Virus record (IMG/VR): IMGVR_UViG_3300037486_000582 | Coordinates: 32,001 to 96,000 of that record | Reading direction: 5' to 3' (one strand) | DNA from: a virus | DNA length: 64,000 bases | In this document: in pieces, positions 1 through 64,000 of the stretch | Layout of the letters: every line of letters starts with the position of its first letter | Numbering within the stretch: position 1 is the first letter of the stretch | Made by a program: the position numbers and the translations under genes | The notes under the pieces: model-generated | The model's database searches: none | Told to the model about the DNA's origin: nothing | The model's input: only the letters and a program-made list of their open reading frames with translations

Positions 1-309
1 CTCCAGCTCCTTGAAGTGGAGGACGCAGCGCACCTGGCCGGTCGGGCTGCGCCCCGTGCCGAGCATGGACAGCACCTCCCAGGACTCGTCCTCGATCTGA
101 GCATGAAGCTGAACAACGCTCTCGACGCGGCGAACGGAGCCCCGCGTGCTCGTGTCGGTGGCCGGCGGGACGATGACCGGCTCGTTGAAGTCGTCGTCGT
201 ACCCGAGCCCCGCGGGGCCGGAGCCGGCGGGGTCCTCCGCCGTGGCGTCCGTATCCAGTCGTGCGATGTCGACCAGGAACGGGTATATCAAGCGGCCACG
301 GGTCATCAT
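1..309 (-). CDS. Putative head-closure / head-tail joining protein (3' truncated by window edge)
   Basis: Not in ORF track; read manually: GGAGG then ATG at 309/306, MMTRGRLIYPFLVDIARLDTDATAEDP...GYDDDFNEPV..., open to position 1; follows the connector gene. Confidence 0.55.
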   Translation of the reverse strand, partial: MMTRGRLIYPFLVDIARLDTDATAEDPAGSGPAGLGYDDDFNEPVIVPPATDTSTRGSVRRVESVVQLHAQIEDESWEVLSMLGTGRSPTGQVRCVLHFKELE

Positions 310-463
310 TCCTCCCAGCGTGGAGACCAGCCCGGGTGGCTGCGCCGTGCCATGGGACGGCAGTTCACGCTTCCTCGACGACACCCCGGGCAACGTCAGA
401 GGAGCCCGCCGTGGGCGCCAGCGGGCAACACACCCGGGCCGGCCGCCACGCCCATCCAGGGTA

Positions 464-1453
464 TCACACGGAGCGCATCATCGGCTGGCGCCTGTAGCGG
501 AGGAGGATGGTGTCGATCTCCGGGTCGCCAGTGAAGATGCCGACGCTGGCGCGCCCGGTCGAGGACTTCCCCGGCGCTCCCCACGAGACGGACTGGTCCC
601 TGGTCTTGTGGGATGTGACCCGCCAGGCGTTCTTGAGGTCTTCGCGCTCGTCCGACTGGCTCATTGGCGGGAGGTTTCGCACGCAGAGCAACTTGCACGC
701 GTGCCGGATGAGGTCGGGCGTCTTTCCGTTCGACGTCCCGTCGTAGTCCGTGTACCCGAACGTCCCGACGATCCGCACGTTCTTCTGTCCCGGGGTCCAG
801 ACCTTGAGCCCCGCCTTGAGCAGCACGTCGTCGTCCCGCGGCTGGGCGAGCTCGATCTTCGGGTTGTCGCGGTCGTCCGGACACAGGAGCCGCTGGGTGA
901 CGTGACGGTTGTAGACCATCACGTCGTTGGCCACTTCCAGCGCCTCGTCGTCGAGCCAGACCTCGCTGACGGCGATGACCGGAAACTCGAGCATCATGGT
1001 CGGCTGGCCGCTTCCGTCCAGCGTGACGTCGAGCGGCCGCGGTTCAAACCAGCGCCCCGTGTACTCCTCGATGTACGTGCTGGCGAGGCGCATCACAGAG
1101 GTCAGGCGGACGTCCGAGTAGGGTGGGTCGGTGAAGCCCTCGTCGCGAAGGTCCTGCACGGTGCAGTACAGCCCGTCCATCCCTTCGCCCTGGATTGGCG
1201 GGCTCGCGGTTCCTTCCGAGCTGGTCGAGCTGTTCCAGTACGCGAAGCGGTACCAATACGAAGGGTCGCCGACCAGGTCGATGTACTCGTACAGGGTCGT
1301 CGGTGAGACGAGGTTGATGCGTGTCAGCGGAACCGTGAGCTCGGTGTACGGGCCGCCCTGCCCGGCCGTGGAGCGATAGACCTTGATTTGGTTGAAGGCG
1401 AGCAACACGTTCGACAGCTCGTTCACGACGATCCGCAGCTTGATCGCGGCCAT
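464..1453 (-). CDS. Head-tail connector/adaptor (gp6/gp15-like) with N-terminal extension
   Basis: YCTVQDLR...ASTYIEEYTGRWF...GTFGY...IRHACKLL...IDTILLRYRR pattern typical of adaptors; SD AGGAGG; downstream of capsid genes. Confidence 0.7.
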   Translation of the reverse strand: MAAIKLRIVVNELSNVLLAFNQIKVYRSTAGQGGPYTELTVPLTRINLVSPTTLYEYIDLVGDPSYWYRFAYWNSSTSSEGTASPPIQGEGMDGLYCTVQDLRDEGFTDPPYSDVRLTSVMRLASTYIEEYTGRWFEPRPLDVTLDGSGQPTMMLEFPVIAVSEVWLDDEALEVANDVMVYNRHVTQRLLCPDDRDNPKIELAQPRDDDVLLKAGLKVWTPGQKNVRIVGTFGYTDYDGTSNGKTPDLIRHACKLLCVRNLPPMSQSDEREDLKNAWRVTSHKTRDQSVSWGAPGKSSTGRASVGIFTGDPEIDTILLRYRRQPMMRSV

Positions 1454-1456
1454 GGC

Positions 1457-1903
1457 TCACACCTCCTTCGCGGACAGCGGGGTCGGCACCAGGTCTACCA
1501 CGTCGGCCCCGGCCGGAGCGAGGTCGAGCGAACTCCATCCTGTCGGCGTCGCCGTAGCTGCTCCGCCGGTGACGACCGTCCCGCAGCCGATTGGGTGCAG
1601 GTCGTTAGCGGCCGCCGGGATAGGCACCAGGTTCAGCGTCTGGTAGAGCAGCGGCGGCTCCGGGTACGGCGACGGCGTCTGCCCGCGCTCCTGGTAGTAG
1701 GCATGAAGCGTGTCGCCAGTGCGAAGTCCCTCGTGAAGCCGGAAGGCGTTGCCGCCAAGCTCGATGAGCCCTTCTGTTCCCGCCCGTTGCGTGAGGAGCC
1801 CGTTGATGTACAGGTACAGCGTCCCCGCGAAGTAGGCGCTCGGGGTGGTGTAGTCGGTCGCCCCGGGGACGACAGCGATCTCTGCAAGGACCGGGTCGCT
1901 CAT
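1457..1903 (-). CDS. Virion structural protein (small beta domain)
   Basis: YTTPSAYFAGTLYLYINGLL...GDTLHAYY; paralogous to next ORF; coupled stop/start. Confidence 0.6.
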   Translation of the reverse strand: MSDPVLAEIAVVPGATDYTTPSAYFAGTLYLYINGLLTQRAGTEGLIELGGNAFRLHEGLRTGDTLHAYYQERGQTPSPYPEPPLLYQTLNLVPIPAAANDLHPIGCGTVVTGGAATATPTGWSSLDLAPAGADVVDLVPTPLSAKEV

Positions 1904-2133
1904 GCCTCGATAAACCTGGCATGTATCGTATCACCCGAGCGCGGTGCTTCACGAGTGCGGAAGGACGACGGCCCCGTCTCGTCCCAGCCATCGTCATCGC
2001 CGGCGCGAGCGAGAAGCCCGTTCAGCCACACGCGCAACGTCCCCGTCGCGTACGCCAGGGTCGTCGTGAAGTCGCGGAGCGCCCCATCTGGGACCTCGGG
2101 CGGTTCTTCGACGTGCTCGTCGCCAATGGCCAT
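1900..2133 (-). CDS. Virion structural protein, paralog of 1457..1903
   Basis: FTTTLAYATGTLRVWLNGLL...GDTIHARF. Confidence 0.6.
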   Translation of the reverse strand: MAIGDEHVEEPPEVPDGALRDFTTTLAYATGTLRVWLNGLLARAGDDDGWDETGPSSFRTREAPRSGDTIHARFIEA

Positions 2134-2349
2134 CTAGCCGCCGTTGTCAGGGAGGCTCGGCGGCGGTGCTTCCGACGCCCTGCGCTCGACGTTGTGGAGC
2201 CGAAGCCCGAACTCCCGCACCATCTCCACGGTCACGTCGAGAGAACGCCGCATCACGGCCAGCTGGCGCCCAACTTCTTCCCGCATTTCCCGTACCTCTT
2301 CCAGTATGACCGGAAGGAGGTCGGGGGCCGTCTGCCCGCAGTCGCTCAC
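2134..2349 (-). CDS. Small coiled-coil hypothetical protein
   Basis: Overlapping start/stop with neighbours; heptad-like LEEVREMREEV. Confidence 0.5.
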   Translation of the reverse strand: MSDCGQTAPDLLPVILEEVREMREEVGRQLAVMRRSLDVTVEMVREFGLRLHNVERRASEAPPPSLPDNGG

Positions 2350-3236
2350 AGCTTGGCCGCGAACACCGCCGCCACGGCGTCAGCGATGGGCTGCCAGTAG
2401 CTCGAGCGGGCTCCGCTGGGCTGCTCGATCTGCACGCCGCCGCCGGTTGCGGCGAGCCAGTTCACGAGGTTCGCCGGGTCCGTGCCGCCGTAGGGGCCGC
2501 TCGTCACGACCTCGACTTCGTAGTCGGCGCCGACGACGGAATGGATCGCGGCGGCGACCTCGGACTTGAGCGCCAGCGTGGCTGCTCCGCCGACCGCGAT
2601 GGTGTCCTCGCCGTAGCCGTGGAAGCTGACGGCGTAGGCGAAGCCGCGGTCCTTGATCTGGTTCAGGCAGGGGAAGCTCGCCGGATGGACATCGGTCGAG
2701 GTGATGTGCCAGGCCAGGCTCGCCCCGCCGCCGCTGCGCCAGCCCTTGCACCGCCAGGCCGAACACGGCTTCGCCGCCGCCTGCATTTGGGTCAGCACAC
2801 GCTCGGCCTGGTCGTCGGTGTAGTTCTCGATCATGCCACCGTGTGGGGCACAGGCGACGAGGCCGGTGTGACCCGCGCTCGTCTCGGAGAGCCGCTCCAC
2901 GAACTCGCCCTGGTTCTCCGCCTCGGCATCGGTGAGGTCGGAGCGGAGACAGGACGAGTCGCACGAACCGCTGTTGAACGTGCCGCCCGCGTCGGACAGT
3001 CGCTTGCGCGCGTCGAGGCACATCCGGACACGCCGATCCGGGCTCTCCTGTCGCAGCTCGGCGACCGTGTAGAGCGCCTTCAATCCGGTCGTCGGGTGGA
3101 CGATCCTGACCTGATGGCCCAGGCCACGCCCGATTGCCGCGAGCTTCTCGGGGTCCGCCGAGCAGTGCTCGGGCAGGCCCATGAGCTGCGCCTGCGATGA
3201 GTACGCGGTCAGCACGTCACACAAGAACGTTCCCAT
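2346..3236 (-). CDS. Poly-gamma-glutamate hydrolase family (PghP/DUF867) zinc peptidase
   Basis: APHGGMIENYTD, WHITST, AVSFHG and GGVQIE motifs of the family; SD AGGAGG. Confidence 0.8.
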   Translation of the reverse strand: MGTFLCDVLTAYSSQAQLMGLPEHCSADPEKLAAIGRGLGHQVRIVHPTTGLKALYTVAELRQESPDRRVRMCLDARKRLSDAGGTFNSGSCDSSCLRSDLTDAEAENQGEFVERLSETSAGHTGLVACAPHGGMIENYTDDQAERVLTQMQAAAKPCSAWRCKGWRSGGGASLAWHITSTDVHPASFPCLNQIKDRGFAYAVSFHGYGEDTIAVGGAATLALKSEVAAAIHSVVGADYEVEVVTSGPYGGTDPANLVNWLAATGGGVQIEQPSGARSSYWQPIADAVAAVFAAKL

Positions 3237-3245
3237 CGAAACCTC

Positions 3246-4703
3246 CTACTGGCCCGGTTGGCCGGCCAGCCGCCTCCCGGAATACCTCAGCTCGACGAGG
3301 TGAACATGCACGACCAGCGTGCAGGTGTCCTCGGCATGGTCCCCGTCCCGGCGCAGCCACAGCACGAGCATGTCCTTCGCCTTGTTGAACTGCGCCGAGG
3401 GGATCGTGAAGTCAACGGAGAACAGCGTGTCGTTGCCCTTGTCGTTCTCGTTCTGCGTGAACTCGCTCGAGTACGGGTAGCTCGCGGGGAGCACGTCTCC
3501 CGCGCCGACGCACTGCCAGTCGAGGCGCCAGCGGACTCCGGTGTTGCCCGCCGTGCCCGCGAGCGAGCACAGGGCGCACAGCGTCAGGTCTCCGCTGACG
3601 TAGTTCTGCGGTGGGCGACAGGTCCACCGGATGCGACTCTCACCGGCCGCCGCGAAGGTCACGGACGGGACGTCGTTGTTGGAGCTGGTCGCCGCCGACC
3701 CGCCGCGGATGCCGGTGTCCACCGGGAACCCTACCCTGCACGTCCCGACGGCGATGGCCTCGGCCTCCGCGAGCCACAGCGCCCCGTCGTGATCGACCCG
3801 AAGCCGCTCGACGAGGCCACTCCCGCCTGAGCGGAGCATGACCTTCGCTGCCGACTGGCGAACGTCCGTGTCCGGGTCCGACCACAGGACGTGGAGCGCA
3901 CCTGCATCGCGGAGCACGTCGGCGTCGTCCGTGAGCCGCACGAAGAGGCCGGAGCCGAACCCGGCCAGCACCAGTTCGCTCGACCTCCTGGTGATCGAGA
4001 TGAGCGACGAGACGGTGGAGTCGTCGGAGGTGAGCTCTCGCACGTCGAGCTTCTTCACCGACGAGGCCACGACGTCGCCGCCCAGCACGAGCGCGCCCGA
4101 CCGGTCCTCTGAAGGGAGCCCGCCCGATGCTGCGAGCCCCTTGTCGTTGCAGGCGAGCGAGGTCGTTCGCCTGATGCAGCCCACGGACCCTGGAGTCCCT
4201 CCCGACGTTGTGCGGTAAACGCCGTACTTCACCGCTCCCTCGACTGGTTCCCAGGTGACGCGGTTGTAGTTCGTCCCGTTCAGCGTCGCTGCCCCGGTCG
4301 AGATCAGAACCTCAACGCACTCCGGCGTTTCGCCCGTTGGCGAGTACGCCGTAACGGAGTAGCCCCAGGCGGTCGAGCCGGGCGTGCCCTGCGGCGCGAC
4401 CTGTAGCCCGCCGGGTTTCTGGAGCGCGTTGAGCGTGAGCCCGCCCTCCATCACCGGGTCGAGCGGCGTCGCCTCGTGCGCTGCCACGATGCCGTCGAGC
4501 AGCGTCTCGTCTCCACCGGAAAGCGCCGCGTCGAACCAGATGAGACAGACGTCGCCGTCCGTATCCGTCCTGAGGTACTCGGCTGACGAGATCGCTGAGT
4601 CGACGATCTCCTCCGAGAGATGGCTCTCCGAGACGCAGCCTTCCGGGAAGTCGTTGGCGAGGCTGTACTGGTAGCTCGTCTCGGCCATCAGGACACCCTC
4701 CAC
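3246..4703 (-). CDS. Virion structural / fibre-like protein (start 4703 or 4688)
   Basis: 485 aa, beta-rich; YSVTAYSPTGET..NRVTWEPVEGAVKYGVYRT (FnIII-like), VERLRVDHDG fibre-like motif; in structural operon. Confidence 0.6.
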   Translation of the reverse strand: MEGVLMAETSYQYSLANDFPEGCVSESHLSEEIVDSAISSAEYLRTDTDGDVCLIWFDAALSGGDETLLDGIVAAHEATPLDPVMEGGLTLNALQKPGGLQVAPQGTPGSTAWGYSVTAYSPTGETPECVEVLISTGAATLNGTNYNRVTWEPVEGAVKYGVYRTTSGGTPGSVGCIRRTTSLACNDKGLAASGGLPSEDRSGALVLGGDVVASSVKKLDVRELTSDDSTVSSLISITRRSSELVLAGFGSGLFVRLTDDADVLRDAGALHVLWSDPDTDVRQSAAKVMLRSGGSGLVERLRVDHDGALWLAEAEAIAVGTCRVGFPVDTGIRGGSAATSSNNDVPSVTFAAAGESRIRWTCRPPQNYVSGDLTLCALCSLAGTAGNTGVRWRLDWQCVGAGDVLPASYPYSSEFTQNENDKGNDTLFSVDFTIPSAQFNKAKDMLVLWLRRDGDHAEDTCTLVVHVHLVELRYSGRRLAGQPGQ

Positions 4704-5242
4704 AGGGTCGCTCGGGCGTTCTCCATCGCGACCGAGCCGTTACCGTCCACCTTGCGGACGTCGAAGTCGATGTTCTGCGCTCCGCTGATGCTGCCGAGGT
4801 GGAAGGCGCCTCCCATGAGCGCGCGAGCGTTCGCGACTCCGGGCTTTATCCGACCCTTGGCGAGCGTCACGGAGTCGTTCTGCTGTATCTGTGCTTCGAC
4901 CTGAGCGCCTGCAGACGAACCGTCAGTCCCGATCTCAGCGAAGGCCAAGAGCAGGTAAACGCCCGTGGGCAACGCAGTCGTCGTGAACCGCCACCGCTGC
5001 TGAAACGACGTGGCCGATGTCGTGTAGATTCCGAGGCTCGACGCCTGCCGGTACTCCGTGCCGAAGACAGCACCGGAGCCGCCGTCCCGTGGGTTGAAGA
5101 CGCCCGCGTCGTCCCGCATTCTGAAGGCGCTGCCGACACGCCGGATCTCTCCGATTTCGGTAGGATCGCTACCGCCGTCCCCGAGAAGGATGCCTTCCTC
5201 CTCGATCAGCTCTCCGGGGTGTGCGTCAGGAGTCCTTGGCAC
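4688..5242 (-). CDS. Virion structural protein (fibre-tip-like)
   Basis: Beta-rich C-terminus (LPTGVYLLLAFAEI...ENARATLWRVS); operon context. Confidence 0.55.
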   Translation of the reverse strand: MPRTPDAHPGELIEEEGILLGDGGSDPTEIGEIRRVGSAFRMRDDAGVFNPRDGGSGAVFGTEYRQASSLGIYTTSATSFQQRWRFTTTALPTGVYLLLAFAEIGTDGSSAGAQVEAQIQQNDSVTLAKGRIKPGVANARALMGGAFHLGSISGAQNIDFDVRKVDGNGSVAMENARATLWRVS

Positions 5243-5798
5243 GAGCCGTCTTCTTGCCGGAGCGGCTGGGCTTCCGCGGAGGCTTCGTCTTCGGCGCCTC
5301 GGCGGGCGTCGCCTCCGCCTGGCGCTGCGCTTTCAGTGTCAGCCCCGGGTGGACGCCCGGCGGGCGCGGTCCACCATGTTCCAGCGGAGCAGCCTCCTCA
5401 CGCCGCGCAGCATCGGCCTTGCCCTGTTCGCGCACGCGCATGTCCACGACCTGTCGAAGCGCCTTCCGCATTCCCTCGACCTCGCCCTCGGCGCGCAGCA
5501 CCGACTGCGCCGCGTTCTCGCCGATGTCGTGGACCTTCCGAGCCGCCGCCATGAGTCGGTCCACGGCGTATTTGCCGGCGGCCACGGGGTCTTCTGGGTC
5601 GAGCGTGACCTTGCCCTCCTTCCATTCGGCGACGACCGCTTGGACGATGGTCTGAATCTCCCGTTGCGTGGCGGCGACGATGGTCGCTGCTCCGCGTGCG
5701 GCATGGATGCGCGCCTCCGCTTCGCGGAGCGCTTCTCTCAGCCCGTTGCCGATCTCGTCGGCGACGAGCACTTTCAGCTCGGCCTTCTCGGTGCTCAT
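5226..5798 (-). CDS. Hypothetical helical protein
   Basis: 190 aa, SD GGGGAAG, contiguous in operon. Confidence 0.55.
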   Translation of the reverse strand: MSTEKAELKVLVADEIGNGLREALREAEARIHAARGAATIVAATQREIQTIVQAVVAEWKEGKVTLDPEDPVAAGKYAVDRLMAAARKVHDIGENAAQSVLRAEGEVEGMRKALRQVVDMRVREQGKADAARREEAAPLEHGGPRPPGVHPGLTLKAQRQAEATPAEAPKTKPPRKPSRSGKKTARAKDS

Positions 5799-5821
5799 GC
5801 TCTTCCCCTTCTCAGGTCAGC

Positions 5822-7423
5822 TTAGGGAGTCGGCTGGCCCCAAACGACCATGTTGATGTTGTCCGGGTTGTTTCCGCCGCGGAAGCGCAAGACGAACTCC
5901 GCATAGAAGTTGCCGAGCGCCTGCTCTGCGGCGACCGCCGACGGGTACACGTCGTTGTTCGACAGCGCGGTCGCGCCCGGCCGCTGCTTGGTGCCGTTGA
6001 TGAAGATCTCCACGTCCGTGATGAAGCTCAGTCCCTTGTAGCTCGGAAGCACCGCCGAAATGTTCGCCACCGCGTCGCCCTTGATGAGCGTGTCGGCTGG
6101 AATGTCCGCGACGATGACGTTCGCCCAGGCCGTCGCCCGCTCGGTGCTCTGCTTGGCCTGGACGATGGCGTTGAGCAGCGAGACCTCGCCGCCGAACTCG
6201 GCTTCGAAGTTCGTCCACTCGGCCGCGGAGTCGGCCAGGTGGATGCCTTCGATCAGCGACCACCCGACGGGCTTGTAGCCGTCGTCGAAGGACAGGACGG
6301 TGGCGGCTTCCAGCTCCAGGGCACCGGCCGTCGACTCGATAATGCCGTCCTGCACGCCGACGTCGATGGGGCGCGTCCCGCCCGTGTTGGCCGAGATGCC
6401 GTTGTCGAAGTCGTTGAGGATGGCGTCCACGCGGAACAGGTCGACGTCAGCCTCGAACGCAACCGACGTGGTCCCCGCGCCCGAGCCCTCGGTGATGCGG
6501 AACAACGGTTGCTCGGCGTCGTCGCGGATCTCCCAGTACTTGCCCGCCGACTCGATGTCCAGCGTGGCGTTCGTGACAAGGTCGACCGGCGTCGTCCCCT
6601 GGTTGCTGTAGGAGGTCTGGCGCGTGGCCGTGCCCGCCCCGGCGTCCACGAAGTCGTCGCCCAGCCACGCCTCCTCGGGAATGTCCTTGAACGCGTACCG
6701 CTCGACGGGCGCGTAGTCGATGGACAGGCCGTCCATCGTTCCGGCCGCGGCGAGGACGAGGTCGTCGTAGGTGGCGTTCCGCACGACGAACGAGAGCTGC
6801 GCCCGCTGAGTCGTGAGGTTGATCGTGTGGCCGTCGGTGGCGATCTCCGTCTGGATCAGCCCGTACACCTCTCGCCCGGTTGAGTCCTCGATGGGTTCGC
6901 CGGTGGCGGTGTCGACGATGAGGCACAGGTTCATCGGTTGGATGTTGCTGGCTCCGCCGACCTCGGCCAGCGACGGGGCATCGAACGCTCCGGCGACGGA
7001 CGCGACGATGGTACCGCGGGTCGCGACGACACCCACCGCAGCGGTCGTGTTGCCGGGTAGCTCTCCGGTCGCGTTGAGGATGGCGTGCTGAGCGTTGACC
7101 GCGATGGGTCCGACGTTCGCGCCAACGACGGCACGTCGGCGGGCGATGCGCTTGCGCTCGATGTCGTACAGGCTCACGTTCAGGTTCTGCACACCTCGCG
7201 CAGCCGCACCCTCGCCGGGAAACGCAGTCGGAGCCGTGAGCGCCCGCCACCAGTCGGACGACCGAACGTCCCGCAGCTCGTGAAGGTACGACCTGATGTT
7301 GGTCAGGTCGGTCTGTCCGTCCAGCGGGCTCGTTTCGAACGCCGCTTCAGTCGGCGCGATCGAATCGACGTAGCTCTCGCTGTTCCAGAGTTGCGTGTCC
7401 TGCCGTGTCTTCGTCCTCGACAT
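5822..7423 (-). CDS. Virion structural protein
   Basis: 533 aa, Ala/Thr/Asp-rich, SD AAGGAG; C-terminal VEIFING motif resembles the small virion domains at 1457-2133. Confidence 0.65.
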   Translation of the reverse strand: MSRTKTRQDTQLWNSESYVDSIAPTEAAFETSPLDGQTDLTNIRSYLHELRDVRSSDWWRALTAPTAFPGEGAAARGVQNLNVSLYDIERKRIARRRAVVGANVGPIAVNAQHAILNATGELPGNTTAAVGVVATRGTIVASVAGAFDAPSLAEVGGASNIQPMNLCLIVDTATGEPIEDSTGREVYGLIQTEIATDGHTINLTTQRAQLSFVVRNATYDDLVLAAAGTMDGLSIDYAPVERYAFKDIPEEAWLGDDFVDAGAGTATRQTSYSNQGTTPVDLVTNATLDIESAGKYWEIRDDAEQPLFRITEGSGAGTTSVAFEADVDLFRVDAILNDFDNGISANTGGTRPIDVGVQDGIIESTAGALELEAATVLSFDDGYKPVGWSLIEGIHLADSAAEWTNFEAEFGGEVSLLNAIVQAKQSTERATAWANVIVADIPADTLIKGDAVANISAVLPSYKGLSFITDVEIFINGTKQRPGATALSNNDVYPSAVAAEQALGNFYAEFVLRFRGGNNPDNINMVVWGQPTP

Positions 7424-7561
7424 CTGGGCTAGCTCCTTCCTGCTTCCTGCACGCCTTCCCCTGGCTTCGTTGAAGCCAGTCTAGCACTCGGGCTGAGCCG
7501 GTGTCATGTGCGATGAAACACAGGGCGAACGGATTGTGGAAGGCGCGCGGGGACGAGGCGG

Positions 7562-8191
7562 TCAGTCGGCGTCGAAGACTTCGGCCATGAGCGTCTGGAC
7601 CATCTCACGCTTCGCCAGCCGCGTGTCGAGCGAGACGCCGTGCTCGGCGCCGAAGGCGACGATGTCCGCCTTCGTCATCATCGCCCACTCCGGGACGACG
7701 GGCCGCTCCTTCTGACGGACGTGCGCGGACTTCAAGATGCCCTTGTCCGCCGGCTTCGGCGGCTCCGTCACCGAGGCCATCGCCTGCGGCATCATCGCGG
7801 CGACCGCTGCTCGCGCGGCGGTGGCCTCGTCGACCTCCTTCGCACGGAGCCCGTCGAACCTGGACGGGAGGCGCTCGCCTTCCTTCTTGGGCGGCGGGCT
7901 CGGCGCCGGTGGCTGGAACGCGACCATCGCGGCGAGAGCAGCCGCGCCCGGCCCGCCGACCGCCTCGGCCAGCTCCTGTCGCACGATGTCCCGCCACCTC
8001 CCGTCGTCCCGGACGACCTGAAAGAACGGAGCACCGGACCCCTGCTTGAGCGGCTCCACGGTGGACGCGATCGATTCGTCGACCTCGTACCAGCGGTCGG
8101 CCTCGAACAGCTGCCCGCCGAGCGTCAGCCTACGCGCGAGCGCCCCTGTCGCCTTGTGGTACGGCGACAGCCGAATGCGAACCGTTGCCAT
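7562..8191 (-). CDS. Hypothetical protein with C-terminal Rho_N/HeH-like domain
   Basis: WAMMTKADIVAFGAEHGVSLDTRLAKREMVQTL; strong SD GAGGAGGAG; a common gene type after capsid genes. Confidence 0.6.
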   Translation of the reverse strand: MATVRIRLSPYHKATGALARRLTLGGQLFEADRWYEVDESIASTVEPLKQGSGAPFFQVVRDDGRWRDIVRQELAEAVGGPGAAALAAMVAFQPPAPSPPPKKEGERLPSRFDGLRAKEVDEATAARAAVAAMMPQAMASVTEPPKPADKGILKSAHVRQKERPVVPEWAMMTKADIVAFGAEHGVSLDTRLAKREMVQTLMAEVFDAD

Positions 8192-8250
8192 GACTCCTCC
8201 TCTCTGCGGCCGTGGCCGTAGACTTCCCCGAGGTTATTGGGCCACCTGAG

Positions 8251-8637
8251 CTAGCCCTTGATCGTGCGAACCGACGCCGGACGCGGAGCGAGCAGCACAC
8301 GCGCCTTCGTGACGGCGTCCGCCGCCGCGAAGGTCAGCTTGGGCACACCGGCCGTGAACTCGGCCCGCACCTGCCCGGCGGCCGCCGCCGAGTAGGAGAT
8401 GGCCTTCACGCCGACGGAGCCGGCGACCGTCGCCTCGACGGCGATAGGGACGCCCGGAACCGTGAGCTGGAGGACGTGGGTGGCCACGTTCAGCTCTGCG
8501 CTCCAGGCCGACAGGCCACCGGCGAGCTCGCCGAGGTCGTCGGCGACGGCGCGCAGCGTCTCGGCCAGGTCGGGGTCTCCGTGACCGGGCTGGAGCCCGA
8601 CGCCACCGGCCCCGAAGTCCTTCTTGATGGTCGTCAT
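8251..8637 (-). CDS. Putative capsid-associated protein
   Basis: 128 aa, SD AGGAGG, two genes after MCP. Confidence 0.55.
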   Translation of the reverse strand: MTTIKKDFGAGGVGLQPGHGDPDLAETLRAVADDLGELAGGLSAWSAELNVATHVLQLTVPGVPIAVEATVAGSVGVKAISYSAAAAGQVRAEFTAGVPKLTFAAADAVTKARVLLAPRPASVRTIKG

Positions 8638-8646
8638 GGGGACCTC

Positions 8647-8979
8647 CTACTCGCCGATCCAGAGGACGACGACGTTGTCGTGCCCGCTGAGATCGGTCGC
8701 GGGGGCGACCTCCGCCGCCGGTGCTCCGCTGCCGTTGGCGTAGCACTTCAGCGTCGGCGTCCCGGTCACGTCCACGATGCGGAACCACCTGAGGGTGGCG
8801 CCGTCGTAGTGCGGGACGTACGGGCTGTGGATGACCTCGACCCCGTTCGGCAGGTTCGCCTTCACGGAGTATCCGCCCGCGGGGTACGAGCTGTCCGGGC
8901 TGGCGTCGAGCCGGCCAGCCATGATGGGCGCGGAAGGCTGCGAGCCGCCCTGCCGCGTGCTGTTGACGACGAGTGCCAT
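8647..8979 (-). CDS. Putative head decoration protein
   Basis: DSSYPAGGY motif and EVAPATDLS; immediately after MCP; SD GGAGG. Confidence 0.6.
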   Translation of the reverse strand: MALVVNSTRQGGSQPSAPIMAGRLDASPDSSYPAGGYSVKANLPNGVEVIHSPYVPHYDGATLRWFRIVDVTGTPTLKCYANGSGAPAAEVAPATDLSGHDNVVVLWIGE

Positions 8980-9089
8980 GTCAGACCTCCATCGGTACGG
9001 GGCCGACGCCTATGAAGACGCCGGCCCCGGCCCACTCACTCCCCAAGCAGCGCGGCCGCGGAGCAGTCCGCAACCACGCCGGCCGTGGC

Positions 9090-10022
9090 TCAGACCGCGA
9101 CCACTCCCGTCGCCTTCACGACCGCCGGCTCGTGCGCGAAGCGGAAGTCCACTCGCGCCGTGACGACGATGATGAAGACGCCCGCCGACACGTCGCGGTC
9201 GGTGTCGATGCGGATCTGACGCCACACGCCGAAGAGCATGTTGGCCGGGTCCGTCATCAGGACGACCGTCTCGTTCGTGCCGCCGCCCAGGTTGGTCGGG
9301 AACACGGGCACGCCCATGACCTCGATCCCCTGGAACGGCCGGGACTGGAGCCCCGTGACCTGCTCGTCGCCGAGCAGCGTGGCGCGGTCGCCGAGGTGCT
9401 CCTGGTAGTCGATGTCGGCCTCGTCCGCGGTGAGGAAGCGGAGGGTCCGCTTGTCCCGCCGGAACTCGGACGGCATCGTCTTCAGGATGTCCTTCAGCAC
9501 GGACCGCTGGAGCGTCGCCCCGCCCGCGAGCACGGTGTTCGTCACGGCGCGGACGATGAACCCGTTGAGCGTCTTCAGCAGGTCGTCGGTGGACGAGGTG
9601 TCGCCGTTGAACGCGAGGTCCTCCAGGTCGAGCCCGATGCGCTCGGCCATGGTCGCCCGCACGGTCGACTCGAACGTCCCGCGTTCGATGCTGTCCTCCA
9701 GTGCTTCGAAGCTGATGCGCGTTTCCGCCTTCACCAGCTGAGCGTCCAGCTCCACCTTGGACGTGTCGGGCACGGAGCGCTGGCCCAGAGGCAGCGACTG
9801 CGCCTCCGTTCCCTTGCGCAGCGCGCGGCTGCCGTACCGAATCTTCTCCCTGAGCTCCTTCGGCGCGTTCATGTCGACACGCGTCATCTGCGGCATCACG
9901 ACTGCCTGGTCGATTGCCAGCTGGATGAAGCGGTCGGCCTGGGCGGGCTCGAGAAGACCGCCGGGCGCGAGGTTGGCCAGGAGGAAGTCCGCCTTCTGGA
10001 CGATGTCTCTGTTGTCCTGCAT
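9090..10022 (-). CDS. Major capsid protein (HK97 fold, PBSX XkdG-like)
   Basis: Start corrected to MQDNRD (SD GAAGGAG); GGLLEPAQADRFI, EKIRYGSRALR, DLEDLAFNGD, TDPANMLFGVWRQIRI. Confidence 0.9.
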   Translation of the reverse strand: MQDNRDIVQKADFLLANLAPGGLLEPAQADRFIQLAIDQAVVMPQMTRVDMNAPKELREKIRYGSRALRKGTEAQSLPLGQRSVPDTSKVELDAQLVKAETRISFEALEDSIERGTFESTVRATMAERIGLDLEDLAFNGDTSSTDDLLKTLNGFIVRAVTNTVLAGGATLQRSVLKDILKTMPSEFRRDKRTLRFLTADEADIDYQEHLGDRATLLGDEQVTGLQSRPFQGIEVMGVPVFPTNLGGGTNETVVLMTDPANMLFGVWRQIRIDTDRDVSAGVFIIVVTARVDFRFAHEPAVVKATGVVAV

Positions 10023-10035
10023 GGCTCCTTCTCCC

Positions 10036-11448
10036 TCACATGATCCACGGTCCGCCGCGGCGCCCGCTGCGAGACCTGTCCGTCGAGCCGTCGCCCTTCC
10101 CCTGCGTCGGCGCCTCACTCCTGCTCGCCGGTGCCTCGGGCGCGGCGGCGAGCGTCCTCTCCATGGTGTCCAGCCGCTTCATGACGGCCGTCATCGGATC
10201 GTCGGTCGGGCCGTCCTTGGCCGCCTTGTCGGCGGTCGGGCCGGAACCGACGTTGCCCAGGTTGCCGCCCTCGCGGGCGGGCGGGCTCGGCTGCGTCTCG
10301 GCGGATCGCTTCGCCGTGTCGGCCGTCGCTGTGACCGGCGTCGCGGCGTCGGCCAGAGCAGCGCCCGGTGTCTCGTCGCCGGCCGTGCCCTCGGTCTGCT
10401 CCAGCATCGCGAAGATGGGGCGGAGCGCGGCGAGGACACGCATGAGGCGCGACGGGCCGACCGCCTTCGACACGGTCTCGAGCTCGTCGTCGGAAAGCCC
10501 GGTGAGCGACTTGGCGACCCCGGCCACCTGATTGCGGATGGACACGAGCTCGTCCGGGGTCGTCGCTTCGGCGATCCGCGTGATGGCCTGGGCGATCACA
10601 GCGAGCTTGTCACCTGCCTCGCTCCCGACCCGCGAGAGCTTGGTGTCCATCTCCTTGTGGGACTCCTGCTCCGCCGGAGCAGCCAGCACCGCCCCCGCCT
10701 CGGCGACGACCGGCGGAGCTACCGCCGTTGCTGTCTCCGTGGCCTTCTCGCTCGTCGCGCTCTCCTTCTCCATCTCGACGGCTCCGCTCGGGGCAGCTCC
10801 AGCCGTCGGCTGCGGATACCGCTCCGCCAGCGCGTTCAGTTGAGCTGCCAGGTTACGGACGGCAGCCAGGGTGGCACCGTCCAGGGTTTCCGCGCCGGAC
10901 GCGCGCTGCGCGATCTCGCTCGCCGTGGCCGCGATCGTGGAGAGCGCCTGCGCCACCGCGCCACCGGCCTTCTCCGCCATCGCCGCCTCTCCCGGCTCTG
11001 CTGCCGCGCCGTCGCTCATGGGCGAAGGATACCGCGAGAGCGCCCCGCGCAGAAGGTCCGAGATCGTCTGGACCTCGGTGGCCAGTTCCGCGGGGACCGG
11101 CTGCGCGTTCGCTTCCGCCGTCTCCTGCGCGCCGCGGATCATGTTGCCGATGGACACGAGGCGCTCCGTCGCCTCGGTGACGACGCGCATCAGCCCTTCC
11201 TTCACCGGCGTCGGGAGCGACAACTCGGCCTTGGCGGTCGGCTGCTCCTCGGCTGCCCTGCTGTCTCCCTCCATGGTCCCTCCGTGCTTCACCACTAGGA
11301 ATCGGCGACGGTTCGCAGCTCGGTCAACCAGCGAGACCTCCTCAACGAGTATCTCGCTGAGCCGGTGCTGTGCTTCCACTGGGTCCAGCCCGAGGAAGAT
11401 GCGCGCCACTTCCAGCGCGTGATCGAGCTTGCTGATGTCCACGAGCAC
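10036..11448 (-). CDS. Capsid scaffold protein carrying the N-terminal protease motif EVSLVDRAAN
   Basis: Ala/Glu-rich helical protein directly upstream of MCP; EEVSLVDRAANRRRFLVVK matches the XkdF/HK97 protease Ser motif. Confidence 0.7.
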   Translation of the reverse strand: MLVDISKLDHALEVARIFLGLDPVEAQHRLSEILVEEVSLVDRAANRRRFLVVKHGGTMEGDSRAAEEQPTAKAELSLPTPVKEGLMRVVTEATERLVSIGNMIRGAQETAEANAQPVPAELATEVQTISDLLRGALSRYPSPMSDGAAAEPGEAAMAEKAGGAVAQALSTIAATASEIAQRASGAETLDGATLAAVRNLAAQLNALAERYPQPTAGAAPSGAVEMEKESATSEKATETATAVAPPVVAEAGAVLAAPAEQESHKEMDTKLSRVGSEAGDKLAVIAQAITRIAEATTPDELVSIRNQVAGVAKSLTGLSDDELETVSKAVGPSRLMRVLAALRPIFAMLEQTEGTAGDETPGAALADAATPVTATADTAKRSAETQPSPPAREGGNLGNVGSGPTADKAAKDGPTDDPMTAVMKRLDTMERTLAAAPEAPASRSEAPTQGKGDGSTDRSRSGRRGGPWIM

Positions 11449-11459
11449 AGACTATACCC

Positions 11460-14400
11460 CTACGGAGCCTCAGGTCCAAGGGCTTCGCGCAACGCGGTTC
11501 CACCCATGCTGTAGCCGGTGAACGCGCCAGCCTTCACCGCAGCCCACACGTCGTCGTTCTTGACACGGGTGGCCAGGAACCACGTTCCCACGGGAAATGA
11601 CTCGCCGCCGTGCTCCTCGACGCGCTTGGAAAGGTAGCTCTCGATGGGGATGACGCCTTCCACGGGCTTCCCCTTGTGCATCACCTTCACCTTCCCGCCA
11701 AAGTGCTCCAGGAACGAATGAGCAGCCTTCTCGACCTCCTTCGCGCTGTAGACGTCGCCCTGCGCGTCGACCTCGTCTGGCACCAGAACGACGCCAAAGA
11801 CGTACCGCTCCTCTGTCTCGGGCGACTCGGCCTTCAGCAGCCGCACCGCGCGCTCGAGCTTGTGGAGCTTCGCGACGGGCTCGCCGCCGCGCACGAGCTC
11901 GCCGGGCCGGAGCAACCCGCGCACGTCCTCAGTCGACGACGGGGCGGCCCCGGGAATAATCTCGAGTGCCTCGGCCGGGCCGAACCACCTGACACGCCGC
12001 GGCGGCCCATCTTCCCAGAGGAGCTCCAGCAACTGGACCAAGATCGTGTCGCCGACGTTCGCGTCGAGCTTCTTGTTCCCGGTGCGCCCCACGGTGACGT
12101 AGGTCTTTCCGTCGTGCTCGACCGGCTCCGCCCACCCTGCGGCGTCACCCGCTGGGATCGGCCCCACGGCCCCGACGAAGTCGTAGACCCCGGGCGAGCC
12201 CTTCACCTCATGCCGGCCGACGACCAGCGCACGCAGCTCGCGTGTCAGCTTCACCTTCGCCCAGAGGTCGTTCTCTCCGCCAAGACTGTACGTGCTCCCG
12301 AACTGCTTGAGCAGCGCGCCTTCGCTCCCCGGCTGAGCCTTCGCCCATTCCATGCTGCGCACGAGCTGGCTTCTGGTCTTGGCCATGCGTCGCGGCGCGA
12401 GGATGAACCGCTCCCCGAGCTTCTGGCCTGCCCACCACCGCTCGAGCAGCCGCCGCCGCTGAGCCAACGGGACGGCCGTGAGGTTCCCTTGTGGACTGAG
12501 GTACAGCGCGTCGAAGACGACGAAGCGCAGGGCGCTGTCGTCGGCTGGCCCGGTCCCGCGAAAGCGCGCCAGCTCCCGCCGTGGCAGGAAGTTACCCTTG
12601 GCGTCCACGCCCATGATCTCGCCGTCGAGGATGAAGTTGCCTCCGACCTTCCGCAAGTCTGCCGTGAGCCCAGGAAGAACGGAGGAGAGGTCGCGCTTCC
12701 TGTCCTCCGTGAAGACAAGCACACCGCCGTCCTCCACGCCGGGAGCCACACCGGCGTCCCAGGACTCAGCAACGGCGCGGAAGCCGTTGTACTTGGGCTC
12801 GACCTGGACTCCGTCACGGACGAGCTGGTCCGTGAAGACGGTCCGCGCCGCGAGGTCGGCGTCGGTGAACGTGGACGTCTCGCGTTTCGCCGGCTTCATC
12901 GGCTGGAACAGGGCTGGCGGACGGAGCAACGTGCGGTCGCCGCCCTTGTCGTCGGTATCGTCGATGTCGGCCGGGTCCCACACCTGTGTTCCATCTGACT
13001 GGACGCGGAATCGCTTCTCGGCCGGCTCCACCGGAGTGCTGCTCACGGTGCCGTTCGCGAGCGCGTGGACGTGCGTGTTGCCGCGCAACGCCGGGCCGCC
13101 GGTGCGCCCAGCGTCGGCGAGGCCGTGGACGTGCGCCTGGCCGCCGCGTTCGGTTGTCGTAACCCCGCCGCCGGGCAGCCGGTGGCTGTGACCTTGTGCC
13201 TCCGTCTGCTTCGGAATGGCGCGCCGCGGGTCGGACCCCGGGCTGAACTGGAACAGGTCTGAGTCGACCTCCTCAGCGACGAGCGTGAACAATCCCTTGA
13301 GCCGCTGACCGCCGAGCCGGAACTTCAGGAACGCGCGCTGGGCGTCGAGGAGGTCGGCGCGACCGCTGTCGATCCGCTGGATGCCGGACGCCGTGTTCTT
13401 CGTATCGTTCAGCGCCAGCCCGGCGACGCGCGTCCCTGGAGCCACGTCGCCTTCGAAGTTGAGCAGCGCGTTGCCGGCCTCCTGTCTGACGCCGGCAATG
13501 ACCTCCTCACCCGAGAGCGGATCGCGCTGGAGCTGGAAGTCCCACACCCCGGAGCCGTCCGGTTTCCCCAGGACCAGGTGCCACACCTGACGACTCGGCG
13601 CCGCACGGACGACGGTCTGTCCCTTCCACCACTGCCAGAGCAGCGCGAAGGGCACGCGCTCCTGTTTCGCGACGGGCTCCGTCTCTTCTTCCTCCGGGTC
13701 GTACCCCTCTCGGAGAACCTTCCGCTCGCTCCTGCGGTACTGGAACTCCCCATCGAGGACGACGTTCTCCTCCGTGAAGAAGCGGGCGTCCACGAGCGCG
13801 TCTCGGATGCGCCGCGCCTCGGCCTCACTGTCCGCGAGCCAGAACCTGTACTCCCGCGGCGTCGCCTGCATGAGCGTCGTAGGCATCCCGCTCTGCCCAA
13901 GCGGGGGCATCGTCTCGTTGTCGACGGAGTGCCGGCGCAACACGCCGGGGAGCAGCACCTTGTTGAACCCGCCCGTCCAGAAGGTTTCGCCCTCCTGCGC
14001 GACGCCTTCCTCCATTGGCTGGTCCCCGCCTTCCAGCATCCGGAAGGTCAGCGTCCCACTGAACTTCGGGTCACCCGTGAGGAAGTACTCGTGCGAGAAC
14101 GGCTTCTGCAGTCCCCACTCCGCCTGCGGTGTCGCCACCTCGACGTAGACCCCGGGCTCGTTCCGCGTCGCCCCGACCCCGCCCGGCTCCACGACGACGT
14201 CGCCGAGGTCAAGCCAGACAGTCGGCTGCCGGCTCTTGGCCGCCGCGAAGATCCGGTCCGGGAGCATCATCGGCTTGGTGTAGCGGCTGCCGGCCACGTC
14301 GAAGGCGTCGGCAATGACGCGCGCCTCGGCAACCGTGTTGACCTCGGGGACGGCCCCAGCCTTCTGGAGCGCCATGGTCCAGCCGACCAGGAAGTCCTTC

Positions 14401-17135
14401 ACCTGCATTCGGAGGTCGGCGTGCAGCGTCTTCCCGCGGAAGTGGAACTGCATCACGGCCGGCCGCTTGCCGGGCGCGTCGGGCCAGTCTTGAAGCGGGT
14501 CGTCCTGCTTCGCTGTGAGTGCCATCTCCTTGACGGTTCGGTCCTCGTGCGGAACGAGGACCAGGTCGTACAAGGCGACGTGGTTCGTGTACGGGCCGCC
14601 CTGCCCCTCCGTGTGGAACTGCACCCGCTGAGAGAGCCGCGGCCCGAGCGCGCGTCCGAGGCGAAACTTGATGACGTGCTCCGTGTCCGCGTCGAACGGG
14701 CCACGAATCAGAAGGTCGATGTCGTTCTCGCTCTTACCCGCGTTGCAGACCGAGCCGACCAGGTAGACGGCCGGCATCCGCAACGCCATCGGCTTCGACA
14801 GGGCGCCGAGAACCTCGGTCAGCGCGACCGGGTCGTCGGCATGGACAGCGGCCCCTCCGGGATAGATGGGGGCGAACTGCCCGTCTCCATCCACGTCGCC
14901 CTTCGACATGCCCCGCCGGAGCAACGCGGTCGTCTCCTCCGCGAGCGGGTCGACCTCGACGGTCTGCACGTTCCGGCGCTCGAGCTCGCGGAGCAGCATG
15001 ATGTGGGCGTTGACCACGTCCTCCCGCGTGACGCCTTCCGCCCTGGTCGTGCGCGGAGGGAAGGCTCGGGCGAACAGCCTGTGAAGCTCCCTGTCCATGG
15101 AGATGAGCTGCCCGTCCGGCTCCGTCGCGAGCGCCTCCGGGCTCGGGTCGGCGACGAACTCCTGAATCGCCTTGAGCGTCCTGTCGCGAAGGGCATCGTC
15201 GATGGTCAACTGCCTGGACTTCTCGACGTCCCTGTCGAAGTCCACCGTGGCGCCGAACCGCCGGCCGCCGGGCGGCTGCTTCAGCCGAAGCGGTGGCTCG
15301 AACAGCACGACCAGGTTCAAGGGCAGGTACCAGATGCTCTGCTCGGTGGCGAACTCCCTGGCCGAGAACTCGTCGACTCCGGCCCGCTGTTCCGCCGTGA
15401 GCTGCGCCATCGAGTCGATCTGCACCGGGTCGTCCTGAGCAACGACAGCCCAGACGTAAGCTCCGTCGAAGTCCGCTGGCGCGACCTCGTTGACGAGCGC
15501 CTGGGGCTGGCCGACGCGGGTCGTGCGCCGCCGCCTGGAGAGCAGCCCGGCCGTCTGCCCAGCCCGCAGCCTTGCGATGAAGTGCTTCGGGTCCGGCACC
15601 TTGAGCGCCGGAAGCTCTCCGCGCGGCGGCTCGGCCTGCCACACCATGACCGGAACGAGCCCGCGCGACGTGATGACCGCCGCTCCAAGTTCCTCGATGT
15701 CGCCGGACTGGGCAAGGGAACAGACCGCCGGGTCCAGGAACGCTGCCTTCCGCGCCTCGCGAACGACGTCCGCCGCGAGGTCGACGTGCGCGCCCTGGGC
15801 ACGCCCCGCAGGGGCAGCCCGAAGCTGAAGCGGTGGGCTGAACGACCGGACGACTGTGGCCGGGATGTAGAAGAGGCTCTCCGCCTTGGCGAAGTACGCC
15901 TTCGTCTGCTCCGCGACGTGAGCAGCGCGGCCGCCGAGGGCTTCGACGGAAGCCACGCGCTCCGCGTCCCCAAGGGTAGCGACTGCCCAGACGAACGAGT
16001 CGGAGAAGCCCAGCGGCTCCAACTCGTTCACGAGCGCCTGCTGGACCCCGGTGCGCCCGCGCATCGCCGTCGAGGAGAGAACGCCGACAGGCAAGCCCTG
16101 GCGTGCACGCTCGAGCAGGAACCGCGGGTTGGGCACACGCAGCGTCGGGAAGGAGCCGGATTCCGCCATGAAGACCTGGACGTCTCGAACGACGACCTGT
16201 GGGCCAGTCGGAACGTTCGTCTCCAGGGGTTCCGGGAAGGCGGCGACAACCTTGACCGGCCAAGCGTACAGCGGAGCAGCACACCAAGACGGCTGCGCCC
16301 CGCACCATTCGGCGCGGATGGCCTGCGTGATCCTGTGCTCGTCTTCGCGGGCAGCGAACTGCTCATCCGAGAGCTCCGCGACGGTGCCAAGTTCAACGAC
16401 GCCGAGCGCTCGCCTCCCGTTGAGCAGCACGTACCGCGCCTCTCCGATGTCGAGCGGGCGGCTCTTGACGAGCAACGTCTTCTCCCCGGACAGGATGGCC
16501 TCGGCCATGGCCATCGGAGAGACGGCAAGCCCAACGGTCGGAAGATCGTCGTCCTGCTTGCCGAGGCCGACGACGACCCCGGGATGGACCGCTTCGGACA
16601 ACGCGCGCAATGCGGAACGCGCAAGGCTCGTCAGGACGGTCGGGCCGAATCGCAGCGTGTGCGTGTGCTCGCCGTCCATCACCGTTCGCGCGCCGGCGAG
16701 CGCGTGCGGGTGAAGCCCGGCCGTCTCGGTGATCAGTTCGACGCCGTCGCCGAGCGCCACGACGTGGCGGTGCCCGCTTCCAGCCGGAGCAGCCGCCCCG
16801 TCCACGATCTGGTGGGCGTGCGGTCCATCGCTGTTCGTCACGAGCATCGCCCCGGCCGGAAGCGTAACCCGTTCGCCGCCGGCCAGGCCGACGATGGTGG
16901 TCCCGCCGAGGTGGAAGACGTGCTGATGGAGCCCGCCCAGGCCGGTCTCCGTCGTGGACGATACGTCGTGGACGTGGGCGCCGGAGGCACACTCGAGATC
17001 GCCGAGCCTGTGCATCATGTCGATCTGCGTGCGCTCCGCGTCCTTCGCGCGTTCAGCGAGCAGCGCCTCGGCGTTCTTCAGCGCCACGTCCATACGACGC
17101 TCGAGCTCCTCTCGCGGTGTGCAGGCAGCCGTCAT
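11460..17135 (-). CDS. Polyvalent protein (~1891 aa): HxH repeats, 3x ASCH-like, nucleotidyltransferase, 2x LigD phosphoesterase-like, ATP-dependent DNA ligase, XkdF-type prohead protease
   Basis: Start moved to MTAACT (overlaps upstream stop). ASCH: AEAILSGEKTLLVK; NTase: VYLVGS..NDIDLL; PE: VMQFHFRGKTLHADLR; ligase: EPKYNGFR, ILDGEI, VVFDAL, EGALLK, WAKVK; XkdF: VFGVVLVPDEVDAQGD..EKAAHSF..FTGYSMGG. Confidence 0.85.
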   Translation of the reverse strand: MTAACTPREELERRMDVALKNAEALLAERAKDAERTQIDMMHRLGDLECASGAHVHDVSSTTETGLGGLHQHVFHLGGTTIVGLAGGERVTLPAGAMLVTNSDGPHAHQIVDGAAAPAGSGHRHVVALGDGVELITETAGLHPHALAGARTVMDGEHTHTLRFGPTVLTSLARSALRALSEAVHPGVVVGLGKQDDDLPTVGLAVSPMAMAEAILSGEKTLLVKSRPLDIGEARYVLLNGRRALGVVELGTVAELSDEQFAAREDEHRITQAIRAEWCGAQPSWCAAPLYAWPVKVVAAFPEPLETNVPTGPQVVVRDVQVFMAESGSFPTLRVPNPRFLLERARQGLPVGVLSSTAMRGRTGVQQALVNELEPLGFSDSFVWAVATLGDAERVASVEALGGRAAHVAEQTKAYFAKAESLFYIPATVVRSFSPPLQLRAAPAGRAQGAHVDLAADVVREARKAAFLDPAVCSLAQSGDIEELGAAVITSRGLVPVMVWQAEPPRGELPALKVPDPKHFIARLRAGQTAGLLSRRRRTTRVGQPQALVNEVAPADFDGAYVWAVVAQDDPVQIDSMAQLTAEQRAGVDEFSAREFATEQSIWYLPLNLVVLFEPPLRLKQPPGGRRFGATVDFDRDVEKSRQLTIDDALRDRTLKAIQEFVADPSPEALATEPDGQLISMDRELHRLFARAFPPRTTRAEGVTREDVVNAHIMLLRELERRNVQTVEVDPLAEETTALLRRGMSKGDVDGDGQFAPIYPGGAAVHADDPVALTEVLGALSKPMALRMPAVYLVGSVCNAGKSENDIDLLIRGPFDADTEHVIKFRLGRALGPRLSQRVQFHTEGQGGPYTNHVALYDLVLVPHEDRTVKEMALTAKQDDPLQDWPDAPGKRPAVMQFHFRGKTLHADLRMQVKDFLVGWTMALQKAGAVPEVNTVAEARVIADAFDVAGSRYTKPMMLPDRIFAAAKSRQPTVWLDLGDVVVEPGGVGATRNEPGVYVEVATPQAEWGLQKPFSHEYFLTGDPKFSGTLTFRMLEGGDQPMEEGVAQEGETFWTGGFNKVLLPGVLRRHSVDNETMPPLGQSGMPTTLMQATPREYRFWLADSEAEARRIRDALVDARFFTEENVVLDGEFQYRRSERKVLREGYDPEEEETEPVAKQERVPFALLWQWWKGQTVVRAAPSRQVWHLVLGKPDGSGVWDFQLQRDPLSGEEVIAGVRQEAGNALLNFEGDVAPGTRVAGLALNDTKNTASGIQRIDSGRADLLDAQRAFLKFRLGGQRLKGLFTLVAEEVDSDLFQFSPGSDPRRAIPKQTEAQGHSHRLPGGGVTTTERGGQAHVHGLADAGRTGGPALRGNTHVHALANGTVSSTPVEPAEKRFRVQSDGTQVWDPADIDDTDDKGGDRTLLRPPALFQPMKPAKRETSTFTDADLAARTVFTDQLVRDGVQVEPKYNGFRAVAESWDAGVAPGVEDGGVLVFTEDRKRDLSSVLPGLTADLRKVGGNFILDGEIMGVDAKGNFLPRRELARFRGTGPADDSALRFVVFDALYLSPQGNLTAVPLAQRRRLLERWWAGQKLGERFILAPRRMAKTRSQLVRSMEWAKAQPGSEGALLKQFGSTYSLGGENDLWAKVKLTRELRALVVGRHEVKGSPGVYDFVGAVGPIPAGDAAGWAEPVEHDGKTYVTVGRTGNKKLDANVGDTILVQLLELLWEDGPPRRVRWFGPAEALEIIPGAAPSSTEDVRGLLRPGELVRGGEPVAKLHKLERAVRLLKAESPETEERYVFGVVLVPDEVDAQGDVYSAKEVEKAAHSFLEHFGGKVKVMHKGKPVEGVIPIESYLSKRVEEHGGESFPVGTWFLATRVKNDDVWAAVKAGAFTGYSMGGTALREALGPEAP

Positions 17136-17479
17136 GTCGTCACCTTCGGCCCCTCCGGTGGACCCCAAGCCCGCTCCGGAGCGGGCGGTTCCCACACGGT
17201 TCCGTCCAGCGTCGCACGCAGCGCCCGCGGAAGCGAGTCCAGCGCACGCTGGGTGCTGTAGTGGAGGTCCACGCGGAGCTTCGCGAACCAGTCGTAGCAG
17301 ATGTTCGCCCTCCGCTTCACCTCGGCCTCCGTCGGAGCAACCGAGACGGTGACGATGAGGCTCGCCGCCCGGTCCTCCACGAAGCTGTTGCGAACGACCC
17401 GCCCGACCGCGGCAAAGACACGGCGCAGAGAGGCCTCGTCCTTCACTAGAGCGACCAGGAACTCGCGCTTCGTTGACAT
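17132..17479 (-). CDS. Hypothetical protein
   Basis: MSTKREFLVAL..., SD GAGGGGAAGG, between MuF and polyprotein. Confidence 0.6.
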   Translation of the reverse strand: MSTKREFLVALVKDEASLRRVFAAVGRVVRNSFVEDRAASLIVTVSVAPTEAEVKRRANICYDWFAKLRVDLHYSTQRALDSLPRALRATLDGTVWEPPAPERAWGPPEGPKVTT

Positions 17480-17490
17480 CCTTCCCCTCG

Positions 17491-18735
17491 TTACAGGACA
17501 GGGACCGTCGTGCACCGGCAGCTCGCGTGAGCGGGAGGCACCATCGCCCCGCCACCGCTCCCCGCCCCGCCACCGACCGGCCTGTAGACGCCGACTCGGT
17601 CGACGACCCCGAACCCGCGCTGCTGAATCTGTGCGACGGGCGGACCGAGCGGACCGCCGCGCGGAGAGACATGAATTTGGTCCCCGACGACCCTGTACCA
17701 CGCCGACATGTTGACCGCGGCTTCAGGGTCGGGGCTCCGCAGGGCGGCTTCGGTGCGCGTCAGCGACGACTCGACGGGGAACTGCTGGCCGTGTAGCCAA
17801 CGGCACGTCTCACACGTCCGCTCGTCGAGGACAGCCTCCCACGTGTAGGAGTCGATCTCGGCCACGCCGTAACCAACCATCTGTCCGTAGGACCGGGCCT
17901 GGGCGACGGCCGCACTCGCGACGGCGCGGTAGTAGTTCTCGTCCCGTCCAAGAGCAGCACCGCGCATAGCCACGGCGAGGTCTTGTGCGATTTGCCTGTA
18001 GCCGAGCCCCTCGGCGGCACCCTCGCCAACGATGCGCCGAGCAGCCCGGGAGAACCGCTCACTTCGGCGAGCGAACTCGTCGGAGATGAAGACGGACCCG
18101 TTCCGTCCGATTCTCCGGGCGAGCTCCCGTTCGACCGGACTGAACGTGAAGGCCAACCCGCGAGCAGCCGTCGCCCCCAACGCTGACCTCTGGGCGACGG
18201 ACGCCGCAACCTGCTGAAGCTGGCCGAGCGCACCTTCTCGGAAGTCCCGGCTCCCCGGGATGTCCCGTACTGCAGTCGCCAGCATGGCGATGGCGTTGTC
18301 GACCTGAGCCGCGGTCATGGTTGGCCACGGTCGGCGGAGCTGGTCCAGCGCACGACGAAGGGTCCTCCGTGCTGACGCACGGCTGGTGGCCCGGAGAGCG
18401 CGTTCCAAGCGTTCGATGGCCAACGCAAACGCACGACGAGACAGCGGGAGGTCCGCCTTCTCGACGGTCACCGTGTCCTGCTGGAACGGCCAGAGCCAGA
18501 GGCCACTCTGCGTCTGGATGGCGCCACGGTAGACGAGGACATCGCGCTCGGTCGCCTCGGCCAACGCCTTCGCAGCCGGCCCGACCTCCCGGGCATCGGC
18601 GATGCGATGCAGCAGGCCGATCTCTGGAATCGCAATTGCGACCGCACCGCAGGCCGTCAGGGCAGGCGGGTCCGCGAACAGGACGCCCCGTGGGTCGCCC
18701 ACCTCGGTCCAGGGCGGTCCGAGCAACGCGGTCAT
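17491..18735 (-). CDS. Minor head protein MuF (SPP1 gp7-like)
   Basis: WEAVLDERTCETCRWLHG and PPAHASCRCT motifs; after portal. Confidence 0.85.
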   Translation of the reverse strand: MTALLGPPWTEVGDPRGVLFADPPALTACGAVAIAIPEIGLLHRIADAREVGPAAKALAEATERDVLVYRGAIQTQSGLWLWPFQQDTVTVEKADLPLSRRAFALAIERLERALRATSRASARRTLRRALDQLRRPWPTMTAAQVDNAIAMLATAVRDIPGSRDFREGALGQLQQVAASVAQRSALGATAARGLAFTFSPVERELARRIGRNGSVFISDEFARRSERFSRAARRIVGEGAAEGLGYRQIAQDLAVAMRGAALGRDENYYRAVASAAVAQARSYGQMVGYGVAEIDSYTWEAVLDERTCETCRWLHGQQFPVESSLTRTEAALRSPDPEAAVNMSAWYRVVGDQIHVSPRGGPLGPPVAQIQQRGFGVVDRVGVYRPVGGGAGSGGGAMVPPAHASCRCTTVPVL

Positions 18736-18738
18736 CGC

Positions 18739-19194
18739 TCAGACGGCGTCCCTGGGCATCGGAGCTCCGCCGGTCGCGCAGAGCACAACGTCCGTCGCCC
18801 CGGCCGCCACGTAGGCCGTGATACGGAACGCGACCAGGTGTCCGTCCACCGGAACCTGCGCGCTGGCGGCCAGCCCGGTCAAGCCACCGACCGACGTGAG
18901 CGTCTTCCAGCGCCGTCCGAGCGGAGCAGCGGCGTCCGGCGTCGCGACCATTGGCAGGACGTCGACGGACCCGCCGTCCACTGGTGCCCCGGTCGGGCCA
19001 CGGAAGTCGGCGATCAGCCTGACGCTCAGCCACTCTCGAGCATCGAGGATGACGACGTCGGGGCCGAGCTCACCCGCGTTCCTGTTGTCCGGTGTCCAGA
19101 GACCCGACACCGGAGCGTCCGGCGCGTTCCGCGGAGCCCGGACGTCTGTCTTCGCACTCGGACTGTAGAGCCTACGCTTCGTGGGAGCTGTCAT
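18739..19194 (-). CDS. Hypothetical protein
   Basis: 151 aa ORF filling the portal-MuF gap. Confidence 0.55.
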   Translation of the reverse strand: MTAPTKRRLYSPSAKTDVRAPRNAPDAPVSGLWTPDNRNAGELGPDVVILDAREWLSVRLIADFRGPTGAPVDGGSVDVLPMVATPDAAAPLGRRWKTLTSVGGLTGLAASAQVPVDGHLVAFRITAYVAAGATDVVLCATGGAPMPRDAV

Positions 19195-21058
19195 CTGCGT
19201 CCTCCTCGTGCCCGAGCGGGTTCGAAGCCGCCCGAGCAGCCGCGGCGTCCAGTGCGGCCAGCGCGCTGTCGCCTTCCGTGTGCGTCCTGCGTCGGCCGAG
19301 GGCGAGCCCTTGGTGCGACAAGTTCACGAGGTCTTGCGCCTCGGCGACGTCGAGCCCGGCGACCGCCGGTGGCATGTCCTCCGGTGCGCCCTCCACCGGA
19401 GGGGCGAAGCCGGCGAGCGTGAGCTGGATCGGCTGCTTCGCCCACGGCAGGTCCAGCGGGTCGAGCTCGTGGCCGAGGATGTCGCTCGAAAGGTAGCGTG
19501 CTTCGTTCGGGGTGATTGCCCCGACCTTCGCCAGATCGAGGATGACAGCCGCCACCCGTTCCGGGTCGCGGGTCTGCGGCCCGAGCGAGCGGAAGGTCCA
19601 CATTCGGATGTCGAGCATCGGAAGGATGACCCTGTTCAGCCAGGAGTCGAACTCCTTCCGCTCGGGCTCGAACACCTGCTCGTCGGCAAAGCGCAAACTC
19701 GCGTCGGCCGTGGACTTGTTGAAGTCGCGCACGTCACCGCGGAGCAGCCGGGGCAGGCGGAAGGAGCTGCCGATCTTGTCCACGTTCCGCTCGTCGTACT
19801 TCTGGAACATGGCGTCGCCCTTCTGCACGTCGCCGAGGCGTTCGAACGTGAGCCGCGGGTGCTCGTGCGGCGACATCGGGTCGCCTTCGTCGTCGGCCTC
19901 GATGACCATGATCTTGTGGAAGTTCTCGCGCCCCTTGATGTGGTCGCGGATGAACGTCTCGATCCTGGTCACGCTCTCCGAGCTGAGCCGCCCGCCGGAC
20001 ACGAGCAGCGCCAGCGGCGGAATGGCCTTGTTGTCGAAGTAGGCGAAGTTGACCTCGTCCGACGCCCGGCTGCCGAGGACCGCGAGCAGGTTCCCGATCC
20101 AGCGCGGGACACCGTAGGGCTCGCCAGTCCTGTGAATGCGGAAGTGGACCATCTCGGTCGCCTGGTGCTCGCGACCGCGGGTCTGCTCCGCGAAGACCGC
20201 CAGGTTCGCATAGATGCGCCCAGTCTCTCTGGAGACGACCCGCGGGTCGCCAAACTGCTTGAACCAGATGATCTTTGAACCGACCGCCTGGACGTAGCGG
20301 CGGAAGAACTTCGGCTGGTAGATGACCTCCCAGCCAAGCCCGAGGTGGACGCGGTCGGGTACCATGACAGGAATCTCGTCCAGCGCGGTGCAGCGGACGT
20401 GTGTCGGCGGCACCCCAACGAAGCGACTCACCTCCCCGACGCGGTTCCGAAGGATCTCCCAGAAGCCGTTGCCGACGATCTCAAGGTCCTGTCTCGTGTG
20501 GCGGCGAAGCGTCTCGAAACTCCCGTCTGGGTAGACGCCTTCGAAGAACGAGTCGAGCCGCGCCTTCTCGAACCGCGCTCGGATGCGGAGTGCCTCGACG
20601 GTCTTCGCGACCACCTCGTCCGTCGGAAGGTACTGCTCTGGGTCCTTGACCCGGCTCGCCTGTGCCAGCACGTCCGCGTCGTCCGCCGCGTCTCGGAGGT
20701 CGTCGCTCGCTGCCGTCGATGCCTCCGCCGCGCGCACGCGCTCGACCCACATGGCGTCGCGGACCTTCTCCTCCGCCTCCTCGCCGAACAGGTCGAACCG
20801 AGCAGCGAAGCGGTAGCCGAGGCCGTCGATGTTGGTGACGTACGCCTGGACGTTCTGCGGAAGGGCGCTGCTGTTTTCCCACATCCGCAGAAGGTCGATC
20901 GGATTGTACGGCGGTTCGAGGACACCGGCCTCGCGGAAGATGGACTGAAGCTGGTCCGTGTCCTCGCGAATGGAGACCGGAGCGTGGACGGCTTGTCCGA
21001 GCAGCCGCGCCTTCAGCGTCGCGCGTGGTTCCTTCGGTTCTTCCTGTGCGTCGGCCAT
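19172..21058 (-). CDS. Portal protein (PBSX XkdE-like)
   Basis: LEPPYNP, DLEIVGNGFWEILRN, WFKQFGDPR, PYGVPRWIG, YFDNKAIP, FRLPRLLRG..DFNKSTA, QVFEPER. Confidence 0.9.
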   Translation of the reverse strand: MADAQEEPKEPRATLKARLLGQAVHAPVSIREDTDQLQSIFREAGVLEPPYNPIDLLRMWENSSALPQNVQAYVTNIDGLGYRFAARFDLFGEEAEEKVRDAMWVERVRAAEASTAASDDLRDAADDADVLAQASRVKDPEQYLPTDEVVAKTVEALRIRARFEKARLDSFFEGVYPDGSFETLRRHTRQDLEIVGNGFWEILRNRVGEVSRFVGVPPTHVRCTALDEIPVMVPDRVHLGLGWEVIYQPKFFRRYVQAVGSKIIWFKQFGDPRVVSRETGRIYANLAVFAEQTRGREHQATEMVHFRIHRTGEPYGVPRWIGNLLAVLGSRASDEVNFAYFDNKAIPPLALLVSGGRLSSESVTRIETFIRDHIKGRENFHKIMVIEADDEGDPMSPHEHPRLTFERLGDVQKGDAMFQKYDERNVDKIGSSFRLPRLLRGDVRDFNKSTADASLRFADEQVFEPERKEFDSWLNRVILPMLDIRMWTFRSLGPQTRDPERVAAVILDLAKVGAITPNEARYLSSDILGHELDPLDLPWAKQPIQLTLAGFAPPVEGAPEDMPPAVAGLDVAEAQDLVNLSHQGLALGRRRTHTEGDSALAALDAAAARAASNPLGHEEDADDSSHEA

Positions 21059-21096
21059 GGAGGGACGTTACCACGCCACGGCCCGCGCTCCCAGGT

Positions 21097-21477
21097 TCAC
21101 GTTGGCTGTTCGTCGGCGCCCGGTGGCACCGCTGCGCTCTCGGCCGGTGCCACCGCTGGTCCCTGGGCGGGCTCGGCGACGAGCTTCGCCCCGAACGCCT
21201 TGAGCTCCTCCTGGAGCTGGGCGATGCGCTCCTCCTGAAGCTGCTTCGCCCGCGCGACGCCGTTCATGAGTGCTTCGGCCAAGTTCGCTGCCGTCTCGGC
21301 GGACATCGACACGTCCGCGGTCGTCGAGCTGAACTGCATCTTGACCTGGCCTGCCGCGACCCCGACACGGATGTCGATCGCCGGCCGCTTGCCGGAGCCG
21401 TTTCCCGCCGGACGTTGCCTGCCCGGTACGCGCCGCTTCCCGTTGTGCTTGTGGTTGCTCTTGCTCGACATCGTCAT
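21097..21477 (-). CDS. Hypothetical protein
   Basis: MTMSSKSNH..., overlaps upstream stop; SD GGGGAAGG. Confidence 0.55.
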   Translation of the reverse strand: MTMSSKSNHKHNGKRRVPGRQRPAGNGSGKRPAIDIRVGVAAGQVKMQFSSTTADVSMSAETAANLAEALMNGVARAKQLQEERIAQLQEELKAFGAKLVAEPAQGPAVAPAESAAVPPGADEQPT

Positions 21478-21740
21478 CCTTCCCCGGGCTCCGTGTCGTC
21501 GTCGCGGCCGCTCGCGCCAGACACGCTCACTTCCGAGCAGCCAGCACGCTGCAGCATCAGGTCGGCGGCGCACTCGGCCGAGCAGACGTGGAAGTCTCCA
21601 GCCCACCCTGGGAGACAGGTGGCGGTCCACGGCGACGGGAGCTGCTCGCCGTGCGCGATACCGTCGAACTGGGCCGCCCGCCCGCAGGCGTCGCAGACGA
21701 CCAGACAGTGACCTTGGAAGCCCACGCCAGGAGCATACAC
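21474..21740 (-). CDS. Small Cys-rich hypothetical protein
   Basis: CDAC...CSAEC putative Zn ligands. Confidence 0.4.
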   Translation of the reverse strand: MYAPGVGFQGHCLVVCDACGRAAQFDGIAHGEQLPSPWTATCLPGWAGDFHVCSAECAADLMLQRAGCSEVSVSGASGRDDDTEPGEG

Positions 21741-21785
21741 GGACCTTGACGCCGGCGCAGCAGGAACGACACAATGAGAGCTCCT

Positions 21786-21831
21786 CCGGGGTCCACGGTG
21801 CCCTTCCCCCCCAGGGCACCGTGGACCCCGG
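21786..21831. terminator. Perfect 19-bp stem hairpin just downstream of terL
   Basis: CCGGGGTCCACGGTGCCCT-8nt-AGGGCACCGTGGACCCCGG; no good U-tract on the minus strand, so function uncertain. Confidence 0.4.
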
Positions 21832-21837
21832 TTTCGC

Positions 21838-23436
21838 TCATCCGATGGCGCGAACTCCAGACGACGACGATGAAGACGCCCGCCGGCCGGTGTCGCGACG
21901 GAGTTTCCGCTCGTACATGCGCGCCGCTTCCCGCGCGATCCAGGAGGCCATGAGCCGGTCGCCGGTGTGACCTTGCGGGTCGTAGGCCAGCATGTCGTCG
22001 ATCCAGTCGGCGACGCCCCTGGCGACGCGCCGGGAACCGACTTCGCAGGGGATGAGCCACCGGGAAGCCGCCATCTCCGCGGCGAGGCTCTCGACGCCGT
22101 ACTCCGGGGACAGCTTGTTGCGGCCCGTGGTGAAAGCGCGGACGCGCATCCCAGGAGCGCGTTCCCTGACCCACTGGACGAGGAAGTCCTGAGCAGCGTT
22201 GTTCTCCACGACGACCGTCGAGCGGAAGCGTTCGTTCACCGAGACGACCCGGTCGATGATCTCCGGGCCGCTCCACCGCCCCGCCTGAACCTCCAGCACT
22301 TGGCGCATCCCATTTGGCCAGAGCAGCAGCGTGAACAAGGCGCTCTTGCCGGACCCCGGCCGTGCGCTGATCGCGAGGTCGACGCCGGTGATGGTCATGA
22401 AGCCGGCCGGCATCCCGCCCATCTCGAGCAACTCCTCCGTCAGACTCATCTCGGCGGCGAACTCGGGGTCGCGCTCCGCGATGTCTTGCAGACTGCTGTA
22501 CGTCGCGAACCCTTCGCCGAGCGCCAGGCACTGCTCGATCCACGACCGCTGGAACCGCGCGGTGCTCTCGTCGCGCGGCTGGCAGAGCATCTGACGAGAG
22601 AACTCGATCGGCCCGAGCACCTGGGTTCGGACGTGCTCGATCCGGTCCAGCGGCCACCGCTCCGGCCAGGCCAGCTTGCCGTCCTGGTCCAAGACGGGAA
22701 ACCGCATCGAGTGCCACCCCTGGCGCTCCAAGTTGTGGGCCATGTCCTTCGGGTGCCAAGCGTTCGTCAGGAGGCAGACCCACGCACCCTTCGCGAGCCG
22801 CGGGAAGGCGGAAGCGCGAATCCACTCCTCGATCTTGTCCCGCTGGTAGTTGGTGCGTGTGTTGTTCTCGGTCAGGACGTCGTCGATGATGAGCCCGTCG
22901 AGCCGCGCGCCCTGGATGGTTCCTCCCTCCGGCGAGTAGGCTTGCAGGGACGGGTCCTTGATGCCGCCCGGACGCTCCACTTCCAACGAAACGTCGGTCC
23001 AGAGCGTGCCGCGACGAAGGTCTGGGAAGACCTGGTGGAGTATCTGGTTCTCGATGATGTGCTGCTGCGCGGTGCGGATGATCTTCTTTGCCTGGCTCTG
23101 CGTCGCGGACAGAACTGCGTACCGCCGACGCTGGTCCTTCCCGAGCAGCCAGAGGACGCGGGCGATGGCGAGCTGCTGTGTCTTTCCGCTCTCGGGGAAC
23201 GCCCAGATGACCACGTTGCGGTAGCGCTCGATGGCGTAGTGCCAGGCTGCCTGGAAGGGCTTCACCTGGATGTGGTTCCCCGTCTCCTCGTCCCGGAGGA
23301 CCATCTCGCAGAACGCGGGACAGTCCCGCCGCGCCAGACGGAGCATCGCCGCCCACGCAAGCTGCGCCTGCTCACCGATACCATCCGTCGGCGCGTCGCG
23401 CGCCACGCCCGTTCCAATGCCCATCGGCCCAAGCAT
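21838..23436 (-). CDS. terL: Terminase large subunit (start 23436 or 23424)
   Basis: Walker A FPESGKT, Walker B LIIDD, nuclease GVDLA, VVENNAAQ, HTGDRLMA; upstream of portal. Confidence 0.9.
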   Translation of the reverse strand: MLGPMGIGTGVARDAPTDGIGEQAQLAWAAMLRLARRDCPAFCEMVLRDEETGNHIQVKPFQAAWHYAIERYRNVVIWAFPESGKTQQLAIARVLWLLGKDQRRRYAVLSATQSQAKKIIRTAQQHIIENQILHQVFPDLRRGTLWTDVSLEVERPGGIKDPSLQAYSPEGGTIQGARLDGLIIDDVLTENNTRTNYQRDKIEEWIRASAFPRLAKGAWVCLLTNAWHPKDMAHNLERQGWHSMRFPVLDQDGKLAWPERWPLDRIEHVRTQVLGPIEFSRQMLCQPRDESTARFQRSWIEQCLALGEGFATYSSLQDIAERDPEFAAEMSLTEELLEMGGMPAGFMTITGVDLAISARPGSGKSALFTLLLWPNGMRQVLEVQAGRWSGPEIIDRVVSVNERFRSTVVVENNAAQDFLVQWVRERAPGMRVRAFTTGRNKLSPEYGVESLAAEMAASRWLIPCEVGSRRVARGVADWIDDMLAYDPQGHTGDRLMASWIAREAARMYERKLRRDTGRRASSSSSSGVRAIG

Positions 23437-23504
23437 ACCGCACTGTGACGCGCGCCGCGACCGCAACGGAAGCGGCGGACGAGCAACGTCCTACAGCCTC
23501 CGAT

Positions 23505-23636
23505 AAATCGTCCGGGGGATCACACACTATAATCCACTGGCATTATTGGAGAAACACGGACGTCCTCCAGTAATCGTCCTGGGATGTCTTGCAGGATACC
23601 GCCGGGTTTCCTATAAAGGGTGGTGGAGGCGACGCG
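23505..23636 (+). promoter_or_regulatory. Promoter/operator cassette copy 1 (sigma70-like)
   Basis: TTGCAG(23589)-17bp-TATAAA(23612), GGAGG, ATG 23637; two upstream AATCGTCCnGGG boxes. Confidence 0.75.
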
Positions 23637-24038
23637 ATGGGAAAGAAAGACGGGACGCGGGTAGCGAGAGTGGTCGACGCGGGGCACCCGTTGCACGGCC
23701 AGCGGTTCGTGGTCCAGCAGTGGAACAACGGTGCCTGGTACTGCTGGGGCCAGGTAACGTCGTTCAAGAACGGCCACCGCCGCCACGAGGGGTCCTGGCG
23801 TTTCCAGGAGGCGCAGGTCGAAGTCGTCGAGGTCGCGGACTCGGGCGTGGCGCTCTCGATGTCCCTGTTCGAGCAGTGCCGCCAAGACCTCCGCCGCCGC
23901 GGCGCGATGATCTACCGGAACACGATCGTGAAGCCGCCGCACAGCGAGCGGTTTGTGAAGATGGCGCGGGAGCTTGGAATGGCTCTCGAGTCCCTGACGA
24001 CCGATGACGAGCGAACCATAAACGAGATGCTGGAGTAG
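23637..24038 (+). CDS. Hypothetical protein
   Basis: MGKKDGTRV..., directly after cassette SD. Confidence 0.7.
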   Translation: MGKKDGTRVARVVDAGHPLHGQRFVVQQWNNGAWYCWGQVTSFKNGHRRHEGSWRFQEAQVEVVEVADSGVALSMSLFEQCRQDLRRRGAMIYRNTIVKPPHSERFVKMARELGMALESLTTDDERTINEMLE

Positions 24039-24047
24039 GAGACGAAC

Positions 24048-24926
24048 ATGACGAAGGCGAACGAGAACACGAAGGCGATCAAGGTCACGGCGAAGGAGCT
24101 CGCGATCCTTCAGGGCATCGTGAGGAGCGAGTTCCAAGACTTCGGGGCCGGCGGCCCCGTCGGCCAGTACGTCTGGTCATGGAGTGCGACGTCGAACGCG
24201 GGCGATGCGATCAAGAGCCAGCGCAGCGCGGGCGGTGTTGTGGCATCCCTGGTCAAGAAGGGTCTCGCGACCCAGATGGACGAAGGTCGGGACGCGTGCC
24301 TCGCGGTGACCGCGCTCGGCTTTGCCGCCTACCAGGCCAACCTCGCGGTGACCGAGCCCGCCCCGGTTGCCGAGCCCGCCCCGGTTGCCGAGCCCGCCCC
24401 GGTTGCCGAGCCCACCGCCGAGGAGCTGGACGTGATCCGCCGCGCCGTCGAGGACCTCGCCCTGGATGAGCCCGGCACGAGCCCCGTCGACGTCCCGCTG
24501 TATGCGACGATGACCAGCGCGCTCGCGGCGTCCCTGGCCACGAAGGGCTTGGCCGTCGTGACCGAGGTGCGCGCCCGGGACGCCTTCATGGCGATTACCC
24601 AGCGCGGGTACGACGCCGTCGCGGCGACGGTGCGCGTTGCCGCCGCGGTCCCCGCCGAGGAGCCGGCCCCGGTCGAGGTCAAGAGCTATGCCGAGCGCCT
24701 GGCCGCGATCCTCGGGGCCGGCTGCGCCGTGAACACGAACGGTACCCTTCGCGTCGGCGACGCCGCGCTCGCCAAGCTCGAGGAGCTTCTGCCCGGTCAC
24801 GACTACGCGACCAACTTCCCAGAGAGCGGGCTCCTGGAGACCGGGATCAAGATCAACAAGAACAGCATCACCGTCTACCCGATCCGGATCGGAACCTTCC
24901 TCGTCGCGCTCGGGGACCTCTGCTGA
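24048..24926 (+). CDS. Hypothetical protein with two tandem wHTH-like repeats and a C-terminal domain shared with 31094..31687
   Basis: TAKELAIL..SLVKKGL..VTALG versus TAEELDVI..SLATKGL..ITQRG; SD AGGAG. Confidence 0.7.
   Translation: MTKANENTKAIKVTAKELAILQGIVRSEFQDFGAGGPVGQYVWSWSATSNAGDAIKSQRSAGGVVASLVKKGLATQMDEGRDACLAVTALGFAAYQANLAVTEPAPVAEPAPVAEPAPVAEPTAEELDVIRRAVEDLALDEPGTSPVDVPLYATMTSALAASLATKGLAVVTEVRARDAFMAITQRGYDAVAATVRVAAAVPAEEPAPVEVKSYAERLAAILGAGCAVNTNGTLRVGDAALAKLEELLPGHDYATNFPESGLLETGIKINKNSITVYPIRIGTFLVALGDLC
24352..24413 (+). repeat. 18-nt coding tandem repeat (~3.4 units; EPAPVA)
   Basis: CCGAGCCCGCCCCGGTTG repeated. Confidence 0.85.
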
Positions 24927-25208
24927 CCGGCCGCGGCGCTCCTCCCTTTCGCCTCCCAGACCACACCCAGACGCCCCGCCGCCCGACCCGGGCCGGCGTC
25001 CGTCACGCCGACCGAGATGAGCACGGCTGCCGCCCCCAGCGCCGAGCACGACCAACCAGGTCTAGTCGGGGTCGTCCGCCCCCAGCCTCGGAGCGACATG
25101 GCCGCACCAGGCGACCTTGGCGCTGGGGGCCACCGCCCTAGCTCGAGCCGGCCAGTATCGCTTGGCGTGGCCAAGCTGCTCCGGTGCGGACGAGTCGCGT
25201 CGGCGGCC

Positions 25209-26228
25209 CTACTGCCACCCGAGGGCTTGGACCAGAAGGGGTGCCACGACCGCCGGCGAGTGCGCAGCCAGCGTGCGCCCCGCCCCGTCGGCGAGCACGG
25301 CCGTGTCGGAGGCAGAAGGCGGCGAGGACAGGAGCCGGGCGAGCGCCTCCGACGACCCGACCGAAAGGCAGTTGACGCCCGGGGCAAGCTCGCCACCCGG
25401 GCGCAGCCAGCCGTCGTGTACGACCAGAGCCGCGCCCGCGTCCCAGGCCTCAAAGAACGTGTACTGCGTCCCTCCGCCGTCGTCTCGGATGGTGCTCATG
25501 TCGACGACGTACTCGGCCTGCCCCGCGATGAGAAGGGGAGCGTCGGCCGTCTTCGGAAACCGCCCGCGGTAGTACCGCGCCTCCCAGCCCGGGCAAGCCT
25601 TCTCGAGCTTGTGGAAGGCGTACAGCCTGTTGACTGCGCCGTAGATGTGGCAGCGGCCGCGGTCGCCCGGCGGCAGCGCGTCGAAGGCTGGGACGACAAG
25701 GTGCGTCCCCTTGTCGAAGTCGACCCTGGACAGGGTAACCGCCCGCTCGGACCGCGGGTGCTGGCTGCTCACCGCCCGGCGGACGTAGGGGTGTGGAACG
25801 AAGGTAACCCGACTGACACCTCGGCGCCGGACGTTCTCCACGTTCGTCGGCCGGATGACCACGACGCGGCGGCGGTGCCGCTCGATGCACTCCATGAGCG
25901 GCGGGGTCATCTCGGTCGGGTCGTGGAGGATGATGTCGGCCCCGGCACGGAGCAGCGCCTCCGTTGCCTCGGCGTGCGTCCGCCAGTACGAACAGGTGAT
26001 GAGTCCCTGTCCCGCCGCCTTCAGGTCGCGGAGCATCGTGTCGAGCGACGTGGAGAAGGCACGGACGCCGTGACTCCACGGCTTGTCGCCTCGCGCGTCC
26101 CGCTTGGCGAGTCGGTAGAGCATGGGGCAGTGGCCGGTGCGCTCGAGCGCAAGGGCAAGGTGGGCCGTGTAGGACACGAAGCCGCCGAACGCCACGTCGG
26201 TCAGGTAGAACAGGGGCGCGACCGTCAC
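25209..26228 (-). CDS. GT-B fold glycosyltransferase
   Basis: GGFVSYTAHL, ILHDPTE, LSRVDFDKG, GGGTQYTFFEAWDAG; GTG start after GGGGAGGG. Confidence 0.7.
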   Translation of the reverse strand: MTVAPLFYLTDVAFGGFVSYTAHLALALERTGHCPMLYRLAKRDARGDKPWSHGVRAFSTSLDTMLRDLKAAGQGLITCSYWRTHAEATEALLRAGADIILHDPTEMTPPLMECIERHRRRVVVIRPTNVENVRRRGVSRVTFVPHPYVRRAVSSQHPRSERAVTLSRVDFDKGTHLVVPAFDALPPGDRGRCHIYGAVNRLYAFHKLEKACPGWEARYYRGRFPKTADAPLLIAGQAEYVVDMSTIRDDGGGTQYTFFEAWDAGAALVVHDGWLRPGGELAPGVNCLSVGSSEALARLLSSPPSASDTAVLADGAGRTLAAHSPAVVAPLLVQALGWQ

Positions 26229-26239
26229 GGAACCCTCCC

Positions 26240-27511
26240 CTACGCCCGCTCGGCGTTCCAGTAGTAGATCAAGTCGCCGTTCTCGTCCTTGCCCTCCGGC
26301 CGGATGACGCCTTCGAAGTAGCGGTATGGGGAGCGCCCGCGGTTCGGATTGTTCCAGAGCCAGTGCAGGAGGTCGTACATGGACTGGTGCCAGATCTTCG
26401 ACGCGCCTTCCACCGTGCCCCAGTTGAGGACGCGGGCGCGGATGTTCTTGAGCAGCCTCAAGTCCTTCTCGAAGTCGCTCCAACGGACTGAGCCGTTTCT
26501 GCGAGCCAGGACGAGCGCCTCGGTGAACTGGCCTCGGCTGTAGTTCCAGGTCGGGGGCAACCCGCAGCAGGAGCCGTTCGCGCAGCGCTCCTTGAAGTGG
26601 GCGTCCGAGACGTAGAAGCGCAAGCCGACCTCCTTGCACAGCTCCTCCATCCGGTCGATGACGGGCCGCTTCACGTTCCGGTTGAGCCGCATGTAACCGC
26701 GCATCGCCGAGTACCGCTTGTAGAAGGCGTACAGGTCGAAGCCGGCGAGCTTCGACATCTCGTGGAAGTGGAGCCGCCCGCCCGGGCTGCGCTCCTCCAT
26801 GCAGAAGTACTCGGTGCTGAGCGCCGTCGCCCCGGCACTGGCCGCGTCACGGATGAGTTGCTCGTAGGTCGCGTCGCTGATCCCAGGGATGAAGGGGCGT
26901 AGCCGAAGGGTCACGCCACCCTTGTTCAGCTTGGCGTACTTCTCCATCGCCCGGAGGCGCTCCATTGGGCTCGGCACACCCTTCTCGACCTTCCGGGCGA
27001 GTTCCTGGTCGCCCGTGACGATCGAGATCTTCATGTTCCAGTTGTCCTGACCTCGGAAGATGTCCGTGTACCGCTCGTCGTCGAGCCACCAGGTCCCCTT
27101 CGTGCTGAAGCAGATGGGGTAGTCGAGGTCGCGCCAGAACCGGAGCAGCTCCAACCCAACGCCGTACCGCTTCTCGAACGGGCAGAACGGGTCGGACAAC
27201 CCGCCCCACTGAAGGACCTTCCGCGCCCGGATGAAGTCGGTGAAGCGATGGTCCGTGGTCGGGTCGAGCCACAGCCGCATGACCCGGTCGACGTTGACGG
27301 GGACGGCCTCGTGGCTCCAATACTTGTCCTTGCACTTCCCGACCCCGCGGGAGAACTGCGAGAAGCAGTACAGGCAGAAGTACCCGCACACGCTGTACTG
27401 GTCGAAGGTGACCGGCATCGAGCAGTCGGCGACCTCCGCGGAGCAGCGCGGCGAATCGTAGAACCGCTGAAGCCGTGCCTTCGGCCGGCCGTCACTCGTT
27501 TCCGCTGCCAT
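26240..27511 (-). CDS. Radical SAM protein (spore photoproduct lyase-like clade)
   Basis: DQYSVCGYFCLYCFS (CxxxCxxC), GGLSDPF, STKG, VEKGVPSPMERL, LRLRPFIPG. Confidence 0.85.
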   Translation of the reverse strand: MAAETSDGRPKARLQRFYDSPRCSAEVADCSMPVTFDQYSVCGYFCLYCFSQFSRGVGKCKDKYWSHEAVPVNVDRVMRLWLDPTTDHRFTDFIRARKVLQWGGLSDPFCPFEKRYGVGLELLRFWRDLDYPICFSTKGTWWLDDERYTDIFRGQDNWNMKISIVTGDQELARKVEKGVPSPMERLRAMEKYAKLNKGGVTLRLRPFIPGISDATYEQLIRDAASAGATALSTEYFCMEERSPGGRLHFHEMSKLAGFDLYAFYKRYSAMRGYMRLNRNVKRPVIDRMEELCKEVGLRFYVSDAHFKERCANGSCCGLPPTWNYSRGQFTEALVLARRNGSVRWSDFEKDLRLLKNIRARVLNWGTVEGASKIWHQSMYDLLHWLWNNPNRGRSPYRYFEGVIRPEGKDENGDLIYYWNAERA

Positions 27512-28253
27512 GCTGCGTCCCAGCGCCACGCCCGGCGACCTCGTCGGCCATCCGCTGAAGCTCCTGCACAGGGTAGATGATGCGGTTCGTGCGGAAGGGC
27601 ACGCCGAAGCACCTCTCCAGCCACGTCCGCTCCGCCTCGCCCTTGAAGACGATGATGAGCCGTTCGCTCTGGAGTGAGTCGTCCTCGGCATCGAGCGGCG
27701 GAAGCGGGTCCGGGCGGAGCCCGGAGTCCTGCGTCCGAGACAGCCGACCATAGTCGATGCCTCCGGGCGCGTTGGGCTGGTCGGGCACCTGGAAGGTGAC
27801 CGGGGCGAGCAACTCGTCGATGTTCAGGTCCGGGATGCGGGTGCTCTCGATGATCGCCTGGACCTCGTCCTCGCTCATCCCCATCCCGCTGAAGAACGTG
27901 GTCTCGGGGTTCCAGTCGGCATAGCGGCTGTTGAGCTGGAGCAGCTTCGCGGCTGCGTCTTGACGGTCCTTCGCCCGGACCTCGACGTAGACGATGGGCG
28001 GGATGGTCCAGCCTTCCTGCTCCAGCGACCGCAGCGCGGCACACGTCTGGTGTCCGTCGAGGATCAGCGGCGAGCCCTCCTCGTCGCGCCACACGAACTT
28101 CGGCACGAACTGGCCGTAGCTCGTGAGACTGGACTTCAGCTTGGCGAGCGCCTCCTCGTCCAGCGGCTTCTTCAGGTCGCCCTGGAAGTCGCGGAGTTCC
28201 GTGTACGGAATGGTCGGTAGGCTGTGTGGGTTGTCGATCTGCAGCGTAGGCAT
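27492..28253 (-). CDS. ParB/Srx-like N-terminal domain protein
   Basis: LAKLKSSLTSYGQFVPKFVW..ILDGHQT..LQLNSRY. Confidence 0.75.
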   Translation of the reverse strand: MPTLQIDNPHSLPTIPYTELRDFQGDLKKPLDEEALAKLKSSLTSYGQFVPKFVWRDEEGSPLILDGHQTCAALRSLEQEGWTIPPIVYVEVRAKDRQDAAAKLLQLNSRYADWNPETTFFSGMGMSEDEVQAIIESTRIPDLNIDELLAPVTFQVPDQPNAPGGIDYGRLSRTQDSGLRPDPLPPLDAEDDSLQSERLIIVFKGEAERTWLERCFGVPFRTNRIIYPVQELQRMADEVAGRGAGTQHGSGNE

Positions 28254-28332
28254 GGGCTCTGTTCCTTCCCCTTATCCGCCCTCGCGGGCGGGAACGGGGT
28301 TCATCATAGAACAGGAAGCGCGGGCGGGGAAG

Positions 28333-28596
28333 CTAGGCGGTGAAGGTCTGGAAGGAGCAGGCGGGGCGGCTGGAGTCGACGCGGAAGCCTTCCGCGCCGT
28401 ACTGCGCGCACTGCCACCACCCGGTCAGTGCCGAGTTGCGGCGAAGCGAAGCGCCGCACTGAGGGCAGCACCCAGTCGCCACGACCGTCTGAGCCTCGGC
28501 CTGGAGCCGGGCGATGTACGCGGCGTGGCACTTGTTGCAGCGAGTCGCGTACCGGCTCATCACACGTCCACAGGCACAACGATTCCTGGTTGCCAT
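28333..28596 (-). CDS. Cys-rich zinc-finger hypothetical protein
   Basis: CACG, CNKC, CPQC; SD GGAGG. Confidence 0.55.
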   Translation of the reverse strand: MATRNRCACGRVMSRYATRCNKCHAAYIARLQAEAQTVVATGCCPQCGASLRRNSALTGWWQCAQYGAEGFRVDSSRPACSFQTFTA

Positions 28597-28597
28597 C

Positions 28598-29008
28598 TCA
28601 GACCTCCTCGTCCATTCCCTGTTCGCGCTTCTGCTCGTCGGTCATCGCCGCCGCGCCGCAGGCGCAGCAGACCTCGCCGTCCCACCAGCGTTCGCAGTGC
28701 GTATCGCCCGGCCGGGCAGGGCACCGCTCCTCGGGCTCCCACGCGCTGTCCGGGTCGTCGTCCGCGGCCGCCGCCGCGTCAGCCTCGGCGGCGGTCTTCT
28801 GGGCGTGCGGCCCGTCGGCCTCGAGCGGCAGGCAGTCGGTGAAGAGGGCGAGCAGATCGCCGCTGACGACCAGGTGGCCGTCGGCGTCCACGCTCGCGTC
28901 GCGGTCCAACTCGGCAATGTCGGCGGGAGCGTCGGTGTCGCATCCGACGATCTCTGCCACGCATGCGATCTCCCTCGGGTCCGTCACGGTCAGCTCGTTT
29001 CGCGTCAT
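28598..29008 (-). CDS. Acidic hypothetical protein
   Basis: MTRNELTV..., directly after cassette copy 2. Confidence 0.65.
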   Translation of the reverse strand: MTRNELTVTDPREIACVAEIVGCDTDAPADIAELDRDASVDADGHLVVSGDLLALFTDCLPLEADGPHAQKTAAEADAAAAADDDPDSAWEPEERCPARPGDTHCERWWDGEVCCACGAAAMTDEQKREQGMDEEV

Positions 29009-29139
29009 CTTCAGCCTCCACCACCCTTTATAGGAAACCCGCGGGTTTCCCACAACACATCCCGGGACGATTATCTGGAGGCTTGCCAGTTCGCCCTGTG
29101 TTTCCGCAGGATTATTAGGAGTGATCCCCCGGACGATTT
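29009..29139 (-). promoter_or_regulatory. Promoter/operator cassette copy 2
   Basis: TTGTGG-17-TATAAA (29027-29055); perfect palindrome GGAAACCCGCGGGTTTCC 29033-29050. Confidence 0.75.
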
Positions 29140-29175
29140 CTGGATGCGCACCGGAGCCGCGCGACGTGGAGGAAG

Positions 29176-30381
29176 TCAGACGGTGGGGAGCGGGGTCACG
29201 GCCACGTCCTCGACGATGACCGCCTGAAGCTCGCGGCGCGATCCCGCCGTGAAGCACCGCCCGTCAGACAGCGTGGCGGAGAAGGCGCCGTCGTTCAGCG
29301 CCCAGGAGCCGATGACCGCCTTCGTGGCGTCGTCGGTGACGTCTCCGTCGCGGGACAGGATGGCCCAGAACCCAGCCGGCTTCGACGACGTGCCGCGGGT
29401 CAGCTTCTCACCGTCCCGGACGTTGAGCCCGAGCAGCCGCGCCAGCGCAGCCAGCGCCGGACCGGTCACGTTCACGCTGACGACACCGGCCGTCGCGCCG
29501 GTGCCGAGCGCCCCGGCGACCGCGGCGAGCAACGCGGCGGTGTCGACCAGGCCACCCATCGGGTTCAGGATGACGACGGCGCCGTCGCGCGCCAGCTCGC
29601 CGGAGGCGTTCATGGCGGCGACGATCTGCTCGAACCCAGCCCGCTGGACCTTGGAAGCCACACCAACGAGCCGCGCGAGCTCCGAGCCCGGCCGGCCCCG
29701 GCCGTCCGCGAGAACGAGAGCCATCCTGTCGCAGACGCCTGCGCTGCGGAGGGCTGCCGCTGCAGCCGAGGCCTCGGCCGGAGCGACGCCGTTCGTCGCG
29801 GGCTCCGGCGCCTTCTTCGGCTTGGCCGCGGGCGCGGCGACGGGTTCGGCCTTCGGGGTCCGCGCCTTCCCGGTCCGGCGCTTCGCGACCGTGGCGCCCA
29901 GGGTGGCCTGGACGGCGGGCGGCTCGTCCGCCTCGAGCGCGATGGGCTGGCCGGCCTCCTCGCGCATGAACGAGAGCGCCTCGGGCGAAGGGGCGTCCGC
30001 CGCGGGCTTGCCGCACCGGATGCAGAAGCCGTCCGCGTCCCGGTTGTGGCTCTGGTCGTCGCAGAAGGCGCAGAGGTCGATGGCGGGCGGCTCGGTGGCG
30101 ACGGGCACCAGCACGCCGGCGTGCTCGGCCTTCTGTGCGGCGGTCGTGACCACGAGCGCCCAGCTCACGCGAGGGACGCGCGTCGCGCGGGCGACGAGCC
30201 CTTCGGCCTCCATCTGCTCGAGCGCGTAGCGGATGCGATGCCCGGGAACAGCTGCCATGAGCGACTCCCCGGCGGTGTGGGCCACGGTCGCGGTCGGCAT
30301 CGGGGCTTCGGCCCGGCTCAGCACGACGGCGATGGCGTTGCGGATCGCGGTGGTGTCGATCTTCTGGGTTCCCTGCGTCAT
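29176..30381 (-). CDS. Multi-domain hypothetical protein, N-terminal wHTH-like (start could be up to 30528)
   Basis: MTQGTQK.. with SD GGGAGG; IRYALEQMEAEGLV wHTH-like; CAFC..CIRC. Confidence 0.6.
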   Translation of the reverse strand: MTQGTQKIDTTAIRNAIAVVLSRAEAPMPTATVAHTAGESLMAAVPGHRIRYALEQMEAEGLVARATRVPRVSWALVVTTAAQKAEHAGVLVPVATEPPAIDLCAFCDDQSHNRDADGFCIRCGKPAADAPSPEALSFMREEAGQPIALEADEPPAVQATLGATVAKRRTGKARTPKAEPVAAPAAKPKKAPEPATNGVAPAEASAAAAALRSAGVCDRMALVLADGRGRPGSELARLVGVASKVQRAGFEQIVAAMNASGELARDGAVVILNPMGGLVDTAALLAAVAGALGTGATAGVVSVNVTGPALAALARLLGLNVRDGEKLTRGTSSKPAGFWAILSRDGDVTDDATKAVIGSWALNDGAFSATLSDGRCFTAGSRRELQAVIVEDVAVTPLPTV

Positions 30382-30524
30382 GGTCCTAGCCTCCCTCTCG
30401 CAACCGCCCGTGGCGGCCAGCTCGGCGGCGGTCCCGTCGCCGCCAGTTGCCTCATTGAGCGAAGCCGCGACCATCGCAGCCTCGTTGCTCTCGAACTCGG
30501 TCCCTGTCCCGAAGCGGCTCACGG

Positions 30525-31064
30525 TCACTTCCCCGCCCCGACGATGGCGCGGATCGCCGCGAGAATCGCGGTCGCCTGCCACTCCTCCACGTCCATGTCG
30601 ACCAGGACGGCGAGCTGGCCGGTGCCCTTCCGCGCGACCGCCCGGGCTGTCGAGGTCGCGGACGCCGTCTCGTTGATCCGCGCCGCGACCTGGAGCCCCG
30701 CCGCCTCGCGGCCGTCGCGCTCGGCCCGCCTCCGCGCCGCGGCCAGCTCGGCCCGGGCGTAGGCGCCGATCGCTTCGACGATCTTCGCGACGTTGAGCCC
30801 GGTCTTGCCCTCGGGGAACTGCCGGACGTCCCCGTGAGCGCCCAGCTTCGCGCGGACCTTGCCGTTGGGGCTGGAGTAGAGCGCCCCGCCCGAGTACTCC
30901 AGGCCGACCTCGAACGGGACGCGCTGGCCGTTCACGACCAGGTACAGTCCCTTGTCCTCGACGCTCGCCTCCGCCGCCGTGAGCGCCGCGACGATCTCGG
31001 CCCGTGCCGCCGCCGCCTTCGCCAGCCCCGCCTCGGTCCTCTGCTGCCTCGTGATGGTGTTCAT
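30525..31064 (-). CDS. Hypothetical protein
   Basis: MNTITRQQ.., SD AGGAGG. Confidence 0.65.
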   Translation of the reverse strand: MNTITRQQRTEAGLAKAAAARAEIVAALTAAEASVEDKGLYLVVNGQRVPFEVGLEYSGGALYSSPNGKVRAKLGAHGDVRQFPEGKTGLNVAKIVEAIGAYARAELAAARRRAERDGREAAGLQVAARINETASATSTARAVARKGTGQLAVLVDMDVEEWQATAILAAIRAIVGAGK

Positions 31065-31093
31065 GGTGTCCTCCTGTTCCTCTCTTGCCTTGC

Positions 31094-31687
31094 CTACCAG
31101 CACTCCTCGGGGTCCAGCTCCGTCGTCGACTCGCCCGTGGAGCGCGGCCCGATGTAGTCGCCGTAGAAGTGATCGCCGTTGGCCGGCTTCACGGTGATGA
31201 CCGTCCGGCGGTTCCAGTACTCGCGGCGGTCCTCGATCGACACGATGATGCCGTCCTGCTCGATGTCGCTCTTGAACCCGACCAGGTCGCCGACGCCCAC
31301 GACGCGCGCCCCGCGGTCGATGATGACGGTCGGACCGGTCGAGGCGGCGGGCGTCGCCTTCGCGCCCGGGAACGCCTTCGCGGTCGTCTTCGGCGCCTTC
31401 GGAACGGAGAAGCCCGGGGCGGGCGTCTCGGAGCGGATCACGACCGGGGCGTCCTTCATGGCGAGCGCGGCGACGTAGGGGAACGAGGTCGGGTCGATGG
31501 TGACGCTGTTGGTGTTCACGCGCACGCCGACGTAGTCGGCATAGCCCGGGGCGAGCTCGGCCAGGCGCGCGAGCGCCGCGTTGCCGACCCGGAGGGTGCC
31601 GTTCGTGTTCACGGCTGTCCCGCTCGCTCCCAGGAGTTCAGCCAGAACCGCCGCCGCCTTCGCCGTCTTCTCGTTTCGCTTCGCCAT
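31094..31687 (-). CDS. Hypothetical protein (AVNTNGTLRVG domain + SH3-like VGDLVGFKSDIEQ domain)
   Basis: Directly after cassette copy 3. Confidence 0.7.
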   Translation of the reverse strand: MAKRNEKTAKAAAVLAELLGASGTAVNTNGTLRVGNAALARLAELAPGYADYVGVRVNTNSVTIDPTSFPYVAALAMKDAPVVIRSETPAPGFSVPKAPKTTAKAFPGAKATPAASTGPTVIIDRGARVVGVGDLVGFKSDIEQDGIIVSIEDRREYWNRRTVITVKPANGDHFYGDYIGPRSTGESTTELDPEECW

Positions 31688-31816
31688 TCTCAGCCTCCAC
31701 CACCATTTATAGGAAACCCGCCGGTTTCCCGCAAGACATCCGGGGCCGATTGTTGGAACCGCCCTGGTTTCGCAAATGCTTTCGGCAACTTGTGTGGGTG
31801 ATCCCCAGGACGATTT
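31688..31816 (-). promoter_or_regulatory. Promoter/operator cassette copy 3
   Basis: TTGCGG-17-TATAAA (31706-31734); near-palindrome GGAAACCCGCCGGTTTCC. Confidence 0.75.
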
Positions 31817-31834
31817 ATCGGAGTGGAATGACGG

Positions 31835-32536
31835 TCAGCGCGTCCGCTGGACACGGCGCGTGCCGCGGGCGGGTGCCGGTGCGACGGACCGCCGAGCGAT
31901 GTCCCCGGCCTCCGCGGACGCGGTACTGACGTCGGCGCCACGCCTCCGTGCCGCGGACAGTCCGGCCCGAACCGCAGCCAGAACGACCCGAGCAACACCA
32001 GGCTCCAGGCGCGCCAGGAGCCCGACGAGCCCCGTGACGGCCCGTTCAACCTCACGGGCGAACGCGTCCTGCTCCTTCGCTCGGCAGTTCTCGGCAAATG
32101 CGGCACGCGTCGCGTCGTTCCACGGAACGACCGGGATGCGCGGGTCGGAAGCCATCCGCTGCAAGTTCCTGGACCACGCGCGTTCCATCGCCGCCGCCGG
32201 CCCCGGCCGAGCAGCAGACTCCACGCGGACCATGACAGCCCACGTCGGGAGCGCTCGCGGGACGCCCCGAACGACCGCGGTCAGCGCCTTCCCCGCGGCA
32301 AAGGCGGCGACGAGCGCGTCTACGAGCTCCCCAGCGGTGCCTGGAACGGAGACGAACCGCCGCGTCGTGGCGCCGCGCGCCTCCACGTAGGAGCCACCCG
32401 CGGCGCGGACGCGCCGACCCCATCCGTTTGCTGTGAATTTCGGGTCCGGCGGAAGATGTAACTCCCAGACTGGCGGAGGAGCCGACAGAATGATGACCGC
32501 CCCGTCATCGTGGAAGGCGTAGTCGACCCGGCTCAC
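31835..32536 (-). CDS. Hypothetical protein
   Basis: GTGA overlap with upstream gene. Confidence 0.5.
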   Translation of the reverse strand: MSRVDYAFHDDGAVIILSAPPPVWELHLPPDPKFTANGWGRRVRAAGGSYVEARGATTRRFVSVPGTAGELVDALVAAFAAGKALTAVVRGVPRALPTWAVMVRVESAARPGPAAAMERAWSRNLQRMASDPRIPVVPWNDATRAAFAENCRAKEQDAFAREVERAVTGLVGLLARLEPGVARVVLAAVRAGLSAARRRGADVSTASAEAGDIARRSVAPAPARGTRRVQRTR

Positions 32537-32841
32537 GAGTGCCCCGGCGCGACGACCTCATCGACCAGGTCGTCGTACAGCGCACGGTACTTCGCCCGCA
32601 TGCCGGCCGCTTCGGCGCGAAGGTCGTTGTCGCCTTCCAGGAAGACGCGGAGCGCGAAGGCCTGCCCGTCGGCCAGGGACAGGCCAGCCCGCGCCTGCTT
32701 GATGGCCGTGCTGAGCTGCTCGCGGTTCGTGTCGAAGGAATCGTCGGCCGCCGCGGCCGCGCGAAGTGTCTTCTGCACCTCTGGCGCGAGCTGCGCCCAG
32801 GCGTCGCACAGAGCAAACAACGTCGCCAGCGTCATGCTCAC
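32533..32841 (-). CDS. Hypothetical protein
   Basis: SD GGAGG; preceded by CGCTCAATAACC motif. Confidence 0.55.
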   Translation of the reverse strand: MSMTLATLFALCDAWAQLAPEVQKTLRAAAAADDSFDTNREQLSTAIKQARAGLSLADGQAFALRVFLEGDNDLRAEAAGMRAKYRALYDDLVDEVVAPGHS

Positions 32842-32876
32842 CTCCGTTCGGCCTGGTTATTGAGCGGCGGGCTCGC

Positions 32877-33068
32877 CTAGTCGTTGAGGCCGGACGGCCC
32901 CTCGGCGGCAGCAGCGACGGAGGTGATGCAGTCGGGGCACCGGCCGCAGGGCTCCAGCGTCTCGAGCGCCTTGCCGTGGTCCGGGCCACTGAACTCGCCG
33001 GCGTCGAAGCCGGCGTCCATCTCCGCCCCGATCACTTCGCGCCAGTACGCACAGCGTTCCATGGTCAT
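32877..33068 (-). CDS. Small hypothetical protein
   Basis: MTMERCAYW.., SD AAGGAG; CGRCPDC. Confidence 0.5.
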   Translation of the reverse strand: MTMERCAYWREVIGAEMDAGFDAGEFSGPDHGKALETLEPCGRCPDCITSVAAAAEGPSGLND

Positions 33069-33090
33069 CGTGCTCTCCTTTCCCTGTGTT

Positions 33091-33789
33091 TCAGTCCGCA
33101 TCGAAGGTCGACGTGAAGGCTTCGCGCACGCCGAGCGCCTTGGCCACCGCCGGGTTCCTCGTCCAGCCGCGGATGAGCCGCGCGGAGATCTGCATCCCGG
33201 TGCCGAAGCCGTGCGGGTAGATGCTGTGGACGGAGCCCGAGGCCAGGGTCGCCTGCACGCGCGGAAGGTCGTCCTGGTGCAGCCGAGAAGGCGCACCCGG
33301 GACGGTGATCCACTTACCCACGTTGGCGAGCGCCTTGGCGCGCCCCGCCTCCGCCCGTTCGAGCTGCTTCGCGAGGAGCTCGCTGGCCGGCTTGGGCGGG
33401 TTGCTGCGGTTCGAGAAGTCGGTCCCGTAGAAGGAATCCTCGATTCCACGCCGCGAATAGGAGCACCACTGGCCCTCGGCGTTCGTGAACAGGGTGTGTC
33501 CGTAGACGTCGACACCCTGCTCGTCACAGGAGACGTTGAACACGACCCGGGCCGCCGCGCCGACCAGGACGGTCGCCCACGTCTCGTTCCCCGTACCGAA
33601 CCCGCGGCCGTCCCGCCGGTAGGCACACGTCCCGTCGTTGGAGCCCTCGCCCGTTGCGACGGTCGCGCCGGCCGGGGCGGCCGCCCGGATCGAGTCGACG
33701 TACTCGGCCACGGCCAACGCCTGTTGTGCCACGGTCAGCTTGCGCGGCTTCCTGCTCGTCCTGCTCGTCTTGCTCGCCTTGCCCGTCAT
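33091..33789 (-). CDS. Hypothetical protein
   Basis: MTGKASK.., SD AGGAGG. Confidence 0.6.
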   Translation of the reverse strand: MTGKASKTSRTSRKPRKLTVAQQALAVAEYVDSIRAAAPAGATVATGEGSNDGTCAYRRDGRGFGTGNETWATVLVGAAARVVFNVSCDEQGVDVYGHTLFTNAEGQWCSYSRRGIEDSFYGTDFSNRSNPPKPASELLAKQLERAEAGRAKALANVGKWITVPGAPSRLHQDDLPRVQATLASGSVHSIYPHGFGTGMQISARLIRGWTRNPAVAKALGVREAFTSTFDAD

Positions 33790-33809
33790 GGTCTGCCTCC
33801 TTGCCTGTC

Positions 33810-34094
33810 TCACACGTTCACAGCGACCGGCAGCCCCGCCGCCTGCGGCGCGTTCAACCTGACCTTCGACACGCCACGGGTCACGAACACGAGCCCGCCG
33901 TCGTCGCTCTGGGCGACCTTCCAGGTGCGCCCCGTCTCCTCCAAGAACGAGCTGGCGACACCGCGGTCGCGGGCGTCGGCCAACGCGCGGAAGGCCTCGG
34001 GGTGGACGATGACCGTCACCGCGTGCCCCGCCTCGATGACCAGAAGCGTTCCCCAGGAGTACTGCTGGACGTTGATCCTTGAAGCCTTCATCAC
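33810..34094 (-). CDS. Hypothetical protein
   Basis: SD GAGGAGG. Confidence 0.55.
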   Translation of the reverse strand: MMKASRINVQQYSWGTLLVIEAGHAVTVIVHPEAFRALADARDRGVASSFLEETGRTWKVAQSDDGGLVFVTRGVSKVRLNAPQAAGLPVAVNV

Positions 34095-34101
34095 ATCCTC
34101 C

Positions 34102-34500
34102 TCAAGCCACCAGGGCGACAGCCGCCCGGGTCGTGTTCCACATCGCCAGCCCGGCCGCGGCGCTCGGCATCCGGCGGCGGCCCGCGTTCCTTACGCTCTT
34201 CTTCACGCCCTCCGCGTTGACACCGCGGGCGGTCAGGTGCGCGACGAACTCGCTGGTGGTCCGGTCCTGCTTCGCGCTGTTGCAGGACAAACAGGCGGTG
34301 ACCAGGTTCGACGGGTCGTTGGTACCGCCGAGCTCGACGGGGACGATGTGATCCAGGGTGGCGTTGCCGCCCGCGCCCGGGGTCACATGGCCGCTGCAGT
34401 ACTGGCAGCAGTAGGCATCGCGAGCGTAGATGCGCGACCGGGTCGAACGCCTGATCCACTTGGAGCCCTGTCCCGCCTTCCTCGTCCCGCCTCTCGTCAT
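34102..34500 (-). CDS. HNH endonuclease
   Basis: RDAYCCQYC..TLDHIVP..GGTNDPSNLVTACLSCNSAK. Confidence 0.9.
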   Translation of the reverse strand: MTRGGTRKAGQGSKWIRRSTRSRIYARDAYCCQYCSGHVTPGAGGNATLDHIVPVELGGTNDPSNLVTACLSCNSAKQDRTTSEFVAHLTARGVNAEGVKKSVRNAGRRRMPSAAAGLAMWNTTRAAVALVA

Positions 34501-34632
34501 CCCGTCACCTCCACCACCCTTTATAGGAAACCCGCGGGTTTCCCACAACACATCCCGGGACGATTATCAGAGCGCCCGCCCAATTCGGCTTGAGTCACGA
34601 AGGACTACGCGGGGAGATCCCCCGGACGATTT
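34501..34632 (-). promoter_or_regulatory. Promoter/operator cassette copy 4
   Basis: TTGTGG-17-TATAAA (34520-34548); perfect palindrome 34526-34543; core nearly identical to copy 2. Confidence 0.75.
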
Positions 34633-34668
34633 CCGGAGGCCGTGCGGAGTGAGGAAGCGTCTACCGCG

Positions 34669-34878
34669 TCACGGACGCCAGCGGCGAAGCCACGCCGGAA
34701 CAGGTTCCACCTGGCGACGCGCAGCAAGGGCAGGGCGAACCCGCGGAGCCCGGTGGCGCTGGTCGTTCCGCAGCAACTCGCAGCGGCCACAGACCGGGTC
34801 GCTCCCGAACAGGGACGGAGACAGAGCCGTCTCTTGGTCCGACGTTCCGCAGTCCGAGCAGTAGCGAACCGTGTCCAT
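34669..34878 (-). CDS. Small Zn-finger hypothetical protein
   Basis: CSDC..CGRC; SD GGGAGG. Confidence 0.45.
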   Translation of the reverse strand: MDTVRYCSDCGTSDQETALSPSLFGSDPVCGRCELLRNDQRHRAPRVRPALAARRQVEPVPAWLRRWRP

Positions 34879-34892
34879 CCTGACCTCCCTGG

Positions 34893-35147
34893 TCACGCCG
34901 ACCCACAATCGGCAAGCGCCTTGACGACGTCGGCGTGGAGCCAGTTCAGCATCCTGGTCGTCTCGGCAAGCCGGTCACGAGCAGCGGTGAGCGCGCCCAG
35001 CCCGCAAGCCGGGCGGTTCCCGTGGCGCCCGCCGACCTCGACGGTGTCGAGCGCAGCGCGCTTCGTCCCTTCCAGCAGCCCAACGCAGATGAGCGCCCGA
35101 GTCACGAAGGCGTCCCACTCCAGCGGCGCGTCGTCAGGTGCGCTCAC
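34893..35147 (-). CDS. Hypothetical protein
   Basis: GTGA-coupled to a small upstream hydrophobic ORF (35144..35260). Confidence 0.4.
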   Translation of the reverse strand: MSAPDDAPLEWDAFVTRALICVGLLEGTKRAALDTVEVGGRHGNRPACGLGALTAARDRLAETTRMLNWLHADVVKALADCGSA

Positions 35148-35278
35148 GGCAGCCACCCCAGGCAACCGAAGACGGTAGAGGCGATTGACACGCCGACCAA
35201 CGCGCCGATCAACGGGGCGACCACGTCCAGCATGAGGTCGAAGGGTCGGGGTGTCAGCATCGAGGTCCTCCGCCCCGG

Positions 35279-35968
35279 TCATTGCGCCGGCGCGTCCTGT
35301 GTCCTGTCGTACAGGTCACGGAGCAACCGCGCGTCAGCGTCCCGGAACCGCCCGGGCGCGAGCCCGCCCTGGAACGCCATGTCCGGGGCGAGCGGATACA
35401 TCACCGACCCGCTGTCGTCGGGGTCGTGGGCAAGCCCAAGTACATGCCCGAGCTCGTGGACCAGAACCCGGTGTGCCGTCCCGTCGTCGGGGACGTTCCG
35501 CATCCGGACAGTGGCCCTGGCCACGAAGCCGCTTCCGACCTCGCGGGTGTGGAAGCAGCCGGCGTCGGCGTCCGCCGCCTCCGCAGGAACACCGAAGACC
35601 AGGGCAACGCGCGGTTCGGCGCTGACCGGACAGAAGGCCAGGGCGTCGAAGCCGAGCTGCATGTTGACCTCGCGGACCGCATACTCGGCACGACGCATGT
35701 CCGCCGACGTCAGCTCCGCGCTCTCGTTGCGGACCCCAAGGCACAGCGGGAAGGCGCTCCTGCCCCAACGGACCTCTTCCGGCGACGCACAGACGCCGAC
35801 GGCGCCCGAGCCTTCAACCTGGTCGGCGTACTGCGCGACCGTTCCGCTCCAGCACACACGAAGCAGGAGCGGCTCGGTGTGCCGCGGAACGAACCACACG
35901 AGCAGCACGACGGCGGTCACGGCGATGGCCGCGAAGGCGGCGACGGATACGATCCACTTCCAGCGCAT
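35279..35968 (-). CDS. Membrane-anchored matrixin-like (metzincin) metalloprotease
   Basis: N-terminal TM helix; HELGHVLGLAH and Met-turn SVMYP. Confidence 0.85.
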   Translation of the reverse strand: MRWKWIVSVAAFAAIAVTAVVLLVWFVPRHTEPLLLRVCWSGTVAQYADQVEGSGAVGVCASPEEVRWGRSAFPLCLGVRNESAELTSADMRRAEYAVREVNMQLGFDALAFCPVSAEPRVALVFGVPAEAADADAGCFHTREVGSGFVARATVRMRNVPDDGTAHRVLVHELGHVLGLAHDPDDSGSVMYPLAPDMAFQGGLAPGRFRDADARLLRDLYDRTQDAPAQ

Positions 35969-35986
35969 GGCGTACCTCCGAGGGTT

Positions 35987-37084
35987 CTAGTCTACGCCAC
36001 CGCCGGGCGGGTCGCGCCAGTAGGCGGGCGGGTGGCAGAGTCGCGGCCAGGCTGCTCCGACCGGCCCGCCGGCCGTTGCGCGCACCGCGACTTCTGCGTC
36101 GTCCGGGTAAGGCTTCGGCATCTTCGGAAGGAGGAAGGCGCGCGTGCCGGCGTCCTTGTCGCACCAACCACACGGCGCGAACCGACGATCCTTCGACGCG
36201 AGCAGGCGCCGAGCAGCCATGAACCGCCAGCCCCACCAGATATCCGTCAGCGTTTCGTCCCGATCAGCCACGCCGCAGACGTAATCGCCGCGCCAGTCGA
36301 TGCAGCAGAGCCGCACCTCGCCGTTCCAGGTGACGGCGAGCTCGCGGAAGGGGTTCGAGCAGTTCTTCCGGAGCGGAGCTTCTGGAACGGGGCGAGCCGG
36401 GCTCGCCCCGGCGTGGTTGAGCACCTTGCGGCTGGCCCGCTCCCGGTCGCGAAGTCCCAGGTCGTCCATGAGCACGACGAGCCGGCGGGCGAAGCGCCTG
36501 TGGTTCCCCCACGGCGACCACCCGCTGGGGGCGAGGTCAGCGTAGAAGTCGCGTACGGTGATGCCGACGCCAAGCGTTGCTGCTTCGGCGCGGAGGTCGT
36601 CCCTGTCCTCACGGTAGGTGTCGATGATGACGTAGTCGAGTCCGGCGTCGAACAGCCCGACGATCTTCTCTCGCATCCGGCCCCGGAGAAGCTGGCCGTT
36701 CGTGGTCATCTGGAGCTGCGCCTTCGGGAGCAGCGCCCTGAAGGTCGCCACCACCTCGACCGCCTGTCGGTTGGCAAGTGGTTCACCGTGCATCGCGAAC
36801 TCGTACCGCGCCCACGGGGCAAGGGCGGCTGCCTGTTCAGCCACGAGCAGCGCCGTGTCGAGCGTCATCGGCTTGAAGCCGCCAGGCTTCGTGCGGATTG
36901 CGTTCAGTCCGCAGAAGGAACAGAGCCGGGTACACCCTTCGGTCAGCTCGATCTGGACGGACCAGGGACGCTGGACCAGAGCAGCCGCCGGGTCAGCAGC
37001 GATGGCGTCTGCAGGCGCGTGTGGCGGCGGCGGCTGCCGCCACTTGTCGCGAACGTACCTCCGCTTCACCCGGGGCTCGGTCAT
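35987..37084 (-). CDS. Radical SAM protein with SPASM/twitch domain
   Basis: [19 protein letters not shown]; [21 protein letters not shown]. Confidence 0.85.
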
Positions 37085-37518
37085 TGGTCTTCCAATTCCA
37101 GCGGGTCGGTCGGCCGGTCGGCATCCGCCTCCATCTCGCCGGCCACCGAACAGAACGCTTCGACGTGGTCAGCGCGATCGAGCATCTGTCCTGCCAGGGA
37201 CCGAATCTGCTTGGCGCACTCACGGAGTGCTGTGCGGAGCCAGGCATTTGCCTCGTGTTCGGCGAGCCAGGCCTCGTAGGAGACGTCCAAGCACCCACAC
37301 GAGAGGAGCTGGCCTCCACACCGCGGGCACCGCTCCATGTCGCAGCCAGGATGGTGCCGACCGCCGGGGCGCACCCCGCAGTCATGACAGCAGTGACGCC
37401 CGGCCGGGCGGTAGGGCACCGTCGGAAGGGACTCCCCGTCCGGGAACACGACGGACACGTTCTTGACGCAGGTGTCCACCTTGCCCATCTCTCCAGAGCA
37501 CGCCAAGCAGGCTCCCAT
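37081..37518 (-). CDS. Cys/His-rich metal-binding hypothetical protein
   Basis: [28 protein letters not shown]. Confidence 0.65.
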
Positions 37519-37551
37519 GTTTCGTTACTCCCGCCCCGGTCATTGAGCCGG

Positions 37552-38037
37552 TCAGCGGCCGGCACGAGCGAGACGCGCACGCTCCCGGGCAAGGCGCTCG
37601 CCGTGGAATCGGGTGCGAGCAGCGACGTGGGCCTGCGCGTCGGCCACGGCGGTCGGGCCACTGAACGCGCGTGGCGCGGGTATGGTAGACAGCCCGCCTG
37701 GGCGAGAGTACGTCCCGTCCTGGTTACGGAATGCTGGCACTCCTTCCGTGACCGTGACCTCGTCGGTGTTCGACCGCCGCGTCTGGACCATCGCCATGTA
37801 GGGTGAGCGCACGCGCTCGTTCCCCACGAACACGGCACCGCCGTTATTGTAGAAGTCCTCGGCGCGCGTCCCGGTCGGTGGCGCTGCCGAAACCCGCTCG
37901 ATCACGTCCTCGGCGATCATGCGTCCGGTCAGCGGAGTCACCTCTGTCGGGAGCCCGCCGGCCGCTTCGCCACCGCCACCGGCCGCTGCTCCGCCGGCTG
38001 CCCCGCCACCGCCGCCACCGCCTCCACGTCCGCCCAT
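37552..38037 (-). CDS. MGGRG-leader protein 5
   Basis: MGGRGGGGGGGGAAGGAAAGGGG leader; SD GGAGG; unique body. Confidence 0.75.
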   Translation of the reverse strand: MGGRGGGGGGGGAAGGAAAGGGGEAAGGLPTEVTPLTGRMIAEDVIERVSAAPPTGTRAEDFYNNGGAVFVGNERVRSPYMAMVQTRRSNTDEVTVTEGVPAFRNQDGTYSRPGGLSTIPAPRAFSGPTAVADAQAHVAARTRFHGERLARERARLARAGR

Positions 38038-38040
38038 GAC

Positions 38041-38544
38041 CTACCTCCGTCCACCTGGCCGTGTGCCAGTAGTCGGCAACGATGGCCGACGCTGCCGCCG
38101 CTCCTCGGAGAGCCGCCGAGCGGACTCAGCCGCAGACCGCGTTGCCTCCCGTTGAGCAGCCTCCAGGGTCGCGTGCTGGCTCCGCTGTGTCGTCGCTGCC
38201 GTCCGGTTCGGCGCCCCAAATTCCCTGGCGCCTTGTCCCCAGCGCGAGGACGTCGCGACATCGAAGACGGGCTCGCCGCGGATGTTCTGCCCGCGGTCGA
38301 TTGTCACCTGGCGGACGACGATGTCGTTGGTCTGCCCGACGCTGATGACGTTGCCTGCGGCTGCGACGTCGTTGCGGTTCAAGTTGTCCGGGTACCGCCC
38401 GGCCGGGAGCCCGCCCGAGACGACCGTTTCCGTTGCCGCCGTTGCCGCCGTCTCCGTCGCGGCACCGCCGCCGGCTGCCCCGCCACCACCCGCGGCACCA
38501 CCACCGCCGCCGCCTCCACCACCACCACCACCACGTCCTCCCAT
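38041..38544 (-). CDS. MGGRG-leader protein 4
   Basis: Same leader; SD AGGAGG; unique body. Confidence 0.75.
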   Translation of the reverse strand: MGGRGGGGGGGGGGGGAAGGGGAAGGGAATETAATAATETVVSGGLPAGRYPDNLNRNDVAAAGNVISVGQTNDIVVRQVTIDRGQNIRGEPVFDVATSSRWGQGAREFGAPNRTAATTQRSQHATLEAAQREATRSAAESARRLSEERRQRRPSLPTTGTRPGGRR

Positions 38545-38553
38545 CTTGACCTC

Positions 38554-39063
38554 CTACCGCGCGACTGTTCTGCTCGTGTCGGGCAGGTAGACCCGCGCCA
38601 GTTGCGTTTCACCTCGACGCTGTCGATTTGGCCGCGGACGGGTGACCGGATCGACTGTCGCTCCGGACATGCCCTGTCGGGTCAGCATCTCTCCGATGGC
38701 CTGTTGCTCTCGGTCGGTGAGCGGACGCGTCCTGCTCCCTCGGCCGACCGAATTGAGCTCGATCCGCCCGGTGTTCACGTCGCGGTTCACCTGGAGCCCT
38801 TGGTCGCGCAGCCCGGGGACGACGCTGATGGCGTCGACCAGAGCCCGCTCGGCTCGGCGCTGGCGCTGTTGCGGCGTCTCCGCATTCGCAGCCGCGACAT
38901 TCCGCTGCACGTCCGCGAGCCGTGGAGCCCCGCCGGGGATGAGCCCGGAGGCCTCGACCACCGTCGCCGTCTCGGCCGCGGCTGCTCCGCCGCCACCGCC
39001 GGCCGCGGCACCGCCAGCTCCACCACCGCCGCGACCGCCGCCTCCTCCGCCTCGACCGCCCAT
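38554..39063 (-). CDS. MGGRG-leader protein 3
   Basis: Same leader; SD AGGAGG; unique body. Confidence 0.75.
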   Translation of the reverse strand: MGGRGGGGGGRGGGGAGGAAAGGGGGAAAAETATVVEASGLIPGGAPRLADVQRNVAAANAETPQQRQRRAERALVDAISVVPGLRDQGLQVNRDVNTGRIELNSVGRGSRTRPLTDREQQAIGEMLTRQGMSGATVDPVTRPRPNRQRRGETQLARVYLPDTSRTVAR

Positions 39064-39084
39064 GACTTACCTCCTGCTCGCCCG

Positions 39085-39486
39085 CTACGGGGTCCGCTCA
39101 CCGGGGCGCAACCCGGCCTGCCTGATCCGCTCCTCGCTCGGTCTGACGCCGGACGGGAGCTGGCGCAGCTCGTTCACCGTGAGCCCCGACGGGAGCGTCC
39201 CTCGGCGGTTCATCGCGTCGGTCGCGTTCATCCCGACGCCCTGCCACGTAGCCGAACGCCAGTCGCCCCAGACACCCCGCGTGCTGATGCCCTCACCGAG
39301 CGCGCGCAGCTCCGGGTCCGAGAGCGTCTGCAGCCGGGCTGGCGAGAAGTCCCCAGCCGGGTCCGTTGACGCCGCTGCCTCGGCGAGCACCGCGGCTGCT
39401 CCGCCGCCGCCACCGCCGCCTCCTGCAGCAGCCCCACCGCCGCCTCCGCCTCCCCGGCCACCGCCGCCACCGCCGCGTCCGCCCAT
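39085..39486 (-). CDS. MGGRG-leader protein 2
   Basis: Same leader; SD AGGAGG; unique body. Confidence 0.75.
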   Translation of the reverse strand: MGGRGGGGGGRGGGGGGGAAAGGGGGGGGAAAVLAEAAASTDPAGDFSPARLQTLSDPELRALGEGISTRGVWGDWRSATWQGVGMNATDAMNRRGTLPSGLTVNELRQLPSGVRPSEERIRQAGLRPGERTP

Positions 39487-39495
39487 CGTCGCCTC

Positions 39496-39846
39496 CTAGT
39501 AGCTCCGCAGCGCGTCGCGGAGCTGCGGGTCCAAGTCACGGTTGTTGTGCCGAACTCCGTACATGAAGTTCCGGGCGTGGGCGGCCAACTCGGGCGGCGG
39601 GTTCGCGTCGAGGTACGTCCTGGTCGCACGGATCAGGTCGCGCCTGGCTTCGCCGTGGTCGCCCTTGTACCACCCGTTGAACGGCGTCATCCGGTCCATC
39701 CGGTCCATCGCGGTGATGGACTGCTGCAAGGATCGCCCGGCCGACGCGACGGCGGGCGGTACTGCAGCGGCTCCACCGCCGCCACCCGCGGCAGCCCCGC
39801 CACCGCCACCGCCACCGCCACCGCCTCCGCCACCACGTCCGCCCAT
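39496..39846 (-). CDS. MGGRG-leader protein 1
   Basis: Same leader; SD AGGAGG; starts 3 nt after DUF4417 stop. Confidence 0.75.
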   Translation of the reverse strand: MGGRGGGGGGGGGGGGGAAAGGGGGAAAVPPAVASAGRSLQQSITAMDRMDRMTPFNGWYKGDHGEARRDLIRATRTYLDANPPPELAAHARNFMYGVRHNNRDLDPQLRDALRSY

Positions 39847-39848
39847 GT

Positions 39849-40622
39849 TCAGCCTCCTGTCCCCGTTATTGCGTCGACCGGCTCCGCGTCTGCCTCGTCA
39901 TCGAACAGGCCGTCCAAGAGGCTCAACTGCCGCGTGTCCACGGGACCACGTTCCAGCCGCGAACGCATCTCGAGTATACCCTTGGGCGAGAAGCGAGCGA
40001 ATGACGAAAGGTCTGCCACGCCGAGGTCATCCCAGAGCTCCCCGTACACGAGGACCATGGATGGCTGAATCGTGTCGACCATCGCCCGGTACCCCTCGCA
40101 GAACCGACGTCGCACATCCTCCCCGACCCTGATACCTACCGTCGAAACGCAGACCGTCGAACGTCGCGCGATCCCGGCAAAGCAGAAGTCGAACGTACGC
40201 CAGTCGCCCCAGTTGACCGTGGGCACCACGACCGCCCCGCGAGCAGCCCAATAGGCGCCGAGCCACCGCGAGCGGTAGGTGTTCCAGAGCTGAAGCGCGG
40301 GCGGCCACTCGACGTACATGCTGAAGTCCGGCGTCAGCACGCCCTGCGCGCCAAGGACGTAGCGGTCGTACCTCCCGGGATTGTTCCAGACCGACTCGAA
40401 TCGGTAGTCGTCGAAGAAGAAGTGCCAACAGCCGCCAGCCACTTCGTCGTCGTCGAGCTTGTTCCGGTTCACCCACGGAAGCAGCACGTCCGGCACCCAA
40501 TCGACCGGGCCGGCGACATCTGGGAGGCCGAACCTGTTCGCGCTCCGATACAAGGACGTCGCGTGGAGCGGGTCCCAGTTGCCGGGGAGGCACTTCCAGT
40601 CCTTGACGTTCGGAATGCCCAT
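39849..40622 (-). CDS. DUF4417 family protein (start 40622 or 40649)
   Basis: HFFFDDYRFESVWNNP, VLTPDFSMY, QLWNTYRSRWLGAYW, VVPTVNW, FCFAGI, VSTVG. Confidence 0.85.
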   Translation of the reverse strand: MGIPNVKDWKCLPGNWDPLHATSLYRSANRFGLPDVAGPVDWVPDVLLPWVNRNKLDDDEVAGGCWHFFFDDYRFESVWNNPGRYDRYVLGAQGVLTPDFSMYVEWPPALQLWNTYRSRWLGAYWAARGAVVVPTVNWGDWRTFDFCFAGIARRSTVCVSTVGIRVGEDVRRRFCEGYRAMVDTIQPSMVLVYGELWDDLGVADLSSFARFSPKGILEMRSRLERGPVDTRQLSLLDGLFDDEADAEPVDAITGTGG

Positions 40623-41008
40623 GGCCTTCGTTTCTACCACGCCGGTCATTGAGCGTCTGCTCAATGACGTGGCCGTGACGTTGCTACCGCTGCTGGACGA
40701 CAAGCTCCCGGTGCTCCGCCGGCCGCATGAGCGCCTGGCCTCGGCGGACTTCATCGCCCTGTTCAGCGATGAAGATGCCGCTGCCATCCGGCTCGGAGAA
40801 CGTGGGCGCATTCGCGTTCACGGCGTCGGGCACACATCCTGTCGGATCACGGTGATGCTGCGCGGACAGCGCCGTATCGCGCTCCGCGCCGAGGTCGTGC
40901 GCGTTGCGCTCGTTGTCGGACTGGTCGAGATCGCCACGTCCTTCGGTTGGGACGTGGCGTACTCCGGTGGAATCGAGTCGGTGACGCGGATAAACGGGCT
41001 CGGGATGA

Positions 41009-42178
41009 TCAAGCACCGTCCGGCGGTGGCCCTTGGGGATCTTGAGGTACGGAACCCCGGCGCTCCAGCACCGCGGAGACGAAGGCCCACGGCGGGCAGT
41101 TGACGGCCTCGCTCCAGCCCACCGCCCGGGCAAGCCTGTCCCACTCGCGGTGCTCGTTGACCAGGGATGCCTCCTCGGTCCAGTCGTGGCCCCAGCCGAC
41201 CGTCCCGTCCATCGCATGAGACGGCCCGTCGACCCACAGGGCGCTTGCCGCAGCCAGCTCGGCCGGCCGGTCGACAAGCGTCACGTCCCAGTACGGGTCG
41301 CACCAGGCATCGCACCAGCGCGTTACGTCCTCGTCCAGCGTGGGCTCGACGCGCACGCGGACGGGCGGGTCCAGATGGAACTCGCGGAAGTCGTCGCCGA
41401 CGTATCCATAGACGGTGCGCGCAACCAGGATCTTCCCGACGTGGGCAGCGAACTCCGCGCGACAGAGCGCCTCGGCGCGCAGCCGCCCCGCCGCCTCCGG
41501 ACCGGGCGGACTGACGCGCTCCGCCGCAACGGGCTCCCCGAGCGGAGCAGCGCCGGCGACAGCCGCCTTGATGGCGATGGTGGCCTCGTCCGGTGTGTTC
41601 CAGCCGTCGGGGACAGCCGCCACGATTGCGTCGATCCAGCGACGGCGCGACCGTGCGAAGGCGGCGACCCGCTCGCGCAGCTCCAGAATGGTCGCGTTGG
41701 CGTCGGTCAGTGCATCTGGAAGTTCGGGGTGCTCGACGCGCGGTAGGCGCCCCATGATGCTCTGCGAGAGCCCGGACAACTCATCAGCGACCTGGTAGCA
41801 GGCCAGCGCGCGTTCCTCCGCCAACATGTCCACGACACGCGGAGCGCCTTCCTTGCGGAGCCGCTTCGCCTCAGCCTCGTGTCGGTCGCCGGCTGCGAGC
41901 ACGAGATCGACGACGCCTGGCGGCGGCCCGGCGAGCGCCGGGTTGGCGACGTCGGACTGGTCGGTTTCGCCCAGGTCGAGCTCGGCCTGGCGTTCGGCTT
42001 CCAAGTCCTCGCTGTTGTGCAGCGCCCCCAGGTCCGCACGCTCCCGCAGCAGCAGCACGGCTTCGTCGGCAAGCCCGACACCGAGCGCCGCTGCTCGTGG
42101 GGGCTCGGCCATCGACGAGTACCTGTTGAAGCTGTCTCCGAAGACGGCTGCCCAGACCTGACGTTCCAGCAAGTTCAT
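41009..42178 (-). CDS. Hypothetical protein
   Basis: MNLLERQVW.., SD GGAGG, ATGA overlap. Confidence 0.55.
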   Translation of the reverse strand: MNLLERQVWAAVFGDSFNRYSSMAEPPRAAALGVGLADEAVLLLRERADLGALHNSEDLEAERQAELDLGETDQSDVANPALAGPPPGVVDLVLAAGDRHEAEAKRLRKEGAPRVVDMLAEERALACYQVADELSGLSQSIMGRLPRVEHPELPDALTDANATILELRERVAAFARSRRRWIDAIVAAVPDGWNTPDEATIAIKAAVAGAAPLGEPVAAERVSPPGPEAAGRLRAEALCRAEFAAHVGKILVARTVYGYVGDDFREFHLDPPVRVRVEPTLDEDVTRWCDAWCDPYWDVTLVDRPAELAAASALWVDGPSHAMDGTVGWGHDWTEEASLVNEHREWDRLARAVGWSEAVNCPPWAFVSAVLERRGSVPQDPQGPPPDGA

Positions 42179-42951
42179 GGTGCCTCCACGCTCTCGGCGA
42201 ACTGTCGGATGATGTCCAAGATGCCACGCGAATCGAACCCGATCACGGAGCCCGCTTGGTTCGCTGCGATCTTGGCCAGGCTGACGTGGTCGATGGCAGA
42301 CTGACGACGGATCGTCTCCCAGAAGTCGTCCGCCGGGCCAACGTCGGCATCCAGCCACGCGGCAACCTGAAGTGGGAGCCCGCGGACGTAGATGTCGCGC
42401 GGCCACCCGAGCCCCGCGGCGGCGGTCATCGCCACCTGGATCGAGGTCGCCACCGGAGCCCCGTTGTCGACCACGGCGACCATCGGCCGCTCCCCGTCTT
42501 CGCGCTCCGCGTAGGGACGGCAGGCGTCCCGCCCATCGAAGACGATGTACGTCCTGCAGCTGGTCGGCCTGACGGCGTACACGGTGCAGCGGTTCTGTCG
42601 GTCGAGCAACGGGCACCGGCTCATGCGCTCGCTCTCCCGACCGACGAGCAGCGTACGCTCCTGCTTCTCGCCAGCTCGGCGCAGTGCGCGGCGAAAGGAA
42701 CGCGTCGCCCGACCGGCCGCGGTCAAGGCGCGAGCGACGGCCAGCGCCTCGACGAACGTCGTCAGGACTGGCTGGTAGCAGCAGTGCCCAAGCCCGCAGC
42801 CCGGACAAGCCGCCCGGCGCCCATCCACAAGCAGTCGCACTCCGGCCGCCTCGGACCAGCGGTCCGACGACCGCTTCACCATGGCGTCCACGTCGGACAG
42901 CCGTTGTCCGAAGAAGACGGCCTCGGCCGCAGCGTCGAGCGCCCTACCCAT
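42175..42951 (-). CDS. YkgJ-family cysteine-cluster (Zn/Fe-S) protein
   Basis: CPGCGLGHCCYQPV..CPLLDRQNRCTVYAVRPTSCRTY. Confidence 0.8.
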   Translation of the reverse strand: MGRALDAAAEAVFFGQRLSDVDAMVKRSSDRWSEAAGVRLLVDGRRAACPGCGLGHCCYQPVLTTFVEALAVARALTAAGRATRSFRRALRRAGEKQERTLLVGRESERMSRCPLLDRQNRCTVYAVRPTSCRTYIVFDGRDACRPYAEREDGERPMVAVVDNGAPVATSIQVAMTAAAGLGWPRDIYVRGLPLQVAAWLDADVGPADDFWETIRRQSAIDHVSLAKIAANQAGSVIGFDSRGILDIIRQFAESVEAP

Positions 42952-44226
42952 GCAACCTCCGCCGCCCCTCCAGCCAACGCCCGATGGCGCCGTACAGCTC
43001 GCGGACGTGGTCTTCGTGGAGCACGAGGCACGCTGCTCCCTCCGGCAGCACGACCTCGAACATCAGCCCGTCCGCGGCGTCCGGCCGGACGATGAGCCGC
43101 GACTCGTAGTGGAGGCCGGACCCGACCCCTTCCTTGGAGGTCAGCACGGCCGGCCCCGCTCCGCGTACAGCGACATGAGCAGCGCGATGCCCGAATCGCG
43201 GGACACCGTCATCCGGGCAGTCCACGGTGACAACCCCTGGGCCGGTCGAACCTCCCAGTGGTGCGGCCCCTCCAACAACCACCCGAGCCGTGTCGCCAGC
43301 GAACTGCCTGGAGCGACCCGCCTGGTCACCTCGTACTCGCCGCGAACGCGCTGACGGACGATGACCCTGGCGTCCTTCGCTGGGCAGCCGCCTTCCCAGT
43401 GGCCGAGCGCGTCCACGAAGGCGACCTTCTCCGCCGCGTAGTCCATCAGCGCCCCGTCTCGTGCCAGTAGGCGCAGCAGTTCTTCAGCTCGTCGACGGCG
43501 TCCATCGTGGTACGAGACGGCCGCAGCACGAGCGTCCGTCCCCAGGCGGACAGGAGCCACGTCGAGAGCGGGCGCGCGACCTCGATGCCCCAGCAGGACG
43601 GCAGCCAGTACCAGACGCGGTTTCGGCGCACCGAGAGGCGCGGCAGCGCCCGCGTCACCTCCCGACAGAACCGAACGACCCCTATCCGCCCCATGTAGCG
43701 TTCCTGCGTGGGCATCAGGCCACCCCCGTCGGGTGAGCAGCCCGTCCCCGCGCCTGCTGCGCCAGGAGCCGCATGGACTTCGCCTGCTCGCGGAGCGCCC
43801 GCGCGTTGCTCTCCAGGCGGTCAGCCTCGGCCTCGACGCCCGCTGCCTGGCGTTCCCAGGCTTCCGCGTCGCAGATCTCGTACCGCTGTCGCGCGTCGGC
43901 CATCACCGATCCGTTCATCGCGTCCTCCGTTCTGGTCATTGAGCGCCTGACGGGACCAGGCCTCCTGCAGTCGCGCTGTCCAAATTGGCTGGAATGGCAG
44001 CCGCGGTCAACGGCTGCTCGCACCGTCAGGCCAAGCCGGCGGTGGCGCGACCGGCCACGATCTTGATGACCAGACGCTCCAGCGCCTCCTTCAGCGACGC
44101 GTGCTGGCTCTCGAAATTGGCGTTCTTGCTGTAGGCGCGAACGGTCCACAGGCCGATCTTCCTGTGGGCGAACATCTCCGTGATCTCCAGCTCCCCGAAC
44201 GTCTCGTCCAAGCCATCCAAGTGCAT
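42944..44226 (-). other. Cluster of small hypothetical ORFs (42944..43147, 43141..43446, 43733..43918, 44026..44226)
   Basis: Closely packed minus-strand ORFs, several with SDs; no recognisable motifs. Confidence 0.45.
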
Positions 44227-44230
44227 CCCG

Positions 44231-44524
44231 CTACCCTACCCTCTCCCACCGCGCCCACGCGGTGCCGTCGAACGTCTCGAGGAACTGGAGCCCCATCACC
44301 ACGAATCCCTCCGGAACCCCGAACTCGGGGCCGGCCGTGATCCAGGTCACGCCCGCCCGGAGGGCCATCCCGGACATGCGGCTGTACTTCGGGATGAACT
44401 CCCACAGCTCGAGCAAGTCCCCGACGTGGAAACCGCGATCGTCCTTCCGCCACTCGTACGTCTTCAGCCCGTCCTTGATCGCCATGAACTCCCGAGGCCA
44501 GCACTTCAGGGTGTGGACCTTCAT
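44231..44524 (-). CDS. DUF3850 / ASCH-domain protein
   Basis: HTLKCWPREFMAIKDGLKTYEWRKDDRGFHVGDLLELWEF. Confidence 0.85.
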   Translation of the reverse strand: MKVHTLKCWPREFMAIKDGLKTYEWRKDDRGFHVGDLLELWEFIPKYSRMSGMALRAGVTWITAGPEFGVPEGFVVMGLQFLETFDGTAWARWERVG

Positions 44525-44587
44525 CAGAAGTCGACCTCCGCGTTCTCCACAATCGCCCGAAGGTCCGCGCCCGGCGGAACGGTAGCC

Positions 44588-47500
44588 TTAGCTCGCGTCA
44601 TCTTCATCCACAGCCTCCAAATCCCGGGCCGCAAACCAGAAGGCGATCGCGCCCACCTTGACGGAGTAGCGGATCGGCGCATAGCTGCGCTCGCCCATTG
44701 CCGGACTGTTCTGCTCCGGGCTGCAAACCTCCGCGACCTCCGCGACGACTTCAGATCCGCGCAGACGCACCCGCTCCCCGACCTTGAACGGGTTGCCCTT
44801 CGACCCGCGCCTACCCGGCATCGTCCCCTCCGTCGATCTCCGGCGCGAGCCACGCCTCCACCATGTCCAGTGCTTCACGCACCGTGTGCGCCGCAGCCGT
44901 TTGGGGCAAGGGCTGGTCGCCTTCGACACAACCACGGAGCCACCACCCGCGCTTGCCGCCGACCGCGCAGTATTCGATTCGTAGTTGCTCCGTCGTCGTC
45001 AACTTGAGCGCGCGGGCGAGTCGTTCTTCGCGGGCTATCACCGAGAGGTTCATTCGTCCGCCTCCGCAACGAGCAGCTCCGCGTACTCGTCGCCGTAGCA
45101 CTCGCGCACCGACTCGACGACTACGTCACGAAGGCAATCAGCCGGGGTGTCGCCCGCGTCGAAGCTCTCGCGCAGCGCCATGTCCTCCAAGTCGAACAGC
45201 TCCAGCGGAACGCGCGCCCGCACGAGCACGTCGACATCTTCCAGCCACTCGGCGAACGCCCGGTCGCCGTCGGCGTACTCCGTCGCCCGGCTCATGTGCC
45301 GACCCGCTCGAGCGCCCCCGGGTGAACATAGAGCGCCCCGGCGTCGTCACGGACAACGGCGTAGCCGTGTGGTTTGGAGAAGCGGTCGAGGACGAACCGC
45401 CGCCCGAGCACCGCCCGCGCCACCGCATCGACCGCGTAACGCACGATGACCTCGTCACCGGGCTTCAGCTTCCGCCACTTCTCGTCGCCCCTGTCCCGGG
45501 CGACCGCAGCCGACAACGGCGTCCGCGTGAGTTCTGCGCCCTGTGCCATCGAACCCTCCTTCACCCAAGCATCCGTTCCAGCCGAGCAGCGAGCACTTGC
45601 GCCCCTCCCAGCAGGCGCAGCTCCTCCCCAGCGTACTCCGTTCCAACGCGCTCCCCGCGGACCACAATCACGGCTATGCCGTGGATCGGCTTGTCGCTCG
45701 CCCGGACGCGTTCCGCCGCCGCCAACAGCAGCTCCGCCCACCCGTCGATGTCGGCTGGGCTGTCGCGAAGGACGTGGATGTTCGCCCCGCTCATTGCCCG
45801 GCCCGGCCCGGTGCCTGTCCAGCGAGGTTCCATCGCGTCTGCGCCTCGGGCGCGTCCGGAGTGGCCGCCCTGGACAGCGAGGTCTTCGTCATCTCCGCTT
45901 CCTGTGCCATGTTGCCTCCGCGCCCCGGGTCATTGCGCGCCCGGTGGGCGCGCGCAAGGAAGAAAGAAACCGTCGGCGACTCCTGTCACGGACGGAGCGT
46001 CAGCCGGATCACGCCCCACTCGCTCCGCTCCACATCGTTCAGCACCCACGCGGCATCGTTGAACCGTACCGGGAGCCCGATGTACGCCTGGAGGGCAGCC
46101 GTCGCCCAGAGCGTAACCTCGCTCGTGCGGCCCCCACGCCAGAGCAACAGAACGACCAGGAGGCCGGGAGCTTCGTCCGCGATCCGCATGAAGAGGACCG
46201 GAACCAGGTCGGCTCCGAGCCGCACCTCCGCCTCGGCAGCCACGGCGTCCGCTTGGGTTCTGGCACAGACGAGCAACGCACCGCCCTCGTCCACCACGAT
46301 GAGCGGTTTCGCCGGCGACCCCATCAGTTTGCTCCGAGCATCCAAACGAGCTCGAGCTCCAAAGTTCGATTCGCCTCCGTGGCGCCAAGCAGGAAGAGCC
46401 AACGGGAATCGGCGAGCACGGGATAGTGCATGAAGGCGCGGAGCGACAACGCGAGCCAACGCTCCGACACGTCACCATAGACCGACCGACATGTGCCGTC
46501 GCGGTCGCGGAAGGGGCGCGGAAGGCGGACGCCACGGATGGACGCCACGACGTCACCCCGTCCCCGCTCCTTCACGACGCGCCGGTAGGCTCCGACGGCC
46601 ATCGTGTCGACCTCGTACCGCAGCCCACCGAGCCGCGCCTCGGCTTCGGCCAACGTCGCTGCTCGGCGTGTGGCGGCAAGCGTGACGGCGCAGCCCCGCG
46701 TGTCGATGAAGACCACAGGGTCTAGACCCGCAACGGTATCGTTCACGGCAACGCCCATCAGCGCGGTCCCCTTCGCCCGGCGCGGTCACCCGGCGAACTG
46801 ACCGCCGTGGCCTCGCGCTGGGCGGCGTCCGACGTCCTGTTCTGGTCAACCGGAGGGAATGGTAGCTCGGCGAGCAGCCTGTCGTAGTTACAGCCGCCGG
46901 ACGAGCAGTAGACCGAGACGGCCTCCGGTCGGTAGAACCGAACACCGTCAATCTCAACGGAGCCGCTCGTCATCATCGCACCGACGACCTGGCCTCCGCA
47001 CACCGGACAGACCGGGTAAGGCGGACGCCGCATCCTGTCTGGCGTGCCCACGGTCACTCCTCCTCGGGCTCGTCGGCCAGGGCGGCGTCAACTACGTCAC
47101 GCACCGAGCGTCTGTAGCACCCGCCGGCATACCGCAGCGGTCTGATCTCAGAGCCCGTATCGCGCAGCCCGATCCAGCAGTCCTGAGTCTCTAGCCAGTC
47201 AACGCGGCGCGTGTCGGCCATGGTGGCAACGTCGGAGCTATCGAGCGCGGCGTCGATCAGTGCGACCACGTCGGCCACGTCACCGTCGTTCTTGAAGAGC
47301 CTCAAGCACGCGGCCCACGACGCGGAGCGCGCCTTCCACTGCACTACAGCAGCCTCGGCCTTCTCGGCGCGGGCGACGGCGGCGTCGCGCTCCGCGATCA
47401 GTTCGCGTGCGTGCCGCTCTATCGCCGTCGCAGGATCGGCGGGGTCGTCCCCGAGCATGCATTGGTTGTCGAGCGCCTCCAGCAGCGGCTCGTCGGCTCG

Positions 47501-50125
47501 GGGCGGCTTCACCGGCGACATCGCAGCTGCGATGTTCAACTCCGAGGGCAAACCAGACCCAGCGCCGCGCGGACAGCCCGGCGCGATGTGCCAGTCGTGC
47601 TCGCCACACAGCTCGGGCGGGCACGGGCACTTCATGCCGAGCATGCAGTCGACGGACGGGTCGCAGCACGGAAACAGGTCGCGCGCCTCGCAGGCGCACT
47701 CTCCGTCCTCGTTGAATAGCCCGTCCCAGCCTTCAGCCTCGACGGCCCGGACGACGAGGTCGCGGATCGACGCGGGCATCATCGCACCACCCCGAGAATG
47801 CGCTCCAGATCGGCCAGCGGAGGCCTGTCCTCGGTCGTGATTTCGCCCTGGTGCCCGAGCGGCCCGCCTTCGACGGCGACGGCAGCTACCCGCCCGGCCC
47901 GGTTGATCGCCGCGACGCAGTCGGTCGTCGCCGTCGGAGCGATGAACTCGGCGACGGCGACGCGGTAGTGCTCCAGCACCGCCCACAGCACGCGGCAGCG
48001 ATCGCGCCGTTCCTCGGCCAGCCGCTTCTGCCAGGCCAGGTCGCCGCCCAGAGCAGCCTCCAGCGCGTCCTGGGCAGCCTCGGCCCGGCGGACCGCCGCG
48101 TCGCGTTCCCGCTGCATCCTCTTGACGTAGGACTCGCTCATGACTCGAACCCCGGGAATCGCCGCAACCAACGGGCGGCGCCGGCGGCCGCCGCGACGGC
48201 GCCGTCGATGACCCACGCGAGGCACACCAGCCAGCGCGGGAACACGGTCGGGTGGTGGAACATGGTCGGCCTCCGGCCTGATCATTGCGCGGACCGGAGC
48301 CACAGCTCGGCGCCCGGGTCGCCATAGGCGGGCAGCCGCAGCGCGACTGCTGCTCCGACCACACGGGCCACGGTACTCGGGCGGGTCGCCCGGCCGACGC
48401 GGAACACACCGACCCCGTAGACAGCCACGTCCACGACCACGAGCCGCCCGGCCGCCGACCACTCCGGGACGTGGTCCGGCGTCCACTCCGGGGTCGTCAC
48501 AAACCAGCCTTCCCGCGACAGCAACGGGTTGAGGCAGACGACCTTCTGTCGACTGACCGCCCGGCCGAGCCGACGCACGCCCGTCGGCAGAAAGCCCTCG
48601 GCCCGGGCCGCCCGCTCCTCCAGCCAGACCGTGAGCCGGCCGCACCCCAGCCGCCACTCCGCGACGACCGTGTCCGGCAGCCGGTCGAGCAGCGCCCGCC
48701 GCAGAGCGTCGCCGTCGAGCTCGTCGAACGTCGAGACCGGAACCCGTCGGGCGCCCTCCGACGGCCCGCGCCCCGGCCAGAAGGGTCCGGCACCTGTCGT
48801 GTAGTCGATGCTGACGCTGTACCTGACCGACTTCTGCGTCGCCCACCAGCGGTAGGGCAGCCCCGCGCCTTCCCGTAGCCGAACCCGCCGCCGCCTGTTG
48901 TACCCGGTGCCCCGGCTCACGGCTTCGCCTGCTGCCCGAGGCGCCATGCGGCTTCGTCCGCGTCGCCCAACAGCCCGGGTGCGCGGATCAGCGCCATGCA
49001 CCGCACCGCGGCGAAGGTTCCGCCGATGAAGACCTCGGCCATCTTCTGCAACGCGGCGTGGTGCTTCCGGGCGGCGGTCACCATCAGGATGCTGTAGTCG
49101 CCCTGCACGTCGCGGGCGGAGATGACCCGCACGCCCCTGACCCCGTGGAGCCGCTTGATCGCCTTGACCACCGACGCCACCCCGCCGAGCCACTCGCCGC
49201 CGCGGTAGATGAACGCCTCCCTGTCGCCGTTGGCTCGGGCCAGGATGAGGACGTGCCCCTCCTTCGGGTTGAAGCCGAACGTGGGGAGCAGCTGCCCCGG
49301 CTCCCAGAAGTAGTCGCCGTGGCCGTCGGGCGCGTCATCATCGCCGAGGAGGAGCAGACCGTTCAGAAAGACGTCGGGCTTCCGCTTCGCCACGGCCCGG
49401 TCATTGCGCCCGCCGGGCGTAGTGACCGGCCAGCGCCGCGTCCCACAGCAGGAGCGGAATCCGCTGGCCGAAGCCGCCCGCCGCCGCCACGACCAGGCTC
49501 GAGTACCAGGACCAGCCCACGTCGTACAGACCGAGGCCGGCGACCTCGACCGCCATCCGGTGCGGGTTGAGCTCGCGCCCCACCGCGATGTACACGACGG
49601 GGCGCACCACCGAGAGCCGCACCTCCGCCTCGGCCTCGGGCGGCAGCCGCGAGAGCAGCATGTCCCACCCGTGCGCCCCCACGTCGAGGAGGCCGTGCCG
49701 GTTCAGGTCAGCCTCCGTCGGCTCGTCTGGCGACGGGGACAGGAACCGCAGCGCGAACACGCGCAAGCCCTTCATCGACGCGGTCATTGGGCGACCAGGC
49801 GGAGCTGTACCGCGCTGGCGAACAGGGACTTCACGCCGAACAGGCGGTAGGTCCGTCCCAGGCACAGCGCGACGTAGCCGGCGTCGCGGGCGGCCCGCAG
49901 GTTGGGGACGAAGAACGGAGCCGTGTCCACCTCGCGCTCGAACTTCAGGTCGAGCAGCAGGTCCGGCGGCAAGACCCGACGCTGTAGCGGGTCGCTTCGC
50001 GGCACCATCATCACGAGCTGGTGGGCCACTGGCCCGTAGAGCCGCGCCTCGGCCGACTCCACGGCAGCAGCCTCCACGGTGGGGGCGGTGGTCAGCAGCG
50101 CCCCGGTTCTGTCGATGAAGGTCAC
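44588..50125 (-). other. Run of small hypothetical ORFs (44588..44821, 44811..45053, 45050..45295, 45292..45549, 45561..45794, 45986..46324, 46324..46758, 46758..47057, 47054..47782, 47779..48141, 48282..48920, 48917..49393, 49401..49787, 49784..50125)
   Basis: Mostly head-to-tail ORFs with ATGA/GTGA overlaps or SDs; no function recognised. Confidence 0.5.
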
Positions 50126-50437
50126 GGCCGGGTCATTGAGCCGGCCCGCGGCGCAGCACGAAGCAAAGCCGTCGAAAGGGTGCCGGGTCAAAGCCAGAGT
50201 CGGTGCGGAGCCCGTTGTGCGGCCAAGGACGGTGGCTCAAGTCCGCGCAGAAGGGCGGCTGCTCGGGGCGGTGGCGCATTGGCGGCAGCGCGCCGACCCC
50301 CACCCGAGCAGCGCCGTCGGGCCGGAGCCGCGCCGTCTTCGCAGAATCGGCGCGGACTGCGTGCGGGGCGCAAGGGGTGAGTTCAGGGTGCGGATGGAGG
50401 AGCACGTTAGCACCCACCGCCCCGGCCACGGCCGGCG

Positions 50438-50453
50438 GCCCCCCCGGGGGGGC
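50438..50453. repeat. Palindrome GC7G7C in a long non-coding gap
   Basis: GCCCCCCCGGGGGGGC. Confidence 0.6.
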
Positions 50454-50810
50454 GGTTTCGTCAATGATATGGAGGGTTTAGCTCCGGCAGCGGAGCCCGG
50501 CCTGGAGGGGCAACCCCTCCAAATCGTTAGGGTGACTCCGGCCGGATGCGGGTCTGGCGCCAGGCCGGCGGCTGGCCGCCGCCGGAGTGCTGCTGGAACG
50601 GCCAGCCGGCCTGGCGCCTCGGTGGGCGCGGCACGGGGTCGGGGAGGCCACAGGACGGCGTTCTCTACTCGCGCGCCCGCGCGCATCCCGTCGCGGCCGG
50701 CCCCGACAGGCCGGCTCACCGCGGAATCGGTGTACAGTCTGTGAGGTCGTGGCTCCGCGCGGATGGACCTACAACCGCGCCAAGTGTTCGGAGTCTGTAC
50801 GGAAGCGCCC

Positions 50811-50890
50811 CGGTCTGCATGTTCTACAGGCGGTCTGCATGTTCTACAGGCGGTCTGCATGGTCTGTAGCCGGTCTGCATGTTCTACAGC
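50811..50890. repeat. 20-bp tandem repeat x4 (iteron-like), followed by a 9-bp repeat x3 (50892-50917)
   Basis: CGGTCTGCATGTTCTACAGG x2, CGGTCTGCATGGTCTGTAGC, CGGTCTGCATGTTCTACAGC; then TGGTGAACA/TGGTGAGCA/TGGTGAAC. Confidence 0.9.
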
Positions 50891-50945
50891 GTGGTGAACA
50901 TGGTGAGCATGGTGAACCGCGGCAGGCAGCCTCGTCCGCCCGCGC

Positions 50946-51761
50946 TCACGGCTTGCGCGGCTCGCCCTTGGGCGGCGGGTCCACGACGTAAGCCTCGACC
51001 CGCACGAGGCCTTCCTGGGCTCGGACGCGCTCGAGCGCCCGGGAGGCCATGTCGATGACGCGCTCGGCGTCGTCCATGGACATGCGGTCGGCCTGGATGC
51101 CGAGTATCTCGGTCGGCGCGCCGAGGAGGAGGCGCTCCATTCGCATGGTGGTCTCCGCGGCTTCGGCCGCGGTCTTCGCCAAGTACCCGCAGCTCGAGAC
51201 GAACTGCAACGTCTGCGCGGGCGTCAGCAGCACATCGCCAGCGTCCAGCGACTTCTGCAGCGCCTGCGCACGGGCCACGCCCGCTCGGAGCAGGTGGCTT
51301 GTCGTGCCCATCAGGGCAATGGTGTTGCCGCGGGACAGCTGGACCATCTGTCCTTCCTGAGCTCGTGCCCGGGCTGCGTCGAGCGCGGCCGCTTCCGCGT
51401 CCAAGGCCAGCTTCCGTGCGGCTTCGGGATGGAGCCCCTGCGGGGAGGCCTGGAGTGCTGCCATAGAACCCGGCGTCTGCACGGAAGCTGTATCGCCGCC
51501 GGGCGTCTGCACGCCCCCACCATCGGCCTGAAATCGGATCGCCCTGGCCAGCCGTTGCTCCTGCTCCAACACGTCCCGAATCGGCGGCCACCGGCGGGCC
51601 GGCCAGCCCCTAAGTAGTGCTAATCGTGCCGTTTTACGCGCGACCCCCGCCGCCTTCGCAGCAGCACTGACGTTTCCGGGTACGGCACGAAACGCAGCGA
51701 GCAGCGCGTCATAGACCTCCCGCTCGATTGGCTTGCACAGGGGTTCTGACTTCTCGCTCAC
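50946..51761 (-). CDS. HTH protein, putative terminase small subunit
   Basis: GTG start with SD GGAGG; GNVSAAAKAAGVARKTA HTH; helical middle; ERLLLGAPTEI C-terminal motif of TerS-like proteins. Confidence 0.55.
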   Translation of the reverse strand: MSEKSEPLCKPIEREVYDALLAAFRAVPGNVSAAAKAAGVARKTARLALLRGWPARRWPPIRDVLEQEQRLARAIRFQADGGGVQTPGGDTASVQTPGSMAALQASPQGLHPEAARKLALDAEAAALDAARARAQEGQMVQLSRGNTIALMGTTSHLLRAGVARAQALQKSLDAGDVLLTPAQTLQFVSSCGYLAKTAAEAAETTMRMERLLLGAPTEILGIQADRMSMDDAERVIDMASRALERVRAQEGLVRVEAYVVDPPPKGEPRKP

Positions 51762-52021
51762 GGGGACCGCCTCCGTTGTCCACACGACTGTACTCGACCT
51801 GGGGCCGGTCATCCAGCCTGACAACGGGGTGCGCCCGCTTCTGCACCCGGCGCCGTCACCGCGGCCGGGTACACCGGGCAACCACCCAAGCCGGCCGCGC
51901 TGCTCCGTCCGTCCTACTTCCCCGTCCTGTTGCTCACGGGCCGCCGAGGGCTTGGCCACTGGATACGCTGGCCACCACCCGGTAGAGTTCGGGGCGTGGG
52001 CTGGGAAGGAGCCACGCGACG

Positions 52022-53161
52022 ATGGCACGACTGACGGAAGCGGAGATGCTCGGAGCGCTGGACGCCGGGCGGGTGGTATTCCTGCTCGAGCCGCCGCATC
52101 GGCGGAAGCACATCCCGATGGGACTCGCGCGGATCGCGGGTTATCTACGGCTGGCTGGGAAGGCGCCGCGGTACGGGCGGTGGCTGAACCGTGGCGACGC
52201 GGACGTGGACCTGGTCTGCGTGGGGTCGTTGTGGACGCAGGACTTGACCATCCTCATCCAGTCCATCGACCGGGCGAGGCGAGTCGCGCCGCGAGCTCGC
52301 ATCGTGGTTGGCGGGGTACTGGCGTCGCTCATGCCCGACCTTGTGGCCGGGGCGACCGGGGCCGACGTCTTCTGCGGCACCTCCCCGGTACTGGACGCGG
52401 TCCGTCCCGACTACTCGCTCGCCTGGCGGCCCGACCCCAAGTTCGAGACGGCCGCCTTCGTCTACACGACCCGCGGCTGCCCAAACTCCTGCCCATACTG
52501 CGTGGTCGGACGCATCGAGCGGCCCCGCTACGTCGTCGAGGGGTGGCGTGAGCAGATGGTCGTCCGCGGCAAGGACACGGTCCTCGTCAGCGACAACAAC
52601 CTGCTCGCGTGGCCCGACGCCCACTGGACCGCCGTGCTGGACGCCGTGGAAGCGTCGGGACTCAAGGCGTGCTTCGACAACGGCTTCGACTGCCACCGGG
52701 TCGACGACGACGTGGCCGCACGGCTGGCCCGGCTTCGGTACGGGCTGTCGGGGCTCCGCATGAGCTTCGACCGGGTCGGCGACGACGGCGTGTTCCAGTC
52801 GGCGGCCCGCCGGCTCATCAAGGCGGGGTGCCACGTCGAGGACATGATGGCGTTCGTGCTCTACAACTTCCACGACACGCCGGCGGAGGCGCACTACAAG
52901 CTGATGGAGGTCCTCCGGCTCGGCATCCGCCCGTACCCGCAGCAGTACGTCCCGCTGGACAAGATCGAACGGGCCGGCAAGCACGTGGGCCGTTACTGGA
53001 CGGACCGCGCGCTCGGCGCCTTCCGCTTCTACTGGCTGATGCGGGGCATCCACAACAAGGAGACGCTCCCCGCCTGGCTCCGGCGGGCAGGGGCGCGCCA
53101 GTGCCGGCTCGGGCCTCGCGACCTGGACATCCTCATGCCGCTCACCGACTGGGTCCGATAG
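52022..53161 (+). CDS. Radical SAM protein with N-terminal cobalamin-binding-like domain
   Basis: PMGLARIAGYL, IVVGGVLAS, TTRGCPNSCPYCVV, DNNLLA, DNGFD; SD AAGGAG. Confidence 0.85.
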   Translation: MARLTEAEMLGALDAGRVVFLLEPPHRRKHIPMGLARIAGYLRLAGKAPRYGRWLNRGDADVDLVCVGSLWTQDLTILIQSIDRARRVAPRARIVVGGVLASLMPDLVAGATGADVFCGTSPVLDAVRPDYSLAWRPDPKFETAAFVYTTRGCPNSCPYCVVGRIERPRYVVEGWREQMVVRGKDTVLVSDNNLLAWPDAHWTAVLDAVEASGLKACFDNGFDCHRVDDDVAARLARLRYGLSGLRMSFDRVGDDGVFQSAARRLIKAGCHVEDMMAFVLYNFHDTPAEAHYKLMEVLRLGIRPYPQQYVPLDKIERAGKHVGRYWTDRALGAFRFYWLMRGIHNKETLPAWLRRAGARQCRLGPRDLDILMPLTDWVR

Positions 53162-53172
53162 GTGGGAGCGGG

Positions 53173-53239
53173 GTCTGCATCGTCTGCACCTGGTCAGCAT
53201 CGTCTGCACCGGTCAGCATCGTCTGCACGGCGTCTGCAA
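53173..53239. repeat. GTCTGCA / CAGCATCGTCTGCAC repeat cluster
   Basis: Five GTCTGCA copies right after the radical SAM stop. Confidence 0.7.
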
Positions 53240-53280
53240 GCTGGCGAGCGGTCACCGCTTCGGCGGACGCGGAAGGTCGT

Positions 53281-55851
53281 CTACCACGACCAGGTCGGCC
53301 CGCCGACGCCCCGAGGACGCTGGAGCAGGGCGACCCGGCGCTTGAGCGTCCGATGGTGCCACCAGCACCGCGCCATGTACGGGGTCGTCGGGTCGCGCCG
53401 TCTGCACGAGGAGCACGCGCTTTCGGCTGCGTAGGCGCCGGGGTCCACAGCCCAGCCGTACTCCATGGCCGCCTGCGTGATGGTCGTCGCGTCCTGACCC
53501 GACTTGTCGAAACCGGGCAGGAAGCCCAGGTAGGCCGAACACCCGTCGCGTTTCCCCACGGCGCGGACGCAGACGTGGAGCCGGCCGCTTCCCCTCGGGC
53601 CGTCCGAGTACTTCGCCAGGAAGCGCCAGCCGATCGCCAACGGGAACGTCTGGCCAAGCCGGAGCAGCGCCGCCTTGTCCGGCGGCAGCACGTCGCACAC
53701 CCGCTGGAGAAGCGCGCTCGCGACCACCGCGAGCGTCACCGGAGGCGCGATGACGAGTGGTCCGGGCCGGCTCACTTCAGCACGTTCCCGTCCCAGCACA
53801 CCGACACGCAACACCCGAGCAACGCCTCCCTCAACAGCTCCCTGGCCCGCTTGCGTCGGACGGAGCCGAGCCGATACGTCCGTCCCAGCACCCTCACCAG
53901 CGCGTGCAGATTGAGCTGCCGAACAACGACGTGCCCTCCCGGCTTCCGTCGCCGGTGCTCCCTGGTCTCAACCGTCACCACCGCGCACGCCCGCTCGCCG
54001 AGACGGATCGCTGCTCCGGTCGCGTCGGGCAGACGGCGAAGCACCACGCCGGTCAGGATGGCTTGCTTCGCCAGGTTCCAATCGGTCATCCGACGGGCAT
54101 TCGTGTACCCCCATCTGTCCACGAGCGCCCCGCCGTCGAAGGTCATGTAAGCCCGGAACAAATCGCCTTCCAAACTCGTTCGGAGCACGATACCATCTTC
54201 GCCTTGCTGCTCGCATAGTTGCGTGGTTTGTTGCCCCGTTTGTTGCCCCGTTTGTTGCCCCATCAGTACGCCCTCACGACAGCCACCCACGGTCGTAGTT
54301 GAACAGGGCGCCTTTCGGGGTCTCCGCGGCCCCGTCCTCGTACCCAAGGCCGAGCGTCTGCGCGCAACTGGCTACCGCTGTCGGCGTGCCCCACCCGTGG
54401 CACCCACCAAGCGAGTAGCACTCGTTGTCGACGACCAGGACGACGTGCCAGACGAACGGGTGGCGGAGCTCGAGCTGGCCGCACAGGAACTCGGTCAAGA
54501 CGCAGAGCGTCCCCTGTGTACCGAGCCGAAGGGCTGCCTGGACGGCTTCCGGAAGCAGCGCCCGCAGCCGCCCGGCCGACACCTCCAAGTCCTTCACGTC
54601 GTCCCCGGTGCCGGGAAACAAGACGTCGCAGAGGTTCCGCCCGCTCCTGTCCTCGCCCACGAACTCCCGCCGACGGAACGGCATCCTCACGCCTCGTCTT
54701 CCGGCATTGGCTGGTCCGGCTGCTCGTCGCTCATGCTCCGCGTCCGGAACTCCACGGACCAGCCAACGGCCCGCGCCGCGGTCAGGTACTTGCGCGCAGT
54801 CTTGGCCATCAACAGCGTCGACACCCGCGTCCAACGCTCGTTGGAACTCAAGGTCCGTGCCCAGACAACGTAGTTGATCCGCGCGTACGGCTTGCCGCGC
54901 ACGGTCACCGTCTCGATCATAAGCGCCACGAGCTCGCCGAGCCGAGCGGCCGCCTGACCCACCATTGGCAACTTCCGCACGATCCGCCTGTGGATGCGCA
55001 GCCCCTCAGCCTTGGAAATAGAGACCTGACGATCCAGCCAGTGCGTCACGGCCGCCTCGTCCCCCTCCAGAGCGCCCGCGCCTCTTGACGTGGCACCCGG
55101 AGCTGAATGTGGCACTCGAACGCAGCAGCCACAAGGCGCCGGAAACCCTCGGTGTCGGCGCGGTCCAAGCACCCGACCCGATACGTCCTCCCATCGAGCG
55201 ACGCGTAGGCGAACGACAGGCTGTTCCTGTGCTCGAACCACATGTTGACGCGCGCCCCGCCGCCTAGCCTCACCTCGGCCGCTATCTCCGGTGGCAGAAA
55301 CCCGAGCAGCGCGCCGACCAGCCCGGGCGTGTCGTTTCCGGCCGCCTCCACGAAGGCGTCGTGCATGCGCTCGAACGGGTTCCCCGGGAGTCGGTGCCGC
55401 TGCTTGGGCATCACCACCACTCCACATCCCCGTGCCCACGGTCAACCCCAATGCACCAGCGACGCCGGATGGCGTCGAACGCCAGCGACAGCCGCGCCCC
55501 GGGCCGGACCGCACCCTCCAGCCCGTCCGCCTGCACGGGGTCGATGTTCAGGAGCTGGACCTCCGTCGTGCTGATGTCCGTGTCCGCCGCCTCCCCGCTG
55601 GTCGGCCGCATGACCTGGGTCAACGCGACGAAGCCACGGCCCGCCCACCATCGCTTCCCGGCCAAAGGTGGCCCGCCGTCGTCGCAGAGGAGGAGCAGGA
55701 GCGCCGGGTGGTGCGAGAGCCCCGTCTCGAGTGCCGACAGGACCACGAAGCCGGTCGCCGGGCCGCCGCTCAGTCGGTAGGCGGCGACCGCCTCTGGCGG
55801 AGCGTGGTGATCGAGCAGCGCGGCCAACTTCTGGCGCACGTCAGCCCCCAT
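53281..55851 (-). other. Run of hypothetical ORFs (53281..53775, 53772..54263, 54274..54690, 54687..55049, 55046..55420, 55411..55851)
   Basis: Coupled starts/stops; 12-nt repeat x3 (GQQT) at 54227-54261. Confidence 0.5.
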
Positions 55852-56920
55852 CCCCTCCGGCCGCCGGGAGGGCCAAGTCGAGCGCCACGACGTCCTCGAC
55901 TGGAATGGCGTACACGAGATTCCGGAAGTTCATCCACGCGTCGGACCCGATGACCGGGCGCCGAACTCCGGATCGGACGTCGACCGCAATCGCTCGGTCC
56001 GCCGATATGGCGAGCGCCGCCTCTCGGTTCCTGTACAGCCCGCACTTTCGGCACCCGACGACCTGGATGTAATCGCTTGGGAGGATGCTCGTTGCGAACC
56101 CGCGCACCGTCCTGTAACCCGGGCAATCCGGCGAGCACGAGAGCCGGCGAGCCCGTCGTTGCAGGTCCGGTGTCGCTGTACTCGCCGCTGGATCGCCTCC
56201 GGGCGCATCGCCGGAGCCGCCGCACCGATCACAGGGCCAGCTGTGGTAGCCGACGTAGTCCGTGTGGCTCACGACACCGCCGCCGCTGCAGGCTGGGCAC
56301 GGTTCCACACCCAGCCGCCGGGTCGCTGCCCGCGCCACTGCTGCGCCAAGCCGGTCCAAGAGCACCGCCTCCTCGATTCGCGCCGGCTCTAGGAGTCCCC
56401 GGATCAACGTCGCCTCGTCCGCCGTCAGCGTCAGCGTGATCGCCCGTCCGTGCGGCGGCCCGCTCGCGACCAGCCCGGTCATCAGGAGCACCGACCGCAC
56501 GTCCGGCATCTCTTCCGCCCTGATGTAGACGGTCGGGGTGCCGTCGTACAGGACACCGAGCGCGCGGCACACGTCCTCGGCCGCCGCGTTTCTGCCGGCG
56601 TCCGTGACGTGTTGCTCGCGAACAGTCTCCGACGCCAGACGGTACGAGGAGCCGCCCCGCCCACGGAGCCTCTCGAGCCACCCGATGTCGACGAGGTAGC
56701 CGAGCAGCACACGCACCTCCTGGTACGAGCCTTGGACACGCATCCGCACGTCGGGGTCGTCCTTCCCGGAGTTCGACGGTGGAAGCCCGCACCGCCGGCC
56801 GACGTTGGTCGCTGTCAGCCCGTCCTTGCGCTTCGACCGCCGCACCGCGGCCATCACGCGAGCGGTCAACTCCGGGTTCTGTTCGTGAAGCTGCATGGTC
56901 CCGTTCCCCACCGCGCTCAT
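55841..56920 (-). CDS. Hypothetical protein with wHTH-like and CxxCxGxG zinc-finger segments
   Basis: VRVLLGYLVDIGWL..SYRL; CPACSGGG..CDRCGGSG. Confidence 0.55.
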   Translation of the reverse strand: MSAVGNGTMQLHEQNPELTARVMAAVRRSKRKDGLTATNVGRRCGLPPSNSGKDDPDVRMRVQGSYQEVRVLLGYLVDIGWLERLRGRGGSSYRLASETVREQHVTDAGRNAAAEDVCRALGVLYDGTPTVYIRAEEMPDVRSVLLMTGLVASGPPHGRAITLTLTADEATLIRGLLEPARIEEAVLLDRLGAAVARAATRRLGVEPCPACSGGGVVSHTDYVGYHSWPCDRCGGSGDAPGGDPAASTATPDLQRRARRLSCSPDCPGYRTVRGFATSILPSDYIQVVGCRKCGLYRNREAALAISADRAIAVDVRSGVRRPVIGSDAWMNFRNLVYAIPVEDVVALDLALPAAGGDGG

Positions 56921-57438
56921 TGAGCGCCCGCGCACCGAGCGCGGCCCGCCCAGTCCTCGAACACGACCACGACCGAGTAGAACCGTGCCTTGTCGAGCGG
57001 CACCCCATCCGGCCGCACGTACCGCAGCTTGTTGGGCAGGAACTCCAAGTGGAACGCGGGGTACACGAGGACGAGCCCACCGGCCGGAGGCTGATCCTGA
57101 GCGACGATGAACCTTCGCCACCAGACCTTCCCCGTCTTCGCAGGCAGAAGGGCGACAACGCGGCGAGCCCGCCCGGTCAGCACCTCCGCCCGCGCCTTCG
57201 TCACCCATCGCTGCTCGGCCGTTCCGTAGGGGCAGTTCATGTAGCAGACGCCGGCCCACGGCTGCGTCAGCCCGTCGTCGCGGGCGGTGAAGTAGGTCGG
57301 ACAGACGTGGAGCGCGTCGCTGGCGGCCACGTCCAGGTCGAACGCGCCGCCAGCCCACCGAACAGCCAGCGACTTCGCCAGCGCGGGCGGCGTGCCGAAC
57401 TCCGGGTCGGTCAGCGCCCAGCCGGCCGGCCGCCTCAT
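56917..57438 (-). CDS. Phage DNA N6-adenine methyltransferase (Dam, T1/HP1-type)
   Basis: EFGTPP, FDLDVAAS, YFTARDDGLTQPW, YMNCPYG, VALLPAKT. Confidence 0.8.
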   Translation of the reverse strand: MRRPAGWALTDPEFGTPPALAKSLAVRWAGGAFDLDVAASDALHVCPTYFTARDDGLTQPWAGVCYMNCPYGTAEQRWVTKARAEVLTGRARRVVALLPAKTGKVWWRRFIVAQDQPPAGGLVLVYPAFHLEFLPNKLRYVRPDGVPLDKARFYSVVVVFEDWAGRARCAGAQ

Positions 57439-57475
57439 CGACCCGCCCCGCCGCCGGCCGCTGGCAATCCGATGC

Positions 57476-57784
57476 TCACAGGCCCAGCCCGCCCAAGCGC
57501 CACTCCGCGTCCATGATGGACCAGGCACGGCCGACTGCAGCGCGCATCTCCCTGAAGGCTGCGCTCGCCGGCATCCCGAGGGTGATGGAGTCCACGACGC
57601 TCATCGACCGCCTGAAGCCGTCCCTGGTCTGCTTGCGAATGGGGGCGGAACAGTCCATTCCGCGGAGCCGCCGCACCTCGCTTGACAAGTACCAGCTCGA
57701 GCACCCCATTTGAATCGCTTCGCCGCAGAGCGCAAGCATGAGGTCGCGCAGCTCGTCGGCGGACGTGCGGTCGGTAACGGTCAC
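57476..57784 (-). CDS. Hypothetical protein
   Basis: GTGA-coupled; ends IMDAEWRLGGLGL. Confidence 0.45.
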   Translation of the reverse strand: MTVTDRTSADELRDLMLALCGEAIQMGCSSWYLSSEVRRLRGMDCSAPIRKQTRDGFRRSMSVVDSITLGMPASAAFREMRAAVGRAWSIMDAEWRLGGLGL

Positions 57785-58224
57785 AGCCCGCCTCCCAGGC
57801 GCCACTCCGCCTCCATGATGTTCGCCGCCAGCAGCAACCGCTCCAGAGCAGCGGCCACTTCGTCGGGGTGCGGCCGGGCCGCCACGGCGAGCTGGCAAAC
57901 GTACCGAGCGTGCGTGATCAGCTCCCTGTCCTTCGGAGGCCACAACACACGGCCAGCCGGCCCGCGCGGGCCACGGGCTTTCAGGTACGCCACGTCCGTC
58001 CAGAAGTTGTTGACCCGGACGAGCGTGTCGGACGGCTTCCAGGCCTGCCGGTGCTCGGGGTCGTCTTCCGTCGGCTCGTTCGCCAGGCGCGCGGCCACGC
58101 GGGACAGGGCGGCGACCTGGTCCGGCCAGAGGTCGGAGCCTCTTGGCGCCGAGCGGTTCCATCCGAGCAGCCAGTCCACAAGCCCGGGCAACTCGGCACA
58201 GACGGTGACCCGCGCGGTCGGCAC
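57781..58224 (-). CDS. Hypothetical protein
   Basis: SD GGAGGAGG; ends IMEAEWRLGGGL. Confidence 0.5.
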   Translation of the reverse strand: MPTARVTVCAELPGLVDWLLGWNRSAPRGSDLWPDQVAALSRVAARLANEPTEDDPEHRQAWKPSDTLVRVNNFWTDVAYLKARGPRGPAGRVLWPPKDRELITHARYVCQLAVAARPHPDEVAAALERLLLAANIMEAEWRLGGGL

Positions 58225-58481
58225 TACCTCCTCCGCCCGCCCTGCGCCTTCGTCGGCCCGCCGAGCGCCTTCGCGTCCCGCATGAGCGCCGCGTGCTCGA
58301 CCCGCTGCGCTCCGGCCGCCGCGGTCAGTTGCTCGGCCAGTTGACCGCACCCCGCCGCGTAGTCCAGCGTCACACGCATCCACGTCTGAAGCGGCATCCC
58401 GTTCGCCGCCGCCGCCTGTCGCCAAGACAGCTCCTCCGCCTCGGACATCTTGAGGCTGGTCTGCCTGTCGTAGAGCCCCAT
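58224..58481 (-). CDS. Putative ribbon-helix-helix DNA-binding protein
   Basis: QTSLKMSEAEELSWRQAAAANGMPLQTWMRVTL; SD GGAGG. Confidence 0.55.
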   Translation of the reverse strand: MGLYDRQTSLKMSEAEELSWRQAAAANGMPLQTWMRVTLDYAAGCGQLAEQLTAAAGAQRVEHAALMRDAKALGGPTKAQGGRRR

Positions 58482-58542
58482 CGCGCTACCTCCACTCCCC
58501 TTCCGTTATTGAGCGTCTGTGGGTTTCCTGCAAGGCAGGACG

Positions 58543-60162
58543 TCAGGAAGCAACGCCGTTCGCGAACACGAACCGCTGGGCGGCGTCCAGCTCGGAGGCA
58601 ACGTCGTCGGAGTGGGTGATGACCACCACGCAGCGGTCCTCGGCGATCTCGGAAAGGGCTTCGGAGACGCCGGCGATGCCAGCCGGGTCCAGCGTATCGA
58701 AGACCTCGTCGAACCACATCGTCCCTTGGCCTGTCCCGGCGGCGGCTGCGTGGACCTCGGCAAGCGCGAGCACCATGGCAACGTCCACACGACGGCGCTC
58801 CCCGCCCGAGCATCCCTTGTAGCCGTGGTCGTGGCCGAGCCCGTGGATGTCCAGGGCGATCCGCTCGACCGTCCCGCCCCGGGCCGTCTCGCTGTCCGAC
58901 CGCAACGAGATCGCTCCGCCGGGCATCAGGCGGTCGAGCCAGGCATTCGCTACGGCCTCCAGCCCACCGAGCGCCCCGGCGATGACGTGACTCCTGACAC
59001 CGCGCAGGCCAAGCACGCGCTCCACGGCTTGAAGCTCGGCCAACCGAGCGTCCGCCGCCGACGCCGCGTCCTCCAAATCGAGCAACTCGCCCTCCGCCTC
59101 GCGGACCGCCCGCTGCACCTCCGCCGCCTTCTCGCGGTGGTAGCGGTCGCGCTCCTCCCATTCGCGACGGGCGACGACCGCGGCCCGGGCCGTTCCGACA
59201 CGCTCGGCCAGCGCCTGTTGCTCGTCAGCCAGCTCGGCGGCTTCATCGGCCGACGCCCGTGCGCTCTCCTCCGCGGCGGGCGCGCCAGCCTCCGCTGCTC
59301 GCACCGTCTCGGCAGCACCAGCGCCGAGCCGGGCGCGGACCGCGTCGTCCACAGGCTGCGCACACGTCGGACAGTGGGTCATGGCCTGCGCCCGCTCCAC
59401 AACCCGCCGCGCATCGGCCGCCTTCTGGCGAAGCGCAGTTGCCTCTGCAGCTGCCGTTGCGCTCGCCCTGGAGGCAACGGTTCCGTCCCGCCTGGCTTCC
59501 GCCAGCGCGGCTTCCAGCTTCCGCACCTCGGAAGGGGCGGTATGCGGCGGCTCGGCGCCCGGCCCGCCGCCTGCGTCCACGAGCCGCTTCCGTTCGCCTT
59601 CCAACCTTGCCTGCATGGTGCGCACGGCAGACGCGGCGTTCGCTGCTCCCTGACGCGCCTCAGCGATGTCCTTGCGGCAGGCGTCCAGGCCGATGTCGAA
59701 GACGTGGAGGCCGAGCATCCCCTCGACCAGTCGCTTCCGCTCCGCGTCTGTGGCGAGGCTGAAGGACAGGACGTCCTGCGACGAGAACACGCTCGTCCGG
59801 CGCCACGTCTCGAGGTCGCCGACGAGGCTGTCGAGCTCGGCTTGCGCCTTCGTCGCCGTTTCGAACTCCCGCCGGCTGCCCCCGGGCGGGGCGAAGCGGA
59901 CCACGTTCGTCTTGTGGTCGCGCACCCGTTCCACCACCGCCATCTCCGTGTCGAGCAGCACGTAGCTTCGGACGCCCTCAACATGCCACGGCGAGCCACG
60001 AAGCGTCTTTCCCCAGAGCGCGGCAGCGACCGCCTCGATGCACGTCGACTTCCCCGCCCCGTTGTCGCCGGTGATGACCACGACCCCGGTGTCAGGTAGG
60101 TCCAGGGTCACGGCGTCGTGGCCGAGGACGTGGTCCGTCTGGATGCGCCGAACGTGGATCAT
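58543..60162 (-). CDS. sbcC: Rad50/SbcC/gp46-like SMC ATPase
   Basis: Walker A GDNGAGKS, Zn-hook CPTC, signature CSGGE, Walker B WFDE, ITH. Confidence 0.9.
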   Translation of the reverse strand: MIHVRRIQTDHVLGHDAVTLDLPDTGVVVITGDNGAGKSTCIEAVAAALWGKTLRGSPWHVEGVRSYVLLDTEMAVVERVRDHKTNVVRFAPPGGSRREFETATKAQAELDSLVGDLETWRRTSVFSSQDVLSFSLATDAERKRLVEGMLGLHVFDIGLDACRKDIAEARQGAANAASAVRTMQARLEGERKRLVDAGGGPGAEPPHTAPSEVRKLEAALAEARRDGTVASRASATAAAEATALRQKAADARRVVERAQAMTHCPTCAQPVDDAVRARLGAGAAETVRAAEAGAPAAEESARASADEAAELADEQQALAERVGTARAAVVARREWEERDRYHREKAAEVQRAVREAEGELLDLEDAASAADARLAELQAVERVLGLRGVRSHVIAGALGGLEAVANAWLDRLMPGGAISLRSDSETARGGTVERIALDIHGLGHDHGYKGCSGGERRRVDVAMVLALAEVHAAAAGTGQGTMWFDEVFDTLDPAGIAGVSEALSEIAEDRCVVVITHSDDVASELDAAQRFVFANGVAS

Positions 60163-61349
60163 TCGCTACCTCCGGCCCCGACGTAGCGCCGAGCCTCGGA
60201 CAGCACCCGCTTGCGGTCGACTCCCGCTGGCAAGTCCATCTCCGCGACGTAGGCGGCGAGCGCCTCGGTCAGCGTCGCCGCGCTCCTCGCCGCCACGGCC
60301 GCTCGGTGGGCACGCCCGGCCGCCTCCTCGACGCTCACGACCACGGTTCCCCGGGCAACGTCTCCTCGCGCCTCGGCCGACCGCAGCTCCTGCCTTGCGA
60401 AGTCCGTCTCACCGGGTGCGGCGTGCCACTCCACGAACAATCGCGAGCCGGCGGCTGCGTGTTCTCGCTGTTCCAGTGCGTCGGGCAGACCGTCCGGTCC
60501 GGACACGCGCACAAACCGCGGCCCAGGCACCTCGACCGCCGAGATGTGCGGCCGGCCGCTGCTGACGAGCAGCATTCGCCCTCGGTTCACGGTGCCCTGG
60601 TCCGACCAGCCCGTCGGAACGAGAGCCCCGATCTGCACGACCGTCGCCCCGCACGGCAGCGCCGCGTCGTAGGCCTCGTGCCAGTGGCCGGCGAGCACCG
60701 CCCGGAAGCCGTGTTCGACGCACAGCGCGTCGAGCAGCGCGACGTCCACGGCGCTCGGGTCGGAGCGCAGGTGCCCCGGCGTCCCCTGATGTGTGATGCC
60801 GAGATGCAGAACGAGCACCCGGAACGGGGCGAGGGAGGCTGTTGACGGGACCCCATCGGTTACCCACTCCGGATGCTCGTTCCGCACCCCGGCAATCGCC
60901 CCCGGTAGCCAGCCGGAGGCCGGCCCGGAGCGGTGCGGCACCATCACGACCTGGATGCCCGTCGACTTGCCCCTGTGCTCTGGGACAGACAGACTGGGCC
61001 GGTCCACCACGAAGCACACCGGACCGAGCGGCCCGAGCGCGTGGTCGCCACGCTCTGTGCTTACGGCGTCGTGGTTCCCGGGCATGACGTAGACCGGCAC
61101 GCCGAGGACCCGGCTCTCGTCCAGCACGGTCTGGACCGGGGAGACGACCCTCGGACCTGGGTTCACGCTGTCGAACAGGTCGCCGGCCACGTACAGCGCG
61201 TCGCATCCCTGTTCGCGGGCCTGGCCGCATGCTGCTCTCAGGGTGTCTATGGCCAGGCGGCACCGCTCGTTGAGCCCGGCCGTCATCGGGCCGCCGAGTC
61301 GGCGTGGGTTGCCGACGTGGACGTCGGCGAGGACGGCGATTCGACCCAT
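60159..61349 (-). CDS. sbcD: Mre11/SbcD/gp47-like metallophosphoesterase nuclease
   Basis: ADVH, AGDLFD, PGNHD, AGHWH; start MGRIAV. Confidence 0.9.
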   Translation of the reverse strand: MGRIAVLADVHVGNPRRLGGPMTAGLNERCRLAIDTLRAACGQAREQGCDALYVAGDLFDSVNPGPRVVSPVQTVLDESRVLGVPVYVMPGNHDAVSTERGDHALGPLGPVCFVVDRPSLSVPEHRGKSTGIQVVMVPHRSGPASGWLPGAIAGVRNEHPEWVTDGVPSTASLAPFRVLVLHLGITHQGTPGHLRSDPSAVDVALLDALCVEHGFRAVLAGHWHEAYDAALPCGATVVQIGALVPTGWSDQGTVNRGRMLLVSSGRPHISAVEVPGPRFVRVSGPDGLPDALEQREHAAAGSRLFVEWHAAPGETDFARQELRSAEARGDVARGTVVVSVEEAAGRAHRAAVAARSAATLTEALAAYVAEMDLPAGVDRKRVLSEARRYVGAGGSE

Positions 61350-61372
61350 GGTGTGTTCCCCTTCCGCTCTGG

Positions 61373-62344
61373 TTATTGAGCGGTCGGACCGGTGCGTAGG
61401 GCGACCAGGTACTCGCGGACGGCGGCGAGGTTCTCTGTGCTGCGGTGCGCCCCGTCTGGAAGGACGCCGAGGTCTTTGCCCAGGTCCATCAGGGACCAGG
61501 CACTGTCCCAGCCATCCTCGAACAGCAAGCGGAGCTTGGCCTTGCGGAACGGGCGGGCCACCTTGTTCTTGACTGCCTTCACCGTGGACTGGATGCCGAT
61601 GGCCTCGGCGCCTTCCTTCACGGCTGCTCCGCGCCAGAGCTGAAGCCGCCACGTCATGTGGTGCTTGGTGGCGTTCCCGCCCTGCGTCGTCGTCGGGTCG
61701 CCGAACACGACCCCGATCTTCTCCCGCACTTGGTTGATAATGACGATGGCTGCCCGGCGGTCGCGGGCGATGCGCCCGAGGACCGGAAGCGCCTGGCTCA
61801 TCAACCTGGCCTTCTTCCCAACGAAGCCCTGCCCGCCCTTGTCCTTGTCGAACACCGCGCCGTCCTGTCCACGCAACTCCGTCGCCGCGAGGCTGTCCCA
61901 GACCAAGACGTTTGGTCCGGCCCCGGCTGGAATCACGTCCAGCGTGGCATGGAGCGCGTCGAGCGTCTGCTCCATCGTCTTCGGCTCCATCAGGATCAGG
62001 TCTTCGACCACGACCCCGAACACCGCTGCTCGCTCTACCTGTAGCGTCTTCTCCGTCTCGAGCAACACGCCAACCCCGCCGGCCCGTTGCGCCGCCGCCA
62101 AGAACGTGAAGCCGAGGCTGGTCTTCCCCGCGCCTTCGTCAGCGAAGACTTCTCCCATCCTCCCGATGGGAAGCCCACCGCACCCGAGGACGTGCAGGTC
62201 GAGCACTTCGATGCCGGTCTGGATGACCTCCCGCACTTCGCTCTGCGACCCGTCGGCGGCGGACCGCGCGAGCTTGGGGAGCGCCTTCTTGATCGCGGCG
62301 CACACGTCCGCGGCGTGCGCTTGCGCCTTGATGGTCTTTGCCAT
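61373..62344 (-). CDS. recA: RecA/UvsX recombinase
   Basis: GGLPIGR..EGAGKTS, VWDSLAA, KARLMSQAL, INQVREKIGVVFGDPTTTQGGNA, VKNKVA. Confidence 0.92.
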   Translation of the reverse strand: MAKTIKAQAHAADVCAAIKKALPKLARSAADGSQSEVREVIQTGIEVLDLHVLGCGGLPIGRMGEVFADEGAGKTSLGFTFLAAAQRAGGVGVLLETEKTLQVERAAVFGVVVEDLILMEPKTMEQTLDALHATLDVIPAGAGPNVLVWDSLAATELRGQDGAVFDKDKGGQGFVGKKARLMSQALPVLGRIARDRRAAIVIINQVREKIGVVFGDPTTTQGGNATKHHMTWRLQLWRGAAVKEGAEAIGIQSTVKAVKNKVARPFRKAKLRLLFEDGWDSAWSLMDLGKDLGVLPDGAHRSTENLAAVREYLVALRTGPTAQ

Positions 62345-62355
62345 GTGCGTGTCGC

Positions 62356-63141
62356 CTAGAAGGGCGGCTCGCGGCCGCCGGCCGGTGTGCCGTCCGCGTC
62401 GCCGACCACGTCGCGGGCGACGTCGTCCTGTGCCGTGCGGCCGCCACCGTCGCTGTCCTCTCCGTCGTCGCTTCCGCCCTTCACCATGCCAACGATCTCC
62501 TCCCAGGAGGGAACCCCAGCAAGGGCACGCAGGTTGGGCTGAGCGGTGATCCACTCGTGCTTGCCGAGCGGGCTGCTCTTACGGGCCGGCATCACTTTGT
62601 AGCGGGTGTCCATCTTCCCCGTGCCCACACGTTCGACGATGATGTCGAAGCCGTGAGCGGGGTCGGTGAAGTCGCCGCCCGCGTCCTCGTCCCGCCGGAT
62701 GGCGACGAGCGCCTCGTGGACGGTCTTGCCAAACCCAAGCACCTTCGGTCCGGCGTCCTGGTCGGCGCGGTCGATGACCGCGCAGAAGACCCGGCGGCTC
62801 GCCCAGAAGTCCCGCGCCGCGTCCTGGTCCATCGAGTTCGCGCTGGACCGCAGCTTGTCCGCCTTCATGCAGGCGGGGCACTGCCGCCGCTCCATCATGC
62901 GCGGGCAGTTGAACACGATCGGCTCGCGCCCGGGCAGGTTGATGAAGTGCTGGTAGGTGGTCACGAACGGCGTGTTCCGCCCGGGCGGCGGCGGGAGGAT
63001 GCGGATGACGTTGCGTCCGACCTCCAGCTTCATGAACTGGCCGCCGCTCGCCTTCCCGAGCGCGTCGTGCTCCTCTTCGGCCGCCTCCGGGGTGTACGCC
63101 CCGTACTCCACGATGTTCCCGTCTTCCTTCTTTGCTGGCAT
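62356..63141 (-). CDS. Single-stranded DNA-binding protein (T4 gp32-like)
   Basis: NVIRILPP, HF..CP..CPAC, FTDPAHGFDIIV, acidic tail ending PF. Confidence 0.8.
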   Translation of the reverse strand: MPAKKEDGNIVEYGAYTPEAAEEEHDALGKASGGQFMKLEVGRNVIRILPPPPGRNTPFVTTYQHFINLPGREPIVFNCPRMMERRQCPACMKADKLRSSANSMDQDAARDFWASRRVFCAVIDRADQDAGPKVLGFGKTVHEALVAIRRDEDAGGDFTDPAHGFDIIVERVGTGKMDTRYKVMPARKSSPLGKHEWITAQPNLRALAGVPSWEEIVGMVKGGSDDGEDSDGGGRTAQDDVARDVVGDADGTPAGGREPPF

Positions 63142-63205
63142 GTCCTTCTCCTTGTCCCTGCCTGGCGTACTTGCCTGGCTTGTCTCGCTTGCTGCTCCGG
63201 GCGTT

Positions 63206-63688
63206 CTACTCGTGGTTGCCCCGATGTCCGAACTCCATGGCCGTTGCCGCCGCCATCTGGTCTCGCAGAACGGGGTCCGCCCACATCTCAGCGCGGAGCT
63301 TCGCACCGAGGCTCTGGATCATGTCTCGCTTCGCGAGCAGCGCGTCCACGACACCGCGCACCCGCAGCCGAGCCGCCTCCGCCTCGATCCACACCATCTG
63401 CGCGTCCTGCACCTCGGTGTCGAGCAACACCTTGGCGTCGACCTCGCCGACCGTCATCTTGCCCTTGTCGAGCCGGTCCGCCTCCCGAATGGCAAGCGTG
63501 GCCCGGGCGCGGTCGGCTTCGTGGTCGGCCTTGGCCAGCATCGCCTTGTGGGTCAGGTCGGCGAGCTGTCCGTTCCAGTAGGCGAGTTGCCCGGGCAACT
63601 CGCAGTACGCCCGGTTCAGGTCCATCGGGTCGATCCGAATCGAATCCTCGTTGAACGTGTCCAGGTCGTTCCGTTCCTGCTTCTCCAT
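63206..63688 (-). CDS. UvsY-like recombination mediator (putative)
   Basis: IRIDPMDLN..PGQLAYW..AKRDMIQSLGAKLRAE; helical, between polymerase and SSB. Confidence 0.6.
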   Translation of the reverse strand: MEKQERNDLDTFNEDSIRIDPMDLNRAYCELPGQLAYWNGQLADLTHKAMLAKADHEADRARATLAIREADRLDKGKMTVGEVDAKVLLDTEVQDAQMVWIEAEAARLRVRGVVDALLAKRDMIQSLGAKLRAEMWADPVLRDQMAAATAMEFGHRGNHE

Positions 63689-63705
63689 GGTGTCCTCCGC
63701 GCTGG

Positions 63706-64000
63706 TTATTGCGCCGCTGCTCCCGGCTGTTGCCACTCGTCCATGTCGCCGAGCGTCTGCCCGACCTCGACGTCCACGCGCAGCGGCACGGCCAGGCTGT
63801 TGTGCGCGAGCATGATGTCGAGCGCCCCCACGGCAAGGTCATCCACGGCGTCTGCCCGCACCTCGAACACGACGCTGTCGTGAACGGTGAGCACAACTTT
63901 GGCGGGTAGCCCATCCCGGAGCACCCACTCGACCAGGGAGCAGATGGACGAGAGCATGAAGTCGCTCGCGGTCCCCTGGACCGGGGTGTTGATGGCGCTG
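63706..64000 (-). CDS. Family A DNA polymerase, C-terminal part (5' truncated)
   Basis: AINTPVQGTASD and motif C LTVHDSVVFEV..VPLRVDVEVG. Confidence 0.9.
   Translation of the reverse strand, partial: SAINTPVQGTASDFMLSSICSLVEWVLRDGLPAKVVLTVHDSVVFEVRADAVDDLAVGALDIMLAHNSLAVPLRVDVEVGQTLGDMDEWQQPGAAAQ

Follow-up and report, generated by a model that had tools for sequence, protein, structure and literature searches.

A giant phage protein that joins a predicted DNA-repair set to the prohead protease and is probably built into the capsid

Why does a phage keep a DNA ligase, phosphoesterase-fold domains and a nucleotidyltransferase in the same chain as its prohead protease? The question is raised by gene P0002, here called the giant, an open frame at 11460..17135 on the minus strand of the window (the whole stretch of 64,000 nucleotides that was analysed, taken from the record of an uncultured sediment phage, 108,577 bp long and judged complete). 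The gene encodes a 205-kDa product of 1891 aa. Read from the sequence, its ATG at 17135 overlaps the stop of an upstream ORF of 115 aa as ATGA, which supports this start; one database copy begins 14 aa further in. Residues are numbered as r = (17135 - nt)/3. From the N terminus, the first half of the protein contains HxH repeats, three ASCH-fold domains, a helical domain, a Pol-beta-type nucleotidyltransferase (NTase) and a first phosphoesterase domain (PE1). The second half contains a helical mid part, a second PE-fold domain (PE2), further HxH repeats, a minimal ATP-dependent DNA ligase and an XkdF (Peptidase_S78_2) core. An earlier note had proposed these segments, the two helical parts apart, and their order from the letters alone. 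Sequence, profile or fold comparison located each segment that it named at the coordinates it gave; the full set is as follows.

17132..17479, minus strand: upstream small ORF of 115 aa, with the stop/ATG overlap ATGA
16641..16994, minus strand: N-terminal HxH repeat region, residues 48-165, six HxH (shuffle test and weak YmaF match)
16197..16556, minus strand: ASCH-fold domain 1, residues 194-313 (AF2 model and fold comparison)
15825..16157, minus strand: ASCH-fold domain 2, residues 327-437 (VIA fold comparison)
15219..15623, minus strand: ASCH-fold domain 3, residues 505-639, the copy kept across the family and found in most homologues
14886..15203, minus strand: conserved helical domain, residues 645-750, with a REDVVNA...RR motif (alignment of relatives)
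14520..14798, minus strand: Pol-beta-superfamily NTase domain, residues 780-872 (motif, profile and fold comparison)
13986..14483, minus strand: PE1, LigD-type 3'-phosphoesterase domain, residues 885-1050, with an insert of ~45 aa (profile and motif)
13671..13985, minus strand: conserved helical mid region between PE1 and PE2, motifs MPPxGxS, TPxEFRYW and RDALV
13236..13658, minus strand: PE2, second PE-fold domain, residues 1160-1300 (fold comparison)
13056..13208, minus strand: second HxH repeat region, residues 1310-1360, three HxH, variable among relatives
11886..12923, minus strand: minimal ATP-dependent DNA ligase, adenylation domain 1405-1640 and OB-like tail 1641-1750 (Pfam and profiles)
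11487..11822, minus strand: XkdF-type prohead protease core (Peptidase_S78_2, PF14550), residues 1772-1883 (Pfam, PHROG)

Taken segment by segment, the folds or families named for the three ASCH copies, PE1 and PE2, the ligase and XkdF are matched, and the support for the NTase is moderate. Homologues of the giant comprise 15 long proteins, and 35 IMG/VR loci were collected. The catalytic motifs are invariant over 17-36 diverse relatives, which indicates that the enzymes are under selection. Lysines in the linkers are also conserved (K876 in 15/17, K1157 in 11/16 and K1768 in 16/17 sequences).

The HxH motifs lie at residues 54, 70, 106, 122, 142 and 157 and again at 1316, 1335 and 1355. These nine motifs compare with 1.04 +/- 0.99 in 5000 shuffles, the maximum being 6, and the N-terminal region has a weak match to YmaF (E 0.085, under the Pfam cut-off). 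The first ASCH-fold domain has VIA Z values of 8.8 to 2dp9 (TTHA0113; 23% identity) and 6.9 to 1wk2; 2dp9 is also its best Foldseek match (2.9e-4), and the Atlas lead points to ASCH as well. The second reaches Z 7.8 to YqfB (9kyh) and 7.2 to PH0355, and is 39% identical to the third (E 7e-27). The third reaches 9.3-9.4 to CXorf40A/EOLA1, 9.1 to ZmASCH and 8.1 to the dsDNA-bound TRIP4 ASCH domain. For all three copies the tops of the lists hold only ASCH, EVE or YTH proteins, at middling Z values (7.8-9.4) that assign the ASCH fold and not membership of the ASCH family. Pfam ASCH (PF04266) has no match in the giant, and a genome search that admitted E values up to 10 finds none either. As modelled, the three domains have an ASCH/PUA-like beta-barrel fold.

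The helical domain at residues 645-750 gives non-specific helical matches (Z about 6-7) and no Pol X-like multi-domain match in the structure comparison. The NTase domain that follows carries the motif hG[GS]x9-13Dh[DE]h and a third carboxylate (G794-S795, D805-I-D807 and D857), invariant or nearly so. Its VIA Z values are 5.5 to HI0073 and 5.4 to the MNT antitoxin, its profile has ASFV Pol X as its best match among PDB sequences, at a marginal E of 0.08 over the GS...DxD stretch, and its neighbours in the Atlas language-model comparison are NTP_transf_2/Polbeta (0.94). The homologue P0012 is called 'predicted nucleotidyltransferase' by JGI; the Pfam scan of the giant has no NTP_transf_2 match. 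Taken together, these motif, profile and model comparisons support the Pol-beta-type identity moderately. The repair set of ASFV (Pol X, ligase and AP endonuclease) is similar in that a viral minimal Pol-beta-type enzyme accompanies an ATP-dependent ligase, and ASFV Pol X and ligase repair short gaps. That set, however, consists of separate proteins of a eukaryotic virus, and the phage NTase has no visible thumb subdomain.

PE1 keeps Q896, H898, H905, D907 and R909, which are invariant in 23-25 sequences. These residues match the metal and phosphate ligands Gln40, His42, His48, Asp50 and Arg52 of Pseudomonas aeruginosa LigD, and the corresponding motif in 3p43 and 3p4h aligns with them. The PE1 profile finds the archaeal PE 3p43 in the PDB (E 4.5e-4) on the catalytic motif. 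The Pfam scan of the giant gives no LigD_N (PF13298) match; the same model detects the PE1 segments of distant relatives (3.3e-7, 1.3e-4 and 2.3e-3), and in the relative L025 PF13298 matches over its full length at 30.8 bits, with a cut-off of 31.1. His84 and Tyr88 are essential in the LigD PE. In the low-scoring second stretch of the 3p43 alignment they fall on Q970 and W974, and PE1 may tentatively be said to lack their counterparts.

The mid region between PE1 and PE2 is modelled at high pLDDT. PE2 resembles 3p43 at VIA Z 16.8 (rmsd 2.1 over 118 residues), 3p4h at 16.3 and the P. aeruginosa LigD PE domain at 14.8, and its top seven Foldseek matches are all PE (prob 1.0). Against NCBIfam LigD_PE_dom its E is 0.085. 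It lacks the catalytic His/Asp/Arg set and has the motif WQxWKG...WHL in its place. When PE1 and PE2 are compared with hhalign, the probability reaches just 76% and covers the C-terminal halves. The PE1-mid-PE2 part of an ANMV-1 virus protein annotated as 'ATP-dependent DNA ligase' is also a PE module, so that database names such as this one would need correcting.

The ligase matches Pfam DNA_ligase_A_M (5.6e-16; 59.3 bits, cut-off 26.2) and NCBIfam NHEJ ligase/LigD models, and its profile finds DNA ligases in the PDB down to 7.5e-19. Motifs III (LDGE, 1503-1506), IIIa (FDALY, 1541-1545), IV (SEGALLK, 1604-1610) and V (WAKVK, 1625-1629) lie in conserved columns. In the putative OB part a motif RxRWFGP (W1717, F1718 and P1720) is conserved; over this part there is no model or profile match. 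Motif I is KYNG, as first read from the letters, with K1448 conserved. It departs from K-x-D-G by N1450, which is invariant in 15 close homologues and present in at least 90% of the wider alignment. As far as sequence can tell, neither PE1 nor the ligase is a textbook enzyme, since PE1 apparently lacks His84 and Tyr88 and motif I has Asn for Asp. In the Chlorella virus ligase, the change Asp29Ala leaves undetectable or at most trace activity on pre-adenylated substrate (review, PMC6035275).

The pairing of a PE domain with a ligase is real: both domains are found in the giant and they co-occur in relatives. Bacterial LigD has the order POL-PE-LIG and works with Ku in NHEJ. The giant is similar in combining, in one polypeptide, a PE-fold 3'-phosphoesterase with Q-H...H-D-R, a minimal ATP-dependent ligase and a nucleotide-adding enzyme. 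In contrast to LigD, the latter is a small Pol-beta-type NTase and not an AEP primase-polymerase, the PE is duplicated (with one inactive copy) and has an insert, the counterparts of His84 and Tyr88 appear replaced, and the chain is fused to capsid machinery in a genome without Ku. Ku was absent from the search of the 108,577-bp genome, and the AEP primase-polymerase from the Pfam scan of the giant.

The link to the capsid is made by the C terminus and by the neighbouring genes. The XkdF core is matched by Pfam at 7.8e-26 (91 bits, cut-off 24; 97.1 bits in the genome search) and by the PHROG head maturation protease at 1.2e-29. Across 15 sequences S1876 never varies and H1820 hardly does, their catalytic role being assumed from the family. 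The XkdF core is the only head-protease domain detected in the record, in which the genome search finds no Peptidase_S78 and no ClpP. The gene order is TerL, portal, orf151, MuF, giant, scaffold and capsid, both in the window and in about 24 IMG/VR loci, and the giant occupies the prohead-protease slot of this head operon.

21838..23466, minus strand: large terminase (PHROG 38 at 1.5e-56)
19172..21058, minus strand: portal protein (Pfam Phage_portal 2.3e-16)
17491..18735, minus strand: MuF-like minor head protein (Pfam Phage_Mu_F 1.6e-9, PHROGs)
10036..11448, minus strand: scaffold-like gene P0018, 470 aa, Ala/Glu-rich, directly downstream of the giant, a position kept in about 20 loci
11281..11364, minus strand: strand motif EEVSLVDRAANRRRFLVVK, residues 29-56 of the scaffold gene, kept in 12 loci
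9090..10118, minus strand: major capsid protein, HK97 fold family (Pfam Phage_capsid 1.1e-8, PHROG 1623 at 1.1e-81)

The prohead protease is usually targeted via a covalently attached scaffold domain. The giant's protease core is not covalently joined to the scaffold, and the strand motif hhSxVDxPAN is not in its chain and is encoded by the next gene. A frameshift fusion of the two genes is out, as a TAG at 11454-11452 interrupts the scaffold frame (-1) a single codon ahead of the GTG with which the scaffold gene starts. Readthrough of the giant's own TAG is also out as a route to a fusion, as it adds just 54 unrelated residues.

The scaffold motif corresponds to positions 4-31 of PHROG 3017 and matches residues 3-32 of Lactococcus phage 28201 gp33 (hhalign E 1.4e-5). 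In psiM100 ORF12 the motif stands after the protease core in the same chain, and in the distant relative L035 it lies inside the Pfam Peptidase_S78 envelope of a separate protease. A BLASTP comparison of the scaffold protein with psiM100 ORF12 gives nothing, and the likeness of the motifs is seen by reading and profile comparison only. A motif that belongs to one chain in related proteases and here stands on the scaffold gene suggests that the giant may dock on the scaffold protein.

The XkdF-type proteins 28201 gp33, psiM100 ORF12 and PBSX XkdF share the PF14550 core with the giant, and those of 28201 and psiM100 lie in the same slot, between the portal/minor head protein and the capsid protein. 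In 28201 gp33 and psiM100 ORF12 the strand motif, the core and a scaffold tail form one chain. In the giant, on the other hand, the core ends a cargo of 1760 residues, and motif and scaffold tail make up a separate gene. Smaller fusions are present in PHROG, where phrog_1530 ('DNA methyltransferase') and phrog_14859 ('RNA ligase') have an enzyme N-terminal to the XkdF core, like the giant. They hold one enzyme in about 370-380 residues, whereas the giant has eleven or more domains; cultured Pseudomonas and Lactococcus phages match fusions of this type.

The PE module is found in 1576 protein clusters, mostly of 1000-2200 aa. Among 36 sampled clusters it is accompanied by a ligase in 27, by XkdF in 20 and by a Dam methylase in nine; the rarer partners are UDG (two), a C5 methylase (one) and a pyrimidine-dimer glycosylase, Pyr_excise (one). 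Dam methylase is present in four and a pyrimidine-dimer glycosylase in two of 25 relatives. The substrate of the giant's enzymes would most likely be DNA and not RNA, as these partner domains (DNA methylases and DNA glycosylases) and the better fit of the ligase profile to DNA ligases indicate. The ligase, Dam methylase and glycosylase partners also point to nick or base-excision-type repair rather than to Ku-dependent end joining.

The most economical reading of the giant is that it is loaded into the capsid. This follows from the protease slot, the only head-protease domain of the genome, the domain list, the pairing of PE and ligase and the theme of polyvalent proteins; entry into the capsid, survival there and ejection are what we infer. 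The giant is probably a DNA-repair kit built into the capsid. The earlier note pointed to polyvalent phage proteins fused to head proteins, and the giant fits this theme with disparate enzymes in one chain, a C-terminal assemblin-like peptidase and portal and MuF neighbours. For polyvalent proteins that end in such a peptidase, packaging has been predicted (Iyer et al. 2017, PMC5512222). Like the giant, they string together numerous enzymatic domains of unrelated kinds, are encoded next to portal and MuF genes, have a prohead-type peptidase at the C terminus and differ in domain content from one relative to another. They differ in cargo, which consists of toxins, ARTs or RNases and not of a DNA-repair set, and the peptidase core of the giant lacks the strand motif, which is encoded on the next gene. 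The text of Iyer et al. 2017 contains no architecture with an ATP-dependent DNA ligase, a LigD phosphoesterase, ASCH or XkdF (PMC5512222).

On balance, it seems probable that the giant is a polyvalent head protein whose DNA-repair cargo is co-assembled in the procapsid, cleaved and delivered to the next host. The C-terminal XkdF core would dock on the scaffold protein, at its N-terminal strand motif, and consequently the 205-kDa chain would be co-assembled inside the procapsid. Subsequently, the completed protease would cut the scaffold and the polyprotein, probably after the linker lysines K193, K876, K1157, K1374 and K1768. The freed enzymes would remain with the DNA and accompany it into the next host. 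There, damage to the viral DNA would be mended: PE1 would clean blocked 3' ends, the NTase would add nucleotides and the ligase would seal, with the nucleic acid held by the ASCH-fold domains and the inactive PE2. In relatives, DNA glycosylases or DNA methylases would be added to the same chassis.

A bolder version is possible, though rather doubtful. The capsid protease may be a two-gene enzyme that is complete only on capturing the N-terminal strand of the scaffold, so that in the procapsid loading, activation and release would be coupled in a single event. A complete pathway of short-patch DNA repair (cleaning of lesions or ends, nucleotide addition and sealing) would then travel in the virion and, on entry, mend the damage that the genome has suffered in the environment.

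Several observations weigh against loading of a working kit. A prohead protease could equally degrade the cargo. The usual covalently attached scaffold domain is absent, and it is we who infer the docking on the scaffold. In addition, PE1 seems to have Gln and Trp for His84 and Tyr88, motif I of the ligase has Asn, and the NTase support is moderate.

The giant holds the only ligase detected in the genome, which leaves room for a role in the producing cell. Under the first alternative, which is unlikely, the enzymes would act there while tethered to the procapsid, mending nicks, gaps or damaged bases in the concatemeric DNA as a quality control just before or during packaging, and would then be degraded or left behind without being ejected. 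In T4, encapsidation in vivo depends on DNA ligase, the position of the giant implies expression with the late head genes, its ligase is the only one detected in the genome, and glycosylase and methylase partners would also suit a treatment of the DNA before packaging. However, the fusion to an internal prohead protease places the cargo inside the shell, whereas DNA processing takes place outside the shell, where portal and terminase are.

It is improbable that the polyprotein serves expression only, with the enzymes released in the cytoplasm to serve replication, recombination or repair while the protease core alone enters the head. The sole ligase and the conserved lysine-containing interdomain linkers would agree with this. 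So would the distant relative L035, in which the PE protein has its own gene adjoining a complete S78 protease, and the fusion is therefore not obligatory. Yet the late operon would be poor timing for replication enzymes, and 20 of the 36 sampled clusters likewise have a head protease fused on, of two different types, a recurrence that is hard to explain by convenience of expression.

Still less probable is a kit for double-strand breaks or circularisation, which would join the genome ends, or breaks left by restriction or CRISPR, after injection, as LigD does in NHEJ. This was part of the function first proposed for the locus. The pairing of PE and ligase stands in its favour, and with the nucleotide-adding enzyme it mirrors the PE-LIG-POL set of LigD; the mycobacteriophages Omega and Corndog circularise via NHEJ. 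On the other hand, the genome has no Ku, the chain has no AEP polymerase domain, and the glycosylase partners of relatives point to single-strand lesions. With no Ku encoded and a minimal ligase of just two domains, the joining of double-strand breaks or circularisation of the genome is no more likely than repair of nicks or gaps or repair of the base-excision type.

An RNA-repair kit for healing and sealing tRNAs after cleavage by anticodon nucleases, damage that the earlier note had also considered, is very improbable: ASCH domains are mostly linked to RNA (YqfB and ZmASCH), K-x-N-G departs from the K-x-D-G of DNA ligases, and one relative matches Pfam RNA_ligase and three mRNA_cap_enzyme, but the ligase profile fits DNA ligases far better, every domain that relatives add acts on DNA, dsDNA is what the TRIP4 ASCH domain binds, and the Pfam scan of the giant has no 5'-kinase domain.

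If the cargo does ride in the capsid, a large and so far undescribed phage family would import its own DNA-repair enzymes into the cell, as a counter-measure to nicking or restriction defences and to DNA damage collected outside the host. This would be a new functional class among virion-delivered proteins. The possible split of the protease between cargo and scaffold would constitute an assembly checkpoint. For enzymology, the giant would offer compact and naturally fused ligase, end-healing and polymerase modules.

No description of a ligase/PE/head-protease fusion was found among open-access papers and preprints, no phage GenBank record covers 80% or more of the giant, and the BFVD viral structure library gives one unnamed match only. 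The search of species genomes finds matches only in two Myxococcales MAG contigs. The stretch is present in seven sediment metagenome DNA runs, of which three are possible sources, and no RNA run is listed. Members of the PE-module family occur in sediment phages and at least one archaeal virus.

The window has a G+C content of about 69% and corresponds to bases 32001-96000 of a 108,577-bp IMG/VR virus record rated complete by CheckV. The giant (P0002, 1891 residues) is encoded by the ORF 11460..17135 on the minus strand. Its frame is open as far as 17672, the stretch beyond the start looks non-coding, and the ATG at 17135 is supported as the start because it forms an ATGA overlap with the stop of a 115-aa ORF (17132..17479, minus). 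One database copy of the giant starts 14 residues later. The 115-aa ORF, located between the MuF gene and the giant, is unannotated and has a Shine-Dalgarno-like GAGGGGAAGG upstream. The listed neighbours are all co-oriented on the strand of the giant:

Neighbouring genes of the giant
21838-23466, minus: large terminase
19172-21058, minus: portal
between the portal and the MuF-like gene, minus: 151-aa ORF
17491-18735, minus: MuF-like minor head protein
10036-11448, minus: scaffold-like protein, Ala/Glu-rich
9090-10118, minus: HK97-fold capsid protein

About 24 loci have the same arrangement of portal, (MuF), giant, scaffold and capsid. Neither Ku, nor another ligase (ATP- or NAD-dependent), nor Peptidase_S78 or ClpP is detected in this genome, and the giant is its sole detected head protease and its sole detected ligase.

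The C-terminal XkdF protease, the ATP-dependent ligase with a KYNG motif I and the HxH repeats proposed in the earlier note are all borne out. Pfam places Peptidase_S78_2/XkdF at residues 1772-1883 (7.8e-26) and DNA_ligase_A_M at residues 1440-1629 (5.6e-16), and among the NCBIfam models for ligases those of LigD and NHEJ enzymes score best. The translation shows motifs I, III, IIIa, IV and V of the ligase, and the Asn of motif I (K-Y-N-G) is kept across the family; a profile of that family finds DNA ligases of archaea and human, with values reaching 7.5e-19. The giant contains nine HxH, compared with 1.04 +/- 0.99 in shuffled sequences.

The phosphoesterase module comprises two LigD-type 3'-phosphoesterase-fold domains, PE1 and PE2, and the second had been read as degenerate from the start. 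The AlphaFold model of residues 880-1300 has a pLDDT of 87.7, and its best seven Foldseek matches in the PDB are LigD-type phosphoesterases only (prob 1.0). The best structural match falls on PE2 (residues 1160-1300; 3p43, VIA-align Z 16.8, rmsd 2.1 over 118 residues), which lacks the catalytic residues. In sub-alignments drawn from 35 related IMG/VR loci, Q896, H898, H905, D907 and R909 of PE1 (885-1050) are invariant among 23-25 sequences, and the PE1 profile matches the archaeal phosphoesterase 3p43 precisely at the catalytic motif (E 4.5e-4). Pfam LigD_N is matched by the PE1 segments of distant relatives (3.3e-7, spanning the full model, 1.3e-4 and 2.3e-3) and is not matched by their PE2 segments. 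Since LigD His84 and Tyr88 align with Q970 and W974, in a weaker second stretch of the alignment, PE1 appears to have a variant active site and not a textbook one.

Residues 780-872 contain an invariant G-S...D-x-D motif plus D857, which agrees with the Pol-beta-type nucleotidyltransferase (NTase) suggested previously. Beyond the motif, the evidence is of moderate strength: a structural match to minimal MNT-type NTases (Z 5.5), a match to ASFV Pol X across the motif (E 0.08), NTP_transf_2/Polbeta neighbours in the protein atlas and a concordant JGI name for the homologue P0012. The model of residues 186-890 (pLDDT 72.5 overall, about 75-90 in the domains) has exclusively ASCH proteins as highest Foldseek matches, and VIA-align resolves three distinct ASCH/PUA-like barrels, the number expected from the ASCH domain and two ASCH-like repeats first described:

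ASCH folds of the giant
residues 194-313: fold 1, Z 8.8 to TTHA0113 (23% identity)
residues 327-435: fold 2, Z 7.8 to YqfB
residues 505-639: fold 3, Z 9.3-9.4 to EOLA1/CXorf40A, 9.1 to ZmASCH and 8.1 to the TRIP4 ASCH domain on dsDNA

Copies 2 and 3 share 39% identity. With Z values in the middle range and none of the three barrels matched by the Pfam ASCH model, the fold is assigned and family membership withheld. No fold is assignable to the helical domain 645-750 or to the region between PE1 and PE2.

The long homologues share a conserved core that starts near residue 505 and reaches the C-terminus; their N-terminus is variable, and ligase and XkdF are present in 15 out of 15. Searched against 1.84 billion representatives, the PE-module profile retrieves 1576 clusters, mainly of proteins of 1000-2200 aa; 680 of the clusters have E values of 1e-30 or lower. 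Among 36 wider relatives the partners are ligase (27), XkdF (20), Dam methylase (9), UDG (2), HK97-type S78 protease, C5 methylase and pyrimidine-dimer glycosylase (1 each); among 25 closer relatives they are ligase (21), XkdF (17), Dam methylase (4) and Pyr_excise (2). Several of the wider relatives are split by inteins or homing endonucleases (Intein_splicing 2, Hint 1, LAGLIDADG 2). The ligase adenylation domain is absent from L016:9215-13108 and L018:2336-6169 (alignment coverage 0.10-0.11), which retain ASCH, NTase, PE1-PE2, OB-like tail and protease. Domain order is shuffled within the family, since the distant L028:7730-11524 and L033:334-5802 carry a ligase-like stretch between NTase and PE1, not after PE2, and L020 and L021 have HxH repeats and a Dam methylase inserted between ASCH3 and the helical domain. 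Adjacency without fusion also occurs: in the distant locus L035 the PE-module protein (860 aa, 9971-12553) is its own gene, not fused to a protease, and lies directly next to the gene of a complete HK97-type (Peptidase_S78) protease (12555-13496). In the archaeal virus ANMV-1 (KP703175.1, 3200-5800) the C-terminal half of AJP62006.1 matches giant residues 858-1295 (PE1, the helical region and PE2); its annotation as 'ATP-dependent DNA ligase' probably derives from the database name of the PE domain. Among cultured phage records, none spans the architecture of the giant. Its DNA is found in sediment metagenomes, and the only species genomes with a relative are two Myxococcales MAGs, one of which comes from a bin with a 69% G+C label.

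The scaffold gene (P0018, 470 aa) carries at residues 29-56 (window 11281-11364, minus) the motif EEVSLVDRAANRRRFLVVK, which is kept in 12 loci and matches residues 3-32 of Lactococcus phage 28201 gp33 (hhalign E 1.4e-5), where motif, XkdF core and scaffold tail lie on a single chain. In psiM100 ORF12 the motif follows the core on the same chain, in the separate L035 protease it lies within the Peptidase_S78 envelope, and in PHROG 3017 it again adjoins the core. Here, core and motif are parted by a stop codon, 11 bases and a change of reading frame. The simplest reading of these sequences is that the XkdF core captures, in trans, a candidate strand of the scaffold protein; the cargo would then be anchored to the scaffold. 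Recoding that joins core and motif is excluded, the scaffold frame being closed one codon before its start. The position of the strand motif, hhSxVDxPAN, varies (L039:2899-3948, L040:2773-3993 and the window): before the core in gp33, after it in ORF12 and in a separate gene here, which looks like circular permutation or a split of the protease fold. The Pfam PF14550 model leaves this motif uncovered.

What is established is the domain set of the giant, its slot in the head operon, the family-wide conservation of its catalytic motifs and the DNA-directed partner domains of its relatives. The giant would be co-assembled into the procapsid via protease core and scaffold and may process itself at lysines conserved in its linkers (K876 in 15/17, K1157 in 11/16, K1768 in 16/17); HK97 is a precedent for cleavage after Lys. 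The freed enzymes would stay with the DNA and be ejected together with it, PE1, NTase and ligase would repair 3'-blocked nicks or gaps, and ASCH and PE2 would be binding modules. The main rivals, both compatible with the computed results, are that the enzymes work on the DNA while it is being packaged in the producing cell, and that the giant is a plain expression polyprotein. For the repair itself, a single-strand-lesion or base-excision-type reaction is preferred to RNA repair and to end joining of the Ku type, because the glycosylases of relatives would feed exactly 3'-blocked nick or gap intermediates. The repair kit of phosphoesterase and ligase foreseen in the earlier note stands as an enzyme set, and a role in double-strand end joining is less likely, given the missing Ku and these glycosylase partners.

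The enzyme set works like that of LigD, but the giant has no AEP domain, no Ku and altered PE residues, which sets it outside LigD. In polyvalent proteins the assemblin-like peptidases are always C-terminal and probably act in virion assembly (Iyer et al. 2017, PMC5512222). The giant fits this theme, but the text of that paper holds no ligase, LigD-PE, ASCH or XkdF architecture; beyond it, no description of this combination was found in open-access papers and preprints.

Elsewhere in the window, a radical SAM/SPASM enzyme (35987-37084, minus), a second weak radical-SAM match (26240-27751, minus), a B12-binding-domain protein (52022-53161, plus) and a CxxCxxCC protein (42175-42951, minus) may form a pathway that modifies nucleic acids or metabolites; a tie to the ASCH domains as modified-base readers is speculation. 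The window also encodes an SbcC/Rad50-like ATPase (58543-60162, minus), a gp32-like single-strand DNA-binding protein (62356-63306, minus) and a zinc metallopeptidase with a Matrixin/Reprolysin motif (35279-35968, minus).

Follow-up and report, generated by a model that had tools for sequence, protein, structure and literature searches.

The window, a 64,000-nucleotide stretch of a complete phage genome of 108,577 bp, carries on its minus strand a DUF4417 gene followed by five genes (g1 to g5) whose products begin with the same short peptide. The features of the locus, in the order of the minus strand, are as follows.

40644..40668, minus strand: perfect 10-bp inverted repeat, GTCATTGAGC-N4-GCTCAATGAC, which includes GCTCAATGACC, located some 20 nt 5′ of the DUF4417 start codon
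39849-40622, minus strand: DUF4417 gene, 257 aa (Pfam PF14386, E = 5.5e-49; phrog_940)
39496-39846, minus strand: g1, 116 aa, a 28-residue Gly/Ala leader with MGGRG and an 88-aa body
39085-39486, minus strand: g2, 133 aa, a 32-residue Gly/Ala/Arg leader and a 101-aa orphan body
38554-39063, minus strand: g3, 169 aa, a 30-residue leader and a 139-aa orphan body
38041-38544, minus strand: g4, 167 aa, a 29-residue leader and a 138-aa body
37552-38037, minus strand: g5, 161 aa, a 23-residue leader and a 138-aa orphan body
37538..37548, minus strand: second copy of GCTCAATGACC, directly 3′ of the g5 stop codon and 19 nt 5′ of the ATG of a Cys-rich gene

The initial annotation described five successive MGGRG genes, each with its own GGAGG ribosome binding site, and a closer reading agreed with it: GGAGG lies 5-6 nt 5′ of every ATG. 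All five products start with MGGRGGGGGG, as had been stated, and continue with a run made up of Gly, Ala and Arg only, the whole leader amounting to 23-32 residues. The Arg-rich bodies then diverge (88-139 aa, 12-16% Arg, pI 6.4-11.5). When the complete 108,577-bp genome was scanned in six frames, no ATG-MGGRG start was detected beyond those of g1 to g5. The g1 gene begins 3 nt past the DUF4417 gene, as noted before (TGA-AC-ATG; counted from the final base of the stop codon, the ATG starts at the third position), and its ribosome binding site is formed by the final two DUF4417 codons (GGA GGC). The five genes are all in the same reading frame, separated by short in-frame spacers. In the database annotation of g3 (P0121), an internal GTG is used as the start codon and the tag is thus missed. 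The module lies upstream of the large terminase gene, at a distance of about 14 kb.

CAATRAC had been noted as a motif before DUF4417, before g1 and after g5, but it is not special. This 7-mer is found 19 times on the same strand, and the copy reported before g1 is only a 7-mer match inside the DUF4417 coding sequence. The signal proper is the 11-mer GCTCAATGACC. The 108.6-kb genome has four copies, where about 0.2 would be expected for a 10-mer, and three of the four lie about 15-22 nt 5′ of a start codon. The inverted repeat at 40644..40668 is probably a promoter or operator of the DUF4417 operon, and the copy at 37538..37548 marks the boundary at which the DUF4417 unit ends and the next unit begins. 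Behind the latter copy, downstream of g5, are genes for a radical SAM/SPASM protein, a Cys-rich protein and an M10 protein. A RiPP precursor with its radical-SAM maturase was considered as an explanation and rejected; these three genes had no homologue in the other DUF4417 loci fetched up to that point.

The initial annotation also suggested that DUF4417 genes are often followed by MGGRG ORFs. A survey of IMG/VR strongly supported this pairing in both directions. An M-G-[G/K]-R-G ORF was encoded beside DUF4417 on the same strand in 71 of 80 IMG/VR loci and in 11 of 14 sequence clusters (60% identity), with GC contents of 27-66%. Relative to the DUF4417 stop codon, these tag ORFs started at -320 to +1200 nt; tag-ORF density was 0.59 per kb in this zone and 0.0045 per kb in the remainder of the loci. 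The pairing was also found in 44 of 76 DUF4417 loci from cellular genomes, representing six phyla and an archaeon; a tag was not found nearby in nine of the 80 viral and 32 of the 76 cellular loci. In the reverse direction, 50 of 74 plausible gene starts with a Shine-Dalgarno sequence and MGGRG in IMG/VR had DUF4417 on the same strand of the fetched locus, and some tagged families occur in loci without DUF4417. A control pattern, MGGNGAS, retrieved 63 loci, two of them with DUF4417, and both of these have genuine tagged ORFs alongside. The array described here is the longest encountered, with five tagged genes as against a maximum of three in the 80 IMG/VR DUF4417 loci counted. A literature search found no paper describing the DUF4417-MGGRG pairing. 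Since the pairing recurs in most DUF4417 phages checked, it appears to be an undescribed and widespread phage module, a way of labelling and handling swappable proteins.

What is conserved in the leaders is the peptide rather than the DNA, as the initial annotation had suggested from the varied codons. Within g1 to g5 the Arg codons are CGT, CGC and CGA and the Gly codons GGC, GGA and GGT. Among 57 family representatives Arg is encoded by AGA in 24 and by CGN in 33, and the five residues of the tag are kept with many different codons in genomes of 27 to 69% GC. The poly-Gly run is absent from low-GC tags. The presence of G2, R4 and G5 in all collected tags is by construction, because the search pattern demanded G2, Arg4 and G5. 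In two loci (L090 and L101), one body family has xxNLQFF-GGRG in place of M-GGRG. The protease Prp cleaves L27 at the motif (D/N)LQ(F/L)F′ (PMC9405229). The NLQFF leader fits this motif, and therefore a cut by the host protease would likewise expose GGRG in these two loci. Judging from the leaders, a free GGRG N-terminus probably matters.

The bodies had been described as unrelated and swappable. Pairwise BLASTP among those of g1 to g5 gave nothing significant (best E value 0.015 over 25 aa), so that they are not paralogs, and exchange of bodies, toxins included, is seen in other phages. In total, 170 tagged proteins fell into 52 body families. Pfam domains among the 57 representatives included ADPrib_exo_Tox in four, ART-PolyVal and Gln_amidase, and in phage Georgie2 the gene beside DUF4417, gene 3, bears the annotation ADP-ribosyltransferase toxin. 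No recognizable effector or toxin domain was detected in the g1 to g5 bodies by Pfam and other searches, and none of the five matched a Pfam family. The g1 body is a four-helix bundle of a small family with the motif TPFxxWYKGxH, whose relatives elsewhere are untagged. The g4 body shows weak similarity to the product of the first tagged gene in a close relative (L219), in which DUF4417 is 74% identical, the order of the array differs and the cargo is far more diverged than DUF4417.

The DUF4417 protein matched PF14386 with 166.6 bits (cut-off 28.9) over profile positions 1-168 of 183, and a search of the genome with the profile agreed. Its AlphaFold2 model is an alpha/beta barrel (pLDDT 85), of low confidence from about residue 221 and lacking secondary structure after residue 225. 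The initial annotation guessed a transglycosylase-like TIM barrel, and fold searches with the model pointed the same way. The top structural matches were 1iq8 (Z 10.1), 7ui4 (Z 10.0, rmsd 3.2, 160 aligned), 6fv5 (Z 10.0) and 3unt (Z 8.6). The best 50 re-aligned PDB chains were all tRNA-guanine transglycosylase (TGT) or DpdA (Z 8.6 to about 10), and generic TIM barrels scored 7.9 or less. QTRT2, a non-catalytic TGT subunit, scored as well as the enzymes. At the sequence level, a Pfam scan (E ≤ 0.1) of the protein gave DUF4417 only; the TGT profile PF01702 matched neither DUF4417 nor the rest of the genome, and the DUF4417 alignment profile matched no PDB sequence at E ≤ 10. Residues invariant in the family alignment are H67, D72-Y-R-F-E76, P98-D-F-S101, Y116, R117, R119 and W120. 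Of these, D72 (with D71) and D99 lie where strands end, in the N-terminal half of the protein. No conserved acid was seen near model residues 208-213, the approximate place of the TGT/DpdA nucleophile (model residues of about 211-213 against D280/D256) as mapped by the ends of alignment ranges only, and no TGT-type zinc motif or Cys cluster was seen in the 257-aa translation. In one locus (L099) DUF4417 is fused to ParB, and ParB-DUF4417 fusions have been reported (bioRxiv 10.1101/2025.10.10.680097).

Taken with moderate confidence, these observations suggest that DUF4417 reads GGRG, the N-terminus of the mature protein, as an address tag carried by polymorphic and probably virion-delivered cargo, and that the present locus is one operon of a widespread module. 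The six genes would probably be co-transcribed from the GCTCAATGACC repeat site, each being translated from its own strong ribosome binding site. Met1 is expected to be cut off by the host methionine aminopeptidase, for which Gly in the second position is ideal, and Gly-Gly-Arg-Gly would thus be exposed. A flexible Gly/Ala tether of about 20-25 residues would let the free N-terminus reach its partner. We infer that DUF4417 is this partner and contacts the tag directly. The protein is a barrel folded like the guanine-exchanging transglycosylases, and its invariant acidic and aromatic residues at the strand ends are placed as they would be around an active site or a binding pocket. DUF4417 would read the tag and, more speculatively, might process it chemically. 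Unrelated cargo, including the ADP-ribosyltransferase toxins of other phages, could thereby be handled in one way. The purpose, on a speculative view, is most likely loading into the particle or onto DNA for delivery to the next host.

A bolder possibility is covalent conjugation, in which DUF4417 would act as a transglycosylase-type enzyme on nucleic acid, most likely on phage DNA around the time of packaging. It would remove a base and join C1′ to the tag, so that the cargo would enter the next cell tethered to the genome. The attachment point might be the Arg4 guanidinium, acting as a mimic of the guanine edge, or the free alpha-amine of Gly. Such chemistry has precedents. An N-glycosidic linkage to Arg is known from arginine ADP-ribosylation, and attack on C1′ by an N-terminal residue is established for T4 endonuclease V, Fpg and HMCES/YedK. 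The TGT/DpdA fold of the model, the recurrent ParB fusion, which parallels DpdB and DpdA acting on DNA, and the G2, R4 and G5 of every collected tag (although these follow from the construction of the search) are compatible with it as well. However, no conserved Asp was seen at the nucleophile place inferred from range ends, and DUF4417, with no zinc site seen and no sequence-level relation to TGT, resembles the non-catalytic QTRT2 as much as the enzymes. We regard conjugation as unlikely.

To the same degree unlikely is a tag read by capsid or portal proteins, with DUF4417 as an unrelated neighbour such as a nuclease or a DNA-modifying enzyme of the packaging region. T4 loads its internal proteins by a common N-terminal peptide on polymorphic bodies, PHROGs and many SEA-PHAGES records label DUF4417 as a nuclease, and cluster-A mycobacteriophages place the pair at the left genome end, before HNH, minor tail protein and endolysin genes. 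Yet the linkage of the tag is specific to DUF4417: the two are encoded on one strand, mostly within a few bases of each other, across very different phage types and cellular loci. In the present genome DUF4417 adjoins the tagged genes, whereas terminase and portal lie at a distance of 14-20 kb.

DUF4417 might instead be a chaperone, immunity factor or activator that holds the tagged toxins inactive in the cell that makes them, or the cassette might act within the infected cell, in superinfection exclusion or host takeover, without delivery by the virion. The ADP-ribosyltransferase and deamidase toxins among some bodies fit this rather improbable scenario, but the g1 to g5 bodies have no toxin domain, and a passive binder would not be expected to have invariant residues as enzyme-like as those of DUF4417. 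Moreover, if a single immunity protein served over 50 unrelated bodies, it would have to act by the tag alone, which leads back to tag reading.

According to Wassarman et al. (bioRxiv 10.1101/2025.04.06.647259), the active site of the TGT-like Cap10 of type IV CBASS accommodates the end of a partner protein whose N-terminal motif, M(G/S)G(G/S)GG, has lost its Met and been modified. By analogy, a QueC-like enzyme of the host or encoded elsewhere might cap the exposed Gly with a 7-deazaguanine-type base, and DUF4417 might bind the capped end. The fold class, the Met-Gly-Gly start with its Gly-rich extension and the adjacent genes are alike in both systems, but neither QueC (PF06508) nor a canonical TGT (PF01702) was detected in the complete phage genome or noticed in the conserved neighbourhood of other DUF4417 loci, and the Arg4 of the collected tags has no counterpart in the CBASS motif. 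Because the phage has no QueC-like gene, the Cap10/NDG chemistry is not simply transferable, and a reader of this type seems decidedly improbable.

Finally, the leader might act as nucleic acid, its peptide having no role; the GGN repeats would then favour recombination, and with it the exchange of cassettes, or serve translation as part of the mRNA. This would suit the common frame of g1 to g5, the GGN-rich leader DNA and the altered body order of L219, but it is extremely unlikely given the codon diversity and wide GC range of the tag, the lack of poly-Gly in low-GC genomes, the retention of GGRG away from the start codon in the Prp-leader variant and the other arrays, whose genes are not in a single frame.

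As for the proposed reading of the GGRG tag by DUF4417, the known arrangement that comes closest is type IV CBASS, in which a TGT-fold gene likewise stands beside a Met-Gly-Gly, Gly-rich partner. There, Met1 is removed and the free Gly threads into the barrel pocket; by analogy, the same may happen here. CBASS is, however, a host defence system with a QueC-like Cap9 and a CD-NTase as the partner, whereas the DUF4417 unit is a phage module, has no such enzyme, carries Arg4 in its tag and serves many unrelated small proteins and toxins. DUF4417 is also a protein of about 200 aa (257 aa here) unrelated in sequence to TGT, in contrast to the TGT-like Cap10, and a Cap10 structure was absent among the structural matches listed for the model. 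DpdA, which inserts 7-deazaguanine in DNA and needs the ParB-like ATPase DpdB (PMC10164549; PDB 7UI4), is the tied-best structural match, and fusions of the DUF4417 barrel with a ParB-type domain are frequent. Three active-site Asp residues are invariant in TGT and DpdA (D95, D130 and D256 in DpdA), serving as general acid/base, base reader and nucleophile. DUF4417 differs from DpdA in matching no PF01702 profile, in showing no conserved acid at the nucleophile position (by the same range-end mapping), in the absence of preQ0 pathway genes here and in having a protein tag, not a base, as its conserved partner.

The internal proteins of T4, which are delivered with the DNA, likewise have a short common peptide at the N-terminus of bodies that are polymorphic and evolve fast, ADP-ribosyltransferases among them. 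T4 IPI-III and Alt carry a capsid targeting sequence that is cut by the prohead protease, with no dedicated enzyme gene, whereas the GGRG tag is linked to DUF4417 and would itself stand at the very N-terminus of the mature protein. Jamet and colleagues in 2017 reportedly described MuF polymorphic toxins of phages, and Iyer and colleagues are said to have described polyvalent proteins of phages in the same year. These resemble the present cargo in their swappable ADP-ribosyltransferase and deamidase toxin domains, encoded in packaging or head regions and presumed to be injected with DNA. MuF effectors are fused to a MuF or portal-associated domain; Pfam scans detected no MuF or head domain in g1 to g5 or in the 57 family representatives, and the bodies here are free-standing with a tag of 5-9 residues. 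Processed N-termini are also known from pro-L27 and from the capsid and scaffold proteins of phage 80alpha, all cut by Prp (PMC9405229, PMC5744158). The NLQFF leader is confined to a Bacillota subset, whereas in the present phage plain removal of Met would suffice to expose the tag.

The IMG/VR source record is 108,577 bp long (68.6% GC, complete by CheckV), the window covering bases 32001-96000, and its minus strand bears nearly all of the genes. The DUF4417 gene, the five tagged genes that follow it (g1 to g5) and the copies of an 11-mer, GCTCAATGACC, are listed below.

DUF4417, tagged genes and 11-mer copies (window positions)
39849-40622, minus strand: DUF4417 (PF14386, E = 5.5e-49; phrog_940)
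39496-39846, minus strand: g1, first tagged gene after DUF4417
39085-39486, minus strand: g2, tagged gene
38554-39063, minus strand: g3, tagged gene
38041-38544, minus strand: g4, tagged gene
37552-38037, minus strand: g5, last tagged gene of the array
37538-37548, 40644-40654, 43934-43944 and 50131-50141, coding-strand reading: GCTCAATGACC (motif scan)

All five tagged genes carry GGAGG 5-6 nt upstream of the ATG, and their products begin MGGRGGGGGG and continue with only Gly, Ala and Arg to a total leader length of 23-32 residues. A six-frame scan of the 108,577 bp found no further ATG-initiated MGGRG start, and synonymous codons of the leaders differ between the genes. The bodies beyond the leaders (88-139 aa, 12-16% Arg, pI 6.4-11.5) showed no significant similarity to each other (best E 0.015, 25 aa). 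The coordinates, GGAGG sites, leaders and body comparison thus confirm the initial annotation, which described DUF4417 followed by five MGGRG-leader genes with unrelated bodies. The five genes also lie in one reading frame (37552-39846, minus strand; chance about 1 in 81), separated by one stop codon (two between g2 and g3) and an in-frame spacer of 3-6 codons. The tagged arrays of other phages lack such a shared frame.

The 7-mer CAATRAC, previously noted before DUF4417, before g1 and after g5, is not special, occurring 19 times on that strand. The signal proper is the 11-mer GCTCAATGACC, with four copies genome-wide; in three cases a start codon follows after about 15-22 nt. One copy, within a perfect 10-bp inverted repeat, heads DUF4417, and another heads the gene next after g5. 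This element probably acts as a phage-specific promoter or operator for several units. Since its copies precede DUF4417 and the gene after g5, DUF4417 and g1-g5 look like a single transcription unit, and neither a sigma-70 promoter nor an intrinsic terminator was found within the cluster.

The pairing of tag and DUF4417 was surveyed with a profile (A1) built from 38 DUF4417 proteins. A search of IMG/VR loci with a single DUF4417 protein found no relative, whereas the alignment-based search retrieved more than 500 loci, of which 80 were retained for counting. An M-G-[G/K]-R-G ORF began between -320 and +1200 nt from the DUF4417 stop codon in 71 of these 80 loci, and near 11 of the 14 DUF4417 clusters formed at 60% identity. 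The linked ORFs were always on the same strand as DUF4417, often starting 0-4 nt from its stop codon, in loci ranging from 27 to 66% GC. Under a stricter ORF filter, the density of tag ORFs was about 130 times higher in the DUF4417-proximal zone than in the rest of the same loci. Tandem arrays of two or three tagged genes were common, and the five genes of this window were the most among the arrays examined. In the reverse direction, IMG/VR was scanned for GGAGG, a 4-10 nt spacer and ATG-GGN-GGN-CGN-GG. Matches were obtained at 116 loci, 74 of which resembled real gene starts, and for 50 of the 74 the fetched flank contained DUF4417 on that strand. A control pattern, MGGNGAS, matched 63 loci, almost all by chance, and only two contained DUF4417; in these two, genuine tagged ORFs (MGGNGASS...) adjoin it. 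The co-occurrence that the initial annotation had put forward is therefore borne out in both directions, and the tag is linked to DUF4417.

The linkage extends to cellular genomes, where 44 of 76 DUF4417 loci carried the tag (Chloroflexota, Actinomycetota, Bacillota, Gammaproteobacteria, Nitrospirota, Patescibacteria and a Methanobacteriaceae archaeon). In isolated phages, gene 1 of mycobacteriophage L5 encodes DUF4417, as does gene 1 of hundreds of cluster-A phages. Mycobacteriophages of about 76 kb encode DUF4417 too, with an MGGRGGGGGG gene starting 9 nt after it. In one 76-kb genome of this type (G001, IMGVR_UViG_2595698624_000001), MGGRG-start ORFs (positions 91, 4307, 65741 and 70753) occur directly after DUF4417, 5 kb further and at the extreme left end; its DUF4417 is closely preceded by an HNH gene and a probable tRNA region. 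A tagged, coiled-coil-like family of about 185 aa, MGGRGG-(K/S-rich)-QMQAQMQ..., was seen in five loci (L120, L129, L133, L162 and L192), and DUF4417 was absent within these loci as fetched. Our literature search found no paper describing the pairing of tag and DUF4417, and papers mentioning "MGGRG" were irrelevant. The public call for g3 (P0121, 135 aa) starts at an internal GTG and has lost the MGGRG leader by N-terminal truncation, and the call for DUF4417 (P0001, 212 aa) is also N-terminally truncated. Therefore, the tag may have been overlooked because gene callers mis-start tagged genes.

Conservation of the tag is at the peptide level, as previously proposed in place of a DNA repeat. 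Among 57 body-family representatives, Arg4 is encoded by AGA in 24 and CGN in 33, and all common Gly codons occur. Positions 6-9 favour Gly, Ser or Ala, giving MGGRG[GSAT][SGA][SG]G. Removal of Met ahead of Gly is established enzymology, and Met would presumably be removed from the tagged proteins. At two Bacillota-type loci, a body family that elsewhere begins MGGRGASSG begins xxNLQFF-GGRGASSG instead. This leader fits the Prp cleavage motif of ribosomal protein L27, MLxx(D/N)LQ(F/L)F' (PMC9405229). Judging from these sequences, GGRG would be the mature N-terminus through either Met removal or Prp cleavage. The only Asn-tag lineage found (loci L314 and L361) has two MGGNGASS genes per locus, and its DUF4417 is changed at seven of 37 highly (at least 90%) conserved positions (F68L, F69Y, D71E, L96F, P107N, W120L and T135I). 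With D71E one of seven changes in a single lineage, this was too little to count as evidence of covariation between pocket residues and the tag Arg.

The 170 tagged proteins at DUF4417 loci formed 52 BLAST families. Among the 57 representatives, Pfam recognised ADPrib_exo_Tox in four and ART-PolyVal, Gln_amidase (a papain-fold toxin), DUF6883 and DUF3626 in one each; one Env-gp36 match was weak (E 3.2e-05) and taken as spurious, and Pfam recognised nothing in the remaining representatives. In phage Georgie2, DUF4417 is followed by a gene annotated as ADP-ribosyltransferase toxin, and this gene starts with MGKRGG in a 53,399-bp locus taken to be Georgie2. Chloroflexota MAG loci (L222, L225, L227, L239, L254, L285 and others) encode an MGGRG or MGSRG protein of 500-1089 aa after DUF4417, and no Pfam family was found in six long MGGRG proteins scanned (788-1089 aa).

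The g1-g5 bodies had no Pfam or PHROGs match. The g1 body belongs to a small family (97-170 aa, untagged elsewhere) with the motif TPFxxWYKGxH. It was modelled confidently as a four-helix bundle (pLDDT 88.5), a generic one for which no informative structural match was found. Matches of g1 to KH-repeat proteins are sums of weak stretches that Pfam does not confirm on g1. For g4, no homologue was found at E<=0.001; its single resemblance is to the first tagged gene in L219, the one closely related locus (about 49% over 72 residues). The DUF4417 of L219 is 74% identical to that of the window and its array opens with a different body. The g3 search returned only g3 itself, and ESM Atlas gave no usable match for g2 and g5; by sequence comparison, g2, g3 and g5 are orphans. 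The 52 families, the untagged relatives of g1 and the L219 comparison (74% for DUF4417 against about 49% for cargo) indicate that the tag has been grafted onto unrelated bodies and that cargo evolves much faster than DUF4417. Fast cargo change over a stable DUF4417 would be typical of conflict genes. The expectation that the bodies are polymorphic and swappable agrees with 52 families among 170 proteins and with the mutual dissimilarity of g1-g5.

Downstream of g5 lie, in order, a Cys-rich gene, a radical SAM/SPASM gene, an M10-like metalloprotease and an HNH endonuclease, and beyond these a ParB-like gene, the large terminase and the portal.

Other genes near the cluster (window positions)
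35279-37518, minus strand: three consecutive genes, Cys-rich (145 aa), radical SAM + SPASM (365 aa) and M10/matrixin-like metalloprotease
27492-28253, minus strand: ParB-like protein (PHROG-level match, E about 2e-6; no Pfam match)
40621-41103, plus strand: divergent ORF, starting no more than 2 nt from the DUF4417 start codon

The first three genes were excluded from the system because they have their own GCTCAATGACC copy and had no homologue in the other DUF4417 loci fetched up to that comparison. They could be a peptide-modification set of the phage. The divergent ORF is probably a real gene, since a counterpart occurs at the same place in L219 (52% over 103 aa).

The invariant residues of DUF4417 in the A1 alignment are H67, D72-Y-R-F-E76, P98-D-F-S101, Y116, R117, R119 and W120. 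All of these are at, or immediately past, predicted strand ends, an arrangement like that of a barrel active site. With the AF2 model (pLDDT 85), the best structural matches were archaeosine tRNA-guanine transglycosylase (TGT; Z 10.1), the DNA preQ0 insertase DpdA (Z 10.0, rmsd 3.2, 160 residues), QTRT2 (Z 10.0) and bacterial TGT (Z 8.6). TGT and DpdA made up all of the best 50 re-aligned chains; for other TIM barrels, Z was <=7.9. The predicted structure therefore supports the transglycosylase-like TIM barrel guessed in the initial annotation. A Foldseek search of PDB returned nothing beyond weak TIM-barrel matches of a generic kind, DUF4417 did not match PF01702, and the A1 profile had no match to PDB sequences at E<=10. 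A zinc-binding subdomain was not evident in the sequence as read by eye, and no conserved acid was seen at the TGT/DpdA nucleophile end of the alignments, judged from alignment ranges alone. The membership of DUF4417 in the TGT/DpdA group stops at the fold. The literature found gives no function for DUF4417.

These data support the interpretation of an enzyme plus tagged cargo in part, as regards linkage, peptide conservation, polymorphic bodies and a transglycosylase-like fold. Direct recognition of the tag by DUF4417, Met removal, delivery in virions and any coupling chemistry would be further steps that the interpretation supposes. In its most specific form, DUF4417 would be a protein-to-nucleic-acid transglycosylase that swaps a phage DNA base for the tag, with the Arg4 guanidinium or the free Gly amine as the point of attachment, so that the five cargo proteins are injected as covalent passengers of the genome; we consider this form unlikely. 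If DUF4417 does read the tag, phages of Actinomycetota, Bacillota, Chloroflexota and other groups would share a common, modular way of labelling proteins, whatever their fold, for a single fate. Some of these proteins are toxins, and their fate would probably be delivery into the next host. This would be a new route for the delivery of phage effectors and anti-defence proteins, and would give access to dozens of orphan phage genes that evolve fast. The question is directly testable in well-studied mycobacteriophages such as L5. A five-residue tag with a dedicated reader could also serve as a tool.

DpdA and the ParB-like ATPase DpdB jointly exchange guanine in DNA (PMC10164549). It is also known that DUF4417 is often fused to ParB-CTPase folds in phages (bioRxiv 10.1101/2025.10.10.680097), mirroring DpdA with its ParB-like partner, and we confirmed such a fusion in one locus (L099), where an MGGRG gene lies directly upstream. 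The ParB-like protein of the present phage, 12 kb from DUF4417, could be an unfused counterpart of these fusions. In type IV CBASS, the CD-NTase starts with M(G/S)G(G/S)GG, its Met is cleaved off, the QueC-like Cap9 joins 7-amido-7-deazaguanine to its Gly2, and the TGT-like Cap10 binds this N-terminus in its active site (bioRxiv 10.1101/2025.04.06.647259). The phage module resembles this system in fold class, in a Met-Gly-Gly start extended by a Gly-rich tether and in its adjacent-gene layout. However, a QueC-like gene was not found in the phage genome, Arg4 is present in every tag collected (the collection pattern required it), the partners are many and unrelated, and the setting is a phage. 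On these three likenesses and four differences, we treat the module as one that may work like the Cap10-type pair, in which a barrel grips a glycine N-terminus, and not as a member of CBASS. DNA-coupled cargo, if true, would make it a phage counterpart of Cap10-type systems and perhaps supply their missing "target molecule" logic. If DUF4417 reads the tag, the module and Cap10 together would show repeated recruitment of the guanine-exchange fold for holding glycine N-termini, by phages as well as by the hosts they are in conflict with.

Follow-up and report, generated by a model that had tools for sequence, protein, structure and literature searches.

Lysine depletion beyond base composition in five tandem GGRG-tagged proteins of a high-GC phage

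Why should five neighboring phage proteins, all rich in Arg and with bodies that do not resemble one another, contain a single Lys between them? The question is raised by positions 37552-39846 of the window, by which the whole analyzed stretch of 64,000 nucleotides is meant (positions 32,001 to 96,000 of the IMG/VR record IMGVR_UViG_3300037486_000582). Five tandem genes, g1-g5, lie there on the minus strand, and each product starts with MGGRGGGG. A first-pass annotation had counted one Lys and no Cys in their 746 aa, placed the Lys in g1 (WYKG), and called the five proteins Arg-rich; recounting returned the same values, with 91 Arg, 26 Asn, 155 Gly, and 109 Ala.

The genes are tightly packed from stop to ribosome-binding site to start, a ribosome-binding site of the GGAGG type precedes each of them, and in every case head and body share one reading frame. 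The first, g1 (39496-39846, minus strand), encodes a protein of 116 aa, with MGGRG, a Gly/Ala head of 28 aa, and a body made of helices, and carries the only Lys of the array. The other four, on the same strand, possess neither Lys nor Cys: g2 (39085-39486; 133 aa, 32-aa head, 14 Arg), g3 (38554-39063; 169 aa, 30-aa head, 24 Arg), g4 (38041-38544; 167 aa, 29-aa head, 21 Arg, and the least hydrophobic body, with a fraction of 0.17), and g5 (37552-38037; 161 aa, 23-aa head, 19 Arg), each beginning with MGGRG. The g3 sequence is also present, identical, in Logan and JGI assemblies, and a variant of g5, P0005, has three extra Gly in its head.

The tagged genes are preceded by a DUF4417 gene (PF14386; 39849-40622, minus strand; Pfam E 9.6e-49; phrog_940, "nuclease"), whose true start is likely the ATG at 40622 (MGIPNV...), while the mechanical ORF extends to 40811; this ORF of 320 aa has six Lys. 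The unit formed by DUF4417 and g1-g5 is bounded by copies of GCKCAATRAC, a motif that recurs upstream of genes in this phage and of which the window has 12 exact copies against 0.24 expected. One copy (40645-40654, minus strand) lies just before the DUF4417 start, at the upstream edge, and the next (37539-37548, minus strand) follows the g5 stop and precedes a Cys-rich gene at 37081-37518, at the downstream edge; a further copy with one mismatch was read from the sequence before g1, at about 39864. The adjoining radical SAM/SPASM gene was considered as a partner of the array and rejected, as its homologues occur in unrelated low-GC phages that have no such arrays.

The depletion of Lys exceeds what base composition accounts for. 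The genome has 108,577 bp and is 69% GC. Its other ORFs that look genuine, 99 in all, contain 2.63% Lys, 2.36% Asn, and 8.34% Arg, with a K/(K+R) of 0.24, and the position-specific nucleotide frequencies of g1-g5 themselves predict 11.3 Lys against the one observed. The array uses 26 AAY codons (Asn) and one AAR codon (Lys), compared with a genome ratio of about 1:1 (Fisher p 8e-8). The Gly/Ala heads, 23-32 aa each and 142 aa in total, exclude Lys by construction, so that the informative length is 604 aa; 145 of these 604 body codons are one mutation away from a Lys codon. A recent one-step replacement of Lys by Arg was ruled out because g1-g5 show no excess of AGR codons for Arg. The first-pass annotation had argued instead from proteins of the same phage that use Lys freely, and the counts agree with it, as there are 22 Lys in the 393 aa of RecA, 15 in the 316 aa of the gp32-like SSB, 12 in 365 aa and 22 in 503 aa of the radical SAM proteins, and 68 in the 2070-aa ligase/protease protein; however, these are a biased baseline because they are conserved enzymes.

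The statement that the five bodies are unrelated holds at the sequence level. Pairwise comparison gave no significant match, the best being g3 with g4 (25.6% over 125 aa, with an E of 0.003 for a database of the five sequences, searched without composition correction). Searching g1 and g5 against 5.8 billion proteins returned only the queries themselves, the g4 body had no match among 1.84 billion representatives, the g3 body gave no usable look-alike in the ESM Atlas, and the array, as well as g5 as a protein, had no match among GenBank phages. Pfam and PHROGs assigned no family to any of the five, hence no MuF (PF04233) fusion, toxin domain, or nucleic-acid-binding domain was detected by them. 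An AlphaFold single-sequence model of g1 (mean pLDDT 66, pTM 0.57) predicts a disordered head followed by four helices, and a fold search with this model against the PDB returned only generic four-helix bundles, with E > 0.4.

The array belongs to a wider set of genes, which is defined here and not in the literature as a class of products that start with MGGRG, or a close variant, and are encoded directly downstream of DUF4417 on the same strand; our literature search found no paper on the DUF4417 and GGRG module. In IMG/VR, 78 of 80 DUF4417 loci are followed by one to four MGGRG-start genes, the pairing recurs in 35 of the 59 metagenome DUF4417 loci of sufficient length, and it is also present in the phages Faith1, Enceladus, Odin, and JSwag. 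The five proteins share with this class the MGGRG start, the upstream DUF4417 gene, the unrelated bodies, and the near-absence of Cys, which amounts to 10 residues in 17,551 aa for the IMG/VR members and 25 in 17,272 aa for those from metagenomes. Some class bodies carry toxin domains, namely PF03496 (ADP-ribosyltransferase) and PF15644 (glutamine deamidase), and six of ten sampled members have no family, so that a recognizable toxin domain is not a strict requirement of the class. From comparison of the tags, a free GGRG N-terminus looks like the conserved feature, which would be exposed by removal of the Met or, in low-GC phages, by a Prp-type site (NLQFF/GGRG). The array examined here is the longest of the class seen, with five genes, and it has the longest poly-Gly heads and no recognizable toxin domain. 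None of the five bodies matched any of 95 class members significantly.

Avoidance of Cys is common to the whole class, whereas avoidance of Lys is not. Lys makes up 4-10% of class members from Mycobacterium, Gordonia, and low-GC phages, those of the Mycobacterium smegmatis and Gordonia phages having even more Lys than their respective genomes, and in some members Lys is found inside the tag itself (GGGKGGGKGG; MGGRGSKGG). These Lys-rich proteins adjoin DUF4417 genes that are 36-44% identical to the one described here, whose identity to gp115 of the mycobacteriophage Faith1 is 44%. A regression over the class predicts a K/(K+R) of about 0.45 at the GC content of this phage, against 0.011 observed (P about 1e-6), although this prediction is extrapolated beyond the sampled GC range.

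Apart from one close relative, the array is the only Lys-free one seen in the class. This relative, L119 (Ga0316626_10001198), is the nearest and the only one found; its DUF4417 protein is 74% identical and starts with MGIPNVQDWKC. Its array begins with a g4-like gene followed by a second MGGRG gene, with one complete gene visible, and the g4 homologue has no Lys and 18 Arg in 156 aa in spite of its divergence (49% over 35 aa, E 1e-7). Another candidate relative, L016, an IMG/VR contig of 109 kb in which MGGRG matches internally, was rejected, as it has no portal match. The first-pass proposal that a shared constraint, and not ancestry, underlies the pattern is supported over base composition and visible ancestry, and the Lys-free homologue of L119 agrees with it; the N-terminal-amine cause attached to it is not supported, as discussed below.

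The array is not alone in its composition within this phage. The MuF-like head protein, a separate gene (17491-18735, minus strand; PF04233, E 1.6e-9) that is not fused to g1-g5, has two Lys and 47 Arg in 414 aa, with a Lys-free stretch of 321 aa; its K/(K+R) is 0.04 and that of the tape measure is 0.06, compared with 0.24 genome-wide. The capsid, the portal, the protein in the scaffold position, and the 2070-aa protease polyprotein have ordinary Lys contents, and since the last is a protease-bearing head protein, not all head-associated proteins are depleted. Genes with little Lys make up 11 of 49 in the structural modules and 6 of 50 elsewhere, a slight difference only. For other phages, in which a PF10145 search for tape measures gave no match, the longest structural ORF was taken as the tape measure. 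On this basis, Odin and JSwag have more Lys in the tape measure, and also in the tagged protein, than in their genomes as a whole, so that the two move together there; in the complete IMG/VR phage that carries L048, the tagged proteins are Lys-poor beside a probable tape measure rich in Lys.

The explanation that we prefer, tentatively and at slightly less than an even chance, is that Lys was selected against, in this lineage specifically, in proteins that the phage probably delivers to its host; we infer both the causal selection and the delivery. The five would be fast-evolving, Cys-free, GGRG-tagged tandem proteins, most likely effectors or cargo handled via their free GGRG N-terminus, and they are probably loaded into the particle, or delivered otherwise, for action inside the host. 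Absence of Lys is no requirement of the tag/DUF4417 system, which appears to tolerate the residue; the purge would therefore be a matter of selection in this lineage, where all basic positions of the array, one Lys excepted, are occupied by Arg, and the same pressure may have lowered the Lys content of the tape measure and of the MuF-like protein as well. The selection reading is supported by the retention of one Lys only in bodies that have diverged beyond recognition and in which so many codons are a single step from Lys. As for delivery, the toxin-type bodies of some class members and the Lys poverty that the array has in common with the tape measure and the MuF-like protein are indirect hints that may point in this direction.

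A non-adaptive origin is unlikely. The five genes could be old tandem paralogues, or recombinants sharing a head, derived from an Arg-rich and Lys-free ancestor, and at 69-72% GC Arg would win over Lys at every basic position in polar proteins that are partly disordered and under weak constraint, so that the pattern would be a by-product without function. The bodies are indeed polar, with hydrophobic fractions of 0.17-0.26 against a genome mean of 0.295, and already at 61-62% GC, small class members in tandem contain little Lys (K/(K+R) 0.11-0.28). The expectation of the first-pass annotation that Lys-free ORFs of similar size would be few elsewhere in the genome was borne out only in part, as several of similar size without assigned function have none; among the 49 ORFs of 80-220 aa, five have no Lys and 14 have at most one. 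Lys counts per gene are overdispersed in the genome, so that each array gene alone is unremarkable (P 0.05-0.27). The joint probability is 2.5e-6 if the genes are independent, 1.7e-5 for the bodies only, and 0.003-0.006 if the array is counted as one unit, as ancient paralogues would be. Furthermore, Lys-free proteins and stretches, known as lysine deserts, were reported to be frequent in high-GC Actinobacteria and Mycobacterium phages, proteome-wide and without control for GC (PMC10665810; caveat in PMC13696103). Against this origin stand the approximately 11 Lys predicted from the nucleotide use of the genes themselves, the Asn content of 3.5%, encoded by AAY and above the genome average, a GC3 of 0.77, lower than the 0.87 of the genome, and the 145 codons one step from Lys in bodies diverged to saturation. 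Other family-less ORFs of the genome reach 5% Lys, and among all runs of five consecutive genes the array is the lowest, with 0.13% Lys, the next non-overlapping run having 1.05%.

If selection against Lys is the right reading, its most likely cause would be a Lys-directed hazard for proteins that enter the host or act in it early, such as a Lys-specific protease or a Lys-conjugating tagging system. The full proposal, that the purge is the signature of host-bound proteins (the tape measure, the MuF-like protein, and the five tagged proteins) and answers a host defense that attacks the Lys side chains of incoming proteins by either of these means, we consider rather unlikely. Avoidance of pupylation, a form of the host Lys conjugation that the first-pass annotation had put forward, is weakened as a property of the tagged class by the Mycobacterium smegmatis and Gordonia phages, whose tagged proteins exceed their genomes in Lys. 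The clues to the host of the present phage, sought in the portal, terminase, capsid, RecA, WhiB, and tRNA genes, single out no host: its DUF4417 is nearest to the actinophage versions, the portal and capsid are nearest (34-38%) to those of Rhizobium, Rhodobacter, Stenotrophomonas, and Bacillus phages, with many further matches to Streptomyces phages, and neither WhiB nor tRNA genes were found in this phage.

Selection in favor of Arg, in place of selection against Lys, is improbable. According to this explanation, the bodies and their Arg-rich C-terminal tails, seen in g3, g4, g5, and the L119 protein, would bind nucleic acid or another polyanion, or would drive condensation, and they would need the guanidinium group, for which Lys is no substitute. 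The array is 12% Arg, the net charge of the body is +3 to +7 in four of the five proteins, and the heads of g2 and g3 contain RGG-like segments. However, functionally equivalent class members use Lys, as illustrated by the KRRKKR tail of Faith1 gp116 and by the cluster A forms with K-rich heads; the Lys-poor tape measure is left unexplained, and Pfam and PHROGs revealed no nucleic-acid-binding domain.

Two further causes named by the first-pass annotation are very unlikely. The first, that a Lys would compete with the amine of the N-terminal Gly, fits the apparent conservation of a free GGRG N-terminus, but it is contradicted by the MGGRG proteins with 4-10% Lys, some with Lys inside the tag, that are encoded beside related DUF4417 genes. 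The second is a Lys-directed prohead protease, from which cargo without sites would be safe. This phage is the only one of 15 tag-bearing phages examined that has an S78_2 (PF14550) protease, absent from all 14 other records, and its MuF-like head protein is also Lys-poor; yet the equally Lys-poor tape measure lies outside the head and is not explained, while the capsid, the portal, the scaffold-position protein, and the polyprotein that bears the protease itself have ordinary Lys contents. No paper was found on the cleavage preference of XkdF-type proteases.

PrrC-type anticodon nucleases and the PARIS effector AriB are reported to cut tRNA-Lys, and it has to be considered that genes free of AAA and AAG would stay translatable during such a host defense, with the array encoding counter-defense proteins. 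This is highly improbable, even if the phage has no tRNA gene of its own, the cluster L mycobacteriophages, in which tagged proteins are rich in Lys, have the DUF4417/tag pair within a tRNA array with two tRNA-Lys genes, and a head protein of the phage carries a nucleic-acid end-repair toolkit (the ligase domain), as this domain is of the DNA-ligase type (PF01068), DUF4417, co-transcribed by position, has six Lys codons, the logic is weak for the tape measure and the MuF-like protein, which are late structural proteins, and avoidance of the residue and of its codons look alike in sequence.

Three known systems offer a comparison. MuF-fused polymorphic toxins and the internal proteins of T4, the latter with an N-terminal capsid-targeting sequence, combine a conserved N-terminal address with swappable effector bodies. 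The tagged class resembles them in having such an address and swappable C-terminal bodies, and it includes ADP-ribosyltransferases of the VIP2/exoenzyme type, whose genes lie close to packaging genes in many phages; ADP-ribosyltransferases packaged in the head have been described (PMC9503650). Unlike these systems, g1-g5 have neither a MuF domain nor a T4-type cleavage motif, their packaging is putative, and the address, which travels with a DUF4417 gene, would be the short GGRG tag joined, in this phage, to a poly-Gly/Ala tract of 23-32 aa.

Szulc et al. (2023, PMC10665810) define a lysine desert as a Lys-free stretch that is 150 aa or longer, or that covers 50% or more of a protein no shorter than 150 aa; g3, g4, and g5 (169, 167, and 161 aa) fall within this definition, and g1 and g2 are under the 150-aa cutoff. 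The proposed reason for lysine deserts is the avoidance of a Lys-directed tagging system (PMC10665810; PMC13696103). The likeness is that a high-GC phage has proteins entirely free of Lys, or Lys-free stretches that reach 150 aa or more, whereas the purge described here concerns one functional class and was tested against composition, and the published pattern is proteome-wide. The Pup rationale presupposes a host that possesses a Pup-proteasome system, and the phages of Mycobacterium and Gordonia have Lys-rich members of this class. The catalytic A chains of AB toxins that translocate from the ER are also Lys-poor, with Lys replaced by Arg beyond the effect of GC, which would let them survive Lys-dependent degradation (ubiquitylation) in eukaryotic target cells (PMC13696103). 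The array shares with them Arg in place of Lys beyond the GC expectation, together with a delivery that is presumed here, and it differs in that its target would be bacterial and in that none of the five bodies has a detectable toxin domain.

The published reading of lysine deserts as an escape from Lys-directed tagging has evidence behind it that is proteome-wide and confounded by GC. The locus provides a sharper natural experiment, in which a single swappable class, defined by its tag and its partner, is Lys-rich in some phages and nearly Lys-free in one lineage, with the tape measure of that lineage moving likewise. It also constrains the chemistry of the module, as whatever DUF4417 does with the GGRG tag tolerates an adjoining Lys. 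If the contrast between phages follows the host, it would point to a Lys-directed hazard for phage proteins with a simple sequence readout, and if the host-defense reading is true, whether a host has such a defense would be readable, phage by phage, from the K/(K+R) of the tape measures and of the tagged proteins.

The virus is a tailed phage with a genome record of 108,577 bp (GC 68.6%), of which the window covers positions 32001-96000. Its genes include those for the large terminase, portal, MuF-like protein, HK97-type capsid protein and baseplate J; another encodes a 2070-aa protein that combines a DNA-ligase domain with an S78_2 (XkdF-type) protease at the C terminus. Five tightly packed genes, g1 to g5 (116, 133, 169, 167 and 161 aa), occupy positions 37552-39846 on the minus strand. 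Each is preceded by a GGAGG-type ribosome-binding site, and each product starts with MGGRG followed by 23-32 Gly/Ala residues (the "head"; the remainder is the "body"). The directly adjoining upstream neighbor is a DUF4417 gene (Pfam E 9.6e-49), and a motif recurrent in the phage, GCKCAATRAC, is found before DUF4417 (40645-40654) and after g5 (37539-37548). Judged by position, DUF4417 and g1-g5 form one block. In the JGI gene calls for this DNA the starts are placed at internal codons, leaving the heads out; we take the heads as translated because the ribosome-binding site and ATG are present in five of five genes, every head is in the reading frame of its body, and many other phages encode proteins with this N-terminus.

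Codon use in the poly-Gly heads (37552-39846) is shifted toward GGT (25% vs 9% in the genome) and away from GGG (17% vs 31%), which breaks up G runs. A g5 variant from another assembly (P0005) has exactly three extra Gly codons in its head, so head length slips in frame. Directly after the array, positions 37081-37518 encode a 145-aa protein with 13 Cys in CxxC-type pairs and no Pfam family; its gene overlaps by 4 bases that of a radical SAM/SPASM enzyme (35987-37084), which has homologues with 40-52% identity in low-GC phages that are unrelated to this one.

The first-pass annotation described the five proteins as almost lysine-free, and the exact count agrees: their 746 aa contain 1 Lys, 0 Cys, 91 Arg and 26 Asn, the sole Lys being located in g1, within WYKG, with none in g2-g5. 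The resulting K/(K+R) is 0.011, compared with 0.24 for the 99 other real-looking ORFs of the genome, in which Lys averages 2.63%. Base composition is argued against as the cause because 11.3 Lys would be expected from the position-specific nucleotide frequencies of the five genes themselves, because Asn, whose codons have their first two bases in common with those of Lys, outnumbers it 26 to 1 and exceeds the genome average (Fisher p 8e-8), and because GC3 is lower in the array (0.77) than in the genome (0.87). The bodies are mutually diverged beyond recognition, and 145 of their 604 codons are one mutation away from a Lys codon. AGR Arg codons are not in excess, which rules out a recent one-step K-to-R sweep as the source.

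The number of Lys per gene shows strong overdispersion across the genome, with 0 Lys in 5 of 49 and at most 1 Lys in 14 of 49 ORFs of 80-220 aa; each single gene of the array is therefore unremarkable (P 0.05-0.27). The heads cannot contain Lys, which limits the depletion statistic, and the joint P for g1-g5 is 2.5e-6, or 1.7e-5 for the bodies only, if the genes are independent, rising to 0.003-0.006 if the five evolved as a single unit. Similar-sized ORFs can thus be equally Lys-free, yet the array is the lowest-Lys five-gene run of the genome (0.13% vs 1.05% in the next non-overlapping run). A shared constraint rather than ancestry, as first proposed, is a reasonable reading that the composition controls favor and the one-unit P value weakens. 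The depletion itself is real and unusual, both within the genome and within the protein class.

The class was reached by searching IMG/VR with the head pattern, which led to cluster L mycobacteriophages. In Faith1 the DUF4417 protein is gp115 (E 1.7e-60), which shares 44% identity with that of the window, and the product of the next gene, gp116, starts with MGGRGGGGGG. The same pairing is found in Enceladus, Odin (cluster A) and the Gordonia phage JSwag. In JSwag the tagged gene carries the annotation VIP2-like ADP-ribosyltransferase toxin. The Faith1 pair (L034, NC_015584.1, 6272-7324) lies inside a tRNA array, and in cluster L a tRNA-Lys(ctt) is just upstream of the pair and a tRNA-Lys(ttt) downstream; a second tagged gene, gp134 (160 aa; 11912-12394), is found singly at a distance of 5 kb, where its neighbors lie on the other strand. 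A query built from an alignment of DUF4417 proteins returned 80 IMG/VR loci (GC 31-65%), 78 of which have at least one downstream gene starting with MGGRG or a close variant, and 34 have two to four tagged genes in tandem with different bodies. Among metagenome contigs, the pairing occurs in 35 of the 59 loci with enough downstream DNA. Domains recognized among the sampled bodies include those of an ADP-ribosyltransferase exoenzyme (PF03496) and of a papain-fold glutamine deamidase toxin (PF15644). A literature search found no paper on the DUF4417/GGRG module. At many metagenome loci (L148-L151, L165, L166 and L172; GC 54-65%) DUF4417 is followed by a single MGGRG-start protein of 907-958 aa without a Pfam family. 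Roughly 40-70 residues from their start these proteins share a GGA(V/T)YPFL..TGRAW-type motif, and they represent a large uncharacterized branch of the class.

In a low-GC subgroup (L083, L092, L097, L099, L104, L105, L107-L112, L114-L116 and L118), the first gene after DUF4417 encodes 3-8 residues, then NLQFF followed by GGRG(A/S)SSG. In Firmicutes, NLQFF serves as the Prp/L27-type cleavage motif. By analogy, a cut after NLQFF would expose GGRG, as Met removal does elsewhere; the residue after the putative cut is Gly in this subgroup, not Ala. The host protease Prp cuts after this motif in L27 and in phage 80alpha head proteins (PMC5744158). Since Prp-type cleavage would give the same N-terminus as Met removal, a free GGRG end is suggested as the conserved feature of the class.

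The class is also almost Cys-free, with 10 Cys in 17,551 aa (IMG/VR, L039-L118) and 25 in 17,272 aa (metagenome, L119-L198), far below ordinary frequencies from 31% to 72% GC. Lys, however, is abundant in Odin gp1 (24 in 292 aa), JSwag gp2 (19 in 295), Enceladus gp109 (12 in 114), Faith1 gp116 (8 in 118) and Faith1 gp134 (13 in 160), and reaches 10-18% in low-GC members. Lys avoidance is consequently not part of the DUF4417/GGRG system: Cys avoidance is the class property, and Lys avoidance is peculiar to the lineage of this phage. Even small tandem members at 61-62% GC are Lys-poor, not Lys-free (K/(K+R) 0.11-0.28), and when K/(K+R) of 66 loci is regressed on GC in a beta-binomial model, extrapolation past the sampled GC range predicts about 0.45 at the GC of the array, against the 0.011 observed (P ~1e-6). 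The idea that the proteins must offer no amine competing with the N-terminal Gly is contradicted by these Lys-rich members, some of which carry Lys inside the tag itself. M. smegmatis and Gordonia possess Pup systems, and the tagged proteins of their phages are Lys-rich, so pupylation avoidance, one form of the proposed escape from Lys conjugation, is not a general class property.

Protein database searches detected no homologues of g1-g5 outside their own lineage. Among relatives, the best is metagenome contig L119 (GC 0.70), whose DUF4417 is 74% identical. Its first gene after DUF4417 encodes a 156-aa MGGRG protein with a 36-aa Gly/Ala head; the body contains 0 Lys, 18 Arg and 0 Cys and is a strongly diverged g4 homologue (49% over 35 aa, E 1e-7), which means that array order differs. 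A second MGGRG gene starts at the contig end. Divergence this fast beside a 74% identical DUF4417, with Lys still at 0, fits a maintained constraint, if weakly, this being one gene with about 1.8 Lys expected. The g1 body is modeled as a plain four-helix bundle. A predicted complex between DUF4417 and residues 1-60 of g1 scored 0.38 (best of three controls, 0.00; contact agreement between runs at least 40%, partner pLDDT at least 46). Of 80 solved complexes 58 reach the mark, as do 2 of 110 mismatched pairs, and only 7 of the 80, along with both passing mismatches, lie at 0.60 or under; the pairing is weakly supported and is taken as a hint and no more.

The other most depleted large units of the genome are the MuF-like protein (17491-18735; 2 Lys and 47 Arg in 414 aa, K/(K+R) 0.04) and the tape measure (L032:2702-5359, genome 22702-25359, outside the window; 4 Lys and 65 Arg in 885 aa, K/(K+R) 0.06), which has a 403-aa Lys-free stretch; the corresponding value for the array is 0.01. 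Lys accounts for 1.87% in the tail module, 2.82% in the head module and 3.10% elsewhere, and low-Lys genes are only slightly commoner in the structural part of the genome. Two more Lys-poor ORFs without a family lie at the far genome end, also outside the window, L031:2149-3180 (343 aa, 1 Lys, 41 Arg, 14 Cys) and L031:3753-4289 (178 aa, 0 Lys, 21 Arg; both in genome coordinates). K/(K+R) of tape measure, tagged protein and genome is 0.73, 0.67 and 0.43 in Odin and 0.54, 0.59 and 0.41 in JSwag, whereas a complete 61% GC IMG/VR phage (record of L048) has a probable tape measure rich in Lys and Lys-poor tagged proteins; co-variation is suggestive, very few phages having been compared.

As to the host, the DUF4417 is nearest to actinophage versions, while portal and capsid are 34-38% identical to Rhizobium, Rhodobacter, Stenotrophomonas and Bacillus phage proteins, with many Streptomyces phage matches; neither a WhiB nor a tRNA gene was found in the phage genome.

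One rival reading is that the Lys absence may have a neutral, compositional and ancestral origin; it is favored by the many Lys-poor ORFs of the genome and by lysine deserts being known to occur in excess in organisms of high GC (PMC10665810, with caveats in PMC13696103). Further possible readings are a specific need for arginine and an avoidance of Lys codons that would keep the genes translatable if a host defense cuts tRNA-Lys. The head protease, proposed at first, cannot account for the tape measure, and Lys is ordinary in the protease-bearing 2070-aa protein. PF14550 (S78_2) occurs in 0 of 14 other tag-bearing phage records, which leaves the proposed sorting by protease type with no second group.

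The Lys purge belongs to the known "lysine desert" theme and is not a new kind of system. In the most economical reading, g1-g5 would be tagged effector or cargo proteins of a DUF4417 system, and lineage-specific selection against Lys would have acted together on them, the tape measure and the MuF-like protein, the latter two of which enter the host or come into contact with it during infection.
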